A program made the translations under genes and the position numbers. From a virus (Duplodnaviria > Caudoviricetes): a DNA stretch of 61,644 bases. The notes under the pieces are model-generated. The model saw nothing but the letters and a program-made list of their open reading frames with translations, searched no databases and was not told the DNA's origin. The stretch spans positions 1 to 61,644 of the IMG/VR virus record IMGVR_UViG_3300037584_003288. One strand, given 5' to 3'. The number at the start of each line of letters is the position of its first letter. Within the stretch, counting starts at the first letter, position 1. Positions 1-61,644 of this stretch are shown here, in pieces.

Positions 1-180
1 TGTCGCCGCCAAGAGTAAGAACCGGATCGTCTATAGTGACAACGGTGCTGTTCACAGTCGTTGTCGTGCCGTCCACCTGAAGGTCGCCGAAGACCCTGAC
101 TGTGCCGCCGGACTCGACTCGCAATCTTTCGGTAGACGCTGTGCTTAGTCTTATTTCGTCAAGGGCATTAAGGAATAGCT
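1..180. repeat. Terminal redundancy with 61465-61644
   Basis: 54-180 is identical to 61518-61644 (127 bp). 1-53 differs from 61465-61517 at positions 11, 14, 20, 35, 50 and 53. Confidence 0.97.
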
Positions 181-2602
181 TGTTGTTGCTATCACCTTTT
201 ACGCTGACGTTTCCATTGTTTAGGAAGATAGAATTAGTCGTTCCGGTGGTGAGGCCAATATTACCCGCAACCGTCAAGTCATATACCGGATTTGTGACTC
301 CGATGCCGACGTTACCCGAAGGCAAAATCCTCATCGCCTCAGCTAGACCCGATCCTGAATGGGTCTTGAATATCATTTGGCTTCCTGATCCGTTGCCTTG
401 CCCCGTAATTGTTGCGGCCTCGCGTCCGGTCTCGCGCAAATACAAAAGGTCGCCGGTTCCTTGAACTTCAAGTTCACCTGCTGGTGAAGTAGTGCCGATG
501 CCGACGTTTCCGCTGCTATCAACTGTCAACAAATCACCCGCGCTGCCGCCGTTACTTGTGATGTTAAATAAGTCGCCCGACTGTCCCGAAGCGCCTTCAA
601 TAGACAATGGGATTCTGGCGGAGCTTTCTGCTGTAAACGTAAATTGATTGAACGAATCCCAGTCTAGGCCGTTCGAGGCGTTACCAATGCCGCCCCCGTA
701 ATTGCCGCCGCTGTATATGTATAGTGCTCGCGTAGCGTTTATTTGTGAGTTGCCTGAAGACTGAACATACGCTTGCAAGTTCTCGCCTGACTTATCGTCG
801 TATCCGTTAATTTTAATGCCCTTATTGTCTGCGCTTTGAGCAATATCGAGCTTTGCCGCTGGAACTGTTACATCAATACCAACATTATCAGAGGTATCTA
901 TGGTCAAAGCTGGGAATTGCCCTGCTCTTGCGATGGTAAAGTAGCTATGGTTCACCCCTCCTGAACCTGATGCAACTCTCCATGTCTGTCCGTTTGGAGT
1001 ATTGGTTAGCCTTATCCCCGTCTTGTCAGGGCCATCTACCCCCGAACCCATTGCGCCTGATACATGCAAAAGAGCAGCCGGTGCCGTAGTTCCGATGCCG
1101 ACGTTGCCGCCCTCAAGAATTGTTAATCTTTCGGTAAGACCACCACCGCCATTGACTCTTGTTGATAGAGCCAAGCCAGCTCCGTAATCCCCAGCGGTAG
1201 CGTTCGTTTTCTTTGCTTCTATGCTTCCGAATACTGTTAAGGAACTACCTTGATATACCCCCTTAAAATCAATCTCTCCACCGACACCCGCTGCAACTGA
1301 AGCTGTATCAGAAACAGTTATAACCCCACTGGAACCTTTTGCGCCAGCTACCTCAAGCTTTGTCGATGGTGCCGAAGTGCCGATGCCGGCCCGCCCCGTA
1401 TCGCGGGGGATAGTGATGACGTTTATGTCATCAGAAAGGGTCGTGTTGTTAGGCGCGTGAACGCCAATGTTTAACGCGTTAGCGCTCCCATCGTAATGAA
1501 CAAACGCGCCTGAGTAATTGCTGCTTCCTTCAATGAGTCGAATTTTGCTCCCCTCTGCGTTGTTGCCGTTGCACTGGACCGCAAGCGTTGCAGTGGTTGC
1601 TCCGTTTATATGTAGAGGGTATGCCGGTAAAGCGACTCCTATTCCTATATTTCCATCCGAATGAATACGCAACCTCTCAGATCCACCTGTAGTAAATCCT
1701 AACGCATCGGCACCTGACCGATACATCCCCGTGTTGGGGTCATCGCTGAAGGTAAACGATGGCGCAGCGGCTGAACCGTTACGGTTGAAGATGCCGGTGC
1801 CAGCATAGATCTTTAAGCCTGTGGATGCGAAGTTGGCAATCCAGCTACCGCCTATGGCGACATTTAGTTCTCCAGCAGTCCGGTTGAAAAAGCCAGTGTC
1901 TGTGTCCGAAGAAAAAGTAAGAGATGGGCTACCCGCTGAACCTGCTCCAACGGTGACCTTGCCACTAAAATAACCATCGCGGAACGGGTTGCTCGACAGA
2001 CCAATGTCAATTGTGCTCACCATGCCATAGATAGGCTTGCGGAGTCCGATATTATTCGTGCCTATGTTGATCTTCTCAGTCCCATTAAACTGGATCTGAC
2101 CGCCGGAACCCTCGACGAAATTAAGATGGCCCATCTGGACAGTTGCAGCCGTCCCACTAAAGACTTCGTTCGAGTTCGTCGCGCTCGTCAGGAATGTAAA
2201 CGCATCCGCACTGTCGTCGTAACCCATGAAGCCAGTCTTCTGGGCACCGTCGTGGTAAAAGAATTCTATGCCGCGATCTTTTGAGTCGTCCAGCGCGTCA
2301 GTCCGCTGCTGACCACCAAGCGAGAAGATGGGGTCATCAATCGTGATGACAGTTGAGTTGAAAGTGGTGGCGCTGCCATTGACCTCAAACTCGCCGTTGA
2401 TGAACAACTTATCGGCGCTCTGGTCCCAGAGCATATACTTGCCACTGGTATCCCCGAAGAACTTTACGTCGTGGCCGGTGCCATCGACGCCAACAGTAAG
2501 GGGGCCTGAGATGGTGCCCCCTGAGTTAAGACCTACTGGTCCCTCTGAAACTACAGTTACCTGATCAAGACTCTGGGTTATGGTTATTGTCTCATTAGCC
2601 AT
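1..2602 (-). CDS. Long modular tail fibre, N-terminal part (runs off the left end of the window)
   Basis: ATG at 2602 overlaps the upstream stop (TAATG). Reads MANETITITQSLDQVTVVSEGPVG... In-frame GNVGIG/GNIGIG repeats at ~1652, 1106, 509 and 314. Absent from the ORF track because no stop is reached. The last codons (VNSTVVTIDDPVLTLGGD) match the start of ORF 59519-61588. Confidence 0.88.
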   Translation of the reverse strand, partial: MANETITITQSLDQVTVVSEGPVGLNSGGTISGPLTVGVDGTGHDVKFFGDTSGKYMLWDQSADKLFINGEFEVNGSATTFNSTVITIDDPIFSLGGQQRTDALDDSKDRGIEFFYHDGAQKTGFMGYDDSADAFTFLTSATNSNEVFSGTAATVQMGHLNFVEGSGGQIQFNGTEKINIGTNNIGLRKPIYGMVSTIDIGLSSNPFRDGYFSGKVTVGAGSAGSPSLTFSSDTDTGFFNRTAGELNVAIGGSWIANFASTGLKIYAGTGIFNRNGSAAAPSFTFSDDPNTGMYRSGADALGFTTGGSERLRIHSDGNIGIGVALPAYPLHINGATTATLAVQCNGNNAEGSKIRLIEGSSNYSGAFVHYDGSANALNIGVHAPNNTTLSDDINVITIPRDTGRAGIGTSAPSTKLEVAGAKGSSGVITVSDTASVAAGVGGEIDFKGVYQGSSLTVFGSIEAKKTNATAGDYGAGLALSTRVNGGGGLTERLTILEGGNVGIGTTAPAALLHVSGAMGSGVDGPDKTGIRLTNTPNGQTWRVASGSGGVNHSYFTIARAGQFPALTIDTSDNVGIDVTVPAAKLDIAQSADNKGIKINGYDDKSGENLQAYVQSSGNSQINATRALYIYSGGNYGGGIGNASNGLDWDSFNQFTFTAESSARIPLSIEGASGQSGDLFNITSNGGSAGDLLTVDSSGNVGIGTTSPAGELEVQGTGDLLYLRETGREAATITGQGNGSGSQMIFKTHSGSGLAEAMRILPSGNVGIGVTNPVYDLTVAGNIGLTTGTTNSIFLNNGNVSVKGDSNNKLFLNALDEIRLSTASTERLRVESGGTVRVFGDLQVDGTTTTVNSTVVTIDDPVLTLGGD

Positions 2603-2985
2603 TATGCGATGATTTCAGGTGTTATATCAAAAGTAAGATTTACGTGGTGTACCACTTGGCCTCCTTGAGTTATTCTCAAATCTCCCGCCACTGTCTGGGT
2701 CACATTGGGTAGTGCCGCTGCCTGTGTTGTGCTCCACAACAATTTAATATTGGGGGCGGTCGCATGGAATGTGATGCGGCTATCTTTTGTGGCATCCGCG
2801 GGGGTTGAGGTTCCCGAGATTAAAGTGTCAATTACAGTTCCAGTAATGAACTCTCCGTTCTCTTTTTGGCGAATGACCAACTCACCTGTGAAGCCGCTAG
2901 AAAAATCAACGACCGCTCCACCGGAGTTCTTGAATGTAACGTCGATCTGCTGTTGCTGTCCGCGCTGTAATTGAATGTTAGCCAT
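2602..2985 (-). CDS. Tail-associated protein (possible fibre attachment/baseplate-upper-like beta domain)
   Basis: 127-aa beta-rich ORF translationally coupled to the tail fibre gene. Function is inferred from position. Confidence 0.6.
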   Translation of the reverse strand: MANIQLQRGQQQQIDVTFKNSGGAVVDFSSGFTGELVIRQKENGEFITGTVIDTLISGTSTPADATKDSRITFHATAPNIKLLWSTTQAAALPNVTQTVAGDLRITQGGQVVHHVNLTFDITPEIIA

Positions 2986-2993
2986 GGTTCAGG

Positions 2994-3311
2994 TTACGGG
3001 GTGTTTTCCTGAGAGGTCCAATCGGCACCAGCAAGTTCTGCCAAGATTTCTGCGTGGGTGTAAGTGTCCATGCCCTCAAAAGGCTCAGGGGTTTCACCGT
3101 CCCACTTAAGAATTGTCTTTGTGCCGTCTAGTGAGAGACGCAAAGTGTTCTTGGAGCTTTCAATGGCGGCATCAATAAACGTGTTGCCGACCACTACCTG
3201 CTCCGTAGTCTCCTCTCCTTCTTCGTCGATGACTGTTTGCTCTTCGCTGATGTCTCCGGCGTTGATTGCTTCAAGGGTCATTACAACCCACTTTCTATTT
3301 TCGTAACTCAT
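2994..3311 (-). CDS. Small acidic phage protein
   Basis: 105-aa ORF tightly packed in the structural operon (LRLSLDGTKTILKW...YTHAEILAEL...W motif). Confidence 0.75.
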   Translation of the reverse strand: MSYENRKWVVMTLEAINAGDISEEQTVIDEEGEETTEQVVVGNTFIDAAIESSKNTLRLSLDGTKTILKWDGETPEPFEGMDTYTHAEILAELAGADWTSQENTP

Positions 3312-3313
3312 GG

Positions 3314-6300
3314 TTAATAAGGGGTATCTAGTTGTAGGTCTGAAGTTGTCATGTTGGTCATCACTGCTGCGCCTCCGACCTTGGTCAGGCTTAGGTTAGA
3401 AAACTGGACGAACTTGTCGGCGCTAAGGTCGTTTACATTAAGCATTGTGTTGGTTGACCCACTATACACAAAATAAAATACTTTAGTTCCGCTTCCAGAA
3501 GGAAGAGAGGTGTAAGACGAGCCGTCGTAATAACGTGGAAAAGCGTCTGAATCGTCTGTGAGAAAATCAAACTGAAGTTTGTAGACACAACCGGTTTCCA
3601 AATTAGTAGTCAGCGCATGAGTTCCTGTTCCCGCGCAAAGATTAGTTTTACCTCCAGCGTCACTGCCGCCGCTCGTTGGTCGGAAAAACCTCGCAGCAGT
3701 TCCGTTTGGAAAGGTTTCTTCGTTGGCGTTATAAGAAAACCAAGTGGCGTCCTTATATAAGTCAGCGTCTGCTTTGAACAGCTCTGGCCCGATGTATTGC
3801 CCACGGAGTCGCTTGACGCTAATATCCGTAGCTGAAAAGTTGACTGAGTTACTATAGCCACCAAGTTGAAATTGCAGGTGTGCGGTAGAGTCTTCTCCTG
3901 TTGCGGTCAGCAACACTTCATTAACGCCATTTGTGTTGGTGTTGTAAATGTTGCTAAGATTCACGTTGGCACCAGTAGCGTCACTTCTTAAGCCAACATT
4001 TACGGTGTTTGTTCCGCTTATGTAATCGAGGTTAAACGTGACCTTGTAGACTTCTCCGGTGCGGATTGAGAACGAGTTGGAAACAGCGGCACCTAAGTTA
4101 CCACTGGTTTCTATCGCAGAAGTAATGTCCCGACCACTAGTGACAAGGGTGTCAAAGGGATAAGTGGAACCATTTGTAAATCCTGTTATCAGCTCGCTGT
4201 CTTCAGCTTCCAGTCCCTGAAAGATTATATCGTTGGTGCCGTCAGCAGCAGGACTTGTCGCGTCCCCCATGCGCCAGTAGTGAAGCGCCTTGTCGCTCAA
4301 ATCGTATGCTCCTTGAGACTTAGAGATGTCTATGGGGCGTCCTCTGTTGAATAGGGCACGAATGGCTTCCTCGTCGAGTTCCTCATGGATGGAGAATTCG
4401 TCAAGGGAGCCTTCAAAATAAACGCTGCCGCCACGACCTATGCGAATACCTGTGGAGTAAGCAGAGGGAGTTCCGGCACTAGTGGCTTGGACTGTTTGCT
4501 CAACTCCATCACACCACAACTTAGAATTGTTAATGTCTGCGCTATCAAAATACACGGTCCAGTGGTGCCATAGGCCGTCATCTTGGGCAGAAGTATCGTT
4601 CCAGTATCTCCAGTTTCCAGCGCTCGTGTAGAGTAGCGGTTTGCCTGAGCTTTGATTAAAAATAAATGACCCTACAGTAGTATCTCCGTGGTCAAAAACA
4701 GGATTATCAGTAGTGCGTGTAGCTTTTGCCCAGAAGCTATAATAGCGCGTGGCTAAAGTTGCGTCCACTTGCGTTTGCAGAAACTCATCGTCCCCTTCGA
4801 GTATAATGCTCTTGGTGTTTGCCACCGGAGGTAGGGCGTAAATCTGCTTGGGTGCCTCTGTCTGGATTGTGGCTCCCGATATGGTGCCGGTGTTTCCGTT
4901 GACAGGCTTAACAGACAGTTGGCTTACCTTGAGGAATTTGCCGTTATCAAGATTCGCAAAGGTCATGTAAGGGGCTCCACTGAGCCCGAACATGTAGAAG
5001 GTCTTAACTCCGCTGCCCGCTGAAGATTGGTGGTGTCCACCTCCTCCCGTCACTTGCACAAGAGCGTTGGAATCGTCGGTCTCAAAGAGAAGGGTCAGTT
5101 TGTAAACCTTCGTCGCAACTAGGTCTTCCGTGAGGAAACCGATTGCATCGTCTGTGATATAAACATATCCACCAGAACTGCTTCCTCCACTTGCAGGTCG
5201 GTCAATACGAACACTTTCTCCAGCAACAAATGTGGGAGTGTTAGTGCCCAACCCACCCCACCTACCAGTAGTGTAGGGGTCTGCAACAGATAGCTCTGCG
5301 CCTAGTCCCGGATTCGTTTGGTCGAACAAATGAGAATCTACACGGCTACTCGTCCCGTCTGCCGCAGGGTTCGTGGCGTCCCCCATCTTGTAGTAAGCCT
5401 TGAGGTTGTCCCTGTAGATATCGTAGGCCCCAGTCTTTGTGGCAACAGGTGTGGGCTCCCCTGCGTTGTATAGGGCCTTGATGGCGTCACCATCGAGTGC
5501 AGCGTCCCAGACGGCTACCTCGCTAACAGAACCCTCCATATGATAAGTGCGTCCACCCGAACCGTCAGGGATAGCCCCTATGTAAAAATTTGTGTCAGGG
5601 TTGGCAGATGCAGCGGGTGTGTAGGAATGTGTATCTCTCGCTACTCCGTCAACATAGTAAGTTGCAGTGCCTCCATCAGCGACTAAAGCGATGTGATGCC
5701 ATAGGCCCGCAGTAATGTGAGCGCTGATGTCTGTGCTGCTCTTGCCAGTGGCTTGCAACGCAAACCCAGCGGCAGTTCCATTGAAGCCAACGTAAAATTG
5801 CTTACCGCTAGAATAGCACCCCAAGGCTTGGAACCCCGAGAAGTTAGCCATGTTGCACCAGAAAGATATAGTCGCATCAGTGTGGATGAAATCAGGTTGG
5901 AACCCTGTGTCCACAAATTCGTCCGTTGCGTCAAACGCCATACTCTTCGCGCTCCCTGCGCTGGGCAGATTCTGGGTCTTCTTGGGGACGCTTTCGGCGG
6001 TGCTCTCGTCTTTTATTACTGCGCCATTGATGGTGCCCACGTTCTGGACTTCCTTAAAACTAATATTAGAAAACTGAACGTATTGATTTGGACTCAGTTC
6101 AATTGCGCCAAGCGCGAGTCCAGCGTTTGCTGCTGTAAAAAGATAATTTACTGAGCCTGATCCAGTTTGAAGTGTTGTATATGATGACCCGTCATAAAAT
6201 CGAGCCAGCGCAATAGTGCCCGATGTCTCATCTGTCTCAAAATCAAACTTGAGCCTGTAAGTTTTGCCCACAGTAACATTGCCTGTGAGGATGCCGCCAC

Positions 6301-7150
6301 TTGCTAAAGAAGCTTGCAGTGCGCTATTGCTGCCGCCAGATGCTCCTCGCGCTACCCTTATTGAGTTTGTGGATGGGTTACTAACTGTGTTGCCGTAGGT
6401 AGTCCACCCCGAAGAATCGTATGGGTTGGCAATAGTCAGCTCACTACTCAGTCCACCATTCGGTCCTTGGTCAAACAGCAGGTTGCTATCCCCGTCGCTC
6501 TTACCGTCCAGCTTGCCTTCCCCCATCCTGAACCAGTGGGCAAGGTTTGGGTTAGTTCTTATTTTAGTCGGTTGTCCGTTGTTGTATAAGGCGTCTACTT
6601 CGCGTGCTGTGAGTGCGGAAGAAAAGATGGCTACCTCATCAAGAGAGCCGTCCATGAAGCCGCCCGCACCTCCCCTGCACCCCAAAAAGCCGTTTTGAAC
6701 TCCTCCCCATCCAGCGTCTAAATTGCCCCCATTGCCACCAGACTGTAAAACTCCGTCGAGGTATAATTTTGCGGCATTCTCGCTGGCATCCCAGACACCA
6801 ACCATATGATACCACTGACCCGTATTGAGCACAGAGTTTACAGCAACGGCGTAATGAGTGCCGCCATCAAACACATTGAATCGAGGTTTTCCGGCTTCCG
6901 CAATATTGAACTGCGCGAAATTGTTGGTGTCATATGCAGCTTCAAAAAGCCGTGTGTATGTAGCGTATTTAGCAAGGTCATCCGAGTTAATCCAAAGCGA
7001 GACTGAGAAATCATTGCTGCCAATGGCATTGAACACCGTCGGAAGCGCGAACTGCACGAAATCGTCCGTCCCGTCGAACTTGGTGGAAGAACGAGTTACG
7101 AATTTCCGAAAGCGTTTTGCTTTCTGGCTATTTCCCAATCCTAAACGCAT
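3314..7150 (-). CDS. Virion surface/receptor-binding protein with three LamG (concanavalin A-like) domains
   Basis: 1278 aa. Three units of FDG.DDF / SVSLW / W.H....D / G.LDEVAIF / ALYN.G.P / W.RMGD, alternating with ~120-aa beta-sandwich modules. Confidence 0.85.
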   Translation of the reverse strand: MRLGLGNSQKAKRFRKFVTRSSTKFDGTDDFVQFALPTVFNAIGSNDFSVSLWINSDDLAKYATYTRLFEAAYDTNNFAQFNIAEAGKPRFNVFDGGTHYAVAVNSVLNTGQWYHMVGVWDASENAAKLYLDGVLQSGGNGGNLDAGWGGVQNGFLGCRGGAGGFMDGSLDEVAIFSSALTAREVDALYNNGQPTKIRTNPNLAHWFRMGEGKLDGKSDGDSNLLFDQGPNGGLSSELTIANPYDSSGWTTYGNTVSNPSTNSIRVARGASGGSNSALQASLASGGILTGNVTVGKTYRLKFDFETDETSGTIALARFYDGSSYTTLQTGSGSVNYLFTAANAGLALGAIELSPNQYVQFSNISFKEVQNVGTINGAVIKDESTAESVPKKTQNLPSAGSAKSMAFDATDEFVDTGFQPDFIHTDATISFWCNMANFSGFQALGCYSSGKQFYVGFNGTAAGFALQATGKSSTDISAHITAGLWHHIALVADGGTATYYVDGVARDTHSYTPAASANPDTNFYIGAIPDGSGGRTYHMEGSVSEVAVWDAALDGDAIKALYNAGEPTPVATKTGAYDIYRDNLKAYYKMGDATNPAADGTSSRVDSHLFDQTNPGLGAELSVADPYTTGRWGGLGTNTPTFVAGESVRIDRPASGGSSSGGYVYITDDAIGFLTEDLVATKVYKLTLLFETDDSNALVQVTGGGGHHQSSAGSGVKTFYMFGLSGAPYMTFANLDNGKFLKVSQLSVKPVNGNTGTISGATIQTEAPKQIYALPPVANTKSIILEGDDEFLQTQVDATLATRYYSFWAKATRTTDNPVFDHGDTTVGSFIFNQSSGKPLLYTSAGNWRYWNDTSAQDDGLWHHWTVYFDSADINNSKLWCDGVEQTVQATSAGTPSAYSTGIRIGRGGSVYFEGSLDEFSIHEELDEEAIRALFNRGRPIDISKSQGAYDLSDKALHYWRMGDATSPAADGTNDIIFQGLEAEDSELITGFTNGSTYPFDTLVTSGRDITSAIETSGNLGAAVSNSFSIRTGEVYKVTFNLDYISGTNTVNVGLRSDATGANVNLSNIYNTNTNGVNEVLLTATGEDSTAHLQFQLGGYSNSVNFSATDISVKRLRGQYIGPELFKADADLYKDATWFSYNANEETFPNGTAARFFRPTSGGSDAGGKTNLCAGTGTHALTTNLETGCVYKLQFDFLTDDSDAFPRYYDGSSYTSLPSGSGTKVFYFVYSGSTNTMLNVNDLSADKFVQFSNLSLTKVGGAAVMTNMTTSDLQLDTPY

Positions 7151-7410
7151 TACGCAGCTTTGTAAGCTAACACTTTTCCGCTAGACAGTTGGAAAGCGGT
7201 GATCTGGCCGAAGATAGAAGAACCTTCGGGGAAGACTACAGAACCCGACGCTACGGTGTCGCCGTCTAGTTCTGGCCATGTCAGTGAGGTAAACACTGTG
7301 TCTTCTAAAAAGAAGATAGAACAGAACTCACCTGTTACAGCAGTAGTCCCAGATTCAAAAGTCGCTCCAGCCTGCCCGAAGGATTGTTTTTCGATGTTTG
7401 ATGTTGCCAT
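7150..7410 (-). CDS. Small virion-associated protein
   Basis: 86 aa, stop overlaps the LamG gene start. C-terminal FP.G..I.G......L.SG.V.AY pattern is typical of small phage structural proteins. Confidence 0.75.
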   Translation of the reverse strand: MATSNIEKQSFGQAGATFESGTTAVTGEFCSIFFLEDTVFTSLTWPELDGDTVASGSVVFPEGSSIFGQITAFQLSSGKVLAYKAA

Positions 7411-7427
7411 GATTGTTGGTTGTTAAA

Positions 7428-7838
7428 TTATACCGAAGCGGTCATTTGGACCGCTAAGTAAGTAAAGTCTACTGTATCGCTACCAGAGTTCCCCCACGAA
7501 CGTACGCGTACGTCAGCTAGATCGTGGACCGTAATAATATTTACTTGCTGTGGGCGTATGAATATTTCAAATGTGGTCGTACTCGCATCCAAAGAAACTG
7601 CGAGAGATACCGGGTTGGTATCCGAAGTAGCGTTATTATTCCTGAGCATCAAGAGAACACTATGCGCCGACGTTTCAATATCTCCTGTAGCAACTAAAGA
7701 CTCAGGAGTGCCTGAAGCTGCTTGTTGTCCTAATACATAGGGGGTTGGGTCAAGGGCTGAGGTCGCGGCGGAGTTAAACGCCAGCGCTACGCTGTCTACA
7801 GACATAGATGCAGCGTGATTTACAGTTGAAGCGGCCAT
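7428..7838 (-). CDS. Hypothetical structural protein
   Basis: 136-aa ORF preceded by a leaderless-type promoter. Confidence 0.7.
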   Translation of the reverse strand: MAASTVNHAASMSVDSVALAFNSAATSALDPTPYVLGQQAASGTPESLVATGDIETSAHSVLLMLRNNNATSDTNPVSLAVSLDASTTTFEIFIRPQQVNIITVHDLADVRVRSWGNSGSDTVDFTYLAVQMTASV

Positions 7839-7844
7839 GCAATA

Positions 7845-7873
7845 ACTTTACACAAATAATACTTTCACTTCAA
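7845..7873 (-). promoter_or_regulatory. Sigma70-like leaderless promoter
   Basis: TTGAAG-17-TAAAGT, 6 nt before ATG 7838. Confidence 0.55.
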
Positions 7874-7879
7874 GCCCAC

Positions 7880-9148
7880 TTACTCTCGGTCAATGGCTTG
7901 TCGGGTCCTAGAACTCTGGGCTTCAGAAGACTCGGCAAGCTCTTCTTGAAGCCGTTGAAAAGCTTGTTTAGCCACTAAAGCTCGCTCTTCAGGGTCTTGT
8001 GGGAACCCTGCCTTTTTCAAGAAGTTCATAAGAAACTGCATCCTACGCCGGTCAACTACGCTATCGGGATTGTACGCTTTACGATTAAAATCTTTGAAAG
8101 CTACTTTCAGATAGCCCATTCCATTCGGAACATCTTCTGCAAACTCTTCAATGTCCGAGGCGCTAACAGACGGAGATTCTTCTAACTCTACATCTGCACC
8201 GAAGTCTTCCATTTCAGGTTCTCCGGCATCGGCTTCTGCGTCTGGAAGTTTAGCCGCCATCTGTCTCGATGCCGCGGGTGGGTCGGCGCGTTCTTCGAGT
8301 TCGACATCAGGAACGTCTGCCGGAGGCGAATCCTCTAGGTCTGCGTCGATGCTATCTTTAACGCGATCTACCAGTCTTTCGACTTTGAACCCTTGTTCGG
8401 TTTCTTCCGTAGGTTCTTTTTGCATCGTAGGGTTGGCTCTGCCTAACTCTTCGAGTGCTTTAGATACTTGCGAAATATCGGGGGTGGGGCCTGCGTCTTC
8501 TGGTATGACTCGGGCACTAGGTACGTCGTCGGCGTCGGGGCGGTCTACTTCCGCTTTTGATGGTAGGGCGTCCCCTTTCTTTTTACCCGCAGGTTTTTGA
8601 ACATCTTTTGCTTCAGGCTCTACTTTATCAGGAGCGCCTTCCTCGGGTGGGTCGAGGTCTTCGGGTTTTGGCTTATCAGAAACAGCTTTTCCGGGGTCGG
8701 ATTTGGCTTCTTTCTTTTCTGATTTTATGGACTCGGGTACGTCTATAGCCCTGTTGTAGATCGACGGGTCCAGTGCTCCAAAGGTATTGTAGTTACCCTC
8801 CTTTCTTTGTTTCTTAACGTAGTCGTAATCTTCCTGAGTAATTGTACGATCTTGGGGGGTGGGGTCATATTTACTAGAGATCCCGGCTTTACCCTGCTGG
8901 GTCATTCTTTCAGGGCTCCCCACTAATCTTTCCTTGCTGTATTCTCCATCTCTTGGATTGTCAGGTATGGTGACAGTAACTTTCTCACTGTCGGGATACG
9001 ATTGAAGCGCACCCAGCATGGTCTTTACGACCGCTTTGTTGTAGGGGATTCCTTTTTTCTCTGCTTGTGTGACAGCAGCCATTTGATCATAGCGCGACAA
9101 CTTTTTGAAGTCGTCCACCATCATGGGAAATGTGTAGGTCTTAGCCAT
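7880..9148 (-). CDS. Acidic low-complexity hypothetical protein
   Basis: 422-aa D/E/P-rich ORF in the structural block. Confidence 0.75.
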   Translation of the reverse strand: MAKTYTFPMMVDDFKKLSRYDQMAAVTQAEKKGIPYNKAVVKTMLGALQSYPDSEKVTVTIPDNPRDGEYSKERLVGSPERMTQQGKAGISSKYDPTPQDRTITQEDYDYVKKQRKEGNYNTFGALDPSIYNRAIDVPESIKSEKKEAKSDPGKAVSDKPKPEDLDPPEEGAPDKVEPEAKDVQKPAGKKKGDALPSKAEVDRPDADDVPSARVIPEDAGPTPDISQVSKALEELGRANPTMQKEPTEETEQGFKVERLVDRVKDSIDADLEDSPPADVPDVELEERADPPAASRQMAAKLPDAEADAGEPEMEDFGADVELEESPSVSASDIEEFAEDVPNGMGYLKVAFKDFNRKAYNPDSVVDRRRMQFLMNFLKKAGFPQDPEERALVAKQAFQRLQEELAESSEAQSSRTRQAIDRE

Positions 9149-9161
9149 TATTTTAGTGGGT

Positions 9162-9206
9162 AAAAGAAATCCCGAACCCCGAAAGGTTCTTCAGGGTTCG
9201 GGATTT
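9162..9206 (-). terminator. Intrinsic terminator downstream of the capsid genes
   Basis: Minus strand AAATCCCGAACCC...GGGTTCGGGATTT followed by CTTTT. Confidence 0.75.
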
Positions 9207-9228
9207 ATGGTTAGGGATTAGGGTGTAG

Positions 9229-9441
9229 TTAAATCGACCCTGTAGTAGCTACAAGGGCTGTATCATCGTTGATAGAAGCAAAGAAATTAGCTACAGTAAT
9301 TGTTTTAATCTTCTGTTGGGAAACATCGTAAATCAGGATCAGATCCTGAGTTGCTATCCCAGTTGCAGTTCCGGCAACGGACTGATCCAGTTCAGCCGAA
9401 ACCAGTTTTTCGAGAATAGGGGAATCATCAAGAGTAGGCAT
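9229..9441 (-). CDS. Small protein, possible capsid decoration/accessory
   Basis: 70-aa ORF immediately after the major capsid gene. Confidence 0.65.
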   Translation of the reverse strand: MPTLDDSPILEKLVSAELDQSVAGTATGIATQDLILIYDVSQQKIKTITVANFFASINDDTALVATTGSI

Positions 9442-9505
9442 GATATAAAGTGGTTTAGCGCGGGGTGGCAGTGTTTAACCACCACCCCGCACAAGTTATG
9501 ATACC

Positions 9506-10846
9506 TTACGCAGCAGGTGTGGTGCTGTCGCGCTTGAAGAGGATGACGAACCCGCAGTCAGTCTTGATAGGCTTGGAAGCACTAGCAAGAATTCCACGGA
9601 AGTATCCGAGCGTCCCGTCTGGATTGGATACGTTGTCCTTGTTGTTGGTCCACGAAAATTTTCCGCGATAATTAACAGGATCGAACGTAACTCCGCTTCC
9701 ACCAGAGAATGGGTTAGGAATCTGGGACTCCATAACTTCTGGGTGGAGGACGTAGGCAGCTTCGTAACTAGCAGAGTCGTAAGACGCATTGATAGTAGTC
9801 AACTGACCGGAAGCAACCACATAAGGCATTTGCCTTGTTACGGTAGCTCCAGAAATACCAAACCTAGGTGCGAGGTCGTCAATCAGGTGGTAGAAACCAC
9901 GGAAGGACTTCTCAACACCGAGCGGTGCGATCAACTCAGATACCCGAGCGTTGTTGTAACGCACATCGTCGCGGAATCCTGCTTCGGTCTGAAGCTGGTA
10001 GGATGCCTCGGAAGACATAACCGCAGCGAATACTGGCCGACCGTTCTCACGACCGTAAGCATTGTTACCAGCGCCTTTGCGAACAAGATTGAAGTAAATC
10101 TTATCCATGATGGCGTTGGAGATGTTAGCGGTTGGGGTTACATCAGAGTTACCTGCGCCCGACTTTTGGGGGTCAAGTGCTGTAATCTGAACTCCCTCGA
10201 ACGAGTCGTCTGCTGTGTTGTCCGAATCCGCGTCGACCGTGGTGAGGATTGGGGTCGAAGCTGCGAGACAGGGAACAAGGTTGGATGAAAGCCGCTCGAA
10301 CTCGTCACGATAACGGTTTTCCCAAGTGTAACGGGTAGCCTCGGTCATGCGATCCATGATCGCCCGAAGCTGCTCAGTACGATGGGCAGCAAAACGGAGG
10401 TCTTCCGTTGACAGTTTCGGGGACTCAATGATGGTCCGCTGAATGCTGTATTGCTTGAGCTGCTTTGCAAACGCGACGTTAGCCCGCTCGTCGTTGGATG
10501 CGTGCGTGCCTTGAGCCCCGCCTACGTTCTCGGCGGAATCCTTGAGGCCCTGCCCGAGAGTGTTGGTGAATGCGTTGGCACCCAGTTCATTACCCATGTC
10601 GCTCCAAGTTACACCTTCAGCGCTCGCTGTGGTGTGGGGGATGGCGCGGTCATAGATCAAAGTGGTCTGGGTGTAACCCATTCCATCTTGAAACGCGGTT
10701 TGCTTGATGAGGTCCATCCAAGGAGACGTATGGAGGGTGCGAGAATAGATGTCCTGACCGATGCGATTTGCCTCCTCGGTAAGAACTGTGTTAATTAGGT
10801 CGGTTCCGTCAACGGTACCAGACGAAGTGTTATTAATGAGAGCCAT
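9506..10846 (-). CDS. Major capsid protein
   Basis: ~446 aa (likely start MALINN at 10846). Follows portal and scaffold, has an upstream promoter and downstream terminator, and its size and composition fit an HK97-fold MCP. Confidence 0.82.
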   Translation of the reverse strand: MALINNTSSGTVDGTDLINTVLTEEANRIGQDIYSRTLHTSPWMDLIKQTAFQDGMGYTQTTLIYDRAIPHTTASAEGVTWSDMGNELGANAFTNTLGQGLKDSAENVGGAQGTHASNDERANVAFAKQLKQYSIQRTIIESPKLSTEDLRFAAHRTEQLRAIMDRMTEATRYTWENRYRDEFERLSSNLVPCLAASTPILTTVDADSDNTADDSFEGVQITALDPQKSGAGNSDVTPTANISNAIMDKIYFNLVRKGAGNNAYGRENGRPVFAAVMSSEASYQLQTEAGFRDDVRYNNARVSELIAPLGVEKSFRGFYHLIDDLAPRFGISGATVTRQMPYVVASGQLTTINASYDSASYEAAYVLHPEVMESQIPNPFSGGSGVTFDPVNYRGKFSWTNNKDNVSNPDGTLGYFRGILASASKPIKTDCGFVILFKRDSTTPAA

Positions 10847-10918
10847 TGTAAAATGAGAGTTGTGCCCCCACGACATGTGGGTGCGGAATTAAAAAGAAGT
10901 TTTCGGGCGAAGGCGGAA

Positions 10919-11019
10919 GTAGAACTATTTATGGCAGAGCAGCCGGGGCCTATCTATGTGGGTGAGACAACGCTCGTTTTACTCCGCAGCTTGTAGAACT
11001 ATTTATGGCTAGAGCAACC
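10919..11019 (-). repeat. Duplicated motif in the capsid-gene leader
   Basis: GTAGAACTATTTATGGC(T)AGAGCARCC at 10919-10944 and 10993-11019, with a 17-nt identical core. Confidence 0.9.
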
Positions 11020-11035
11020 AGCTACGAGGTGTGCC

Positions 11036-11065
11036 TATATAAACTTATAGGTACACATATGTCAA
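11036..11065 (-). promoter_or_regulatory. Sigma70-like promoter for the capsid gene
   Basis: Perfect TTGACA (11065-11060), then 17-18 nt, then TTATAT/TATATA. Overlapped by inverted repeat GTGCCTATA/TATAGGTAC. Confidence 0.55.
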
Positions 11066-11074
11066 CACCCTAGT

Positions 11075-12322
11075 TTAACTAGCGAACGCGGCGTTCACAG
11101 CATCCTCAAAACTCATGTCTGCTGGGGGGCTGCTTCCCGCTTCGTTTGCAGTTACGGCTGCGCCGCTAGTGGAGGACGGTTCGGCGTTTTCATAAGAAGC
11201 GAGGCGGTCGGTTAGCAGCTCAACTTCTTTTCGCATGGAAACGTATTCCTTCACAACTGTAGGAAGAATATTAGACGCGATAGCGTTGTAGGCGTTGTCC
11301 ACTGGGTGGATGGTGTTGGGGTCAGCTTTAGCCGCTGCCTCAGTAGCCGTAGCCATGTCGAAACCTTCTATAGCCTTTAAAAATGGGAGTTTTTCCGTAA
11401 CTCTTTCACTTACTTCCGTAGCGACTTGGGACCTAATCTTAACCTCCTGCGCTATTTTTTCGTTAGTTCTTTGCTCGTCTGCTTCTTTTGCCTCGGCAAC
11501 TGCTTGCTCTACGTTCTCGTACATGGCTTGCCGCATCTCCATAATAGGCTCTACACTATCGACTACACGGTAGATACGCGCCTTGTCTCGATCGCTCGCC
11601 ACACTTAGTAAATCTGCTAGGGCTTTGTCTTGCTCAGCTTCATCCTCCATAGCCACGGCGTCGATAAGAGCTTCAGAATCAATGCCATACTTCTCGGCTA
11701 CAGCTTCTGTTTGTTCTAGAAGCTCGTGCAGTGGTTCAGTAACCCGGTTTTTATAAGCTTCTGTTTCTTCCAAGTTATTGAACATTTTTTCTTGTTCATA
11801 CTCAGCAAGCTTTTCTTGCAGGGCTTTCGGGTCTTCTGCTTCGTTTAGGGCGGTTAGCTCTTTGATCTGAGCCTCGTGTTCAAGATTTTTTTGCCGCAGA
11901 GTCTCTAACTCAGAAGAGCTGTTCTTTAACTCTTCTTTGAGTTGTTTAAACCGGTTAGCCGCTTTTGGGGTCCAGTCATCCCCAATATCTTCGCTCAAAT
12001 CATCTAGGGGCGTTTTATCCGAGTCGTCTGATTCGGGCTCAGGTTCTGGTTCGGGTTCTGTCGCGGGTTCTGGTTCTGTCGCGGGTTCTGGTTCTGTCGC
12101 GGGTTCTGGTTCTGTCGCGGGTTCTGGTTCCGACTGGGTCTGGGCTTCGGGCGATTGCTCAGAAGCTGCTTCCATTTTAGACAGCGCATTTTCAAGGGCA
12201 TCCGTAAAACTTAAGGTGTCTGCATCAGGTTCAGGTAGGGCCTGAACCATGTCAGATGGCTCGTTCTGATTTTCTTCAGACTGCTGTGGTGCGTCGGTAA
12301 CGGCTGCGGCTTCTTCGCTCAT
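11075..12322 (-). CDS. Capsid scaffolding protein
   Basis: 415 aa, very acidic and coiled-coil, with EPEPAT repeats. Lies between portal and MCP. Confidence 0.75.
   Translation of the reverse strand: MSEEAAAVTDAPQQSEENQNEPSDMVQALPEPDADTLSFTDALENALSKMEAASEQSPEAQTQSEPEPATEPEPATEPEPATEPEPATEPEPEPEPESDDSDKTPLDDLSEDIGDDWTPKAANRFKQLKEELKNSSSELETLRQKNLEHEAQIKELTALNEAEDPKALQEKLAEYEQEKMFNNLEETEAYKNRVTEPLHELLEQTEAVAEKYGIDSEALIDAVAMEDEAEQDKALADLLSVASDRDKARIYRVVDSVEPIMEMRQAMYENVEQAVAEAKEADEQRTNEKIAQEVKIRSQVATEVSERVTEKLPFLKAIEGFDMATATEAAAKADPNTIHPVDNAYNAIASNILPTVVKEYVSMRKEVELLTDRLASYENAEPSSTSGAAVTANEAGSSPPADMSFEDAVNAAFAS
12054..12130. repeat. 18-bp tandem repeat x4 (encodes EPATEP)
   Basis: Four exact copies of GGTTCTGTCGCGGGTTCT plus a partial copy. 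Confidence 0.95.
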
Positions 12323-12615
12323 GACTCAATGTGGGTCCACTCGTCGGGATGTTGTGTACTGGATTTTGTATTCGTGATCTTCGATAATTTATGAAGATCG
12401 TTAAATGCATCTCTATAGCCTGCATACCATGCATGGCGGATGCTATTGTGGTCTTGATCCTGCAAAGTATTGAACGAAGGTCCAGCTATTTCTTTAAGAA
12501 CCGCTACAGCTTTTCTAAAAGTGTCTGTCTGTAGGATCTCTTGAAGCTCTTTTACCGCTGCCGTATCCCCGTACCAATGGTCTACCGGGATGGGGGGAGT
12601 TATTTGTTTAGCCAT
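12319..12615 (-). CDS. Hypothetical protein
   Basis: 98-aa ORF overlapping both neighbours. Confidence 0.75.
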   Translation of the reverse strand: MAKQITPPIPVDHWYGDTAAVKELQEILQTDTFRKAVAVLKEIAGPSFNTLQDQDHNSIRHAWYAGYRDAFNDLHKLSKITNTKSSTQHPDEWTHIES

Positions 12616-12943
12616 GTGTAGAATTTTTTTCGCGCTCTTCTTTAAGCATACCTAGCGCAAGTATGGCGTAATTGACAATATCGTGGCAGGCGTCTTCTAC
12701 ACTCTCGTCAGGCACCTGCAACTCTTTATCATTAACGAATGATCTTATTCTTTGGATCTTGTCTAGTACTCGCATAAGGAGCCCGTGTACCGGGTGAATA
12801 CCTATTACCGTACTAGATTTAAAATTAGCGAACGGGTCTGTAGATCCACGCCCTCCCGTGTAATCTGAATTTTTTGTCCGCATGATCTCCTTACACACAG
12901 TGCAAGTATCATCATGGAGCTGGAGAAGTTCTTTAGAGGTCAC
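12608..12943 (-). CDS. DUF1599-like (nucleotide-modification-associated, MazG-like helical) protein
   Basis: KNSDY...DPFANF...LMRVLDKIQRI...ESVEDACHDIVNYAIL motif pattern. Confidence 0.75.
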   Translation of the reverse strand: MTSKELLQLHDDTCTVCKEIMRTKNSDYTGGRGSTDPFANFKSSTVIGIHPVHGLLMRVLDKIQRIRSFVNDKELQVPDESVEDACHDIVNYAILALGMLKEEREKNSTHG

Positions 12944-15149
12944 TGTTCTCGCGGAACTCTAGAGCGGCCTTGGCGTCTCGCAAAGCCATTTCTTGCTCAT
13001 GTTTCCTCTGCTTGATAGCCATATCAAGCTCCGCTTTCTCTTGGGCAATCTGCATCTTAACCTGATGCTCCATCATTTTTGCGTCGGGTTGTTGGGGAGC
13101 TTCTTGTCCCTCGGCCTCGGCTTGTTGCGCTTGATCCCGTTGAATTTTTTGTTGGGCTTTGGCGGTGTTGTTAATTGCTTCTTCTGCAAACTGTAGAACT
13201 TGGTTTGTTTGTCCAACAATACTTTCAAGAGCCGGGTCGCCCACGGCTAGTTGTACCGTTTGGCTAATGTGCTCATAGAAAGCTTGGAGCACTGGCATTA
13301 CTTGCATGGGGTCAGCCTGCCCTGAATTTATCTGCTGGATAACTTCAGCAAGTGCCGGGGTGTGGATTTCTAGATGGGTGCCGTGTAGCTCGTTGCCCAC
13401 GACAGGAACAGGCTGGCCCGCCATCAACTGCTGATTCTCAAAGTAGGCAATCTTAAGATCGACAGTCGGGCGCTTCTCGATATCTGCTGGGACGTACCGG
13501 TCAGCGAGGTCATGACCTACTCGGGTAGATACAATGTCGCGGGTAAGGTTTCGTCTACCTACGTCATCGAACTGACCACTGATTCCCTGAAGCTCCCGCA
13601 GAGCTACCATACGGTTGGCGTGACTGCCGTTCCCAATGGACCGAACGGCTTTAGTTCTAGCTACGTCTAGGGTTTTAATAAACTCGGCAGATACTCCCCT
13701 GTCTTCACATCGGCGGAAGAAGTCTTTGATAGCGTTGTCAGGTCGGCTTGTGGTTACGACCCGTCGAACAATCTCGCGAAGGAGCCGGTTCCAAGATGCA
13801 TAGAACAGGTTCAGGGATGCGCCAGACAATCTGGTCGTCACATCCATGTCTGCTACGACCTGCATCTGGTTCCGGTATGGTGAACCCTGATTCGGGCCAT
13901 ACGTGGACACGGTATCAGTGTTCAGTTGCAACTGTTGGGTGAGGTCCTGCAAAGCAGGCTGAACAGCAGTGCCAAGATTCGGGATAGCTTTTTCAACGAT
14001 GTTTACATTCGGACTTAGCACGGCGTATGCGCCGTAGTAAGTGAACTGCAACTCGTCCAGAGACCTTTGGGTTTCGGGTTGGATCATCACCGCAGATGCG
14101 AGCATGGCTCCATCAATCTGCTGGCAACGCAGTCTATTACTGGTCTGTACGTGGGCGAAGATGCGTTGGCCTAGGCCACGAATCGAATGGTATGTACCGT
14201 TGCTGCCGACACCATAGGTGAACATCACGTATGCTTGCTCGGCCTTTGCGTAACGAGAAACTTTCTTATACAGGAAATCTTTAGGGCTGTTCTCAGCCGA
14301 GATGTAGTGGCTCACACTCCCATCCATCTCTTTGACCCAATAATGCAAGACCCGCACCGATGGGTTTTGGATGCCGGTGTACAAGTCGTTGTTCTTCATC
14401 TCGGCCTGCATCTGCTCATAGTCATAGCTGCCGTAGTCTCGACCGTTGGTCGTGGCGTTCTTAGAGATCACTCTTTTTACTTCCTCCACGTTCCAGCCCA
14501 CTTTCTCGGCAACTTGTGGGTCTTTGATGTATGAGTGTAATTCGTGTAGGAGGTAGTTACGCCTACCAATAGCGATGTCAATGCAGTCTTCGTTAGCAGA
14601 GGTCTGTCTAGGAATAAGAATGTCGGTAAACCCACCTACTCGGAACTTCCAATCATCGGGCGAGTCAAAGTAAGCGACCGCCACTCCATGTTTAATAAAC
14701 GTGGTGCAAAGCCTTAGGTAAGCGTTGTGGAACTCAGGCCAGTTCCGCATCAGGTGTGTCAGCTCTTCCGCGACGATTTCTTCCGCCGGTTTGATTTCGC
14801 TCGCCTCTCCTTGCGTTCCACGCACCTCGACGAATCTCTCCAGAGAACTATAAAGGTCAACATAAGCAGACAGAGCCACATCGAGGAGTCGTTGTGCATC
14901 TCCGAAATTTAGGTTTGTTTTTAAGCCCTGACCGCTCGCAGATAGACCGGCGCTACTATATGGGGCTGCGCCGTCAAACATGGCGTCCACCCTAGCTCGG
15001 TTTACCGCTGACCGTTCATCGGCTCTGAGCAGAGTATTAAAAATACCTACGGCACTTTTGACATCTTTAAGACGGGTGGTTACGGGTTTGCCTTCATCTG
15101 TGAGGGCACCCAAATCTAACCCATCAATGTCCAGCGGGTATTCGCTCAT
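12933..15149 (-). CDS. Portal protein
   Basis: 738 aa, first gene of the head module, helical with a Q-rich coiled-coil C-terminus as in podovirus portals. Confidence 0.78.
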   Translation of the reverse strand: MSEYPLDIDGLDLGALTDEGKPVTTRLKDVKSAVGIFNTLLRADERSAVNRARVDAMFDGAAPYSSAGLSASGQGLKTNLNFGDAQRLLDVALSAYVDLYSSLERFVEVRGTQGEASEIKPAEEIVAEELTHLMRNWPEFHNAYLRLCTTFIKHGVAVAYFDSPDDWKFRVGGFTDILIPRQTSANEDCIDIAIGRRNYLLHELHSYIKDPQVAEKVGWNVEEVKRVISKNATTNGRDYGSYDYEQMQAEMKNNDLYTGIQNPSVRVLHYWVKEMDGSVSHYISAENSPKDFLYKKVSRYAKAEQAYVMFTYGVGSNGTYHSIRGLGQRIFAHVQTSNRLRCQQIDGAMLASAVMIQPETQRSLDELQFTYYGAYAVLSPNVNIVEKAIPNLGTAVQPALQDLTQQLQLNTDTVSTYGPNQGSPYRNQMQVVADMDVTTRLSGASLNLFYASWNRLLREIVRRVVTTSRPDNAIKDFFRRCEDRGVSAEFIKTLDVARTKAVRSIGNGSHANRMVALRELQGISGQFDDVGRRNLTRDIVSTRVGHDLADRYVPADIEKRPTVDLKIAYFENQQLMAGQPVPVVGNELHGTHLEIHTPALAEVIQQINSGQADPMQVMPVLQAFYEHISQTVQLAVGDPALESIVGQTNQVLQFAEEAINNTAKAQQKIQRDQAQQAEAEGQEAPQQPDAKMMEHQVKMQIAQEKAELDMAIKQRKHEQEMALRDAKAALEFRENSDL

Positions 15150-15156
15150 TGTTCAA

Positions 15157-15185
15157 GTGATATCCTTTTGAAACTTAATAGTCAA
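15157..15185 (-). promoter_or_regulatory. Putative leaderless promoter of the portal gene
   Basis: TTGACT-17-TATCAC, 7 nt before ATG 15149. The -10 is imperfect. Confidence 0.4.
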
Positions 15186-15236
15186 TTCTGTAAATTTCAC
15201 TGGACAGGGTGGGGGTCGGCTCATACAAGGAAGGCT

Positions 15237-15452
15237 ATGAAATGGAACTTCATTGCAGCAAGTGCATCATGCATCCTGTTTGGTGTATCATGCTCCACGG
15301 CTGATCTGGGCGGGCAAGTGCCTCTCCCATTTACGTCGCCATCAACGTCGGCCAAGCTGGATCTCGAACTCCGGCCTGTGCCACCAAAATTCTGTATCGG
15401 GCTCGATCTGGTACCGACTGAGCCCGAAACAGGGACTACAGCAGAAAAGTAG
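15237..15452 (+). CDS. Small lipoprotein
   Basis: MKWNFIAASASCILFGVS-C: basic N-terminus, hydrophobic stretch and lipobox-like cysteine; 71 aa. Confidence 0.6.
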   Translation: MKWNFIAASASCILFGVSCSTADLGGQVPLPFTSPSTSAKLDLELRPVPPKFCIGLDLVPTEPETGTTAEK

Positions 15453-15526
15453 GGGTCGATTGTGTGGGGGTGGCCCCGACTTTAACCAACTGGCAGGCAA
15501 CCCAGTTACCCCCACACAGATGCTTT

Positions 15527-15586
15527 ATGGCAAACAAACCAAAACCAAAGGGCACTAAGCCGAAGCCGAAGCCGAAGCCCTATTAA
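15527..15586 (+). CDS. Lys-Pro micro-peptide MANKPKPKGTKPKPKPKPY
   Basis: 19-codon ORF between a hairpin (15461-15518) and a terminator. Confidence 0.35.
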   Translation: MANKPKPKGTKPKPKPKPY

Positions 15587-15590
15587 TTAC

Positions 15591-15628
15591 AAGCCCGCTT
15601 CGGAGTCATAGAGCCGAGGCGGGCTTTT
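15591..15628. terminator. Terminator hairpin between convergent genes
   Basis: AAGCCCGCTTCGG...CCGAGGCGGGCTT-TT. Confidence 0.75.
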
Positions 15629-15683
15629 GTCTATTTCGTCGACATGTTCTGAAAACGTGTCGATTTACCGTGACTCAAGGTTT

Positions 15684-15887
15684 TCACGGGGGTGGGTTGG
15701 GGGAACCTCTAGTATAAATCGTGTTGCCCGAAGGGTGCGAATTCTTAGGGTCGTATATGTGGTGCTCTTTATTAACACCGACGAAACTCTCGTAAACTCG
15801 GAATGCAGCTTCGATTACAAGGCCTGTCAGAACCATTGTAATCGCCACAACCACAAGGGTTTCCATGAATGTGGACGCCTTTTTCAC
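15684..15887 (-). CDS. Prepilin-like small membrane protein
   Basis: GTG start gives MKKA|STFMETLVVVAITMVLTGLVIEAA: class III signal-peptide pattern with Glu at +5 and a hydrophobic helix. Alternative ATG at 15893. Confidence 0.55.
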   Translation of the reverse strand: MKKASTFMETLVVVAITMVLTGLVIEAAFRVYESFVGVNKEHHIYDPKNSHPSGNTIYTRGSPNPPP

Positions 15888-15949
15888 GCCCATACATAAT
15901 ACCCTGTTGTGGGGGCGGGCGTAACTCACCATTCGGGTGATATGTTGGA

Positions 15950-16402
15950 TCAGTCGTCGCCCCAGACACTCTTCACGATCTTGTCTACTGGAACCTGCTT
16001 CCTGATTCCCGATTCGTGTTTCAGGGATACGTATCGTGTATTCCCGCGCATAAACTCTGAGACCATGGATACACGGCCCGCGGTGCGGCCTCGGGGTTCA
16101 GGTTTCACGCAGTAGATGCAGCCATAGGGGGTCACGGCGAACCGTGGGAACTCAGGGATCACCTGAGCCCCCTCGAAGTCAAAGATGTGGGACAGGGACA
16201 GCTCCGGCGTAGGGGCCTCTATGGAGTCGTGGGCGAAGTGTACGCGCTTTCCGTCGTCGTTAGTCAACAGGGTCTTCCAACGGTCGCCATTCCACCATCG
16301 GCGAAGCCGCTTACAGGTCTTCGTGTTAAACACGTAGCCCGAAGGCAAGAGCACATAATCGCGGGCGTTTGGTATCGGTTGGGTCTGGGGGAGTGTATCC
16401 AT
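15950..16402 (-). CDS. Protein with two degenerate NUMOD4-like motifs and no HNH domain
   Basis: IPNARDYVLLPSGYVFN and IPEFPRFAVTPYGCIYC resemble the NUMOD4 pattern IP....Y.VS..G.V. Confidence 0.55.
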   Translation of the reverse strand: MDTLPQTQPIPNARDYVLLPSGYVFNTKTCKRLRRWWNGDRWKTLLTNDDGKRVHFAHDSIEAPTPELSLSHIFDFEGAQVIPEFPRFAVTPYGCIYCVKPEPRGRTAGRVSMVSEFMRGNTRYVSLKHESGIRKQVPVDKIVKSVWGDD

Positions 16403-16430
16403 TCAAGTGTTTTCGTTACCCCCTATATAA

Positions 16431-16500
16431 AAAGTCTCTTCTAGATTCAGTCAAACTTAATTTCTAGAAATTTTGTTGGAGTCCCTCTAGAAGAGACTTT
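16431..16500. repeat. Concentric inverted repeat and palindrome
   Basis: 15-bp perfect arms AAAGTCTCTTCTAGA / TCTAGAAGAGACTTT around a central 14-bp palindrome AATTTCTAGAAATT. Confidence 0.95.
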
Positions 16501-16513
16501 ATAGGTGGGGGGT

Positions 16514-16768
16514 CTACTCCGAAATATTGTTTGAGGCTTTCTTTTGCCGAGCTTTCTTTTGCCGGAGGTCTTTGAGTCTTGCACGGTTTCTTAGGTAGTA
16601 TGCTCGGTTATATGCACGCTTTTTGTCTGCTAATTCGGGGTCGGCTAGGATCTCTAACGCCCTCTGTTTCAGTATCTTAGCCTTGTTAGCAGCATAGTAT
16701 TTACGTTGGTAAGCCTTCCGTGCTTCTTGGTTCTTTAGATAGTATTCGTGCTTCTTCTCGTCACGCAT
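16514..16768 (-). CDS. Small basic protein with YY..N[RKQ] repeats
   Basis: EYYLKNQE / KYYAANKA / AYYLRNRA repeats. Leaderless promoter TTGACT-16-TAAAAC ends 5 nt before ATG 16768. Confidence 0.7.
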   Translation of the reverse strand: MRDEKKHEYYLKNQEARKAYQRKYYAANKAKILKQRALEILADPELADKKRAYNRAYYLRNRARLKDLRQKKARQKKASNNISE

Positions 16769-17079
16769 AACGCGTTTTACCGTGCATTTGGGGGTAGTCA
16801 AATTTTTTCACACAACATACACACACAACACGACGCTGCCACAAAAATGCAGCAGGGGACGGGTGGCGTGGTTCGTGGTTCATGATGCATGTATCAGGCT
16901 CGTGGGCCATACAGGCTCTCTCTGGACCCATAGGGGGTTGTCGAAAGGCCGCCCGAACCGGGTACCCCTCCTCAGGAGGGGAGGAAGGAATCGGAAGCCC
17001 CAGATCACCGGGAGGTGAGAGATCCTCCTCCGAGCCAAAGTCGGGCCTATGCACACTAGGATCTTGGTAACATAAGTGT

Positions 17080-17690
17080 AAAACTCCGTATGAAGGATGC
17101 CTCTTTGCCAACCCTAGCAGTTGGAGACGGGCCACCGGACTCCCGAAAGGGACGCGACAATGGGGTGCGACTAACCATAGTGGTTCATGCTGACGCGTGT
17201 TTGCAAGGTCTAGGATTGACCGATAGTGAACACTCCGAAGTGAAACCAATCGGGAAACCAGAGTTAGTGCATAATCCCGGCGAAAACAGCGGAGCGCCTA
17301 TCACCTGAGATGTGGTGAAGCGTAGCAAGGGTAACGCCTTGTGGAGCAGGAGGGACCTACCTAGTAATGGGACAGCGTAGATCGTTGAGTGAAGTCACTT
17401 CCGAGAGTAACTGATAATCCGTTGGATTCTGGCCTTACAACCCAGAACCGGCTAAGTGGGGACGCCCCCCACCTCTAGGCAGGGATTTCCCGAGCCTACA
17501 TGGACTGTCGCAGGATGGGCCGTGGAGCGGACAGCGCGGATAGAGACTTTTGAATCAGACTTTACCACTTGTTGAGAGTAAGGCTGTTGGCGAGTTGCCA
17601 GAACCGGCAAACCCAGCAGTCCTTGCTCTCACTTGAACCCTGAATCGTGATCCCCGAATCGTGATACAGGAGTCAAGTGAGTGCAAGGAA
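17080..17690 (+). ncRNA. Candidate large structured non-coding RNA / early leader
   Basis: No credible ORF. More than ten stem-loops, including GNRA loops (TCCC-GAAA-GGGA at 17141, CCTA-GTAA-TGGG at 17360). Extended -10 TGGTAACAT at 17065-17073. Boundaries approximate. Confidence 0.6.
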
Positions 17691-17715
17691 CTAACCCTTC
17701 ACTCCATCAAGCAAT

Positions 17716-18132
17716 ATGGAAAACCAGAATGCTCCTACTGTGGAGCCAACTGATACGGTCGATAGTCTCAATGAGATTCTCGACGCCGCCGATGAGGTAG
17801 AGAACAAGCGTGGCGCTCAAAAGAAGAAGCGTCAGGCCGTTCGCAAGAAGTTCGCTTCTGCGAGCAATCGCCTTATCATGGAAACCGCCAAGCTACTCGG
17901 CTTGGTTAAAACTGAATGGAAGCTCGGTTCGGACGAATACATGTCTATTGACATGACAAAGTTCGACGACAAGCAAACCGGTTCTCCCGAAGAACTTGGT
18001 TTGTTCCTAGGTCTCAAGGACAAGTGGGCGGGTGCCGGTGTCAATGTGACTACCCTCGCCTTCTCCTTGTCCGGTCAGATCAACTCGTGGGGCAAGGCTC
18101 TTGACCAGAAAGAAGTCCCGCAAGACAAGTAA
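17716..18132 (+). CDS. Early hypothetical protein
   Basis: 138 aa, first ORF of the plus-strand early block, followed by two strong hairpins. Confidence 0.8.
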   Translation: MENQNAPTVEPTDTVDSLNEILDAADEVENKRGAQKKKRQAVRKKFASASNRLIMETAKLLGLVKTEWKLGSDEYMSIDMTKFDDKQTGSPEELGLFLGLKDKWAGAGVNVTTLAFSLSGQINSWGKALDQKEVPQDK

Positions 18133-18211
18133 CCCCAAGGTCCTAGCGGGGCGGGCGACCGCTCCGCTTGTGACCCCTGCTCTCCGGCCACCGGAGGGTA
18201 GCGGTCACAAT

Positions 18212-18341
18212 GTGGGGGTAGCTCAATGTCAGAGCACTCCAGCCTAGATGCATGAGCCTAACGGACGCAGGGTTGTATAACCCTTTGAGCATCTATAATG
18301 GTAAGAGATAGATCGGGGTTAGATTCCCCGCCCCCGTCACA
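18212..18341 (+). ncRNA. tRNA-like element with an expanded anticodon arm
   Basis: Acceptor GTGGGGG/CCCCCGT, U8-A9, D-arm GCTC-AATGTCA-GAGC, T-arm CGGGG-TTAGATT-CCCCG. The anticodon region is replaced by a long structured segment. Confidence 0.65.
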
Positions 18342-18345
18342 CTTT

Positions 18346-18618
18346 ATGGCTAAGAACTATAAGGCGTCATTGCGGAGCGCCAAACTACTCTGCAAACCTG
18401 ACCGGATGAAGCCCCATGAGCGGCGACGTCTCGGTCGCCAATGGCAAGCACGCGGCAACCAGCCCGCGTTTACCCCACCTAAGGTGGATTTCAGTGACCA
18501 CATTGCGGGTGCATCTGCATCCCGTATCGTGAAGCGTGGTTCTATGTTCGACGTAGAGCACGCAGTGGATCAAGCTGTATGGGAGAAGCTCTTCATGAGT
18601 AACCCCCACCTCCGGTAA
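18346..18618 (+). CDS. Early basic hypothetical protein
   Basis: MAKNYKASLR..., start placed just after the tRNA-like element. Confidence 0.6.
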   Translation: MAKNYKASLRSAKLLCKPDRMKPHERRRLGRQWQARGNQPAFTPPKVDFSDHIAGASASRIVKRGSMFDVEHAVDQAVWEKLFMSNPHLR

Positions 18619-18988
18619 CACACTTTCCAACCGGAACCAGAGTTCGCCCACGCATAAACAGAGCTTGTTGACTAGCTCGCCAACCCCGCGTGGGCATGAC
18701 CGACAAGGTCAAAGGCATGGACCGCCGTAGAGGTTCAAGGGCTGCTCCCCCCTATGAAGGGAGCCACCACCCACAACCAAGTGCTGGAGGTAGACCGGTG
18801 GGGGTCCTGTTCAGGCAACGTCCTGTCCAGAGTATCCGAAGAAGGCAACCAGTAATATAATACATAGACTGACTCTCCTAGGCATGAGAGTAAACTGCCT
18901 ACCCTTCCCATCTTCCAATGCGATGACGGCAACGTCGGCATCGGGAACATCAAAAGATGGTAACGTAGGCATCGGAACTACTGTTAAT

Positions 18989-19162
18989 ATGAGAAAAGAA
19001 ATTGAACTAGAGATAGACAAGGATCTCGCATTATGCGAGAAGCTGGGCATTGACCCCAAGACTGGCGAGCCTAAGCCCGCACCCCGTGGGTGGGCCTATG
19101 CCGAAACATCGGTGGAGAACAACCCCGTTCTCCCCGCTAACTTCCCAACAACCAATGAGTAA
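18989..19162 (+). CDS. Small early hypothetical protein
   Basis: MRKEIELEIDKD... Stop overlaps the next start. An upstream in-frame ATG at 18884 is possible. Confidence 0.5.
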   Translation: MRKEIELEIDKDLALCEKLGIDPKTGEPKPAPRGWAYAETSVENNPVLPANFPTTNE

Positions 19163-19838
19163 TAACGTATTAGAAATAACATACTTCGACGCGGCCACCT
19201 CGAAAGACGTAGGCTGTACCTCCGTGCGGTGGGGCGACACCCTCAAGGGTGGCTTCGCTGACAGCGCCGCCGCTTCACTTATGCCCGACCATGTATCCAA
19301 GATGCAGGACAGCACCACTATATTGTGGAGCCTTGAGGTTATCTCTGAAGCCGAGTGGATAATACGCAACCCACTGAGGATACTGCATGAGCCTCCCGAG
19401 TGGAGTGACCCCCGACCCAAGACCCTGCCCTTGGTCACCAAGGACGGGGGAGTTGTGCGGCTGACCCAAACGGTGCTACCCAAGTTGCAGGTCCCTCTCA
19501 GGAATATGCTTCTCGATCTATTCGACGGGGCGAACGAGGCTACCCGTGAACACTACACAAGAGTGATATGTAAACTGACCGACATCCCTCCGCACCAGTT
19601 AAGTGAGTGGATGTATCGGGCCGAGGGAAACCCATGCCCCTTCGAGTTCGACCACAATCAAGAGAGAATGATTCGTCGGCTAGTCCGGCGTGAGTTGCGA
19701 GGCCGAGCCGAGACATGGTTCTATGAAACTCACATCTCCAAGAAGAACAAGAAGAAGACAAGCCGCGCCCGATTCTATATCGGGTGGGCCGCTGTAGGTC
19801 TCATCGCCTACGCCATCGTCAACCACCTGTTCTCATAA
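19155..19838 (+). CDS. Early protein with C-terminal transmembrane anchor
   Basis: Likely start MSNNVLEITY. C-terminal FYIGWAAVGLIAYAIV follows a lysine cluster. Confidence 0.65.
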   Translation: MSNNVLEITYFDAATSKDVGCTSVRWGDTLKGGFADSAAASLMPDHVSKMQDSTTILWSLEVISEAEWIIRNPLRILHEPPEWSDPRPKTLPLVTKDGGVVRLTQTVLPKLQVPLRNMLLDLFDGANEATREHYTRVICKLTDIPPHQLSEWMYRAEGNPCPFEFDHNQERMIRRLVRRELRGRAETWFYETHISKKNKKKTSRARFYIGWAAVGLIAYAIVNHLFS

Positions 19839-20136
19839 CAATCACTGCCCGTCCCGCGATGGGATAGGCTCGACGCCCCGCTCGGGGGATAGTTCCGAGA
19901 CTGGCCGTGGAAAAACGCAAGAATGAGTCACTGCGCCACGAAAAGACAGTGACTTGGGGAATGCTCCCCGCCCTCAAGCCCAAGTATACGTGGGCGTATA
20001 ACCAACCCTGAAAAGGGGGAGCACACTTCACCCGCTGACGTCAGAACGGCGTCAACTAACCTGAACCCTGCATCCTGTATCTTGATTCCTACAGGTTGTG
20101 GGCTTAACAACAAATAGGAATCATATATTAAGTACA

Positions 20137-21060
20137 ATGAGTGAAACACTACCTTCAAGCAGTGAAGGCATCAGAGTAAAGCTGACTGTGTGTATGTTCA
20201 ACCCACTGGTGAACGACAAAGAAGCAGCAGCAGAGCAAGCCAAGAAGAAAGATGCGAATGCAAAACAGCACAAGCATCAGATTCAACTGTTGGCTGACAA
20301 CGACATCAAGAACCTCAAGACCGTAGCCGACGAAGGACGCGCCGCATTCAAGCGGTGTGTGTCTGCTCCGTATCTGGATTACAAACCAGACCCGACTGAG
20401 GAGGTGAAGATCAGCACTAGATCGTGTTGGTACTTCCTATCCACATCACATCTGTCCGAGTATCTGGATACCATGTCCAAGTTCAGGCAGCGGTTCGAGA
20501 TGGCAAAGCAGGAGTTCATACACAGTTATGAAGACATCCTCAGGAAAGCTAACTCCAGTGATGGGGTGGGCCAAGACTTCTCCCGATTCCAACACAAGTA
20601 TCCTTCAAAGGAAGCGGTTGGACAGAGGATCTCCTTCACTACCTTTGAAGACCCCATCATCACTAGCTTCATGCCCGAGGTGTTCGACGAACGCATCCGC
20701 CATGAGATGGAGCAACTGAACCAGCGTAAGCAGGAGCAGGTAGAGTATAGCCTTCAAGCTGTCACTCGTTCCGTCACCAAGGACCTGATCGAATCCGCGC
20801 AGCACGTTGGCAAGCAGTGTGCCGCGAAGAACAAGTCCACTAGTAGCCCCATCCATGATTCTGTAGTCGAGAGGCTCGTCGAGAATCTGGAGCGGGCCAC
20901 CACCAAGGCACCCCGAGACAGCGCCGAGCTTGATGAGGCGGTGCAGATTGGTCGAGAACTCCTCGAAGAACTCGACCCCGACATTCTCAAAGCCAATGAA
21001 CACTCCCGCAACAAGGTCATTGCTGGAGCTAACCGTATGAAAGACCTGATCCAACTGTAA
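20137..21060 (+). CDS. DUF3150-like helical protein
   Basis: ~307 aa. Pattern (WYFLS...EY...F...KQEF..SY...YPS.E.V...ISF) and position directly before the AAA+ and vWA genes. Confidence 0.6.
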   Translation: MSETLPSSSEGIRVKLTVCMFNPLVNDKEAAAEQAKKKDANAKQHKHQIQLLADNDIKNLKTVADEGRAAFKRCVSAPYLDYKPDPTEEVKISTRSCWYFLSTSHLSEYLDTMSKFRQRFEMAKQEFIHSYEDILRKANSSDGVGQDFSRFQHKYPSKEAVGQRISFTTFEDPIITSFMPEVFDERIRHEMEQLNQRKQEQVEYSLQAVTRSVTKDLIESAQHVGKQCAAKNKSTSSPIHDSVVERLVENLERATTKAPRDSAELDEAVQIGRELLEELDPDILKANEHSRNKVIAGANRMKDLIQL

Positions 21061-21065
21061 TCATT

Positions 21066-22217
21066 ATGAGTAAAACAGATGAGGTGGTTCCTCTACCAAC
21101 AACCACACCTGATATGATCAAGCCCATCCTGCGACGGGCTTGTAAGGCCGACAACCCTACCGGCGATCAAGCTGGGCATTACAAACCGGTGCTGTTCTTC
21201 GGTCCCCCCGGAGTCAGTAAGTCCGAGCAGATCAAGCAGTTCGCCCGTGAGAATGGTTACACCTTGATCACAGTATATCTGTCATACCTCACCTTCAATG
21301 ACATGAAGGGTATCGGTGTGCCTGACCGTGACCCCGAGTCCCCTACCTACCAGCGCATGGTATGGTGGAGGGATGCAGTGTTCCCTGACTCCGATTGCGA
21401 TGGCAAGTATCTCATCTTCTGGGATGAGTTACTCAACGCCGCGCCTTCGGTCATCAAGGTAGCGCAGCAGGCTGTGCTGGAGCGTATGATCGGGGAGTAT
21501 AAGTTCCCTCGCAATACGATGATGGTCGCCGCTGCCAACGGACAGAAGCATTTCTGTCAGGCTAGTCGTGCCCCAGCCTCAGTCATGGACCGGTTTGCTT
21601 GCTATCAGTTACAGCCCGCGATCAAACCCATGCTTAACTGGCTTCTCAAGAATGCTAAGACTGAGTATGTGTATGGCTTCCTCGAAGGACACAATGAGTT
21701 CTTATACTGTGACAACATGGACAAGTGGGATGGTGAGCAGGCTCAGTCCAGCTCTCGCTCATACGCCAAGCTCGACCAGTATCTGAGCACATACTCAGAC
21801 CCATCCGAGATGATTGAACCCGACAATGCTCGGCTATTCAAATCAGATGTCTCTGGTTGTATCGGTGCCAAGGCTGGCGAGGCATTTATCACCCACATAC
21901 AGCTCTATGCTACATGTGGTGACGTCGGCAAACTACTGGAGAACCCCCGCACTTGCGACCTCTCCCGTATCTTGTCCCGCCCTGACTTGATGTACATCGT
22001 AGCCAGTAAGCTGGTCACACTTACTGACCAAGATAACGTGGCAGATGTTCTGCTCCTGAGTCACAGACTTACCGACCCCAACCTCAATCGTCCCGATGAG
22101 TTGGAGACTATCGAGTCACTGGTTGGCAATCGTCTCCGGTTCAATCGAAAAGACTTGAGCAACGTGAGGGACTTGCATAAATGGCAACTCAAGCACGCTC
22201 GTGAGCTTCTCAAATAG
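21066..22217 (+). CDS. MoxR-like AAA+ ATPase
   Basis: Walker A GPPGVSKS, Walker B LIFWDE, sensor AAAN, arginine finger MDRF. Confidence 0.9.
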   Translation: MSKTDEVVPLPTTTPDMIKPILRRACKADNPTGDQAGHYKPVLFFGPPGVSKSEQIKQFARENGYTLITVYLSYLTFNDMKGIGVPDRDPESPTYQRMVWWRDAVFPDSDCDGKYLIFWDELLNAAPSVIKVAQQAVLERMIGEYKFPRNTMMVAAANGQKHFCQASRAPASVMDRFACYQLQPAIKPMLNWLLKNAKTEYVYGFLEGHNEFLYCDNMDKWDGEQAQSSSRSYAKLDQYLSTYSDPSEMIEPDNARLFKSDVSGCIGAKAGEAFITHIQLYATCGDVGKLLENPRTCDLSRILSRPDLMYIVASKLVTLTDQDNVADVLLLSHRLTDPNLNRPDELETIESLVGNRLRFNRKDLSNVRDLHKWQLKHARELLK

Positions 22218-22596
22218 TGACCAGATAATTGAGTACATTCTCAATCACCCCACTCCCCCCGAACAAGGCTTCGTCTTGTTGGGTGGGGAGATGTGGGGCA
22301 CATCGGAGTGGGAGTTGTGTGCGGCACCATGCCTTCACTCAATCAAACCTCAGGGAGAAGAAGACCGAAAATATATCTTCTGGTTTTACAAGTGGGCCAC
22401 CGCAAACAACTGCGAGGCACACCTAGAACCAACCTGCCCCGAACCACGCAACATGGTCGAGGCACTATATAGCTGGGACGTATCTCCATGGGTGTACGAA
22501 CTATGGTGCCACCATCGAGAAGACTTCAAAGCAACAGCATTATTACACAAAGAAACTGTAGATTATGACAGACACAGAGCCAGCTCAGGTGAATGA
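22201..22596 (+). CDS. Hypothetical protein
   Basis: 131-aa ORF filling the gap between the ATPase and vWA genes. Start uncertain. Confidence 0.5.
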   Translation: MSFSNSDQIIEYILNHPTPPEQGFVLLGGEMWGTSEWELCAAPCLHSIKPQGEEDRKYIFWFYKWATANNCEAHLEPTCPEPRNMVEALYSWDVSPWVYELWCHHREDFKATALLHKETVDYDRHRASSGE

Positions 22597-23884
22597 GCAA
22601 CAGAGAGCACGGTGTAAATCCGCGCTCAACACGGTGATGAAGGACCATCCGTTCTTCGCACCAGCAGCGGTGGCGATGCCACTAATCGAAGACCGCCGTA
22701 TTCCTACGGCTTGCACGGACGGGTTCGTCATCAGGTATAATCCTGATTTCGTAGCTACCCTGAATGACTATGAACTAGTCGGCCTCATCATCCATGAGGT
22801 ATGCCACCCCCTGTTCGGGCACTTGATCCGCTTCGCGTCGGCGATGCAGGCGGGTGACGGACGTCTTGTGAACAAAGCGACTGACTATGAGATCAACAAC
22901 TTGTTGATCAAGTACAGTTCTAATTCCTTCAAACCAATAGTCCTACCTAAGGATGGGTGTGTGGATATCAAGAGGTTCAACACGCAATCAGCAGAGGTTA
23001 TCTACAGGACTCTCCGAGAGGAGCAGGAACAAGAACCACCACCAATCAACCCTGACGATACCGGAGACACCGAGTGTGATAGCGGTGGCGAGGGTGATGA
23101 GGGTGAGGGTGAGGGTACCGGCAGCGGTTCGTCATCAGGTCCGAGTCCAGAGCAGCAGCAGCAGCAAGAGCAAGAGCAAGAACCATCTTCACCCGGCGAG
23201 TTCGAGATTCCAAAGGGTAACCCTGAGGACATTGCCCAGCAGGAAGAGAAGTGGAGAGAGATCCTGTCTACTTCTATTCACGCATCCAAGTTGCGGGGAG
23301 ATGCTCCCGGCGAGTTCTTGGAGGAGCTTCAGCGTATGCAGAAGTCTCCTATCAACATGAAGGATGTCCTTCAGAAGTATGCCGACGAGTTCTGCATGGA
23401 CGAAGGATCGACCAAGCCGGACAAGAGGTTCCTTGCCAACCACGATATGTATGTGTCGGGCATGGAAGATGAGCGCATAGGTTCACTGGTATTCGTCAAC
23501 GACACCAGTGGTTCTATGCCTAGTGATGTCGCTACGATATGCTGTTCCGTAATTCAAGATGCGGTCAACACCCTCAATGCCGACAGAGTTATCCACCTAG
23601 ATGTTGATACCCGAGTCGCCCACTCCCGAGTGTATGCCCCGTTCGAGCCAGTAGATACAGAGATCCATGGTCGTGGAGGCACTGACTTCCGACCCGCTTT
23701 CGAGTGGGTGCAGAGCGAAGCGCATGACGCACGAGTAATCGTGTATCTCACCGACGGTTACGGCGAGTTCCCCGACACACCTCCGCACATCCCCGTGCTG
23801 TGGCTGACTTGGGGCAAAGACGCTTCCGAGTATCCGTTCGGAGATGTCATAGACCTCTATGAAATTCACCAATCAACTACATAA
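22565..23884 (+). CDS. DUF2201-type protein: N-terminal HExxH metallopeptidase plus C-terminal vWA domain
   Basis: TACTDG...HEVCH, acidic G/E/Q linker, MIDAS DTSGSM, GRGGTDFRP, YLTDG. Confidence 0.9.
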   Translation: MTDTEPAQVNEQQRARCKSALNTVMKDHPFFAPAAVAMPLIEDRRIPTACTDGFVIRYNPDFVATLNDYELVGLIIHEVCHPLFGHLIRFASAMQAGDGRLVNKATDYEINNLLIKYSSNSFKPIVLPKDGCVDIKRFNTQSAEVIYRTLREEQEQEPPPINPDDTGDTECDSGGEGDEGEGEGTGSGSSSGPSPEQQQQQEQEQEPSSPGEFEIPKGNPEDIAQQEEKWREILSTSIHASKLRGDAPGEFLEELQRMQKSPINMKDVLQKYADEFCMDEGSTKPDKRFLANHDMYVSGMEDERIGSLVFVNDTSGSMPSDVATICCSVIQDAVNTLNADRVIHLDVDTRVAHSRVYAPFEPVDTEIHGRGGTDFRPAFEWVQSEAHDARVIVYLTDGYGEFPDTPPHIPVLWLTWGKDASEYPFGDVIDLYEIHQSTT

Positions 23885-23885
23885 C

Positions 23886-24179
23886 ATGAGATTATATCAC
23901 GTTACGTTTCAAGAAACAAAAGACTCCGAAGTAAAGTATGTGTGGTTTGCCACAGAGAAATCCGCAAAGAGATTTGTTGGTGATCTGTCTAGCAGCGTAG
24001 CCTCTATCCAATACGTTCCGGTCGAGATACCTGCCCAGAACCGCACATCTATGGCGGTCTTTCTTAACTGTCAGTTCTCTTTCCATCGCGCTATGCGCTG
24101 TGCTTTGGATGATGATGTATTAGAAGCGCATATAAATGCAAAGACGGTTCATCTACTGCCCGTCGAATCCAAGCAGTAG
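23886..24179 (+). CDS. Early hypothetical protein (paralogue of 25693-25926)
   Basis: MRLYHVT...WF...R....FLN pattern. Confidence 0.65.
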   Translation: MRLYHVTFQETKDSEVKYVWFATEKSAKRFVGDLSSSVASIQYVPVEIPAQNRTSMAVFLNCQFSFHRAMRCALDDDVLEAHINAKTVHLLPVESKQ

Positions 24180-24191
24180 ACCCTTATTGAT

Positions 24192-25583
24192 ATGAATACC
24201 CGAGAAGTTATAGAGTCCTACAACGAGTACCCATTCGCGACAACTGAGCAGACCGCTTTGGTTCGCGCCCGAAACGGTGTGCTCATGGCGAAGTTAAATA
24301 ACGTGTCTCCCGGACACATCAGACCATACGATCCACACGACCATTCTGTTGTTGAGTCCGACTCTGAGAGGAGACCAGACACCGGAGCGTATGCTAAAGC
24401 AAGAACGATCAAAGAAGTCCCGACCACCCGACACCCACAGGGTAAGTTTTACCGAGAACCAGAGAGGTTCTTCTTCGACAATGACCTCACAAGGAACGAC
24501 TGGGTTCCTTTATGTGTGGCTATACCTAAAGATATACTAGGCACCCGGACCGAGGAAGAGGTCCAAGATGGTCACTCTAGTAAATACTACTTCATAGGTA
24601 CACACGAACCCGGCAGTTGGTCACCGCTCTTCAATCACAACACTCTGTTACAAAGGAGAGACGCCACGTATGCATATGCTAAACTCATGCGCGACATGAT
24701 CATGCTCGTGCCCCAGCCAACCGCATACGGGGTTCGCATCCCCGCTCGTTCTCGAAAGGTAGATCCAATGAATATCCTTATCAGGATCTTCACCAAGATG
24801 TTTGTGGATACCTGCGGTCCCAGTCGGGCAGAGATGAACTGGCAATTAGGGTGGATGAACTATCTCACATCCCAAGCAAGTGTTCGGGTGAATGCCCGAA
24901 ACAAGTTCGGGGCCTGCGTTTCTCAGTTGCTAAACTCCCAACCTATTCAGGCGTTAGAGAGAAACCTCCCGCTACTCAAACAAGCAGTGGCTAATCAAGA
25001 ACCTCTCGATTATCTCGATACATTCAAACAGTTCCGGGAGAGTCTCAACGAGTCTTACAATGCGGACGGTGTGGACACAGACGTTGTTGGTTCAGGGTTT
25101 CCATATGTAATCTCACACATTGCTCAGCATCTAATGCCGGTTGACCTTCGAGGTTCTTACTACCACGTAAGTCATCTATACAAATACATCAACAAAGATT
25201 GGAAGACGTTGCCAACCTTTATACATAACCACCATAGCGATAGTAGCGAAAGACATTACGAAGAAGCGTCTGCCAAGTGTGCTGACGAGTGGGCCGAACT
25301 GTTTCGCACCCATGCAAAAAATACATCGCTGTCTAGGTCAGACCGCGATGACTTCATGGGGTTATACATCCGCGACCACAAACTTCTCCGCAATAAGTGG
25401 CCTCAGTTTGTTGATCTGTTTGAGCGTCTAGGATTCTCTGAACCCAAGCCTTTTGGTTTCAGTTACTGCGATGAAGACGAAGAATCTCTGGCAGTTATGC
25501 ATGAAGCTGCTGTCAATCAGGTCTCCGATCCAGCCTCTATTATCGAGGCAGAAGCTGAACAAACTATGAGCATCCTCGGATAA
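24192..25583 (+). CDS. Early hypothetical protein
   Basis: 463-aa ORF with no recognised motif. Confidence 0.8.
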   Translation: MNTREVIESYNEYPFATTEQTALVRARNGVLMAKLNNVSPGHIRPYDPHDHSVVESDSERRPDTGAYAKARTIKEVPTTRHPQGKFYREPERFFFDNDLTRNDWVPLCVAIPKDILGTRTEEEVQDGHSSKYYFIGTHEPGSWSPLFNHNTLLQRRDATYAYAKLMRDMIMLVPQPTAYGVRIPARSRKVDPMNILIRIFTKMFVDTCGPSRAEMNWQLGWMNYLTSQASVRVNARNKFGACVSQLLNSQPIQALERNLPLLKQAVANQEPLDYLDTFKQFRESLNESYNADGVDTDVVGSGFPYVISHIAQHLMPVDLRGSYYHVSHLYKYINKDWKTLPTFIHNHHSDSSERHYEEASAKCADEWAELFRTHAKNTSLSRSDRDDFMGLYIRDHKLLRNKWPQFVDLFERLGFSEPKPFGFSYCDEDEESLAVMHEAAVNQVSDPASIIEAEAEQTMSILG

Positions 25584-25692
25584 CAATTTGTTGCTCCCCC
25601 AAGGTAATTGGCCAGACCTTTAAAATAGTCGTTGATGCGCTGACACAGTCAGAAGAGAGGAGACTAGGGGGAGCAACATAACTAACCAGAAC

Positions 25693-25926
25693 ATGAAGAT
25701 ATACGAAGTAACAAACGATGAGAACCGTCAATGGTTCGACAAGAAAGCGGAGGCGCAAGCCGCATCCAAGAAAGCAGAGTCACCTATGGTTACTCATGAG
25801 GTAAGCAGCACCCGAGCTGGTTACGTTAAGTTTCTCAATGAAGTAGCGGACACATCTCCCACTGTATCCCGTACCGTGGTTCGTGTAACCGCAAGCAAGC
25901 CCCCTGTCCCAGATCCAGACGCATGA
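25693..25926 (+). CDS. Early hypothetical protein
   Basis: 77 aa, ATGA overlap with the next gene. Confidence 0.7.
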   Translation: MKIYEVTNDENRQWFDKKAEAQAASKKAESPMVTHEVSSTRAGYVKFLNEVADTSPTVSRTVVRVTASKPPVPDPDA

Positions 25927-26396
25927 ATATATTTGTCGTAGATAAAGATCCGACCACCGCAGCACAGCAACTGTGTGACAAGCATGTGGTCAAGATGATC
26001 CTTGAGTCGGCGCAGATGTTGTGCGCGGCTTACCCCAAGGGTGAGGCCCCATACAAGCGGGCCTTCTACAATCACCCATGCACCATCTGGGCTAGGGAAT
26101 CCAAGGACAACTATGATTGGCTACTCACCCACGCCGATGAGATGTGCCGCGAGTACACCTACCGTTATGACAAGACGCACAAGTCAACTGATGTCATACA
26201 CTGGTGTGCAGCTAACTACTCAAAGCTAGGCTTGAGCAAGCAGGGTCTCACCCCCTTCGCTCAGGCTATGCCAGAAGAATACAAACGAGTCTTCGCAGTG
26301 ACGGCTTACCGTGCCTACTACAACGGTGAGAAGAGTTACTTCGCCAAGTGGTCGGGGCGTGATACCCCCGACTGGTTCCTGAATCCTGAATCCTGA
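25923..26396 (+). CDS. Pyrimidine-dimer DNA glycosylase (DenV-related) family protein
   Basis: MNIF..D.DP..AA..LCDKHVVKMILESAQML...NHPCTIW...NY.WL...QAMP..YK...AYR.YY motifs. Confidence 0.85.
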   Translation: MNIFVVDKDPTTAAQQLCDKHVVKMILESAQMLCAAYPKGEAPYKRAFYNHPCTIWARESKDNYDWLLTHADEMCREYTYRYDKTHKSTDVIHWCAANYSKLGLSKQGLTPFAQAMPEEYKRVFAVTAYRAYYNGEKSYFAKWSGRDTPDWFLNPES

Positions 26397-26399
26397 ATC

Positions 26400-26633
26400 A
26401 TGAGTAAGATAATTGATGTCCGTAAATGGATGCCCGCCATCCGACAAATGGCACAGAGAAAGCTACCCATGATTATGTTGCGAGAAGAACTTCGCAGAGA
26501 GAAGGAACGGACGTCTCAACTGATAGACAAACTTAGACCAGTAAAGAATAGAACAGTACAAAAACTAATAAAAGAATATGAAAGCGATACTACCGAACCC
26601 CTTCTCGGGGAAAGCCGCGACGACAGTCTTTGA
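26400..26633 (+). CDS. Hypothetical coiled-coil protein
   Basis: 77-aa ORF starting at the end of a heptamer array. Confidence 0.55.
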   Translation: MSKIIDVRKWMPAIRQMAQRKLPMIMLREELRREKERTSQLIDKLRPVKNRTVQKLIKEYESDTTEPLLGESRDDSL

Positions 26634-26886
26634 TGTCTCCGACAAGACAGGACTCAAAACTGCTGTCCGATACCACAACACCAACATAGTAGAGTTCACA
26701 CCTACATCTGTTACCCTGAACTCCGGTGGGTGGGACACCGCTACCACCAAGCGTAGGATGAACGAAGTATCCTGCCAGTATAACCTAGACTTCTGGGTTA
26801 GTCAGGAGAACTTCAAGTGGTGGGTAAGTGTAGGCCCTTCCGGTAAACCAATCCCATTCAAAGACGGAATGACTTTCCCAAGATAA
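26578..26886 (+). CDS. Conserved phage early hypothetical protein
   Basis: YH.T.IV....TL.SGGW.T.TTK.RMN motif, common in phage early regions. Confidence 0.7.
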   Translation: MKAILPNPFSGKAATTVFDVSDKTGLKTAVRYHNTNIVEFTPTSVTLNSGGWDTATTKRRMNEVSCQYNLDFWVSQENFKWWVSVGPSGKPIPFKDGMTFPR

Positions 26887-26891
26887 TACAT

Positions 26892-27194
26892 ATGAAAACA
26901 AAAATAAATACAGAGGTGGTCGAAGTAAATGACATCACCGTCAAACTACAATCGAAGCCTGACAACGAAGCCGTCAACGGGTGGTCCGTAATCGCCTACC
27001 TACCCGACTTCTCAATTAGATCTAAAGCTCTACACAACAGAGTAAAGCTAGACAGATTTATAATGACAATAATTATAGCTGCGGGCTACCACTTTCATGA
27101 GTTGGTAGACGACGGCAGTCGGGTAGCCGCACAAGCGGAACAGGATATAGATGAGCTTATAGCTGCGTGTAAGAGACTGATGCCTACGTTATGA
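26892..27194 (+). CDS. Hypothetical protein
   Basis: 100-aa ORF, ATGA overlap with the next gene. Confidence 0.6.
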   Translation: MKTKINTEVVEVNDITVKLQSKPDNEAVNGWSVIAYLPDFSIRSKALHNRVKLDRFIMTIIIAAGYHFHELVDDGSRVAAQAEQDIDELIAACKRLMPTL

Positions 27195-27421
27195 TCCACA
27201 TGGTTCGTGAGTTTCTACCCAATGGTATGCCCATCATGATAGACGGGGTGGTAGAGGGGGATAGAGTATCCCCCGCTTCTGCCCGCATCTTCCCCCTCAG
27301 TGTGGGGGAAGATGAACCGTCTGTGATTGGCACACCCTTCTATTGTTTCAACGACCCAGATGATCTGGGGCAGAAGATAGCAGACCGATTAACCAAGGTT
27401 TATGAATCCTCTAATCTTTAA
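27191..27421 (+). CDS. Hypothetical protein
   Basis: 76 aa, last gene of the early block, converges on the giant gene. Confidence 0.6.
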   Translation: MIHMVREFLPNGMPIMIDGVVEGDRVSPASARIFPLSVGEDEPSVIGTPFYCFNDPDDLGQKIADRLTKVYESSNL

Positions 27422-30400
27422 GGTCGGTAATCCTCTTACCTGTTTCTGGATCAGTGAACCGATGCTTGGGGCCAAACTTCTGGAGGGCTGCTTGAAATCT
27501 TCTGAACCGGTCAGCCATAAATTCTTTATCGTCCATTAAGAATCTTCGCTGCGCTTGCAAGCTAGGGATATACCTTTCGGTAGCCCCATACTTCACAATA
27601 CCTAAGCTCCGAGCATCGCCTACGCCCGCCCGCTTTAGCATCACTCTTACGTTCTGATCGTTAAGACCAAATTGCTCGAAACTCTTCGCGGTCTCAACTA
27701 ACCGTATCAACTCTTGATCACTCTTGAGGCGGTTATCAACCACTCGTTTAGCCATACGTTCTATTTCAAGGTCGCCTTCCGGCCCCGACAAAGAAGCAGA
27801 ACCGTCAGCTAAATCATTGAACGTATCGTTTACCAGTTGGGTACGCTCATCGTTAAGCCTTCGTGCCGCTTTACGTATTGCTTCCCCCAGTCGTACTTCT
27901 CTTGGAGATGCTGGAGCAATTATCTGTGTGATCGTCTCTTGTAAAGAGACCCGAAGGTCTTGGTCATCTGCATTCTGCAAGTCATAGTACTGACGCAAAC
28001 GACGAATATTACCCGGCTCAACTAGACGCTCAGCCGTTCTCTTAAGAATACCCATGAGTCTTTCAGCCCCCTCATCAGACTCCTTAAAACTTTTACCATC
28101 TTCGTTGGCTATTACTTCATCGATCGTGGCTTTCATAAACCCATCGTTAAAGAATCTCTTTAAGTAGCCCCCAAACAGATTGGTCATCGCGGTTTTGTAG
28201 TCGCCACGCATGAGTTCCAAGACCCCCGACGTCATCCCATCAAACACTGGAGAAGCCGCGTTGATGTAGGTTAGATCTACCGCATACAATTTACCCTTTT
28301 CAAAGTCTCCCATGAATCCGAACAATGTCTTCGCTAACCCACCCGGCAGGTAGATGTACCTGTTTAACTTACCCCATGGCGGGGCTGCTTCTTTGAGAAG
28401 TTCCTCCTCTTCATCGGTAGGGTTTATTCCCAGCAACATCGCTGAAGCAACCGGCAAACCTACTGATATTCCTCCGTGTACTGTGACAGCAGATGCTAAT
28501 CTCTTCGCACCTCGTGCCGAGATTACAGGGTTCTCACTAGCCATCTCTTCTTTAGGGATAGCCGCAACTTGATTGTAAACAATTCTGAACTGGTCTAACC
28601 AGAAAGATAGGAACGGATCCATGTGGAACGCGTTGAACTTCCTGAGAGCCTTCGCCGAGATAGGAGCTTCGGAGTAAGTTGGAGCCATGGCCCGAACTTT
28701 ACGAGCGGCATCAAACTCCATCTGCTCATCCGTCATAGTAAGAAACCCAGTATCAACACCGTTGTCGATGTCGTACTGCTTCGCTTTCTTTATCGCGTCC
28801 AGCTCTGTGTCAAACATGGCTATCTTAGTAGCCGAGTCAATCCCCTGCGCCACACTCGCCAGCCTCCGAAGAATAACGCCCGGTACAAACGCTCCCGCCT
28901 TCCCTATTTTAATAAGACCTTTCTTAATTAGCCCCTGCTCAGTCATGTCTTTATTCGTAAGAGACATGAGATCCCTTGTGGCATCATAAAATATACCGTA
29001 AGGGTTCGACTGGTTGTCACTAGACAACTGGTTAATGTAGCCAAGTTCTATCTGTCCTTGATCAATCCCCAACCGCTGCAACAAAACACTACGCTCAGTT
29101 CTATAGCGTGGGTCTTTTATTAAGAACCCAGATCGAGCAGCCGCTTTAACAAACTCAGCCATCATTCTCGCGGGGTTTACTAAGTTAGCCAACCCGTATG
29201 AAGTTAGAGCCGTAAGTGTGTTACGTATATGATACGCAGGTATGTTAGCCACCGTCTTAGAAAGCATGAACAAAGAGTTCAGTTTCAAGTAAGCATTCAC
29301 TAAATGTGCAGCACCCAAGATTAAAGGACGCATAGCCGTAGATCTATCTGCGGCAGAGAATAAAGTAGTAGCGACGTTCCCTCGGGACACGCCTTGGAAA
29401 ATCTTAAGTGATCTGTACAGCTCCTCGGGAACATACATATCAAAGGTCGGATCAAACACTCCCTGCAATCCTTGGCCCTTCTGCTCTTCGGATATAGGTT
29501 TGAGACGATCTCCTGTCTTTAGATGCACATATGGTTTTGCATCCGGTTTCGTGAGCCCTGCTTCCTCAGCCTGCTTAAACGTAAACACAAAAGCATCTTT
29601 CATGTTCCCATCTTTCACTCCCCCTATCTCGATGAGGTCATTCAGGAAACCAATAGACTCAGCCATACGGATCTGGTTCGACACCGTAGCGAAGAGAGAC
29701 GTCAATCCCTGCTCACTAAATGAGCCATCGTCTGTTTGCTCCAGTCCAAACTGTCCCAGTAGATAACGAACGCCTTCATCTATGTCACCCTTTGCTCTCA
29801 GGTTATCCACCTGAACCTTTGTAATGGCAGCCACTCCTGCTCCCTGCTCCTTTTTGATCTTAGCGATGTTAATTCTGTCCGCTTTCTTTGTAGCAATGTC
29901 CCTGACGTTCTCAAGAAACGTGTTCATGGACTCAAGACCACCGCCCTTTTTGGCAACAGATAGTTCGGCACGGCGCGTCACTTCCTCACTAAACTCTTTC
30001 TTCGAGAGTTTCTTTAACGCTTTCGCTTCCGATTCTTTTGCCGCGTCTGAGAACTTAGCGCCCTTTTCAAGGCTCTCAACCAGAGCGTCCATGCCCTTGC
30101 GTTCTATTTTCTTCTGGGCTTTGAGTAGTTGAGCTTCAAAGAATGGCATCGCCGCATCTCTGCGAGCTTGGAACTTGCCCCCTTCCTTCATCACCTCATT
30201 CAAATAAGCAATGTCATTGTATATACGATAGCCTCTGGTCAGGTAGATCCCCAAGCTCCTATCAAAGATAAGCTCAATCTTGGAACCATCTCTGTCTCCA
30301 AGACGATAGTTCTCAGATATAAGCTTACTCAGCCCGTCAATACTTGCTCTTACTTTCTTGATGGTTGAGACAACTTCAGAACCTCCCTGCTCTTCCAAGA

Positions 30401-33400
30401 ACTCAATCGCCTCCTGTTGCTTGACTCTGAAATCGCGAACCTTGTTCATCTGAAGCTGGCTAAGAACTCTGTCTTCCAGTGTCAGCTTCATGTTAGCAAT
30501 AGCAGCAGGACTAATGTGTTCGGCGGGCCTTTTGTTTGCCCTTACTTCAGCCCTAACTTTATTTACTACAGATCTACGGTTCGCCTTTACACGCTTCACA
30601 GTTTCGCTGTCCACCTTAAGAGTGTCGGTTGTACCCGCCGCAGTATTCAGAGCCGTGAGTATTTCAGCAGTAGGCTCTTTCCCAAACGCTTTCCGCAGGC
30701 TCTTCTCCATCTCACGCATGTCTGATTTCAGTAGCGCGTTGATAGATTCAGACCATCGCTCGTAGTCTCTCAATATACGAGTTACTCTTGGGTCCATCTT
30801 GTAGCCCATTAACGTAGAGATTCCTTTAGAAGGAACCCACTTACCATTCTCGTAGAGGTGGCCTACTCTTATAGACTCAGTAATTTTGTGCCTAAGAAAC
30901 TCTTCTGCTTTCTGAGAACCCTCTCCGTTACTAATGTCAGTAGCATCCTGAAATGCGCGCATCGCTCGGTTAATTCCTCTGTCTGGGTCAGCGGGATCAA
31001 ACGATGTATCTATATCAACCGACATTCCCAGAGCCTCTAGCTCTCCGTCTTGGAGAATCTTAAGGCTTTGGTGTATGCGCTGCACCATAGCCCTGTACTT
31101 AGGATAGTGAATATCATCGCTAACTCCCACACCGATATCAGATAAACGTCTAACTACCTTGTTAAATATCCCAAGAAGCTGTCTCTTGACCAACTTCATC
31201 AGCAGAGGTCGAGAAGGATCATATTCAAGATTTGACTCGCCTTCCATGGCTACGTCTTCGGTGGCCCGACCCGATTTTATTCTTCGTTGCACCTCCAGTC
31301 TAAGTCCCTCAGATAGTGCGTTTGTTCTGGCTATGCGGTCACCGGCTCTTACTGCCTCAACCCTTTCTTTTCCTTCGGTTATATATGGGTCGTCGGTACG
31401 CATACCTAACTTCTCGTACCTCCGCATGTGTCGCGGACTAATCCGCTGATACTCTTCCATCATGTCGGCTAACCCGTCGTCGCCTAACTCTTCAAAGATT
31501 GCCCTTCTTTCCGCTTTAGTTATAACTAACTTCTCAACTGCGTGAATAACTTCTTCACTAACTATAGCTTCTAGTTCGTCCTTTATCTGGAACGCTTTGG
31601 CGCGTGCCCTCCTTTTAATAATGTTACGATTTGATCTTTCGTTAAAGAAAAGACTCCCCGCAGAAAACTTCTTTACGGGCACCTCATCAGACATAGCTAG
31701 TTGGTCTAGCGCGCTATCAAGCCCATACTCATCTATCATGTTGTCTATAACAAAGACAACAGTAGGAACTGGAGAACCCTCAACTTTATCCGGTTGCGGA
31801 GCTTTCCTCCCAGTGCTGACGGCATAAGCTATCTCGTCGGTTACAAAATCTTCAGGATAGTGAGGAAGAGGATCTCCTTTGTCTACATACACAACACGAA
31901 TACCACTTGGAACCTGTCTATCTACCTCATTTTTGATTAGTCTTTCGGTAATCAAACGAGACTGCCGTCTTCTAAGAGAGTCGATCAATATCCCTATGGG
32001 TGGTCTTCTGGTTCCGTCTATCGAAAAGGTTGGGGCTTCCGAATCTTCCTTTAGCTCGCTTATTTTACGGCTGTACTCCTGATATAAATCAAACTCTGCT
32101 GTTGCTTGCCCAAAGAAAGTTCGTGCGCCTCGCGTAAGATTAAGTGGATCTTCCACAGTCTGCGGGCTCCCCAACACTCCCATAACTAAGTCTCCTGTCC
32201 GCCTCCTAATAATATTATCTTGTTCTACAAGGGCTTGTACTTGAGCAATAACAAAGTCCTGCTCTTCATCTGGAGATACAGTGTACTCATCGGCTCCACG
32301 AGCTTGAGTAAAATCAAACACCGCTTGAATAGCTTCCACCGCATCGCGCTCCACAGCCGTCTCGCGACCGAAAAGCTTCGCGAGTAAGTCCATGAAGCGT
32401 TGGAACAAGCTCCTGTTTTCCACAGCAACTTTACGTGTAGCAAATTGGAAAGAAGAAGAACTAATCATAGTTGTGTAGTACTCCTCAAAACCTCTCGCTC
32501 TGGAAAGGATCACATCCCCCGTCATACCCAACGGTACCGCTAAGTCTAGATCTGCCTGATCCCCAGTTGGGGATAATTCACCTCCGGCTAAAGAACCAAA
32601 ACCAGTGGCAAAAGTAAGGGGACGACCACTAGGATTTACGTCGTATAATCTAAGTCCCGTAACAGGATCTACAATAGAAGATTGATCTGCCACACCTTTT
32701 CTAAAATCCTCGGTTGGCTGTGAGCGAGGACCAGAACGAACAACTCTTCTACCCGTGCCAAACACATAATCCATCAAAGGATCGGCTACCCCACGCTTCT
32801 TTGCTTTAAGCCACTGATCTCGTGCTTTCTCATAGACTACCTGCATTTGCTTACGTGCAGCTCTTTGCTGTGGTGTAAGTTCATCATCAGGAGCTGTCAT
32901 TAGCTTAGCGAAAACAGCGTGACCAGCCTCATGTAAAATCGTCGAAGCCACACCCTCTCCGTATCTACCATTCAGGTTCAGGTAGATCGTGTTCGTCTCA
33001 GAATCATAACTCCCCGCATAATGCGTTGCCCCCTGCACAATTTTAAATTCAGTGCCAACACCAAGGTACGACTCAAAAGTAAGCAGCAATCTCGCAAACG
33101 ATTTTAGTCGTGGGTCGTAAGACTCCCCGAACTTATCAGGGTTAGACTCCGCGATCATAGTTATCGCTCTAGTAAGGGAACTACTGTCTCCGTCCACAAG
33201 CCCAAGCTTGTTTACCTCCGCTCGGTTTAAGTTACTCACCGCCCTTTGATGCTCCGCGCTGATAAACGAAGGGGCATTATTCTTCCGCGCAACTCTCTCC
33301 AGTTTAACTATTGTGGCGATCTGATCGAGACTTACGTCCCCGATAGATTTATTCGCCCCCTCAAAAGCGTCCCCTAGTAAATCAAACGTACCCTCTACGC

Positions 33401-36400
33401 CTCCGTTGATTGTTGATACTAGATCTGAAGACAAGAGTTCCGCTAAAGCAAAAAAAGCGTCGGGCTCTCCTTGAGCAGCCGTCGCAAAGCTTGTCAGAAA
33501 CTGTTTACGCAGCTTTACAAGCCGCGCTCTTGAGTCTTCTGGAAGATCAACCGCACTCAAAAGACTTTCTCGTAACTCTATATACGTATCTTCAAGCGTT
33601 GCCTGCGGTAGCAGGTCTACGACATCTTCATTCACCCCCGCGAAGAAGCCTTCCAAAGCAGCAGCAACCCCTTCGTTTGCATTCAGAAGTGCAATAAATC
33701 TAGTATAGATACCCTGCTTTACCGCGAACGCGTTGGGAATCTCCCTAAGTTGACGATCTGCTTCACGAGCTTCTCCAGAAACACTCTTTGTCGTCTCGGC
33801 CACTTTAGCTCCCATTGCAAGGCCCGTATCCTCAGGGGGGCGTGAGTCATCGTCTTGACTCTGAGCGCCATTCGCCATTCCGCGAGCGTCCACATTAGCA
33901 TAGACAGACTTAGCGCGGTCTACTTGCAGTTTAATAAGATCACGAGATGGGTTGTACAGATTAGGAACGCTCCGCTGAAGAGTTTCTTCAGCCGCCCCCT
34001 TGTTTCTCCCCTTCTCGCTCGCCCTAACTTGCTGAGCTATGCGGTTTAGAATAAACTCAACCACATCTAAATCCTCGTCGGCCTTCTTGGCTTCAAGTAT
34101 CTGTGACTTTTTAGCGATTGGTTCGCCCATAAGAAACTCAGACAAAGCGAACGCAGCCGCGCCGCGCCCACTTGTTACAGAAACATCTTCCCCAACCATT
34201 GACCGGAAGTTCTCTAGAGCCTTTTTAAAGGTCGGGTTGTTCTCAGTTTCTCCAGAAATATCTACGCTTGGAGACACCACGGAAGCTACTACGTCTGCAT
34301 CGCTTTGACCCTCGCTTTTACTCGCTAAAGCTTGAAGAATTGCCACTTCGACCGCCGCTCTTTGGGCTCTAGCATATAGACCCATAAGATAAATCTGTCG
34401 TATTGATTGTTCAGACTGATCTAATTCGGGGTCTGGCATTCCTGTAACAAAAGCTACTTTGTCTGAAGTAAGTGGGAGCTGAAGATTTTGGTTTTGATTA
34501 AACCAGTCAGTAAACAGTTCCAAGTACTCCTCTATTGATACGTCTTGAGGAAAATATTTAGGGGGAGTCTTTCCTGTCTCAGGGTCTACAAGATTATCCA
34601 GAGTTAGGTTTGTCCTCAAAGGAGTGTTGCTTTTAACAAACTCCATCAGATTAGCAGCCTTCTCTACAATTCGAGTCGTAATAGTTTCTGGGTTGGCTAC
34701 AAATGCTCGGCCCTTGTTGCCGAGAATACTAACTTCGCTACTTAGATCACTGCCGACAGGATAGTATATGTCATACACTTCACGCGTATCCTGCGACAGC
34801 GTTGTCCCCCCACGGTCTCCTCTAAAGGTCTTGTTAATCTGAGCTGAACTAAACCCTACGGGAATTGGAATAGACAAATGGCCCGTCGCGCTCATCGCCT
34901 TTTGCATAACCCGAGGGTCATTATTAAAGAGAATCACCTGCTCGTTAGGTCTATTGCCCTCCCCGTTATCAAATATACCTCCGTCAATATCGTTGATAAG
35001 GTATATCTTGCTAGACCCAAACTTATATTTAGAATCTACGACGGTAGCCCACTGGCGATCTGTAACAACAATCCCAATCTCTTCAAGTTGCTCTCGCGCC
35101 TTTTGCTTTCCTTCCATACCGAGAATAGGAAACTCTTTGTTTACCTCTTCTCGTATTTCATTAGAAACAGAACCCTTGTCTTTTGCGCTCAGTCCCAAAG
35201 AGTTTGGGACTCCCATAACAGCTACCGGCGCTTCTTTCTCAGACCGAGCTTTGAGCGCGCCCGAAGCAATCATGTTCTGCACAAAGTTCTCCCGTGACGG
35301 GTCAGAAGCAGGTGGATCTGAATCCTGATCCGGGTCTCCTGATTCAGGCTCGGGTTCCAAAGGCTCTTCTGCTTTTGCTACTTTCTTCGCGGCCTTCTTA
35401 GCTTTCTTCTTTGCAGTCTTTTTCTTCGTAGTTTTCTTCTTAGCCGCTGCTGCTCTTTGCTCCGCTAGACGGTCACGCTCTAGCTGCGCTTGCACCTGCT
35501 CCTCTAATTCCAGCAGACGTTTATTCTCCCCGCTAATTTCTTCGCGGCGCTTGTTCATAGACTGAAACGACTTCAGAACATCTACCAAAGAACGCAAAAG
35601 CGTAAGCTCTTGCTGTCTAGCGGTTCGTTCTACTGTTTCGGCTGTCTCAAACTCCGTCTCTTTCGCGCCAACAAGAAGCTCTACATCAGAGATCAAAGCT
35701 GTGTTTGGAACCTCGGTAAAATACTTACCACCCAGTTTCCTACCCTGTCTCCCACCGCCCGCTTTGTATGCCTTAGTTCCTTTCCGGCTTTGTGCTTCGT
35801 GTAGTGAGTCGAGTTCTTCTCTTACTTCATCCAACTTTATTTGAAGAGTCCCTTCAAAAGATTCTATTCTTCTAAGGTCCTCGACCTGCCCAACATCACG
35901 GCGGATAGATTGCATTACCCTGTCCACAAACAAGCCAGCTTCAATCTCAAGTTGTTCGTCAGTTCTACGCTGACCTAAAGGCCGCTGCGCCTCATTAAAT
36001 TTTAACCTTTCAAATACGCCTAAAATAAGCTGCTCCTTGTCAGTCACACTAATAACAGATTCACCCGAACCAGAAGGCTGCTTGTTACCGAGCGCCCCCT
36101 CTTCCAGAGTCTCTTGGATAGACGCCTCTATCTTATCCCCATCCGCTGTGCTTAAGTTCTGCTCGGCCTTTTCCTCCGTAACTCCAGTCTCAAGCTGTTC
36201 AATCAGATAGTCTCTCGCCTCCTTTAGAACACTTTGACTATCTTTATCTCCTTCGATCTTGGCCTTCTCTATCTTATAGTGTTCCCGCACAAACCCAATC
36301 GCCGCCGCACGCTCGTCAACTGACGCAGCTTCAGGGTCGTTAATCGCGTTGATAACATCTTCAGCTATTGAAGAGAGACCAAGTACACCAAGGTAATTAC

Positions 36401-39400
36401 GGGTGTTGTCTTCTTGCAGTTGTTCATCTGACTGATCTGCCTTTTTTGTTTCTTCAGTAGAAGTTTCTTCAGACTGCTCGCCTAAGAGTGTGCGTTCAGT
36501 AAGTAAACCCGCCTGCTCGTTTCTTAAGGATTCTTTTTCAGCATCCGTTTCGGCCAAAGCCAGTTTTATCTGCGTCTCAACAATTTGTTGATCCACATCG
36601 CTAAGCCTCTCTTGGGCTCCGATGCCTTTTTCTTTACGCTCCTGATCGCGCTCAGCAAGTCTCTGCCTTACCACAGCTTCGGGCTCAGACCTCGCTGCAA
36701 CTTCCAACGAAGCGAGAATTTCCTCCACAGTTGCTGCGGTTTCAGGACTACCGGTTCGCTCAAGCTTAGCCTTAAGCTCTTTCTCTACCTTACGAGCTAT
36801 CTTAGGAAGAGTTTCCCGAGTCACACTCTCGTCAGACTGTCGCGAAGTAACAACCTTACCTGCTAATTTGCCAGCCGCCGGAAGACCGCCACCAAGAATA
36901 GCTCCAAAAGCGGCCCCCATCCCACCTTCTTTCAGACGGTCCATAAAAGGCCGATCCCAGTCATCAGCCGAGGTAAACTCCATTGCTTTTGAGCGGGCGT
37001 ACGTGTTTAGAAAAGCGTCTAGCCCCTCTTGCAGAGCTTCTACGCCAGCGCCTTTAGCAACAGGGCCTTTTAAGAAGGCATATTTAAGACCCCTACCAAC
37101 GACTTTCTCTATTACGTCTCCCGTGAATTGCTTGAATCCAACATACTTTCTGCCCCGCAGCTTTTCAAAAACACGACGCACTTGTTGTACAGTTGCGCCG
37201 CCTGTTACCCAGTCTTCCAGACCACCCAGCCCGATGCGCTGAAGCCCAACAACAGTCGCCACTGTGATAAGACCACCAATAGTAGCCCCACCAAAAGCTC
37301 GGTCATGGATCTCGTCTGCCGTAAGAGGTTTGCCATCAGGTCCTGTAGCCCCTTGAAGAGACATATAGATATCCCCATAAGTGTGCGAAGAAGATCTTAG
37401 AAAAGCAGGAGCTGCAATCGCGGGGTACTGCGAGCGTTTAAGACCCACACTAATTCCTTTAAGAGCATCCATGGCAGCTCTTCCTCTCGTCGATATAGTA
37501 TCCCCCATCAGCACACTAGAGCCACGAGAAGCTTGTGGAGTAATGGTGGGCCTAGTTAGCTTCGGAGTTCCTAACAATTCATCCGCTTTCTTTCCGGCCT
37601 TTTTAACCGATGGAAGCTTCTTAATGTAGCCTTTAGCTATCGCTTTCTGTAAAGATCTCTCGGCTGTATCCTCGGCCCCTTCTTTAAGAATGTTTCTCAA
37701 ACCAAACCCAAACAAACTTTGGGCGTAGGCTTTAGAAGTAGCTGCATACCCCGACTTAGCCAGAGCAGAAGAAGCTACTGCGGTAGTAGCCAAACCTCCC
37801 GTAGGTGCTGCGAGCACAAACGAAGCTCCGATGTCGATTATAAGAGGAACCGCCATGGTTGATAGCATGTCCCCATAAGTTTGATTGCGGCCAAACATAG
37901 CCGCCAGTGCCCGATTAGCTTCACGCTCTCTCGCGCTATTGGTTATTATGTCTATCCCAAACTTTTCTGCATCGGTGCGGTCCCTTTCAAAAGTTCCTTC
38001 CGAATAAAAACTTACCGCGTCTCCCACAAGAGAGCCCGCAAACATACTTAAAGACCCCACTAAATCAGCAGCTCCTTGAGCCGCTGACTGACCTACCCGA
38101 TTGAACCAATTTCTTCCTGACTCGGTGTCGAGCCAACTTGCCATTGTTTCAAGTCGGAAAGGTTGAACATTAGAAGAGTCTCTTAACATATCAGGAGTTA
38201 AGCTAGACTTGTCCAGTAGTTCGGGCGGACCTACCTCTCCACTTTCCGGCGTCTTGTAAAGAGGCAAAGAATCTACTGCCTTCGTTACGTGCTCATTCCA
38301 CGAATCTCGAATATCTGCTGTCGAGTTCTTGATAGTTTCAATAAACGAATCGTAATTACTATCCAAGTAATTCAGTCGCTTAAGACGTAGACTTTCTTTC
38401 GTAGTCCCAAGTTCTTCGGCTTTCTCTAAGAGCGTCTCAAAATCTTTTTTAACAACGTAGAGTTGTGGGTGGATAATCTTCTCCCCAAACTCAGTTGTGT
38501 AAATGTTATTAGCTATCCTTGAAGCTGAGTCTTTAGACAAAGCTTTTTCGTCTTGTCTCAAGAGACGAGTTTTTGCAGCGTGATAAGGCATCAATGATGC
38601 CCCCGCTGCCATTTCATACGCGGTTGACTGAAGAGCCTGCCCAATAACTTCGTCACTCAAATGAGAAGCTGACCCTTCGTAGATGTCTCTGAAGACTTCT
38701 ATAGCTGCGGTAAAATCTTGATTAACAAGTTCTCCCCTTTTGTTTTTAACCAATTCTGTTTGGCCCAAGAAAGATCCCTGAGGGGTAGTAACAAAAGGAA
38801 CAACGTCGCTTTCCCCCGCTTCGGTATGTGTCAAAGAAACTTGCTTCATCAAGTTACTCAACTGACCAGACATTTTGGATTGCGGCCCCCCAGACTCTTC
38901 TACATCGCTCTGACGAAGAGCGGTAAATATCATCTGCCGCGCTTGATAGTAGTTCCCCTCTTTCAGAGATCTTCGTTTGTCGCCCTCAAGAAGTCTTCCT
39001 TTATCTAATGCGTCCGCCGCAAAATCTTTAAACCTAGGATCTATTAACCCTTCTCTAACTGAGATGTTAAGAGCTTCTTCTTTTCTGTCGTCAGGAATAT
39101 CATCCGCGAAAAGAAAGTTGGCGCGGGACTCCCCAGTATCAGGGTCAGTAAAAGGCACTTGTATCACAGCCGCACCAAGCTGTTTCTGCATCAGCTTCTT
39201 AAACTCCGGCCACATTTCTTCAGCGTATGCCGACATCAGAGGCGTAAATCTGTCGACGTATGCCTGCTCTTCTTCTGTAACTGTCCACAACTCAGGAAAA
39301 TCATCTGCTTCACTGCGGAATACGGCTTTCCCATCAACGTAGTTCAACTTCGTTGTTGGCTTCCTCTTATTAGGACCACTGATCTTATCAATCTTGTCCT

Positions 39401-39845
39401 TAATGTCGTTATATTTAGTCTTATTGAAGTCTGACAACTGTTGGCGTAGGTTAATCGCCATTTCCCCCGTCTCGCTCAAGAAATTGAACGCGGGAGCTGA
39501 CCCACGTACTCCGCCATCGTACGCCTCATTAAATATCCTCTGCACTTTTTCGTCAGTGGATACTGCGTAGTAGTCATCATAGGCAGTCTGTACCCCTTTG
39601 ATTAACCCTTCTTCAGTTTCATCCTCCAAAACACGAGCAATAGAAGAATTAGCAAGATCGTTTAGCATAGACCTCTCGTCTATATTTGCTTGAGGAGTGC
39701 CTGTACGCACATAGTCGGCGTAAGCTGCGCGAAGCAGCCGTTCCTCCATCTTATTAGTTGCCAAAGGTAAACCCCGATAGTCAACGGGGTTACTCATTTT
39801 CCACTCCTCGTAAGGAAGCAGCTTATCAAGTTCGGTCAGCGCCAT
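27411..39845 (-). CDS. Giant (4144 aa) internal virion/ejection protein with zincin-like motifs
   Basis: Uninterrupted 12.4-kb ORF. Gly/Ala-rich hydrophobic segments in the N-terminal third, ILHEAGH and EEVIHAVE motifs, a K/A-rich tract, and a C-terminal PF.SF...FR region typical of podovirus core proteins. Confidence 0.8.
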   Translation of the reverse strand: MALTELDKLLPYEEWKMSNPVDYRGLPLATNKMEERLLRAAYADYVRTGTPQANIDERSMLNDLANSSIARVLEDETEEGLIKGVQTAYDDYYAVSTDEKVQRIFNEAYDGGVRGSAPAFNFLSETGEMAINLRQQLSDFNKTKYNDIKDKIDKISGPNKRKPTTKLNYVDGKAVFRSEADDFPELWTVTEEEQAYVDRFTPLMSAYAEEMWPEFKKLMQKQLGAAVIQVPFTDPDTGESRANFLFADDIPDDRKEEALNISVREGLIDPRFKDFAADALDKGRLLEGDKRRSLKEGNYYQARQMIFTALRQSDVEESGGPQSKMSGQLSNLMKQVSLTHTEAGESDVVPFVTTPQGSFLGQTELVKNKRGELVNQDFTAAIEVFRDIYEGSASHLSDEVIGQALQSTAYEMAAGASLMPYHAAKTRLLRQDEKALSKDSASRIANNIYTTEFGEKIIHPQLYVVKKDFETLLEKAEELGTTKESLRLKRLNYLDSNYDSFIETIKNSTADIRDSWNEHVTKAVDSLPLYKTPESGEVGPPELLDKSSLTPDMLRDSSNVQPFRLETMASWLDTESGRNWFNRVGQSAAQGAADLVGSLSMFAGSLVGDAVSFYSEGTFERDRTDAEKFGIDIITNSAREREANRALAAMFGRNQTYGDMLSTMAVPLIIDIGASFVLAAPTGGLATTAVASSALAKSGYAATSKAYAQSLFGFGLRNILKEGAEDTAERSLQKAIAKGYIKKLPSVKKAGKKADELLGTPKLTRPTITPQASRGSSVLMGDTISTRGRAAMDALKGISVGLKRSQYPAIAAPAFLRSSSHTYGDIYMSLQGATGPDGKPLTADEIHDRAFGGATIGGLITVATVVGLQRIGLGGLEDWVTGGATVQQVRRVFEKLRGRKYVGFKQFTGDVIEKVVGRGLKYAFLKGPVAKGAGVEALQEGLDAFLNTYARSKAMEFTSADDWDRPFMDRLKEGGMGAAFGAILGGGLPAAGKLAGKVVTSRQSDESVTRETLPKIARKVEKELKAKLERTGSPETAATVEEILASLEVAARSEPEAVVRQRLAERDQERKEKGIGAQERLSDVDQQIVETQIKLALAETDAEKESLRNEQAGLLTERTLLGEQSEETSTEETKKADQSDEQLQEDNTRNYLGVLGLSSIAEDVINAINDPEAASVDERAAAIGFVREHYKIEKAKIEGDKDSQSVLKEARDYLIEQLETGVTEEKAEQNLSTADGDKIEASIQETLEEGALGNKQPSGSGESVISVTDKEQLILGVFERLKFNEAQRPLGQRRTDEQLEIEAGLFVDRVMQSIRRDVGQVEDLRRIESFEGTLQIKLDEVREELDSLHEAQSRKGTKAYKAGGGRQGRKLGGKYFTEVPNTALISDVELLVGAKETEFETAETVERTARQQELTLLRSLVDVLKSFQSMNKRREEISGENKRLLELEEQVQAQLERDRLAEQRAAAAKKKTTKKKTAKKKAKKAAKKVAKAEEPLEPEPESGDPDQDSDPPASDPSRENFVQNMIASGALKARSEKEAPVAVMGVPNSLGLSAKDKGSVSNEIREEVNKEFPILGMEGKQKAREQLEEIGIVVTDRQWATVVDSKYKFGSSKIYLINDIDGGIFDNGEGNRPNEQVILFNNDPRVMQKAMSATGHLSIPIPVGFSSAQINKTFRGDRGGTTLSQDTREVYDIYYPVGSDLSSEVSILGNKGRAFVANPETITTRIVEKAANLMEFVKSNTPLRTNLTLDNLVDPETGKTPPKYFPQDVSIEEYLELFTDWFNQNQNLQLPLTSDKVAFVTGMPDPELDQSEQSIRQIYLMGLYARAQRAAVEVAILQALASKSEGQSDADVVASVVSPSVDISGETENNPTFKKALENFRSMVGEDVSVTSGRGAAAFALSEFLMGEPIAKKSQILEAKKADEDLDVVEFILNRIAQQVRASEKGRNKGAAEETLQRSVPNLYNPSRDLIKLQVDRAKSVYANVDARGMANGAQSQDDDSRPPEDTGLAMGAKVAETTKSVSGEAREADRQLREIPNAFAVKQGIYTRFIALLNANEGVAAALEGFFAGVNEDVVDLLPQATLEDTYIELRESLLSAVDLPEDSRARLVKLRKQFLTSFATAAQGEPDAFFALAELLSSDLVSTINGGVEGTFDLLGDAFEGANKSIGDVSLDQIATIVKLERVARKNNAPSFISAEHQRAVSNLNRAEVNKLGLVDGDSSSLTRAITMIAESNPDKFGESYDPRLKSFARLLLTFESYLGVGTEFKIVQGATHYAGSYDSETNTIYLNLNGRYGEGVASTILHEAGHAVFAKLMTAPDDELTPQQRAARKQMQVVYEKARDQWLKAKKRGVADPLMDYVFGTGRRVVRSGPRSQPTEDFRKGVADQSSIVDPVTGLRLYDVNPSGRPLTFATGFGSLAGGELSPTGDQADLDLAVPLGMTGDVILSRARGFEEYYTTMISSSSFQFATRKVAVENRSLFQRFMDLLAKLFGRETAVERDAVEAIQAVFDFTQARGADEYTVSPDEEQDFVIAQVQALVEQDNIIRRRTGDLVMGVLGSPQTVEDPLNLTRGARTFFGQATAEFDLYQEYSRKISELKEDSEAPTFSIDGTRRPPIGILIDSLRRRQSRLITERLIKNEVDRQVPSGIRVVYVDKGDPLPHYPEDFVTDEIAYAVSTGRKAPQPDKVEGSPVPTVVFVIDNMIDEYGLDSALDQLAMSDEVPVKKFSAGSLFFNERSNRNIIKRRARAKAFQIKDELEAIVSEEVIHAVEKLVITKAERRAIFEELGDDGLADMMEEYQRISPRHMRRYEKLGMRTDDPYITEGKERVEAVRAGDRIARTNALSEGLRLEVQRRIKSGRATEDVAMEGESNLEYDPSRPLLMKLVKRQLLGIFNKVVRRLSDIGVGVSDDIHYPKYRAMVQRIHQSLKILQDGELEALGMSVDIDTSFDPADPDRGINRAMRAFQDATDISNGEGSQKAEEFLRHKITESIRVGHLYENGKWVPSKGISTLMGYKMDPRVTRILRDYERWSESINALLKSDMREMEKSLRKAFGKEPTAEILTALNTAAGTTDTLKVDSETVKRVKANRRSVVNKVRAEVRANKRPAEHISPAAIANMKLTLEDRVLSQLQMNKVRDFRVKQQEAIEFLEEQGGSEVVSTIKKVRASIDGLSKLISENYRLGDRDGSKIELIFDRSLGIYLTRGYRIYNDIAYLNEVMKEGGKFQARRDAAMPFFEAQLLKAQKKIERKGMDALVESLEKGAKFSDAAKESEAKALKKLSKKEFSEEVTRRAELSVAKKGGGLESMNTFLENVRDIATKKADRINIAKIKKEQGAGVAAITKVQVDNLRAKGDIDEGVRYLLGQFGLEQTDDGSFSEQGLTSLFATVSNQIRMAESIGFLNDLIEIGGVKDGNMKDAFVFTFKQAEEAGLTKPDAKPYVHLKTGDRLKPISEEQKGQGLQGVFDPTFDMYVPEELYRSLKIFQGVSRGNVATTLFSAADRSTAMRPLILGAAHLVNAYLKLNSLFMLSKTVANIPAYHIRNTLTALTSYGLANLVNPARMMAEFVKAAARSGFLIKDPRYRTERSVLLQRLGIDQGQIELGYINQLSSDNQSNPYGIFYDATRDLMSLTNKDMTEQGLIKKGLIKIGKAGAFVPGVILRRLASVAQGIDSATKIAMFDTELDAIKKAKQYDIDNGVDTGFLTMTDEQMEFDAARKVRAMAPTYSEAPISAKALRKFNAFHMDPFLSFWLDQFRIVYNQVAAIPKEEMASENPVISARGAKRLASAVTVHGGISVGLPVASAMLLGINPTDEEEELLKEAAPPWGKLNRYIYLPGGLAKTLFGFMGDFEKGKLYAVDLTYINAASPVFDGMTSGVLELMRGDYKTAMTNLFGGYLKRFFNDGFMKATIDEVIANEDGKSFKESDEGAERLMGILKRTAERLVEPGNIRRLRQYYDLQNADDQDLRVSLQETITQIIAPASPREVRLGEAIRKAARRLNDERTQLVNDTFNDLADGSASLSGPEGDLEIERMAKRVVDNRLKSDQELIRLVETAKSFEQFGLNDQNVRVMLKRAGVGDARSLGIVKYGATERYIPSLQAQRRFLMDDKEFMADRFRRFQAALQKFGPKHRFTDPETGKRITDLKD

Positions 39846-39867
39846 ACTTAATTATGTAGTTAATGAT

Positions 39868-41088
39868 TTAGTCTTTTGGAAATAGGTCTTTAGCCTTGTC
39901 TTCTTTCTCAGGACTTACAGTAGCCCCCGCATCACTCGGGATTGTAGATACTCCTAACTTCACAGCAGTATCTTCTAAGTTGTTTCTTTCCTCAGAAAGG
40001 TAATCAATAATGTTTTCGTAAAGCGTATCCGCAAATTGGTCAAAAGGGGATCTGCTGGCCTTCTCCATTACCGTGTCGGGTTGTCCGACCTCAAACGCGT
40101 CCTTAGCTTGTTCTTTGGTCGCCCCTACTTTTTCTTTAAATTCTTCCTCACTAAGATCTCCTAGTAACGAAAGGTAATCTTTGTAAACGCTTCGTACAAA
40201 AATAGGATCATTTATCGCTCGCGAAGCGGCTAGACCTCCTAGTTGGTCCTCTAGTTTTTGTTCCATAGTCGCAGCCATGAACTTTCTCTTACTAGTAACT
40301 TTGTCGTAAAGCTCGTCTGCTCGTTTAATACGAGATGAAACGCGTGCTCTCTGCTCTCCTAAATCTTTCTTACCCACGCTTAAAACTCTTCGGAAAGCGT
40401 TGACGTTTCGATCTCGCTGAAAAGTATCGAAAGCTTTTTCATACACTTCCTCCAGCGGTGTTGGCGTCCCTTTCCCGTCTTTGTCAGCAACTAAACCTTT
40501 GTGATACAAAAGTAAATCGTCGTAATCAGCCATCAGCCCCGCCCGTTCTTCACGGAAGCTCTCCGCATTTGTTATTTTTTTCGCCCCCTGCGTAAACTGC
40601 TCCTCAAACATCCCTTCAAGGGCTACTCTATTTTCGTCCTGATTAATCAGGCTACGCAAACCAAAGTCGCTATACATCTCTCTAGCTCTGCTAAGATTTT
40701 CTCTCATCTGAGCCACAGACGCAGGAACAACAAGACTAGCATCCTCTGGGTCAGGCACTCGATCAATAGTGCTAATTGCACTACGAACCTTATTAAAACT
40801 TTCTTGGATCTTAGAAAGATTGTTTTCGGCGGCCTTTGCCTGATCTTGTGCCCCCTTTAACTTGGCGATACTCGCTTCTAGCTCTTTCTTCTTAAGGTCC
40901 GCAATCTCTCGATCATTTAACCGTTTTGTTATGCGGTCGTACGTATTTGTAATACTCTCAACGCGTGGTGCCACATCGCGCTGATATCGCATTTCAAGAT
41001 CTCTACGCTCGTCAGAGGTGAGGTTAGACCTCATCCCAAATGTATTCTTCAGGGCGCGTACTCCCCTTCTTAAGTCTGGTTCAGCCAC
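39868..41088 (-). CDS. Probable internal virion protein (coiled-coil)
   Basis: 406 aa, helical, directly upstream of the giant gene. Confidence 0.65.
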   Translation of the reverse strand: MAEPDLRRGVRALKNTFGMRSNLTSDERRDLEMRYQRDVAPRVESITNTYDRITKRLNDREIADLKKKELEASIAKLKGAQDQAKAAENNLSKIQESFNKVRSAISTIDRVPDPEDASLVVPASVAQMRENLSRAREMYSDFGLRSLINQDENRVALEGMFEEQFTQGAKKITNAESFREERAGLMADYDDLLLYHKGLVADKDGKGTPTPLEEVYEKAFDTFQRDRNVNAFRRVLSVGKKDLGEQRARVSSRIKRADELYDKVTSKRKFMAATMEQKLEDQLGGLAASRAINDPIFVRSVYKDYLSLLGDLSEEEFKEKVGATKEQAKDAFEVGQPDTVMEKASRSPFDQFADTLYENIIDYLSEERNNLEDTAVKLGVSTIPSDAGATVSPEKEDKAKDLFPKD

Positions 41089-41099
41089 AACTGCCTTAG

Positions 41100-41663
41100 T
41101 TAGTCTTTTTTATCGGCCTCTTCTCTTTTTTTGGCCTCTCTGATTCGTTTCTTTGCTTCCGCCATTGCCGCCTTTCTGTCTAAATTTTTTACCCGTTCTT
41201 CCTGTCGTTTCCGTCTGTCCGCTTGTCTTTGAATTTGATCTCTGCGCCTACGTTGTTCTTGGCTGACAATATTAGGCTCATTCCTACGAGCTTCTTCTTG
41301 TTTCCTCCGCGCTTCCGCTGCTCCTGCAAGATCACCTTCTCTCGCCGCACCTCGTGCCTCTTGGCCATACTTACTTGATTCTGGAGAAACCGTTCTCTTA
41401 GTATCTTGTCCTACCCCAGTAGCCACCGAACCTGCCAAAGCAGTGTTGCCCCCAAAGCTCGCCCCTTGCATTGCATCCTGTCTATCTAAGCCCGGAGTCT
41501 TTGGATTAGCTCCAGCTCCAAAGTTACTTATATTATTTTCTCTTAGCTCTCTTTTCTTTGTATTAAAATTAGCAATAGATTTTTGGCGGTTCGCTGCCAT
41601 CTGCATCCGCAGACGTTTCTGTTCCTCACGCCTTTGTAAGATTCTATTAAGAAGAGAACTCAT
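41100..41663 (-). CDS. Probable internal virion protein (basic, R/E-rich)
   Basis: 187 aa, preceded by a leaderless promoter. Confidence 0.65.
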   Translation of the reverse strand: MSSLLNRILQRREEQKRLRMQMAANRQKSIANFNTKKRELRENNISNFGAGANPKTPGLDRQDAMQGASFGGNTALAGSVATGVGQDTKRTVSPESSKYGQEARGAAREGDLAGAAEARRKQEEARRNEPNIVSQEQRRRRDQIQRQADRRKRQEERVKNLDRKAAMAEAKKRIREAKKREEADKKD

Positions 41664-41668
41664 GCCTG

Positions 41669-41696
41669 ATACTATATTTCAGGGTTTAAAAGTCAA
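41669..41696 (-). promoter_or_regulatory. Sigma70-like leaderless promoter
   Basis: TTGACT-16-TAGTAT, 5 nt before ATG 41663. Confidence 0.55.
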
Positions 41697-43477
41697 TCCA
41701 GCAATACCGCGTCAGGGTTCTGCAAAGCTCCACTTAACTGCTTGATGGTCACAGGCGGGCGAACAGGACCCGATCCTGACTGAGGTGGGTCAATCGCTAC
41801 AAGACCAAGACGCTGGCGAGCACAGTCTAAGGCAAGAAACGCAGCATCTGCTAAGTCAGGGCTCTTTCCAAATCGTCCTTTGAATTCAGGCTTTGGCTCA
41901 ATCTTTACTTTCAGCGACCCGCTTTTAACTAGCTCGTAGTTTCGCGCCGTAATTTCCTGTGCTAAATCAGCCTGTATTCCAAACATCTGTTTCGTTCGCA
42001 TCAATTCTTTTCCCACAAACCACATCTCGGACACCCGATTTGTGTACATTTCAGCGCCTGTGAGCTTACTGCTAAGACTCACCCGCTTGTCGCTAGGCTT
42101 CCCACCAAAGCTTACTCGAAGAAAATTACCTGCCCACTCCCCTGCCAGAACGTCACAGAAAGGGGCTCCCGCTCCAGTAGCGTCAACCGCTACGTTTTCT
42201 GCGGATATGTTTCGTTTCTGGCAGTGTTCCTTAATTTGCCTGACAATTTGATAAGTTCGAGGAACCGCTTTATTTGTAGCGTCATCGTTAAGATGTATGG
42301 CTTCCCCGAACTCTATTACGTATTGACCGGATTTATCGTACCCCACGGCTGCGGTGTACAGAATTGTACGGTCACCCCCATTCGTAAATGCGGGGTCGCA
42401 CCCAGCAATGTACGTGGGCTTTCCGGCCCACTCCACTTTGTTCATAGCCCCAGACGTAGAAAGCTCTGATTCACTGTAAATGCCTGTGGTCTCGTCTGAA
42501 TCAAAGAAAACAGCACGAACCATTCGCATATAGCCCCGAGACTCCACGCCCAGAAGAGCTTTATCCTCATCAAGCTTTTCTTGTGTGGGGAGCCATGGAT
42601 AAACAGTTTCTCCCGCGACAATGTTGGGTGAGCGTTCACCATCCAATCTAAGATAATGTCCACCCCACTTTGTTTCCCATTTATCGTATGTGTTTGTATC
42701 TACAGAATCCCAGCCATTCTTAGGTTGTGACCATATACCAAATGCATCGAACCGGCTATTTGGGTTCGACATACCGATAAGTTGAAACTCAGGGTTCTTA
42801 GAAAGGTTGGTAAGGCCAGCTTGTAAAATTGCTTCGGATAATTCCGACAACTCATCCCCGATGAGAATCACGCGTTTCTGTTTTATACCAATAAATTTTC
42901 CTACAGCCTCACGAGTCTTAGATTTCTCAGCAGAAATAAGGCTGAGGCCCGCCCGCTCAATCAAAGTCTGATTCTCATCTACATACGCAGCGTTACCAAT
43001 AGAGTCCCTGATTTTTATTGGAGCCCCTTCAATCACTGTAAGTAAAGACATGACCGATCCCCAGATACGTTTCCGCGCTTCACGTAAAGTAGTAGAAGTC
43101 ATCAAGACAAGCGTGTCTTTAGGCTGAGATAACCAATTAACTATTCCCCAAGCTGCCATTGTATGAGACTTTCCTGAAGAAGCAGACCCACCAATCGCTA
43201 GATACTTATGCTCGATGGCACACTGAATCATCTCTTCGGCCCATGGGTGCCTCACCATCAATTTTTCAGGAAGGTCTGGATGATTCCACAACTCGTCGCA
43301 CACTCTCCAAAAGTAATACTCTTTTGCCTTGGCATGTGTGTGGTGTGCAAATCCGTATAGTAAAGCAGTAATTAAACTTGTAGGGGGTATGAGTAACCCG
43401 CCAACATCCATGCGTTTACTTTTCGGATCAATACTCGGTTCTAGTATCTGCTTGTAGGTCTTCTTCTTTGAAGCCAT
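41693..43477 (-). CDS. terL: Terminase large subunit
   Basis: Walker A GSASSGKS, Walker B ILIGDE, coupling motif MSNP, nuclease GCDPA / VDATG / SPDLADA. Confidence 0.92.
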   Translation of the reverse strand: MASKKKTYKQILEPSIDPKSKRMDVGGLLIPPTSLITALLYGFAHHTHAKAKEYYFWRVCDELWNHPDLPEKLMVRHPWAEEMIQCAIEHKYLAIGGSASSGKSHTMAAWGIVNWLSQPKDTLVLMTSTTLREARKRIWGSVMSLLTVIEGAPIKIRDSIGNAAYVDENQTLIERAGLSLISAEKSKTREAVGKFIGIKQKRVILIGDELSELSEAILQAGLTNLSKNPEFQLIGMSNPNSRFDAFGIWSQPKNGWDSVDTNTYDKWETKWGGHYLRLDGERSPNIVAGETVYPWLPTQEKLDEDKALLGVESRGYMRMVRAVFFDSDETTGIYSESELSTSGAMNKVEWAGKPTYIAGCDPAFTNGGDRTILYTAAVGYDKSGQYVIEFGEAIHLNDDATNKAVPRTYQIVRQIKEHCQKRNISAENVAVDATGAGAPFCDVLAGEWAGNFLRVSFGGKPSDKRVSLSSKLTGAEMYTNRVSEMWFVGKELMRTKQMFGIQADLAQEITARNYELVKSGSLKVKIEPKPEFKGRFGKSPDLADAAFLALDCARQRLGLVAIDPPQSGSGPVRPPVTIKQLSGALQNPDAVLLD

Positions 43478-43507
43478 AATTAAACCACGAAAGTAATTAC
43501 AGTTCTT

Positions 43508-44101
43508 GTGAGTGACAACCCCAAAGACGAGCTAAAGAAAAGGGCTCTAGAAATGCACGAGAAGAACTACAAGATGAACGTAATCGCACGCGAACTTGGA
43601 GTTCATTCAGGAACTGTGCGTCGTTGGTTCAAAGCGATGGGTCTTCCGCCAAGAAAAGGGGGTAACGTGCCGCACGTTCCTGTAGTCAGTAGCGAACCTC
43701 CCGTCGACCAGTTAGGGGCTGACATTGATGGAGAACTAGAAAACATGACGGACGAAGCTATTCTTTGCGCTCAGCACGACGCTCGAAACGAAGAAGATCA
43801 GTCTATGATGGAGATTGCCGAGAGGCAGTCTACCCCTGCTGACAAGTATCAGCACTATATTGCCGCAGCGGGTATAAAGCTTTTACGAGACAGTGTAAAA
43901 AATCTTCGTGGTCCTAAGACTGTCAGAGAGCTGTCGGAACTAGACCAGCTAATACGGAGGAATCTAGGTCTAAACGCCAAAGGTGGGGGCAGCAGCTCCA
44001 TGCAAATAGACATATCTATTCTCAATAACACCAAAGCGGACAGAGGGGGAGGTGCTATTTCCCCTAAAAAGGTCATAGATATAGACCCAGACAATGATTA
44101 A
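43508..44101 (+). CDS. HTH protein, candidate terminase small subunit
   Basis: N-terminal HTH (MNVIARELGVHSGTVRRWF) and helical C-terminus. Divergent from terL across a 30-bp gap. Confidence 0.55.
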   Translation: MSDNPKDELKKRALEMHEKNYKMNVIARELGVHSGTVRRWFKAMGLPPRKGGNVPHVPVVSSEPPVDQLGADIDGELENMTDEAILCAQHDARNEEDQSMMEIAERQSTPADKYQHYIAAAGIKLLRDSVKNLRGPKTVRELSELDQLIRRNLGLNAKGGGSSSMQIDISILNNTKADRGGGAISPKKVIDIDPDND

Positions 44102-44429
44102 CAACTTCGATGACTTCGGCTCTGGGCGTATGGATGATCTGTCTTTTGACAGGTTAGCCCACATACAACCCACAGACGAACCGGATGAAGACGAAGGGAA
44201 ACCATTCATACTGTTAGCTGAGTTGCAAGACGCTTTGATTGGAGTAATCGAAGGAGCGGACACCCACCCCCGAGCATGTTACAGCATAAACATGGTAAAG
44301 ATTATCCTTCAGGAGAAACACGATTTAACCGAAGACCTAGCACAAGAAGCTTTAGATACTCTTGTAAGAACTTACTTAGGCCCTTCTACACCATGCTTTT
44401 TAGACACAAGTATCCTCGCAGATGAGTGA
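44094..44429 (+). CDS. Hypothetical protein
   Basis: 111 aa, DALIGV...ACYS...G..TP.F pattern seen in phage proteins. Confidence 0.7.
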   Translation: MINNFDDFGSGRMDDLSFDRLAHIQPTDEPDEDEGKPFILLAELQDALIGVIEGADTHPRACYSINMVKIILQEKHDLTEDLAQEALDTLVRTYLGPSTPCFLDTSILADE

Positions 44430-44670
44430 GTTGTTTCCAAATAAAGTGAAAGCGGTAAAACCTACCGCTATGGTGAAAGTTCCGCTTCCCGACATAAACG
44501 ATTTCAAGTTTAAGAAAGTTGAACTTGTCGGGAGCTTTTATCGGGTGATTCCTAAAACAGGAAAAGAGGTAGGGTTCCTCCGCTGCCTGCAAAAGAATAT
44601 GGATCTTTTCGTTCCCGAATCAGGTAATGGTCTGCTAGTCTCGTCTAAGCTAATAGACGAACTTGTATGA
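44422..44670 (+). CDS. Hypothetical protein
   Basis: 82 aa, overlaps both neighbours. Confidence 0.6.
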   Translation: MSELFPNKVKAVKPTAMVKVPLPDINDFKFKKVELVGSFYRVIPKTGKEVGFLRCLQKNMDLFVPESGNGLLVSSKLIDELV

Positions 44671-45149
44671 TCGTAGGCGTAGACAACGGATTAGACGGAG
44701 GGCTTTGTGCTATCTCTAAACACGACGGTTCTATAATCGACAAGGTAGCAATGCCTTGTTTGCAGCGATCTAAGAAACGAGAAGTAGATGTCCGCAAAGT
44801 TCATGGCTGGTTGATGGATCTATGCACCCCGTTCACACTAGCAATCGAAGAACCATTGGCCCACGCGAAAAGTTCGCAAGCTGTTCGATCTATGGCTCTA
44901 AGCTTTGGTAAGCTTTTAGGTATGGCTGAGTCCAGAGGTTACGAAGTTAATCGGATTAGCGTACACAAATGGCAAAAGCAGATGTTAGGAAACACCGCTA
45001 AAGGGTTTACTAAGATCGCGGCCTTGAATACAGCAGAGCGTCTTGCCCCTGAAGAGAACTGGCTAAAGAACAAGAGATGCCGCACCCCTCATGACGGGAT
45101 GATTGACGCCTATCTCATAGCCCGCTACCTCTTTGAGAAAATAAATTAA
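44667..45149 (+). CDS. RuvC-like Holliday junction resolvase
   Basis: IVGVDNGLDGG, IEEP, W.K and DGMIDA acidic catalytic motifs. Confidence 0.85.
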   Translation: MIVGVDNGLDGGLCAISKHDGSIIDKVAMPCLQRSKKREVDVRKVHGWLMDLCTPFTLAIEEPLAHAKSSQAVRSMALSFGKLLGMAESRGYEVNRISVHKWQKQMLGNTAKGFTKIAALNTAERLAPEENWLKNKRCRTPHDGMIDAYLIARYLFEKIN

Positions 45150-45193
45150 ATAATTTTCTGGTTACCCACATAATCTGTGGTAAACACGCCGCC

Positions 45194-46489
45194 GTGAAAT
45201 CACTTTACCCACGGCAACAAGACGCAGCGGATTTTTTCCTAAGCAAATTATTAAGTAGGATAAACACCCTAGACGGGTCTCATACCGGTTGTGGTAAAAC
45301 CGTAGTGGCCTGCTACCTCGCAAAAATGCTCGGGTTCCCCGTAGCCGTTATTTGCCCCAAGGCTGTTATACCTAGTTGGGAAAGAGAACTCAAAGAGTTT
45401 GGTATCGACCCTATTTTTGTTCTCAACTACGAGAAGATACGAACAGGTAACACTCAATACATGACCCGCAAAGGTAAGAAGATCTTTAAATGGTTAATCC
45501 CACGAGATACCTTTGTGCTCGTAGATGAAATCCATAAAGCGAAGGGTCCGTTCACACTCAACGCGCAACTACTTATCTCTCTAGTTCTGCAAAAATACAG
45601 AGTTCACGGAATGTCAGCCACCGCGAGTGAGACCCCCGCAGAGATGAGGGCACTAGGGTTTTGTCTGGGTCTCCATTCGCTGAACAAAGATGTATTCCCC
45701 CTACAGAACTGGTTCAAGTGGATGCGTAAAAAAGGATGTTACAAAGACCAGTGGAATAATTGGAAGCTGCTTAGGAGCAACGCCTTAAAAGAATTACATT
45801 CAGAGATGTATGGGGAGTGTGCTTACAAGCTCTCTGTCAAAGACTTCCCAGATTCTTTCCGCGACAATATGATCTTTGTTGAGCCTATTGAATTCAAAGA
45901 CTCAAAGAAAATAATGAACGCATACGAGGAGTTAGGAATAACACCCGACATTATCACCGACTACATTGAGAAAGGGACGGTGTCAGACAGTGAACATTTA
46001 ATTGTTAATCTCGGTCGAGCGAGACAACTAGCCGAATCTTTCAAAGTCGCTGAAATGGTAGAGACGGCAAACGATCTTATTCATGAAGGAAACAGTGTGG
46101 TCCTATTCGTTAATTACAAAGCTACTGTGGACTCTCTGTGTAGCTTACTAAAATGCGGTAGGATAGAAGGGGGGCAGTCAGCGGAGGAAAGACAAACTGT
46201 GATTGATGACTTTCAGTCCGATGAGACGCACTGTATTGTGGCTAATATTGCGGCGGGAGGTACGGGTATTTCTCTTCACGACACCCACGGTAATCGCCCC
46301 CGTATATCTCTTATAAGCCCTACGTTTGATGCTAAAAGCTACCTACAAACCCTAGGTCGGATACATCGAAACGGGGCTAAGAGTGACTCTATACAAAAGA
46401 TCCTAGTCGCCGCAGGAACAGTCGAAGAATCTGTTATGGCGTCGGTGCAACGCAAAGCAAAGAACATCCAAGAACTACACGGAGAATGA
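45194..46489 (+). CDS. Superfamily 2 DNA helicase
   Basis: TGCGKT, DEIH, SAT, GTGISL and QTLGRIHR motifs. Confidence 0.92.
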   Translation: MKSLYPRQQDAADFFLSKLLSRINTLDGSHTGCGKTVVACYLAKMLGFPVAVICPKAVIPSWERELKEFGIDPIFVLNYEKIRTGNTQYMTRKGKKIFKWLIPRDTFVLVDEIHKAKGPFTLNAQLLISLVLQKYRVHGMSATASETPAEMRALGFCLGLHSLNKDVFPLQNWFKWMRKKGCYKDQWNNWKLLRSNALKELHSEMYGECAYKLSVKDFPDSFRDNMIFVEPIEFKDSKKIMNAYEELGITPDIITDYIEKGTVSDSEHLIVNLGRARQLAESFKVAEMVETANDLIHEGNSVVLFVNYKATVDSLCSLLKCGRIEGGQSAEERQTVIDDFQSDETHCIVANIAAGGTGISLHDTHGNRPRISLISPTFDAKSYLQTLGRIHRNGAKSDSIQKILVAAGTVEESVMASVQRKAKNIQELHGE

Positions 46490-47598
46490 ATACACCAGAC
46501 CACAGCTCACGCGGGCACGCAGAGTTTAGCCCCTCCAGTCTTAAGTATGTGGCTGGGTGTGCTGGCTACCACGGCAGAGATGGCACCAACGCGGCTGCCG
46601 AAATGGGTACCCGCATTCACGAAGCCTTAGAAGTCCATGACCCCTCTGCTCTACACAACGAGCAAGAGCTACAGATCTACGATCAGATCGTGGACATGGA
46701 GAAGGCGTTCATGGATAATTTTTCTGGGATACAAGAGGAGCACAACGAGATACAGGTAGACGTAGAACTAGACGGCACAGGCACATGGGGAACCTGTGAC
46801 CGATTCCTGATTCTTGATTCCGGCACCAAGGCCGTGATGGCTGATTACAAAACAGGAATCAGTATCATCGACCCACCAGAAAAGAACTGGCAGGCTAAAG
46901 CATATACAGTGGGGGCCTTTCAAAAGTTCCCAGACATCGAAGAGATAGTCTTTGTGTTCTACGTCCCACAACACAACGCCAGTCTTCACCACACGTTTGA
47001 GCGCAGCGACGTAGACGGAATTGTTTCGGAGCTTAGTTCCGTAATCAAGAGAGCAGAGAAAATCCGCCCCAAATGGGATCAAGGAACTCCCACACTCGAT
47101 GACCTCACACCGAATGTGAACTGTAGGTTCTGCCGCCACGAAGATTCCTGTCCTGCTCTCGGTGGTCTCGTCATCGAAGTAGCTAAGAAGATCAACCCGC
47201 AACTACCAGACGTAGACATCGAAGAAACAGAAGACCCAGAGATCGTGGAGCAGTTGTGGGCTATTGCTAAGATCGTTTCTAACTGGGCCGACAGATTTAA
47301 AAAGAAGGCCGTGGCTCTCGCCAAAGACGGCACCGAATATCCCTCCCTCAAGCTGAGGAGTATGGGGTCCTCTCGAAAGATAACAGACAACGAAAGTCTA
47401 CTGGAAGTTGCATCTGAGTTCGGGGTAAGTGCCGAAGAGGTGCTCCAACACGCAAATATTCCTCTGGCGAAACTCGCTAAGGCTATAGGAGATACAGCCG
47501 AAAAAGGAGGTAAGAGAAAATTATCTGAAAATTTCGTTGACGCATGTCAAGATGCGGGCATTATCGAAACATCAGACACACGATACACTTTGTCGTGA
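46486..47598 (+). CDS. Cas4-like PD-(D/E)XK exonuclease (DUF2800 type)
   Basis: SPSSL..C, GTRIH, GTCD, DYKTG, Q..AY and CRFC...CP motifs. Confidence 0.85.
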   Translation: MNTPDHSSRGHAEFSPSSLKYVAGCAGYHGRDGTNAAAEMGTRIHEALEVHDPSALHNEQELQIYDQIVDMEKAFMDNFSGIQEEHNEIQVDVELDGTGTWGTCDRFLILDSGTKAVMADYKTGISIIDPPEKNWQAKAYTVGAFQKFPDIEEIVFVFYVPQHNASLHHTFERSDVDGIVSELSSVIKRAEKIRPKWDQGTPTLDDLTPNVNCRFCRHEDSCPALGGLVIEVAKKINPQLPDVDIEETEDPEIVEQLWAIAKIVSNWADRFKKKAVALAKDGTEYPSLKLRSMGSSRKITDNESLLEVASEFGVSAEEVLQHANIPLAKLAKAIGDTAEKGGKRKLSENFVDACQDAGIIETSDTRYTLS

Positions 47599-47627
47599 GT
47601 CGTAACAGGAAACAAGAAACACGAAAC

Positions 47628-48278
47628 ATGAGTGATGATACCACGGCTCTCGCAGCCGCACCAAAAGCAGGGATGATCCCTAACGAAGCTGGCTTCATTA
47701 TTGACGCCTCGGATATTGATATCCCCCGCTTGAACATCGTCCAAAAGACGAGTGACATCGACGCCCCCTTTGGGAGTGTCGTTCTAGATAAGAAGCACAT
47801 CATGGCTGAGCCGGAGGTCGCGACAGAAGTGTCTGTTCTGTCGGCTACCAAAGGATGGCGCGAGGATGTGCCTTTCGACGACGATGTGATGCCGCAGATC
47901 GCCTACACAGAGGCTGATCGGGCGCGTATCGCTGAGTCTTCGGAATACAACCTGTTGGAGTTTGCAGAGATTACTCTGCTGTTCCAGCAGCCAGAGGATA
48001 GCTCCAATGATCACGCCTACCCGTTCGGAATCGGGGAGCGTAATTATGCGCTGGGCAAAATCAACGTAGCGAAGGATGCCTATAGGCAGACCTTCAAGCG
48101 TCTCGCAACTTATGCAGCATTTAACCGAGACAAGAATCTCGGGGAAATCCTGTGGAACTTCGAGTCGTGCCCCATCACTAGGGGTAAATACAGTTGGTTT
48201 GCTCCTATGCTGACCGTATCGCAGAACGCGCCTGCCGAGGCCGTTTCAAAATGGATCTCAGACTTCAACGGTAAGTAA
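47628..48278 (+). CDS. Probable single-stranded DNA-binding protein
   Basis: DIDIPRLNIVQKTS...SWF.P pattern, located between the nuclease and the polymerase. Start moved to ATG 47628. Confidence 0.6.
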   Translation: MSDDTTALAAAPKAGMIPNEAGFIIDASDIDIPRLNIVQKTSDIDAPFGSVVLDKKHIMAEPEVATEVSVLSATKGWREDVPFDDDVMPQIAYTEADRARIAESSEYNLLEFAEITLLFQQPEDSSNDHAYPFGIGERNYALGKINVAKDAYRQTFKRLATYAAFNRDKNLGEILWNFESCPITRGKYSWFAPMLTVSQNAPAEAVSKWISDFNGK

Positions 48279-48279
48279 G

Positions 48280-48498
48280 ATGTCTGACGAAAAAATAACT
48301 ACTGAAGTCCTCACTAACGAGGCAAGAATGCTCCAGCAAATGATTACAAAGCTGGATGAGCAGCTCGAAGAAATTCAAATGAGCAGGCTCAAGTTAGTGA
48401 CGGTCCAAGGTTGTCTCCTTGAGAAACTAGGCTTGGAGCTGGAGCAGCTAGAACTGCCGTTCAAGGAATGCGTAGAAGCAGCGGAGAACTCCGAGTAA
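48280..48498 (+). CDS. Small coiled-coil protein
   Basis: 72-aa ORF. Confidence 0.65.
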   Translation: MSDEKITTEVLTNEARMLQQMITKLDEQLEEIQMSRLKLVTVQGCLLEKLGLELEQLELPFKECVEAAENSE

Positions 48499-48503
48499 AA
48501 ATT

Positions 48504-48638
48504 TGGGTGGTAAGGAATTGCGGCGGGGACGTAAGCTCTGGTTAGTGATTCATCTCCTGTTCAGTAATCGCATAAAACTGAACCCACCCATACCGGCCCC
48601 CACTGGTTTTCGTTCAGTTCCAGTGGGGGCCTCTCTTT
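48504..48638 (+). promoter_or_regulatory. Structured leader and terminator-like hairpin before the DNA polymerase gene
   Basis: TGGGTGG/CCACCCA and GTTCAGT/ACTGAAC helices, then 12-bp GGCCCCCACTGG/CCAGTGGGGGCC followed by TCTCTTT. Confidence 0.6.
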
Positions 48639-48643
48639 GAATT

Positions 48644-50416
48644 ATGGAAACCTATGCCCTCGATTACGAGACATACTATGACAAGTCCTGTAGTATCAGG
48701 ACACTCGGTCCTCTCGGATATTTTTCTCACCCCGACTTCGACGCATATATGGTGTCCGTGGTTGGAACAGACGGCACCTCATTCGTGGGGCACCCCCGAG
48801 ACTTTCAATGGGATATCTTAACTGATAACGTAGTACTAAGTCATAACGCATCTTTTGATGAAACCCTATATCTATATGGCGTTACCCAGTCGTGGTGGCC
48901 CAAAGTCAAACCAGCCGAGTGGCATTGTACCGCAGATATGGCGGCGTATATGCACATGCCTCGCGCCCTTAAAGGTGCTGCGGAAGTTGCTCTGGGGGTA
49001 AAGGTTGATAAAAGCACCCGCGATAATATGAGCGGGAAGAGGTGGGAAAAGATGACGGACGAGTTCCGTAAAGAGGTTAGCGACTACGCCTTGGTCGACT
49101 CTGAGCTTTGCTTAAAAATTTGGTTAGACCATGAGTTTGCGTGGCCGGAAACAGAAAGAGTCATAAGTCGTTTAAACAGAGAGATAGTTCAACGAGGACT
49201 ACCCATCGATGCTGACTTGCTGAAGACTCAGCTCGAAACAATAAAAGGTAAACTGTTTGAGGCTGAAGAGAACATACCGTGGCTTGGTGAAAAACCTCTT
49301 CTGAGCCGCGTGGCTTTTGACGACCAGTGTAGGACTGAAGGAATTGAACCTCCCGGTAGTCTAGCTGCTACAGATGAAGAGGCACAAAAATGGATAGACT
49401 ACTATGGTAAGAAGCACGCATGGATAGATGCCGTTCGTAGTTGGCGACGTATAAACTCTCTCAAGAAAAAGTTGGAGAGCTTTGACCACGCGACGATGCC
49501 GGATAGCCGATACTACGGTGGCCTCATGTATTATGGGGCTCATACAGGACGCTTCAGTGGTAGTGGGGGTAATCTAAACCTACAGAACCTACCAAGGGAC
49601 GAGATGTTCGGGGTAAACTTGAGGAATCTCATCGCGGCCAAACCCGGTAAGAAACTAATCGTGGCCGACCTTAGCCAAATTGAGGTAAGAACACTTTGCT
49701 GGCTGGCTGAGGACAAGAAGATGCTCAAAGAAATTGAGCAATCGGAAGACATCTATGAGGCATTTGCGATTCGATTCGGTCAATGGGACACTGAAAAAGG
49801 ATCTCTTAAACAAGAGCCTAAACTTCGGCACAAAATAAAAGCGATGGTTCTGGGCTGTGGTTACGGTGCAGGTAAGAAAAGATTCTCACAAATGGCGGGG
49901 ATGACTCAAAAAGAAGCGAACAACGCTGTGGATCTATATAGAAACTCAATGCGGAGTATCACACGACTCTGGAGTGACTATAACTCAGGAATATCTTGTG
50001 CCTACAACTTAACAGTGAACGGGGCTGAGACTCCGTTCACAGTAGATCTCCCCAGCAAAAGGCATCTGGACTACGGTTTTATACGATCAGACGGGAAGGG
50101 TGAGGACCGTCACTACTATGCATATTTAATGCGCCACGGTAAAAATGTAGCCGTCAAGATGTGGGGTGGGTTCGTGGCAGAGAACGCCTCCCAAGCCTTA
50201 GCCCGAGACATTTTCAGTGATATGCTTGTCAGGATAGACGAGGCGGGCTACAAGATTGTGCTACATGTGCATGATGAAGTAGTGATCGAAGCTGACGCAG
50301 ATCAAGCTGAGGAGTCCTTGCAGCATATTCTGAAAATAATGTCGGAGCCCCCTGACTGGATACCCGACATCCCACTAGCTGCCGAAGGATCAATCTTATC
50401 ACGATATACCAAATGA
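48644..50416 (+). CDS. polA: Family A DNA polymerase with 3'-5' exonuclease
   Basis: ExoI LDYET, ExoII HNASFD, HTGRFSG, motif A ADLSQIEVR, motif B R...KAMVLGCGYG, motif C VHDE. Confidence 0.95.
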   Translation: METYALDYETYYDKSCSIRTLGPLGYFSHPDFDAYMVSVVGTDGTSFVGHPRDFQWDILTDNVVLSHNASFDETLYLYGVTQSWWPKVKPAEWHCTADMAAYMHMPRALKGAAEVALGVKVDKSTRDNMSGKRWEKMTDEFRKEVSDYALVDSELCLKIWLDHEFAWPETERVISRLNREIVQRGLPIDADLLKTQLETIKGKLFEAEENIPWLGEKPLLSRVAFDDQCRTEGIEPPGSLAATDEEAQKWIDYYGKKHAWIDAVRSWRRINSLKKKLESFDHATMPDSRYYGGLMYYGAHTGRFSGSGGNLNLQNLPRDEMFGVNLRNLIAAKPGKKLIVADLSQIEVRTLCWLAEDKKMLKEIEQSEDIYEAFAIRFGQWDTEKGSLKQEPKLRHKIKAMVLGCGYGAGKKRFSQMAGMTQKEANNAVDLYRNSMRSITRLWSDYNSGISCAYNLTVNGAETPFTVDLPSKRHLDYGFIRSDGKGEDRHYYAYLMRHGKNVAVKMWGGFVAENASQALARDIFSDMLVRIDEAGYKIVLHVHDEVVIEADADQAEESLQHILKIMSEPPDWIPDIPLAAEGSILSRYTK

Positions 50417-52563
50417 ATTACCGTTACATAAAAAACCTAAGAGACACGAAATGCTATAAAACATCGGACATATCCGCGTTAAATAAATCAAAACCTAAGT
50501 TCCCCAGTAAAGCTGACTTTAGGTCATGGTGCGCTGACGCCAAAACCGACCATGTTTTTTACAGCCTAATCGAAGGGAGCGCTCCATCTAAGCGCATATC
50601 CACAGACAACCCACCAAATGTAATACACGGAATTGTCGCCGACTACGACGCGCCCGTAAACTGGACTGAGGTAGACGCTATAATCTCTGCCAAGTGTTCC
50701 AGCCACCCTCCCACATGGAGATCTAAAACACAGTCTGGTTACATACGGCTTGTGTGGGAGTTTGAGAAGAGCCTACCAATCGCTCCTGAAATGTTTGATA
50801 CCTTCATCAAATGTCTCAAGAACATAGTAAAGGTAGACCGAGTGTTCGCGGGTTTTGATTCGTCCTCTCTGAGAGCCTCTCAATATTTCGAGTTGGGTGA
50901 AGACTGGGTAAACATGGGTGGGGTTGTGTCTAGCGCAACCATTCAAACAGCTCTTACTAAGGCAGCGAGTATGAAGCCGCCTACAACAAACGACACTGCG
51001 ATCCCAATCGAAGTAGTTGCTGAGGAGATTGATAAACAGTTTCCCAATAGATGGATAGGAGATGTAGAGATCGGTGCCCGAGGTCCGTTGTTTTGGATAG
51101 ACGATGGCATTCACCGAGAGGGTTGTCAGGTAGCTGAGGACGGGATGATCTGTTACTCGGACAGAGCTGGGAAGGGCTTCATGAGTTGGCGTGAAATATT
51201 TGGCGCTAAGTTTGTAGCGGATTATGAAGAGACCAAGATGGGTAATCTTCTGGATGAGTACTGGTTCAACGGTAGAAATTTCTTCAAGTTGCTATACAGC
51301 TCTGCGGTAACAATCCCGAAAGAGCAGCTTATCCTAGAGCTGAGGCAGACGGGGTTCTCTATGAAACCCAAGAAAGGTCAGGCACTAACTGAAGTTGAGG
51401 CGGCTCTCCTGACAATAAGTAACCACAACCGCATAGACGAGATCGCTCCGGTCATATTCTCTAAGGACCGTGTGGTGTCCTACAATAGCCAACGGATACT
51501 TAACAACGCTAACATAGCTCCTGTAGAACCCGAAACAGATGGGGATCCTACCCACTGGCCGTTTATCCATGACTGGCTGGGTCAGCTCTTCAAGAACTCC
51601 ACCCCCGTGGTCACGGTAAACTACTTCTACGCGTGGCTCAAAAGATTTTATGAGGCTGTCATTGAGCGTAAGATGTCACAGGGGCAGGCGCTCATATTGG
51701 TGGGGGCCACCAGCAAGGGTAAAAGCCTCCTATCCAACAGAGTCATTTCAGGATTAGTAGGTGGTTATGCTGACGCTAGTGACTACTTATCGGGGCAAAC
51801 TAAATTCAACAAAGACTTGGGTCGGGTTGCTGCATGGGTAATCGACGACACCACATCAGCCGCCAGCTTCCAAGACCAACGGAAGGCTACGGAGCTAATC
51901 AAAAGATCAGTAGCCAATCCGCGTGTTGAGTATCAAGCCAAGTATGCGGACGCGCTATCAGTCCCATGGGCTGGTCGTGTAATCCTATCATTAAACATGG
52001 ACGCGAATAGCCTATCGGTTATACCGGCTCTAGACAGCAGCAACCGAGATAAGCTGATGGCCCTCCGTGTTCGGGATGATGCTAGGAGTAAGTTCCCAGC
52101 TAACAGTGTAGTAGAAGCCACCATCAAAAAAGAGCTGCCTCATTTTGGGAGATGGTTACTAGACTGGGATCCTCCTGAAGAAATTATGGTCGGAGGAAGA
52201 TTCGGGGTCGCTAGTTTCATTGACGAATCTGTGGCTTCTGCCGCTTACGACAACTCTAGCAGGTCCTCTATAGCCGAGCTGGTCGAGTTCTTCTGTAAGA
52301 GATGTCGTGAGCAGAACGACACCATCCCAGAGTGGCGGGGGACACTCACAGAGTTTCAGGTCCTTTTGCATGAGTTCAACAATGGTAGAAGTGTTGGCAT
52401 GAGTCACAACCTAGAGTTCGTCCGGCGCGGTATGGCTTCGCTAGAAGAAGCTGGAAAAAACAACACACATGTCCGACCTGTTTTCTCTAAAGGGAAGGGC
52501 GGAGGTAAGATGTGGACGATTAACCTAGCGAAAACTTTTGACATATCGGAAGCGGCGGTTTAA
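50413..52563 (+). CDS. Primase-helicase (N-terminal primase-like domain, C-terminal SF3/DUF5906-type ATPase)
   Basis: N-terminal VADYD...TQSG motif, Walker A GATSKGKS, Walker B WVIDD. Confidence 0.78.
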   Translation: MNYRYIKNLRDTKCYKTSDISALNKSKPKFPSKADFRSWCADAKTDHVFYSLIEGSAPSKRISTDNPPNVIHGIVADYDAPVNWTEVDAIISAKCSSHPPTWRSKTQSGYIRLVWEFEKSLPIAPEMFDTFIKCLKNIVKVDRVFAGFDSSSLRASQYFELGEDWVNMGGVVSSATIQTALTKAASMKPPTTNDTAIPIEVVAEEIDKQFPNRWIGDVEIGARGPLFWIDDGIHREGCQVAEDGMICYSDRAGKGFMSWREIFGAKFVADYEETKMGNLLDEYWFNGRNFFKLLYSSAVTIPKEQLILELRQTGFSMKPKKGQALTEVEAALLTISNHNRIDEIAPVIFSKDRVVSYNSQRILNNANIAPVEPETDGDPTHWPFIHDWLGQLFKNSTPVVTVNYFYAWLKRFYEAVIERKMSQGQALILVGATSKGKSLLSNRVISGLVGGYADASDYLSGQTKFNKDLGRVAAWVIDDTTSAASFQDQRKATELIKRSVANPRVEYQAKYADALSVPWAGRVILSLNMDANSLSVIPALDSSNRDKLMALRVRDDARSKFPANSVVEATIKKELPHFGRWLLDWDPPEEIMVGGRFGVASFIDESVASAAYDNSSRSSIAELVEFFCKRCREQNDTIPEWRGTLTEFQVLLHEFNNGRSVGMSHNLEFVRRGMASLEEAGKNNTHVRPVFSKGKGGGKMWTINLAKTFDISEAAV

Positions 52564-52571
52564 CGAAGAGT

Positions 52572-52784
52572 ATGTCGAATACGGAGACATACGAATACCT
52601 TGATGAGTACGCCGACCTCGAACGAGTGGAGACTCGAATTCAATTAATCAGAGAAGACTATCGGTCTCTCACTAATCGAATCGAACACTACGCGACAACC
52701 AGAAGCAGACTGGAAGACGATATAAGAAAACTCAAAGGAGTTGCGGCCATCATCAAAGCGAGGAGGGAGAGCGAAGACATTTGA
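52572..52784 (+). CDS. Small coiled-coil protein
   Basis: 70 aa, last gene of the replication block. Confidence 0.6.
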   Translation: MSNTETYEYLDEYADLERVETRIQLIREDYRSLTNRIEHYATTRSRLEDDIRKLKGVAAIIKARRESEDI

Positions 52785-53289
52785 TAGGTACGTGGTAACC
52801 ACTTACTTTGTAGCTAAAACCATCTTCGTCTTTCTCCCCCCGTTTCTTGTAGCACCCCCTGCTTAGCAACTGGTTAGTCGGTAACCAACCGAGGAGCCAT
52901 ACCTTGCTAAGATCTTTACGCACTCGAACAAAGTAATAAAACTCCGCAGCGGGCTCTTTGCTGGCGGGGCAGTTTACAGAAGCCGTAAAATGAGGTTGGG
53001 GTCGGCTGCTACAGGTTTTAGACTTTATATCTATTTTCTTTTCGCCGAGACAATAGTCGTGCGTAAAGCTACGCCCACCTACGTAACGGGCTTCAGGGTA
53101 AAGAAGACCGAAGGCTACTTCACCTAGAAATCCAGTCATCCGACCAAGCCCCCGAGTAAATGAGCTAGGCGTAATACCTAGCTTTTGACTGCGCTCAAAG
53201 GCTTGTTTTACATTCTCTGAAGATGGGGTGAACACTATGTGCCGACATCCCCGCTTCTTAGAGAACTGACGGGGGAGTTTTCGGCTCAT
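52753..53289 (-). CDS. PD-(D/E)XK restriction-endonuclease-fold protein
   Basis: G.LGE.AF...HDY.....IDIKSK...YYFV...WLLGW pattern. Confidence 0.7.
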   Translation of the reverse strand: MSRKLPRQFSKKRGCRHIVFTPSSENVKQAFERSQKLGITPSSFTRGLGRMTGFLGEVAFGLLYPEARYVGGRSFTHDYCLGEKKIDIKSKTCSSRPQPHFTASVNCPASKEPAAEFYYFVRVRKDLSKVWLLGWLPTNQLLSRGCYKKRGEKDEDGFSYKVSGYHVPIKCLRSPSSL

Positions 53290-53582
53290 TACCAGAGACG
53301 GCTACATGCCCAATATCTAGCCGTGGTTTTGTCTTTAGCAGAGGCGCAGTTGTGGCGAGCGCGAAAGTTGGCTCTTCTTTTGGGATCTTTGTGTTTAGTG
53401 AAATCGCTATAGTCCCTATGGCCGTAAGATACTTTCTTCACTTTGTTCCCTTGTTTGGCTAAGACTACGAACTTCTTCTTAGATCCTTTGGGTGCTCTCT
53501 TAGGCTTGTTGAAGCCCGGATAAGTCTCACCCATGTAAGATATCCTACCAGACGGTAATCGTTTAAATCGTTTCTGTGTCAT
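53289..53582 (-). CDS. Small basic protein (DUF5754/DUF6321-like)
   Basis: KKV.YG...YSDFTKHKDPKRRANFRARH.C....TARYWA...W motif. Confidence 0.75.
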   Translation of the reverse strand: MTQKRFKRLPSGRISYMGETYPGFNKPKRAPKGSKKKFVVLAKQGNKVKKVSYGHRDYSDFTKHKDPKRRANFRARHNCASAKDKTTARYWACSRLW

Positions 53583-53857
53583 GCCATTCTTTTCTTTTGC
53601 TTGTTCTTTCTTTTCTTCTCTACAAAACCATGAGCGCGTCTTTCAGCGTCGGTGTACTTGGCGGTTTGTTTACCCCTAGAATGAGCTTTACGTTTCCGCG
53701 CATTAGCGGCGGCTTTCTCTGAAGAGGATAGGCTATCTCTTACGCGCTTCGGACCATACCGACCCCTCTTGCTACGGGGTTTCTTTTTGTCCGACACGGT
53801 GTAAAAGTCCCAGTCTTCGTCGGTCCACTTCTTAAGGGACTTCTGAGAAGCTTTCAT
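53579..53857 (-). CDS. Small basic protein (DUF5872-like, C-terminal half)
   Basis: SQKSLKKWT.EDW...GRY.P......LS..EKAA..A.KR motif. Confidence 0.7.
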   Translation of the reverse strand: MKASQKSLKKWTDEDWDFYTVSDKKKPRSKRGRYGPKRVRDSLSSSEKAAANARKRKAHSRGKQTAKYTDAERRAHGFVEKKRKNKQKKRMA

Positions 53858-53860
53858 AGT

Positions 53861-54043
53861 CTAAGAGGTGTAACCTCCTCCTCTTTTCTTATATTCCATA
53901 GCCAAGAACTGCGCTTTCCTCGCCGACCACTGTCCGGGTTTACCGCCTTTGGAACCCGCCATTATTCTTTTGAACAAGCGTTTTCTCATTCCCGGCTTGG
54001 TGTAGTTACCGGCCTTGTTGACTGTAGATTTTTTCTTAGCCAT
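53861..54043 (-). CDS. Small basic protein (DUF5872-like, N-terminal half)
   Basis: NYTKP.MRKR...I.AGSKGGKPGQWSARKAQ.LA.EYKK.GGGY motif. Confidence 0.8.
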   Translation of the reverse strand: MAKKKSTVNKAGNYTKPGMRKRLFKRIMAGSKGGKPGQWSARKAQFLAMEYKKRGGGYTS

Positions 54044-54323
54044 AGTTCTTTCCTCCATCCATTCTCTTTGCTACGGCCTGCAAGAAATCCATTTTTTTCT
54101 CCTTCTTGGTCATCTTCTTTGCGGCTTTCTTTGCGGCCTTTTTGGGAGCGGCTTTCGACCCCTTAGCTTTCTTCTTAGCTGAGTCACTCAACTCTTCAAA
54201 ATGAAAGAGCTTCTGACTTTTATCGCTATGAGTTTTACCCGTGTGGACTTCTCCATTGGGCATTTTATGTGACCCTCCTTTGTGGATGGTCCCGTCTTTT
54301 AAGTAGTGTGTTACACCTTTCAT
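54036..54323 (-). CDS. Small basic His-rich protein with histone-H1-like tail
   Basis: HY..DG..H.G..HKMP.G..H.G.TH followed by KAAPKKAAKKAAKK. Confidence 0.75.
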   Translation of the reverse strand: MKGVTHYLKDGTIHKGGSHKMPNGEVHTGKTHSDKSQKLFHFEELSDSAKKKAKGSKAAPKKAAKKAAKKMTKKEKKMDFLQAVAKRMDGGKNYG

Positions 54324-54619
54324 TTTTTAGTTAGTCGTTTTGAGGTTCTTTCCCAAGCTGGGAAGAAAATTTCATCCATGCATCGAACAATCGCTTCTTC
54401 TTCGTAACGCTCGCAGTAACCCAAACCAGATATGGCGAATGCTGCGTGTATCATTTCGTGCCGTAGTGTTTCGTATAGGTCTTTACCTTTGAGGGTTTTG
54501 TCTAGTGTTATTAGTTTTCTACGATGTGAGTAAAGGCCGTAACAATCGTCGTCCCCCAAATCTCTGAACTGTACCCGAACTCGGATTCCAGCCATAGTTA
54601 TGCTTTTGGGGGCAGTCAT
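54320..54619 (-). CDS. Small zincin-like metallopeptidase
   Basis: YGLY.....I.LD...ETLRHEMIHA...EE motif. Confidence 0.75.
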   Translation of the reverse strand: MTAPKSITMAGIRVRVQFRDLGDDDCYGLYSHRRKLITLDKTLKGKDLYETLRHEMIHAAFAISGLGYCERYEEEAIVRCMDEIFFPAWERTSKRLTKK

Positions 54620-55173
54620 CCGTCAGCATATTTATTAATGGCTCTCGCATAAACTCCGGCGAGCTTGCCCCTATTGTTGTTAATCATCTGCCACTCTTCG
54701 CAGTTGCTGCCAAAAAAGGGTTCTCCTATAACGGCAACACACGGTGTTTTCTTTAGAAAGTAACTACCTCTCTGCCGAGAAGCTCGGGGTTTTGCGCCCC
54801 TAGACTTCATGTCGGGGTAGGTCTCCTCCATCTCTTTTTTGAGGGCGTAGGCAAGCTCACTCCCCCCTTTACTCGCGTGCCAGTAAAGCCATTCGTGGCC
54901 TGTCGCAGTGGGGGTGGCAGCGTTAAAATGAAACTCTATTACAGCATCAACCTCGTCCTCTTTAAGTTGATCTGCCAGATATTCTACGGCCCCCACATAA
55001 TCAGGTTCTTTGTAGTCATCATAGATAACATAATCTACGCGTAGCCCTTTCGCCACTCGGCGAACTAAATCAGAGTTAAACATAAACTCTGAAATAGAGT
55101 AACCGGACTCCCTTGAAGTCATAGCTCCTTCATCGCCTTGACGGGAATGCCCTACTGCCAAACCAATTTTCAT
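54616..55173 (-). CDS. Endolysin, N-acetylmuramoyl-L-alanine amidase (Amidase_3)
   Basis: VGH...D.GA, SE..FN, EFHFNA, G.E and EPFFGSN zinc/catalytic motifs. Confidence 0.9.
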   Translation of the reverse strand: MKIGLAVGHSRQGDEGAMTSRESGYSISEFMFNSDLVRRVAKGLRVDYVIYDDYKEPDYVGAVEYLADQLKEDEVDAVIEFHFNAATPTATGHEWLYWHASKGGSELAYALKKEMEETYPDMKSRGAKPRASRQRGSYFLKKTPCVAVIGEPFFGSNCEEWQMINNNRGKLAGVYARAINKYADG

Positions 55174-55334
55174 TTATTAATGAGTCTGTAAAGAGATGCT
55201 ATTCCTACCGCTATGCCAACAACGAGAGATCCTACTCGTAACCAATACTCAAATTGTTCCTGCATGCTGGTGACCAGCCCTATGACAGGTGCGGCCATCC
55301 CTATAAGGGAATCAAATATTCGGGTGTTAATCAT
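55170..55334 (-). CDS. Putative holin (54 aa, two hydrophobic segments; not in ORF track)
   Basis: MINTRIFDSLIGMAAPVIGLVTSMQEQFEYWLRVGSLVVGIAVGIASLYRLINK. ATGA overlaps with both the upstream gene and the amidase. Confidence 0.7.
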   Translation of the reverse strand: MINTRIFDSLIGMAAPVIGLVTSMQEQFEYWLRVGSLVVGIAVGIASLYRLINK

Positions 55335-55618
55335 GGTTTTTGTAAAAACCTACCATCAGTAGAAAAATATTTCCCTGACTTAGGGTCTTTGTAAATAGTG
55401 TAACCTGCATTGACTTCCCCTTCTTCTGTTTTGTGCCACGTTTTGTGTTTTCGCCCTTTTAGTAGTTGCCCTGTTTTAGGGCTTCTACTTGGCCAATGGC
55501 CGTCAGCATCCGGTTTTAGACCGTGAGCTTCTGCCGTAGCGTAATCATATCCACTTCCTTCAGGATTAAAGGGCTTAAGCTTTTTCTCTACCGCTTCTTG
55601 AAAAGAATCAGACATCAC
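55331..55618 (-). CDS. Hypothetical protein
   Basis: 95-aa ORF within the lysis cluster. Confidence 0.7.
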   Translation of the reverse strand: MMSDSFQEAVEKKLKPFNPEGSGYDYATAEAHGLKPDADGHWPSRSPKTGQLLKGRKHKTWHKTEEGEVNAGYTIYKDPKSGKYFSTDGRFLQKP

Positions 55619-55845
55619 TTCTCACCAATAATAATTGCTCTGCGATACGAGTAATCGCTGTGGAATCTGTGATTCGGACGACCGACTAAGCTACCCTCGC
55701 AGAAGTGGTAAAGCTCCCCTTCAATCAATGTGATGGTCGGGGGATCGAATAAGGCGCTCGCGTTCGCGCTTGATTCGTTGTGCCACCCGCTCGATCCGCA
55801 GCTTGCTAGTAGGAGAGCCATCAGCGGCCAGCCTATCAAGCTCAT
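55615..55845 (-). CDS. Lipoprotein, candidate o-spanin (Rz1-like)
   Basis: MSLIGWPLMALLLAS-C lipobox. The start is embedded in the upstream gene in a different frame. Confidence 0.65.
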   Translation of the reverse strand: MSLIGWPLMALLLASCGSSGWHNESSANASALFDPPTITLIEGELYHFCEGSLVGRPNHRFHSDYSYRRAIIIGEK

Positions 55846-55939
55846 CGTAAAGATCGTCGAGGCGGGAGTCACGCTTGAGTCGGATGTTTTCAATGTAGGC
55901 ATTGAGGGCGGCAGTCAGGAGTCTGATGAATGCGCTCAC
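55721..55939 (-). CDS. Candidate i-spanin (Rz-like)
   Basis: 72 aa, weakly hydrophobic N-terminus plus charged helix. Overlaps the lipoprotein gene by 125 nt. Confidence 0.5.
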   Translation of the reverse strand: MSAFIRLLTAALNAYIENIRLKRDSRLDDLYDELDRLAADGSPTSKLRIERVAQRIKRERERLIRSPDHHID

Positions 55940-56115
55940 TTACTCTTGGCCTTGCCCACATTCAGGGCGAGCCATGAAATGACTGCTGAAGCGCGGGAGA
56001 CCCACTTGTTATCACTCTCGTTTGGAGTCAATGTAGCAACAAGAGAAGCTACGGCGATTACACTAGCTGCGATTTGAAGCAGGGTGTCCACGTTTTCTGT
56101 AATATATTCGATCAT
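55936..56115 (-). CDS. Putative second holin/membrane protein
   Basis: MIEYITENVDTLLQIAASVIAVASLVATLTP...WLALNVGKAK, 59 aa. Confidence 0.65.
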   Translation of the reverse strand: MIEYITENVDTLLQIAASVIAVASLVATLTPNESDNKWVSRASAVISWLALNVGKAKSK

Positions 56116-56125
56116 TGTTTGGGAG

Positions 56126-57184
56126 TTACATGAGATTGGGGGTGCTGCCTCGGTCGGCAGCAAAAAAGATTGATGGCTTGGCTGCGCCACGGTGGGAGTC
56201 TAGCTGTTCGTCGAGAACCTGCTGACACACGGCCCAGTGATAGTTAGCTCTTTCGAGATCGGCATTGGTTTCGGCAATAGACCCCAACAACGCGTGTTTG
56301 ATTGCGCTAAGGCTGGAAATATACACAACGTCGTTCGCCGTTAATAATGGTGTGAACTTCCTCTTAAGAAGGCATCGGATAGAAATAGTCTTCTTGTCCG
56401 CGTTGGACACCCTATACCTGCGGTAACGAGTGACTTGATTAGCCATTTGTAGGTTTGTAGCCGCTACCAAATCTCCGAAACTTTCCGAACCGTGTGTGTT
56501 AGCGTATGAATTACCGTCTGCGGCTGTTTCAAACATCACTAACTGAACTGGCTTAGATAGTTGTTCAGGCCCGACTCGTATCTCACTTATGCTCGTTATG
56601 TCTTTCGCATTAGTAGTTAAAAACTCGTCTGTAGTGTCTTCCCCGTTACAAGTAAACTTTCCCCCGTTATTGCCGCCGTCGTCTTCTTCTTTAGTAAGAT
56701 CTGAAGTATTCGTACCGTCAGAATAAGTTACAAAAACAGTCCCGCTAACAGGTAGTGTCGTGTTAGTTTCGCTAGACCTAAGACGCAATCTATAGGACTT
56801 ACCAGCGACAGGCTCTTCAACAGTAGCCGAATAGCCGTCGTCTACTATCCCGTAAATAGCTAGTGTACTGCCGTCATCGTCCCGCCCACTAAGCCTATAA
56901 TCGTGAAACTGAGCGCGAACGGGTTGGGGAGAAGAGAAATCGGTGGAAGTAGAATCGTAATCTACGATAGCGTTTATAATAGCCTCTGACTCAGGGGGTA
57001 TAGTGAAAGTATCACTAGATGTGGTTATTACTTTCTCGTAAAGCAAGTCTCGCCACATACCCATGCTGTAGAGCCGTGGCAGAGCCATGTTAAGTTCTTT
57101 TCTAAAGTCATCGGGGGTGGCGGCTGGTGATCCAGCAATGCCAATAAGCGCGTCTTGTACACCTTGAACGGTCAGTGTAGCCAT
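56126..57184 (-). CDS. Tail/head-tail adaptor-like structural protein
   Basis: 352 aa, helical termini around a beta-rich middle, located in the tail block. Confidence 0.55.
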   Translation of the reverse strand: MATLTVQGVQDALIGIAGSPAATPDDFRKELNMALPRLYSMGMWRDLLYEKVITTSSDTFTIPPESEAIINAIVDYDSTSTDFSSPQPVRAQFHDYRLSGRDDDGSTLAIYGIVDDGYSATVEEPVAGKSYRLRLRSSETNTTLPVSGTVFVTYSDGTNTSDLTKEEDDGGNNGGKFTCNGEDTTDEFLTTNAKDITSISEIRVGPEQLSKPVQLVMFETAADGNSYANTHGSESFGDLVAATNLQMANQVTRYRRYRVSNADKKTISIRCLLKRKFTPLLTANDVVYISSLSAIKHALLGSIAETNADLERANYHWAVCQQVLDEQLDSHRGAAKPSIFFAADRGSTPNLM

Positions 57185-57189
57185 ACATA

Positions 57190-57218
57190 AGGCTACCAGA
57201 ATAGGTCTGGACCGTCAA
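57190..57218 (-). promoter_or_regulatory. Sigma70-like leaderless promoter
   Basis: TTGACG-17-TAGCCT (preceded by TGG), 5 nt before ATG 57184. Confidence 0.6.
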
Positions 57219-57245
57219 GAATAGGGGTTTGAGCCGGTGTATGTG

Positions 57246-57932
57246 TTAAAGTTCTATACGGTCTAGAACTGTGGGGGACCAGAACACATCGCTGGACACT
57301 TTCTGAGAGACTTCCGCGCTTTCATTTACGGACCCTAACTTTACGTAGTACACACCCTTGTCCGCTCCTTCAGGCTGTCCGGTGGCCTGAGTAGGGCTTC
57401 CGGCAGTTCTCCGGCCAGATGTAGAGAAATCTGAGGGGTGAGCTGCGATAACACTCCCAGCAGGCACCCCAACCTGTACCCAACACTTCTCTACCTCTAC
57501 CCCTGTTTCTTCTAGATTAACTTTCCACACCAAGTAAACGTCTCCAAAAGACCCTAAGTCATGGTACTTTGTCTCGTTTATATTAGGGTCCATCGCGGTC
57601 CCATCATGAGTAGGGAACTTAGGCACAACTTGATTTATATTCCCGATGGCTTCTTGACCTGCGGCTTGGCAACGAACGAACGATCCGGTGCTCCCCCCAG
57701 ACCCCCCAGTTACTGGAGCATCTATAAAGGTCATAGTGATGACATCTATTCGATATAACAATTCACCGTAGGCTACCTTTGCCCCTCCACTACCATGCAT
57801 CAAAGCGAACGCGTGGGGGCGGTGGAGTAACTCTTGTTTTTCGGGTGGGTTGTTTTGAGCGGATACTCTCCCATCACCGTGATTGACGTCAGGAGTGTCG
57901 ACGTCTCCTGCTCTTTCTAACTCAACAGCCAT
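57246..57932 (-). CDS. Probable tail structural protein
   Basis: 228-aa beta-rich ORF. Confidence 0.6.
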   Translation of the reverse strand: MAVELERAGDVDTPDVNHGDGRVSAQNNPPEKQELLHRPHAFALMHGSGGAKVAYGELLYRIDVITMTFIDAPVTGGSGGSTGSFVRCQAAGQEAIGNINQVVPKFPTHDGTAMDPNINETKYHDLGSFGDVYLVWKVNLEETGVEVEKCWVQVGVPAGSVIAAHPSDFSTSGRRTAGSPTQATGQPEGADKGVYYVKLGSVNESAEVSQKVSSDVFWSPTVLDRIEL

Positions 57933-57936
57933 ATAA

Positions 57937-59235
57937 TCAAGGAATTACTCCCGTTACTGTTTCGACCAAAAAACCGCCGCGAAACTGGCGGGAGGATGCA
58001 GATACATTGACCGTCGAGCCGGAGGCCGGTTGGGCGGTGGGGGTGCTGCCCTGCTCGAAGAAGTTGTTGGCGTAAGCTCCGGGCTTATATGTAGGGTGTC
58101 CTGTTCCTACAGTGTCGATCAAAGTAAACGGTTTGGTAAGAACATTAGAGTAGCTGAGGTTATAAAGAGCGCCGGAGTAGCTACCACTACGGGGTTTGAA
58201 TGTGTCTATTACAAAACCTTCTACAATCCCGTTTGCAGTAGCGGCGGCTTCATACCACCTCCTCGTCACAGTCATTAGAATAGGACCAGAGAACGCGTCT
58301 TTTTCTTGTGCTGTAACCGAGTTTTCTGCGGACCCGTCTCGTCTGTCTATAGTGGTAAACTTAAACCCTATCAGCTCCGCAGGGTATGAGTAGTTCTGCC
58401 GCGTCTTGAAGACGTAACCATTATACAGATTAGATCCTACAATCTGCTGTTCGGTTATCTTCCACCAATCCGTGGATAATCTCTCAACCTCATAATTATA
58501 AACGCCGTCATTTACAGTTCCGGTAAGATCGACAGCTTTTATACCCCAGTTCGCTCTGGTAGCAGAGGAATCCGCAGCCCATGTTATGTCCCCCGCTTTG
58601 GTAGGTACGTTTGTTTTGTCAACGTATGCTAGAATCTCTGTGGTCTTAAGCTCATCGTTGAACTCAAGATCGGTGTTAAAAGTAACCTTGTCTTCGTATC
58701 GGAAGTAAACTCGCTGCTCTACAACAAATACGCCGTCTAGCTCAGCTTCCCCAATACGTTTTTGCTGTCGGGTCATTAAGATGTACGAGTCATCGAACTG
58801 ATCCGTGGGGATATCGGGCATCTGGTCCCCCGCTTTAGGGTTATCTTTCTGATGCTTAGTACTATCAGTAGTAGCTGCCGTAGCGGTGTCGTTAAAATCT
58901 GATCTTAGGCGTACGTACGTCCTTATAACTGTATCATATTCATTGCCTCCTAAGTCGGCTTGGCTGAATTCAAAGTTGTAATCATCCTGTGAGTCCCTAT
59001 CTGCGGCATAGTAATACTCATAGAATAACCCATTAGCATCAGCTTGTTTTACATAGCAGAGCTTATGATTCGGAAAATTCTTGGTATCGGGGTGGGCAGT
59101 CCCATATGCGGGCGGCGTCTTACCAACTCTCTGCGCGTCAACCGTCTCAAAAAACAGAAGGTCCGCTACCTTCGGTGAAACGAAAGAGAGGACCGACTGC
59201 CGCTGCGGGCTGGGCTGATTCCTAGATACAGGCAC
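57937..59235 (-). CDS. Probable tail structural protein
   Basis: 432-aa beta-rich ORF, GTG start. Confidence 0.65.
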   Translation of the reverse strand: MPVSRNQPSPQRQSVLSFVSPKVADLLFFETVDAQRVGKTPPAYGTAHPDTKNFPNHKLCYVKQADANGLFYEYYYAADRDSQDDYNFEFSQADLGGNEYDTVIRTYVRLRSDFNDTATAATTDSTKHQKDNPKAGDQMPDIPTDQFDDSYILMTRQQKRIGEAELDGVFVVEQRVYFRYEDKVTFNTDLEFNDELKTTEILAYVDKTNVPTKAGDITWAADSSATRANWGIKAVDLTGTVNDGVYNYEVERLSTDWWKITEQQIVGSNLYNGYVFKTRQNYSYPAELIGFKFTTIDRRDGSAENSVTAQEKDAFSGPILMTVTRRWYEAAATANGIVEGFVIDTFKPRSGSYSGALYNLSYSNVLTKPFTLIDTVGTGHPTYKPGAYANNFFEQGSTPTAQPASGSTVNVSASSRQFRGGFLVETVTGVIP

Positions 59236-59241
59236 CTGTCG

Positions 59242-59269
59242 AGTATATTCAAACAGGGCTGGATTTCAA
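59242..59269 (-). promoter_or_regulatory. Sigma70-like leaderless promoter
   Basis: TTGAAA-16-TATACT, 6 nt before GTG 59235. Confidence 0.6.
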
Positions 59270-59271
59270 GT

Positions 59272-59292
59272 GGTTAAGCGTGGCGCTTAACC
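59272..59292. terminator. Hairpin after the small fibre-associated gene
   Basis: GGTTAAGCG-TGG-CGCTTAACC. No clear U-tract. Confidence 0.45.
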
Positions 59293-59469
59293 CTATGAAT
59301 CCTCCCCTTCAGGGGATTCAACCGCTTCAAGCTGTGGTTCTTCAACCGCAATCTTATCGAATAGGTGGGTGGCAGCTTTAGCCACGTTGATGCCGCCTGC
59401 TTTCACAGCGATGTCAATGAGCTGTGCGAGAGCGCGACGTTCTTCGTCGGATAGTTCGATGTTAGCCAT
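59293..59469 (-). CDS. Small protein downstream of the tail fibre (possible fibre chaperone; not in ORF track)
   Basis: MANIELSDEERRALAQLIDIAVKAGGINVAKAATHLFDKI..., 58 aa. Has its own promoter TTGAAC-17-TAGCGT, 6 nt before the ATG. Confidence 0.7.
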   Translation of the reverse strand: MANIELSDEERRALAQLIDIAVKAGGINVAKAATHLFDKIAVEEPQLEAVESPEGEDS

Positions 59470-59518
59470 GGGGGGACGCTAGAAGGAAAATGGTTAGGGT
59501 TCAACTATTTTCTCCTAT

Positions 59519-61644
59519 TTAAGATAAGGTAATTATAGCACTTCTAACGGTGCCATCGGTCCCTTTCAACTTAAAAGTAATTTTGCTGTTCGTAGTTGCT
59601 TCGACGACAAGCTCACCATTGTTTGCTGGTGTTATGCTTGATGACGGGCTTTGGATGATAGCTGTGGCTCTCATCTTCTTGCTGACGACGACCTCTTCTT
59701 CGCTACCGTCAAGGGTGATGTAGGGCGTCGGCGATCCGCTCCCGTTGTCACATTGGAACACCATGTCTTGATCAGAGTCTGCCTGAATGAAGTTCATGTC
59801 CCCTGTCGAACACCTAGCCTGAAAGTCGGTGCCGTTGTGCCTCGCGTCGAAATCATTACCTGATCCCAGATTTAGATAGACGCCGTCAGAAAGACATACG
59901 GGCTTGTCGGCTTGAATTTTGGTCGCACTGCCGTCAATGGTCAGGTAGGTAGCCACGCCTCCCGACCCATCGTCAGACTGGAAGATGATGTCTTTGGCGT
60001 CGGCGAAGTTCGCAATCGTCAGATCGCCGGTAAAGTTGTTGATCTTGCTGTCAACGGTGTTGTGGTGAAGCTGCAAATCCCCCTCACCGAAGCGTAAAAT
60101 TTTGTTATCTGTTATTCTTACATTACCGTGAATGTCTAAATCAAAGGCTGGGGTGGTTGTTCCTATCCCCACCCGCTGTGAGTTGTCTATGGTAAGCGCG
60201 GCTTGGTTGTTTCCAGTGTAAACTCGAAACTTGCCGTTTGAGGTAGTGGTAGCCATCGCCAGTTCGGCGCTGGTAATCATTCCAAAGTAAGCCGCTCTAC
60301 CTGTGGTGTTGCCGTGATAGACCTCTAAATATCCGGTAGCGTCGTTGGTGCTGGAGCTGTTCGGATCAGAGAGGCGAATGTGCGGATCGTTGCTCGTTCC
60401 GTTGAGGATGTGAACCTTGGTGGCTGGAGCTGTGATGCCCCCGATGCCGACGTTTCCTGACTCGTCGATTACAAATCGGGAGGTGCCGTTTTCTTGGAAC
60501 CGAATAAGATCCTCTGCACCCGACGAAATGTCCCTGTTGACGAAAAACTGCGTAGCATTACGCGCTCTTCCGGTGAATCCGATGCTATCACCGAAGCCGT
60601 CCCCGATATGCAACGTAGTATTGTTTGCGACAGGAGTTGCAGACGCAACTATGGCAAGGCCGTTTCCTCCTGATGCAGACCCGCTAATATTTACAGTCGG
60701 AGCGTCGAGGTTTATTGAAACCCCTGCTTCACCCGTCAAAGTAAAGGAAGAGTCTAGCTTGAGCTTGTTGCCATCAACCGAAGTGATCGTGCTAGTCTGG
60801 CTTCCCGTAGTCGCGTGGGATAAGTCAATCGTTCCCGCTGCTGACCTTATTGTGCCTGTAGCGGTAACCTTCCCGTCCTCTTCTACTTTAAACAGCTCCG
60901 TTCCGGCGTTGTGCTCGACCTTGAAAAAGTTGCTGGTTGAGTCATTGTTGCTGTCGATTCTCAGAACGATGTTATCACGACTCAGGAAGGAAGGTGCGTT
61001 GGCTCCCTCAAGAACCATTGTTGACGCAAACCTAAGAATTGGCGCGGATACCCCGTCGTAAGCTGATGTGTAAAAATTAAAGATTGTATTGTCGTCGCCA
61101 TCTATAATGGATTTATCATCTAAGAATTTTACGTGGCTATCAAAACGGAGTGGGTTGGTAGTCCCGCCGTTGAGCATTATGATGCCGCCGCTCTGGTCGT
61201 AAAACCGGATGGAGCCTTTGGCTGCATCACCTTGGTTTAGAATGCTTTTATCTCCGGTGATGGAAATGTTGCCGTATGCACTAAGAGCCCCGACCCGCAA
61301 ATCTCCATCTGTTCCGCTAAAGACCTCGCTGCTATTCGTCGCGTCCTTAAAGAATCGGAATTGATGGGTCGAGTCATCCCAGCCCATGAAGCCGATCTTC
61401 GCGGAGCCGTCGTAGTAGCGGAATTCTATCCCGCGATCTTTGTTATCGTCGGAGCTTGGTGCGGTGTCGCCGCCTAGCGTAAGCACCGGATCGTCTATGG
61501 TGACAACGGTGCTATTGACAGTCGTTGTCGTGCCGTCCACCTGAAGGTCGCCGAAGACCCTGACTGTGCCGCCGGACTCGACTCGCAATCTTTCGGTAGA
61601 CGCTGTGCTTAGTCTTATTTCGTCAAGGGCATTAAGGAATAGCT
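59519..61644 (-). CDS. Long modular tail fibre, C-terminal part
   Basis: Frame is open at the right edge and continuous with 1-2602 through the terminal overlap. GNVGIG/RVGIG repeats. A direct join gives 1515 aa. Confidence 0.88.
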   Translation of the reverse strand, partial: LFLNALDEIRLSTASTERLRVESGGTVRVFGDLQVDGTTTTVNSTVVTIDDPVLTLGGDTAPSSDDNKDRGIEFRYYDGSAKIGFMGWDDSTHQFRFFKDATNSSEVFSGTDGDLRVGALSAYGNISITGDKSILNQGDAAKGSIRFYDQSGGIIMLNGGTTNPLRFDSHVKFLDDKSIIDGDDNTIFNFYTSAYDGVSAPILRFASTMVLEGANAPSFLSRDNIVLRIDSNNDSTSNFFKVEHNAGTELFKVEEDGKVTATGTIRSAAGTIDLSHATTGSQTSTITSVDGNKLKLDSSFTLTGEAGVSINLDAPTVNISGSASGGNGLAIVASATPVANNTTLHIGDGFGDSIGFTGRARNATQFFVNRDISSGAEDLIRFQENGTSRFVIDESGNVGIGGITAPATKVHILNGTSNDPHIRLSDPNSSSTNDATGYLEVYHGNTTGRAAYFGMITSAELAMATTTSNGKFRVYTGNNQAALTIDNSQRVGIGTTTPAFDLDIHGNVRITDNKILRFGEGDLQLHHNTVDSKINNFTGDLTIANFADAKDIIFQSDDGSGGVATYLTIDGSATKIQADKPVCLSDGVYLNLGSGNDFDARHNGTDFQARCSTGDMNFIQADSDQDMVFQCDNGSGSPTPYITLDGSEEEVVVSKKMRATAIIQSPSSSITPANNGELVVEATTNSKITFKLKGTDGTVRSAIITLS

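What the first reader, a model, noticed from the sequence alone, without database searches (positions are those of the whole stretch)
16960..17560. Candidate large ornate non-coding RNA at the head of the early region
Seen: about 600 nt with no plausible ORF but dense stem-loops. They include CCCCTCC/GGAGGGG (16965), TCCC-GAAA-GGGA (17141), GGTC/GACC (17207), CACT-CCGA-AGTG (17231) and a second CCGA-capped stem (17393), TCACC/GGTGA (17301), CAAGG/CCTTG (17326), CCTA-GTAA-TGGG (17360), TTCTGG/CCAGAA (17427), GTGGGG/CCCCAC (17456), TAGGC/GCCTA (17476) and CTGTC/GACAG (17505). A possible long-range pair is TCGGGAAA (17250) with TTTCCCGA (17486), and CCAGAACCGGC is repeated at 17442 and 17598. Established: large structured RNAs of unknown function exist, including phage-associated GOLLD and ROOL and Verrucomicrobia-associated MISL. 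Inference: a member of such a class or a new one, likely among the first transcripts made.
Basis: partly seen in the sequence, partly recalled or inferred. Interest (0 to 1): 0.78.

Follow-up and report, generated by a model that had tools for sequence, protein, structure and literature searches.

The report
New large structured phage RNA
An uncultivated marine phage carries a gene-free stretch that folds into a conserved, roughly 630-base, three-domain RNA matching no catalogued RNA family, and sister phages carry different large structured RNAs at the same spot.

Summary
Window 16952-17566 (+ strand) is non-coding and encodes a large structured RNA. Four further homologues (L014, L023, L017, L002; 73-91% identical) keep it as invariant blocks between swapped hairpin modules. 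A consensus fold of 178 pairs has 94.2% of cells paired and 36 pairs changed on both sides. Shuffles give 14.7±2.6 (0 of 500 reach 36) and slid controls 0-7. A hold-out test on L002 agrees. G·U outnumbers A·C 64 to 9, which points to the + strand. Contigs from four marine metatranscriptome runs of three studies tile 16952-17578. No Rfam 15 family reaches threshold, including GOLLD, ROOL and RNase P. The whole-interval folding z-score is unremarkable (-1.39), but domain III scores -3.83 and the 3' hairpin module -8.40. Sister phages share the flanking genes and a ~150-nt control region. At this position they carry unrelated non-coding stretches of 600-800 nt that also show compensatory changes (types 2 and 3). 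Unresolved: whether the RNA stands alone or is a processed 5' leader of the rightward genes, when it is made, and what it does. Verdict: a real new class of large phage RNA sitting in a swappable cassette.

The parts
16517..16768 (-). Leftward gene for an 84-aa basic protein, conserved in all relatives whatever RNA type they carry
   Evidence: ORF list. tblastn 77-83% aa identity in 8 of 8 loci tested. No Pfam family and no named Atlas cluster.
16803..16838 (.). Block A: invariant 36-nt block at the divergent junction, used as the search anchor. Probably promoter or control DNA for the leftward gene (inference).
   Evidence: Identical in 14 of 14 aligned relatives apart from 1-2 bases at its 3' end. 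Found in 4 IMG/VR and 14 metagenome stretches.
16839..16951 (.). Shared control region common to all RNA types. Conserved primary-sequence blocks separated by variable spacers. Not covered by the RNA-run contigs.
   Evidence: Alignment of 14 relatives. The types diverge just after about 16945.
16952..17080 (+). Possible 5' end at 16952.
   Evidence: Helices 3, 4, 5 and 6 have 2, 2, 1 and 4 pairs changed on both sides. Contigs from two studies both begin at 16952 (weak hint).
17081..17298 (+). RNA domain II: closed by long-range helix 7 (17084-17092 with 17287-17294). Holds helices 12-13 (17162-17176 with 17261-17278), helix 14, an invariant GAAA-capped stem (17252-17259) and a variable arm (about 17189-17243).
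   Evidence: Helix 13 has 3 of 11 pairs compensated and helix 14 has 2 of 5. Long invariant unpaired runs.
17299..17387 (+). Linker with variable hairpins (helices 18, 19, 21) and the invariant GUAA-capped helix 20 (17360-17371)
17388..17566 (+). RNA domain III: closed by helices 22-25 (17391-17420 with 17538-17563). Holds helix 26 (17421-17452) and helix 27 (17456-17472).
   Evidence: The single-sequence MFE equals the consensus fold, z -3.83. Compensatory pairs in helices 26 and 27. RNA-run contigs carry 17459 G>A together with 17469 C>T, which are partners in helix 27. Model R1 scores 121-155 bits in the 5 type-1 sequences, which by construction match the model built from them, and finds nothing else.
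17477..17525 (+). 49-nt insertion inside domain III, present only in the window and L023. Its first hairpin resembles the recurrent promoter-like hairpin motif.
   Evidence: Gap in 3 of 5 sequences. Motif comparison.
17573..17704 (+). 3' hairpin module: helices 29/30 (17573-17631), 31 (17632-17677) and 32 (17679-17704). Two near-repeated strand pairs allow an alternative nested fold. Short tandem repeats sit in the helix-31 loop. The module ends 11 nt before the ATG.
   Evidence: z -8.40, 0 of 200 shuffles as stable. Helix 29 has 3 pairs compensated, helix 30 has 1 and helix 31 has 2. The alternative fold is the MFE of the window sequence.
17716..18132 (+). First rightward gene (138 aa, no family). 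Found only in phages with the type-1 RNA.
18298..18618 (+). Second rightward gene (106 aa, no family). Full-length homologues (71-82% aa) are found only in the type-1 phages; L013 gives only a weak 38-residue match. Together with the RNA and the first gene it forms the exchangeable cassette.
18877..18900 (+). Copy, with 2 mismatches, of a hairpin motif that recurs 1-4 times in the rightward regions of relatives. Candidate phage promoter and right-hand border of the cassette (inference).

Best explanation
Window 16952 to about 17570 (+ strand) encodes a real, expressed, highly structured RNA of about 630 nt that belongs to no catalogued family.

Architecture. It has three domains. Domains II and III are each closed by long-range helices. 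Invariant GNRA-capped stems and long invariant unpaired runs lie between lineage-specific peripheral hairpins. This is the pattern of an RNA whose core makes tertiary contacts or binds a partner, not a plain array of hairpins.

Synthesis (inferred). It is transcribed rightward from the control region that all relatives share (16803-16951), as the first product of the rightward and presumably early transcription unit.

Most likely mode of action (inferred, about 45%). It accumulates as a discrete stable RNA that works in trans, by binding a host or phage partner or by self-assembly as GOLLD and ROOL do. The stable hairpin module at 17573-17704 would protect or define its 3' side.

Cassette. The RNA and the two small genes after it form a cassette that recombination has exchanged. 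In sister phages it is replaced by unrelated large structured RNAs with other small genes.

Shown: non-coding nature, conservation, covariation, strand, presence in RNA libraries, cassette exchange. Inferred: transcript ends, promoter, timing, action in trans, partner.
For: (1) Homologues. The anchor scans gave 4 further distinct type-1 sequences. The RNA core is 91.2%, 84.2% and 72.9% identical to L014, L023 and L002. The adjacent gene is 83.6%, 84.3% and 71.0% identical.

(2) Covariation. RNAalifold gives 178 pairs in 32 helices. 94.2% of 856 cells are paired. 36 pairs are changed on both sides, against 14.7±2.6 in shuffles (0 of 500 reach 36) and 0-7 in six slid controls. The long-range helices 13 and 14 carry 3 and 2 compensated pairs.

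(3) Hold-out test. A structure built from the 4 closer sequences was tested on L002. 143 of 181 pairs form, and 24 of 39 doubly changed pairs are kept. Slid controls give 57-76 pairs formed and 4-11 kept.

(4) Strand. 64 G·U cells against 9 A·C cells.

(5) Not coding. No codon periodicity, and the ORFs are not conserved.

(6) RNA libraries. 7 of the 9 contigs laid from 4 metatranscriptome runs (3 studies) tile 16952-17578. Two contigs from different studies begin at 16952. Contigs in X19 and X20 carry the compensatory pair 17459 G>A with 17469 C>T.

(7) Stability. Domain III has z -3.83 and its MFE equals the consensus fold. The 3' module has z -8.40.

(8) Cassette. The window's left-flank proteins are closest to the type-2 phage L013 (90-94% aa). 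The RNA and the first rightward gene recur only in L023 and L010, as do full-length homologues of the second gene (L013 gives only a weak 38-residue match), and those two loci are 78-91% identical on the left flank.

(9) Types 2 and 3 are also structured. In type 2, 21 of 21 varying pairs stay paired, 10 of them through double changes. In type 3 there are 9 double changes, 8 single changes and 4 broken pairs.
Against: The whole-interval MFE z-score is unremarkable (-1.39, 20 shuffles). Domains I and II are not more stable than shuffles (+0.21 and -0.96).

There are only 5 sequences, and 4 of them are fairly close. The consensus structure was derived from the same alignment it is scored on, so controls (a) and (b) lean in its favour. 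Single-sequence MFE folds share only 83 (window) and 36 (L002) of the 178 consensus pairs.

The RNA-run evidence is thin. The contigs have depth 2-5 and carry no strand information. The runs were picked because they hold words of this very stretch, and DNA carry-over cannot be excluded.

No promoter or terminator was identified: 0 sigma-70-like sites and no intrinsic terminator after the RNA. The lack of a terminator and the 150-nt distance to the next ATG fit a leader as well as a separate RNA. The RNA type always travels with particular downstream genes, which also fits a cis role.
Confidence: 0.55

Rival explanations
1. It is the structured 5' leader of the rightward operon and acts in cis. 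A large sensor or platform domain is followed by the 17573-17704 hairpin module, which sets transcription read-through, mRNA stability or translation of the 138-aa gene. The fragments seen in RNA libraries are the nuclease-resistant remains of that leader.
For: Same strand, ending 150 nt before the ATG, with no intrinsic terminator between. The 3' module has two alternative, mutually exclusive pairings and ends 11 nt before the start codon. Each RNA type is linked to its own downstream genes. Type 2 also ends in a long hairpin shortly before its ATG, and the bases just before the ATG are shared between types 1 and 2.
Against: About 630 nt in three closed domains is, as far as I recall, far larger than cis-regulatory leaders known from phages and bacteria. 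In both alternative folds the segment next to the start codon stays paired, so no obvious on/off logic follows. No listed contig bridges the RNA to the gene, though such a bridge may simply have been missed.
Confidence: 0.33
2. It is a replication-related transcript: a long folded RNA made at the divergent junction that primes or activates DNA synthesis by the phage family-A DNA polymerase, in the manner of ColE1 RNA II (recalled).
For: It lies at the divergence point of the leftward and rightward gene blocks, where cumulative GC skew peaks (about 17-18 kb). The phage encodes a family-A polymerase. The RNA's size is of the same order as RNA II (recalled).
Against: No origin features such as iterons or an AT-rich unwinding stretch were seen next to it. 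GC skew in this genome does not follow a simple replication pattern. Free exchange of unrelated RNAs at the locus fits poorly with an origin that must match the replication proteins.
Confidence: 0.06
3. It is a DNA-level control region or a chance-structured spacer. The hairpins matter, if at all, in DNA (promoters, protein-binding sites) and there is no functional RNA fold.
For: The first ~150 nt after Block A behave this way, with conserved blocks and no clear covariation. The whole-interval z-score is unremarkable. A promoter-like hairpin look-alike sits inside the stretch.
Against: Helices whose strands lie 90-200 nt apart carry compensatory changes. The 64 to 9 excess of G·U over A·C is strand-specific. 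Contigs from RNA libraries cover the stretch. Identity equals or exceeds that of coding neighbours over 600 nt.
Confidence: 0.05

Closest known systems
GOLLD and ROOL RNAs (large ornate RNAs of phages and prophages)
   Same: Phage-encoded, 600-800 nt, multi-domain, with conserved cores and variable parts, function unknown. GOLLD was first seen in marine metagenomes, and both are often near tRNA genes (PMC12286853, passages read). Some relatives here have a tRNA within 1-2 kb (L002, L013, L023).
   Different: Neither family gives a sequence or structure match, even at E up to 10. The window has no tRNA at all. Homo-oligomeric cage formation is untested. Here the RNA sits in an exchangeable slot directly upstream of small genes.
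phi29 packaging RNA (pRNA; properties recalled, except that the Nature paper lists a pRNA-ring paper among its references)
   Same: A structured phage RNA encoded at the start of an early transcription unit that acts in trans as part of an assembly.
   Different: pRNA is about 170 nt (recalled). No Rfam family, pRNA's included if Rfam holds it (not verified), matched here. There is no evidence for a packaging role here.
Long cis-regulatory leaders (T-box and riboswitch leaders)
   Same: Same strand and immediately upstream of a gene. A structured sensor-like part is followed by alternative hairpins.
   Different: Several times larger. No terminator U-tract. The alternative folds do not expose the start region. 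No Rfam leader family matches.
Candidate structured RNAs mined from IMG/VR (PMC10690425)
   Same: Same data source and same kind of evidence (covariation in phage intergenic regions).
   Different: Those candidates are 29-151 nt long (passages read). Their alignments are in supplements that I could not see, so a fragment of this RNA may be among them.

Membership tests
GOLLD (Rfam) | Match to the Rfam covariance model at or above its gathering score | tested here: not met
   No hit in the window at gathering. None at E up to 10 in the window, L002 or L023 regions. One search shows the GOLLD, ROOL and OLE profiles come from Rfam.
GOLLD / ROOL | Encoded in phages or prophages, often beside tRNA islands | tested here: inconclusive
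   Phage-encoded: yes. tRNA: none in the window; single tRNA genes 1-2 kb away in L002, L013 and L023.
GOLLD / ROOL | Homo-oligomeric RNA-only nanocage | not testable with these tools
   Needs native gels or cryo-EM. Reading the alignment by eye, I noticed no palindromic covarying loop.
ROOL (Rfam) | Match to the Rfam covariance model at or above its gathering score | tested here: not met
RNase P RNA, group I/II introns, OLE, HEARO, 6S, self-cleaving ribozymes (Rfam families; that Rfam 15 holds each is recalled, except OLE) | Match to the covariance model | tested here: not met
   0 matches at gathering among 4227 families. The sub-threshold hits are miRNA-like matches to the long 3' hairpin and a 13.4-bit Whalefall-1 hit against a cut-off of 37.
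tRNA / tmRNA | ARAGORN or Rfam detection | tested here: not met
   0 genes in the window.
MISL RNA | Unknown to me; no model or description at hand | not testable with these tools
   Two literature searches surfaced no description. I did not establish whether Rfam 15 holds it.
Protein-coding gene | Conserved ORF with third-position excess of substitutions | tested here: not met
   Phases 89/213, 84/214 and 96/209. ORFs are not shared among homologues and are broken by frame-shifting indels.

The most novel reading that the evidence does not exclude
The slot between the shared divergent control region and the first hairpin-type promoter is a hot-swap site. This marine phage lineage exchanges at least three unrelated large structured RNAs there. 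Each is 600-800 nt, supported by compensatory changes, and comes with its own small genes. The RNAs would be functional analogues under diversifying selection, for example decoys or inhibitors aimed at variable host defences or host machinery, or RNA-only assemblies. That would make this the first described locus of interchangeable large non-coding RNAs in a virus.
Probability: 0.3. Interest if true: 0.85.

Novelty: new variant of a known kind. Interest (0 to 1): 0.68.

Why it matters
Structured RNAs longer than about 400 nt are rare outside ribosomes, RNase P and introns. Only a handful of bacterial and phage classes are known, such as GOLLD, ROOL and OLE, and their recent structures were unexpected (PMC12286853, passages read). 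A further class would add a target for structure and function work. This one is short enough for cryo-EM, has a clear domain layout, and is present in marine metatranscriptomes.

The second point may be the more interesting. Closely related phages hold unrelated large RNAs at the same position, and each RNA is as conserved as or more conserved than the genes beside it. If these RNAs do equivalent jobs, comparing them could show what large phage RNAs are for. That question has stayed open for the large ornate phage RNAs: states that the functions of GOLLD, ROOL and OLE remain poorly understood.

Tried and rejected
Rfam. Gathering scan of the window: 0 hits. Permissive scans of the window, L002 and L023 regions: only miRNA-like matches to the long 3' hairpin and other sub-threshold noise, nothing shared at equivalent positions. 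The gathering scan of L002, L008, L012 and L013 found only two tRNAs.

ARAGORN: nothing in the window.

GenBank phages, blastn 'distant': no match.

Single-motif scans of IMG/VR. The 16-mer and the degenerate 17-mer returned mostly chance hits in coding DNA. Only the known relative was real.

The first neighbour-protein scan found 1 relative. The ATPase scan found 4 loci, of which only 2 reached the junction.

GTDB species genomes: 0 hits for a two-block RNA pattern and 0 for Block A. No host or prophage clue.

Model R1 (domain III) found nothing in type-2 or type-3 loci with default filters. With filters off the best E was 0.085, on hairpins of other composition. It found nothing in 5 whole relatives' records. 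I saw no homology between the types beyond the shared ~150 nt.

Sigma-70 promoter scan: 0 sites. The 2 terminator-like sites are no more than the shuffles give and neither lies between the RNA and the next gene.

Read laying. The flanks 14000-16951 and 17579-22000 carry no well-fitting RNA contig. Two partial, mismatch-rich pieces lie at 15250-15298 and 19872-19977.

Giant 4144-aa ORF: no Pfam, PHROG or PDB match. The 'N4-like virion polymerase, hence early region' idea stays a guess.

Small basic protein: no Pfam family and no named Atlas cluster.

Earlier findings of this scan: none.

Single-sequence MFE folds are poor guides for the whole RNA.

ORFs that open in the shared region (window 62 aa, L023 70 aa, L012 121 aa, L013 108 aa, L008 146 aa) were rejected as genes.

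I had no model for MISL, and 'MISL RNA' had no occurrence in the eight papers listed for its search.

Full report
CONTEXT. The window is a complete or nearly complete (99%) uncultivated virus record of 61,644 bp. It encodes a terminase, a family-A DNA polymerase, a helicase, an exonuclease, tail proteins and an unmatched 4144-aa ORF. The finding lies in the gap between a leftward 84-aa basic-protein gene (16517-16768, - strand) and the first rightward gene (ATG at 17716). That is about 950 nt without a credible gene. Its DNA words occur in 16 marine DNA runs at shares of 0.23-1.00; three of those runs may be the source sample.

OBSERVATION. Thermodynamic stability of the whole 601-nt interval is not remarkable: z is -1.39 on the + strand and +0.05 on the - strand, with 20 shuffles each. 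On folding energy alone the claim would be weak. The case rests on comparison.

RELATIVES. GenBank phages hold nothing similar. The neighbouring 138-aa protein led to one IMG/VR relative, L002, at 66% aa identity. Its gap aligns with the window's as a mosaic of invariant blocks and replaced or inserted hairpins. An invariant 36-nt block at the left edge (Block A, 16803-16838) then served as an anchor. It found 4 IMG/VR stretches and 14 metagenome stretches. Several are duplicates of one contig (L002 = L006 = L010 = L022; L012 = L015; L008 = L011 = L016). Five have too little DNA to the right of the anchor (L016, L020, L024 and L026 have 23-194 nt; L017 has 776 nt).

By blastn the relatives fall into groups that share only the first ~100-150 nt after Block A:
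- Type 1: window, L014, L023, L017 (partial), L002, and the short L026.
- Type 2: L012 and L013, with L018 and L027 sharing only its ends.
- Type 3: L008, L019, L021, L025.

IT IS NOT CODING. In the type-1 alignment (4 full-length sequences; L017 was left out because it is truncated) variable columns fall evenly on the three phases: 89/213, 84/214 and 96/209. The downstream gene shows the third-position excess: 48, 36 and 82 of 138. ORFs that open in the shared region differ in length. They are absent from L014 and from L019, L021 and L025, contain frame-shifting indels, and show no periodicity (10, 11 and 14 differences by codon position in L012 against L013).

IT IS A CONSERVED FOLD. I aligned 5 of the 6 distinct type-1 sequences; L026 was left out for lack of sequence. 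RNAalifold gives 178 pairs in 32 helices. On that structure 94.2% of 856 cells are standard pairs. 36 pairs carry a change on both sides, against 14.7±2.6 in shuffles (0 of 500 reach 36) and 0-7 in six slid controls.

The most telling helices are these (window coordinates):
- Helix 6: 4 of 5 pairs compensated.
- Helix 13, long-range, 17165-17176 with 17261-17272: 3 of 11.
- Helix 14, 17181-17185 with 17244-17248: 2 of 5.
- Helices 26 and 27.
- The 18-bp helix 29 (3 pairs) and its inner helix 30 (1 pair).

The structure was derived from the same alignment, so I also ran a hold-out test. A structure built from the four closer sequences was scored on L002. There 143 of 181 pairs form, and 24 of 39 pairs changed on both sides stay paired. 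With the partners slid by 1-3 columns the figures are 57-76 formed and 4-11 kept.

G·U cells outnumber A·C cells 64 to 9. The fold therefore belongs to the + strand and to RNA rather than to duplex DNA. The core also contains invariant GNRA-capped stems (GAAA at 17252-17259, GUAA at 17360-17371) and long invariant unpaired runs. This is typical of RNAs with tertiary structure or a bound partner. The RNA core is as conserved as, or more conserved than, the adjacent gene: 91.2, 84.2 and 72.9% against 83.6, 84.3 and 71.0%.

Against this: single-sequence MFE folds recover only 83 (window) and 36 (L002) of the 178 consensus pairs. Five sequences is a small sample.

IS IT MADE? Four marine metatranscriptome runs from three studies hold words of the stretch (shares 0.05-0.15). 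I laid them on 14000-22000 at 80% likeness or more. Of the 9 contigs laid, 7 tile 16952-17578:
- 16952-17101
- 16952-17013 joined to 17157-17208, with a different 111-nt module in between
- 17122-17231
- 17202-17352
- 17204-17354
- 17391-17529
- 17406-17578

Two contigs from different studies begin exactly at 16952 with no loose end, which is a weak hint of a 5' end. Contigs in X19 and X20 carry 17459 G>A together with 17469 C>T, and these two positions are partners in helix 27.

Caveats: depth is 2-5, contigs give no strand, the runs were selected by this stretch, and DNA carry-over cannot be excluded.

WHAT IT IS NOT. No Rfam 15 family reaches its gathering score in the window. Permissive scans of three homologues give only miRNA-like matches to the long 3' hairpin and a 13.4-bit Whalefall-1 hit against a cut-off of 37. 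GOLLD, ROOL and OLE are Rfam families, so membership is tested and not met. That Rfam also holds RNase P, intron and ribozyme models is my recollection, not something I checked. ARAGORN finds no tRNA or tmRNA. GTDB species genomes hold neither the RNA pattern nor Block A.

THE 3' MODULE. Bases 17573-17704 form helices 29/30, 31 and 32, ending 11 nt before the ATG. Two near-repeated 5' strands (17574 and 17679) can each pair with either of two near-repeated 3' strands (17621 and 17696). This gives a side-by-side fold (the consensus) or a nested three-way fold (the window's MFE). Covariation supports the 17574:17621 pairing, with three compensations in L002. In both folds the segment next to the start codon is paired, so I cannot read a simple switch from it. 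The helix-31 loop holds short tandem repeats, which differ among relatives. They may be binding sites. No intrinsic terminator follows the RNA.

THE LOCUS IS A CASSETTE. Proteins on the left flank are conserved in all relatives. The window's are closest to those of the type-2 phage L013: 90% for the 738-aa protein and 94% for the 150-aa protein. The type-1 RNA and the first rightward gene recur only in L023 and L010 (= L002); the second gene likewise, apart from a weak 38-residue match in L013. The RNA type therefore does not follow the flank phylogeny, so the RNA-plus-genes unit has been exchanged.

Types 2 and 3 fill the same slot with 600-800 nt of other non-coding sequence.
- Type 2 (2 of its 4 loci aligned; L018 and L027 were left out because their middle parts do not align): 54 columns vary. 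All 21 varying predicted pairs stay paired, 10 of them by double changes. The RNA is 90.9% identical where the next gene is 67.1%.
- Type 3 (4 sequences): 93.8% against 85.8%, with 9 double changes, 8 single changes and 4 broken pairs.

A covariance model of type-1 domain III finds nothing in type-2 or type-3 loci, or anywhere in five whole relatives' records.

A 24-nt hairpin motif recurs 1-4 times per locus in the rightward regions of relatives. It occurs once in the window, at 18877-18900 with 2 mismatches. In L013 and L023 a tRNA-like gene starts about 10 nt after it. I read it as a phage promoter and as the right border of the cassette; this is inference.

HOW IT MOST LIKELY WORKS. Shown: a conserved, + strand, non-coding fold that is present in RNA libraries and sits in an exchangeable cassette. 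Inferred: it is transcribed rightward from the shared control region as the first product of the rightward unit. My preferred reading (about 45%) is a discrete, stable, trans-acting RNA that binds a host or phage partner or self-assembles. Its size, closed domains, invariant junctions and peripheral variability resemble GOLLD and ROOL more than any leader. The main rival (about 33%) is a processed cis-acting leader of the 138-aa/106-aa genes. This fits the missing terminator, the linkage of each RNA type to its own genes, and the hairpin module next to the start codon. Replication priming (about 6%) and a DNA-level or chance element (about 5%) are minor. The timing ('first transcripts') is untested.

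NOVELTY AND SCORE. This is a new RNA class of a known kind, the large ornate phage RNAs of unknown function. The added and, as far as my searches went, undescribed feature is that unrelated large RNAs replace one another at one locus. Interest 0.68.

Noticed in passing
window 18877-18900; L012 4422-5110 (4 copies); L013 3316-4208 (4 copies); L008 3214-3444 (2 copies): A 24-nt hairpin motif recurs in the rightward regions of this phage lineage: 1-4 exact copies in 10 of 45 loci held, and one copy with 2 mismatches in the window. It is often followed by a short conserved tail. It looks like a phage-specific promoter.
   Followed up: partly
L013 3463-3599 (-); same sequence in L023 about 10 nt after 10411: Rfam calls a tRNA (45.7 bits) spread over 137 nt, but ARAGORN calls nothing. 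It may be an interrupted or unusual tRNA sitting right after the hairpin motif.
   Followed up: no
L008 2566 to about 3789: The type-3 phages have a second gene-free stretch of about 1.2 kb after their first small gene. It contains two copies of the hairpin motif and a hairpin with four tandem 7-nt repeats (2631-2665).
   Followed up: no
window 17640-17670; L014, L023 and L002 at the equivalent loop: The loop of the hairpin just before the first rightward gene holds short tandem repeats whose sequence differs between relatives. They may be protein-binding sites.
   Followed up: no
window, 38 gene starts listed: I saw no Shine-Dalgarno-like motif upstream of any of the starts listed; the upstream regions are often A-rich. 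By recalled knowledge this suggests a host with SD-independent initiation, such as Bacteroidota.
   Followed up: no
window 27411-39845 (-): A 4144-aa ORF with no Pfam, PHROG or PDB sequence match. Its size recalls virion RNA polymerases of N4-like phages, but nothing tested here supports that.
   Followed up: partly
L012 3177-3215 and L013 equivalent (5' end of the type-2 RNA): The type-2 RNA begins with a stem-loop that resembles a tRNA T-arm followed by an acceptor-like strand. ARAGORN does not call a tRNA.
   Followed up: no
window 15150-15949: Another stretch of about 800 nt with only short ORFs, lying between the 738-aa gene and the HNH-like gene. In L002 a tRNA-Trp lies on the same side of the junction (2074-2149).
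   Followed up: no
window 17477-17525: The 49-nt insertion inside RNA domain III (window and L023 only) starts with a hairpin that resembles the recurrent promoter-like motif. It could be a degenerate copy or an internal start site.
   Followed up: no
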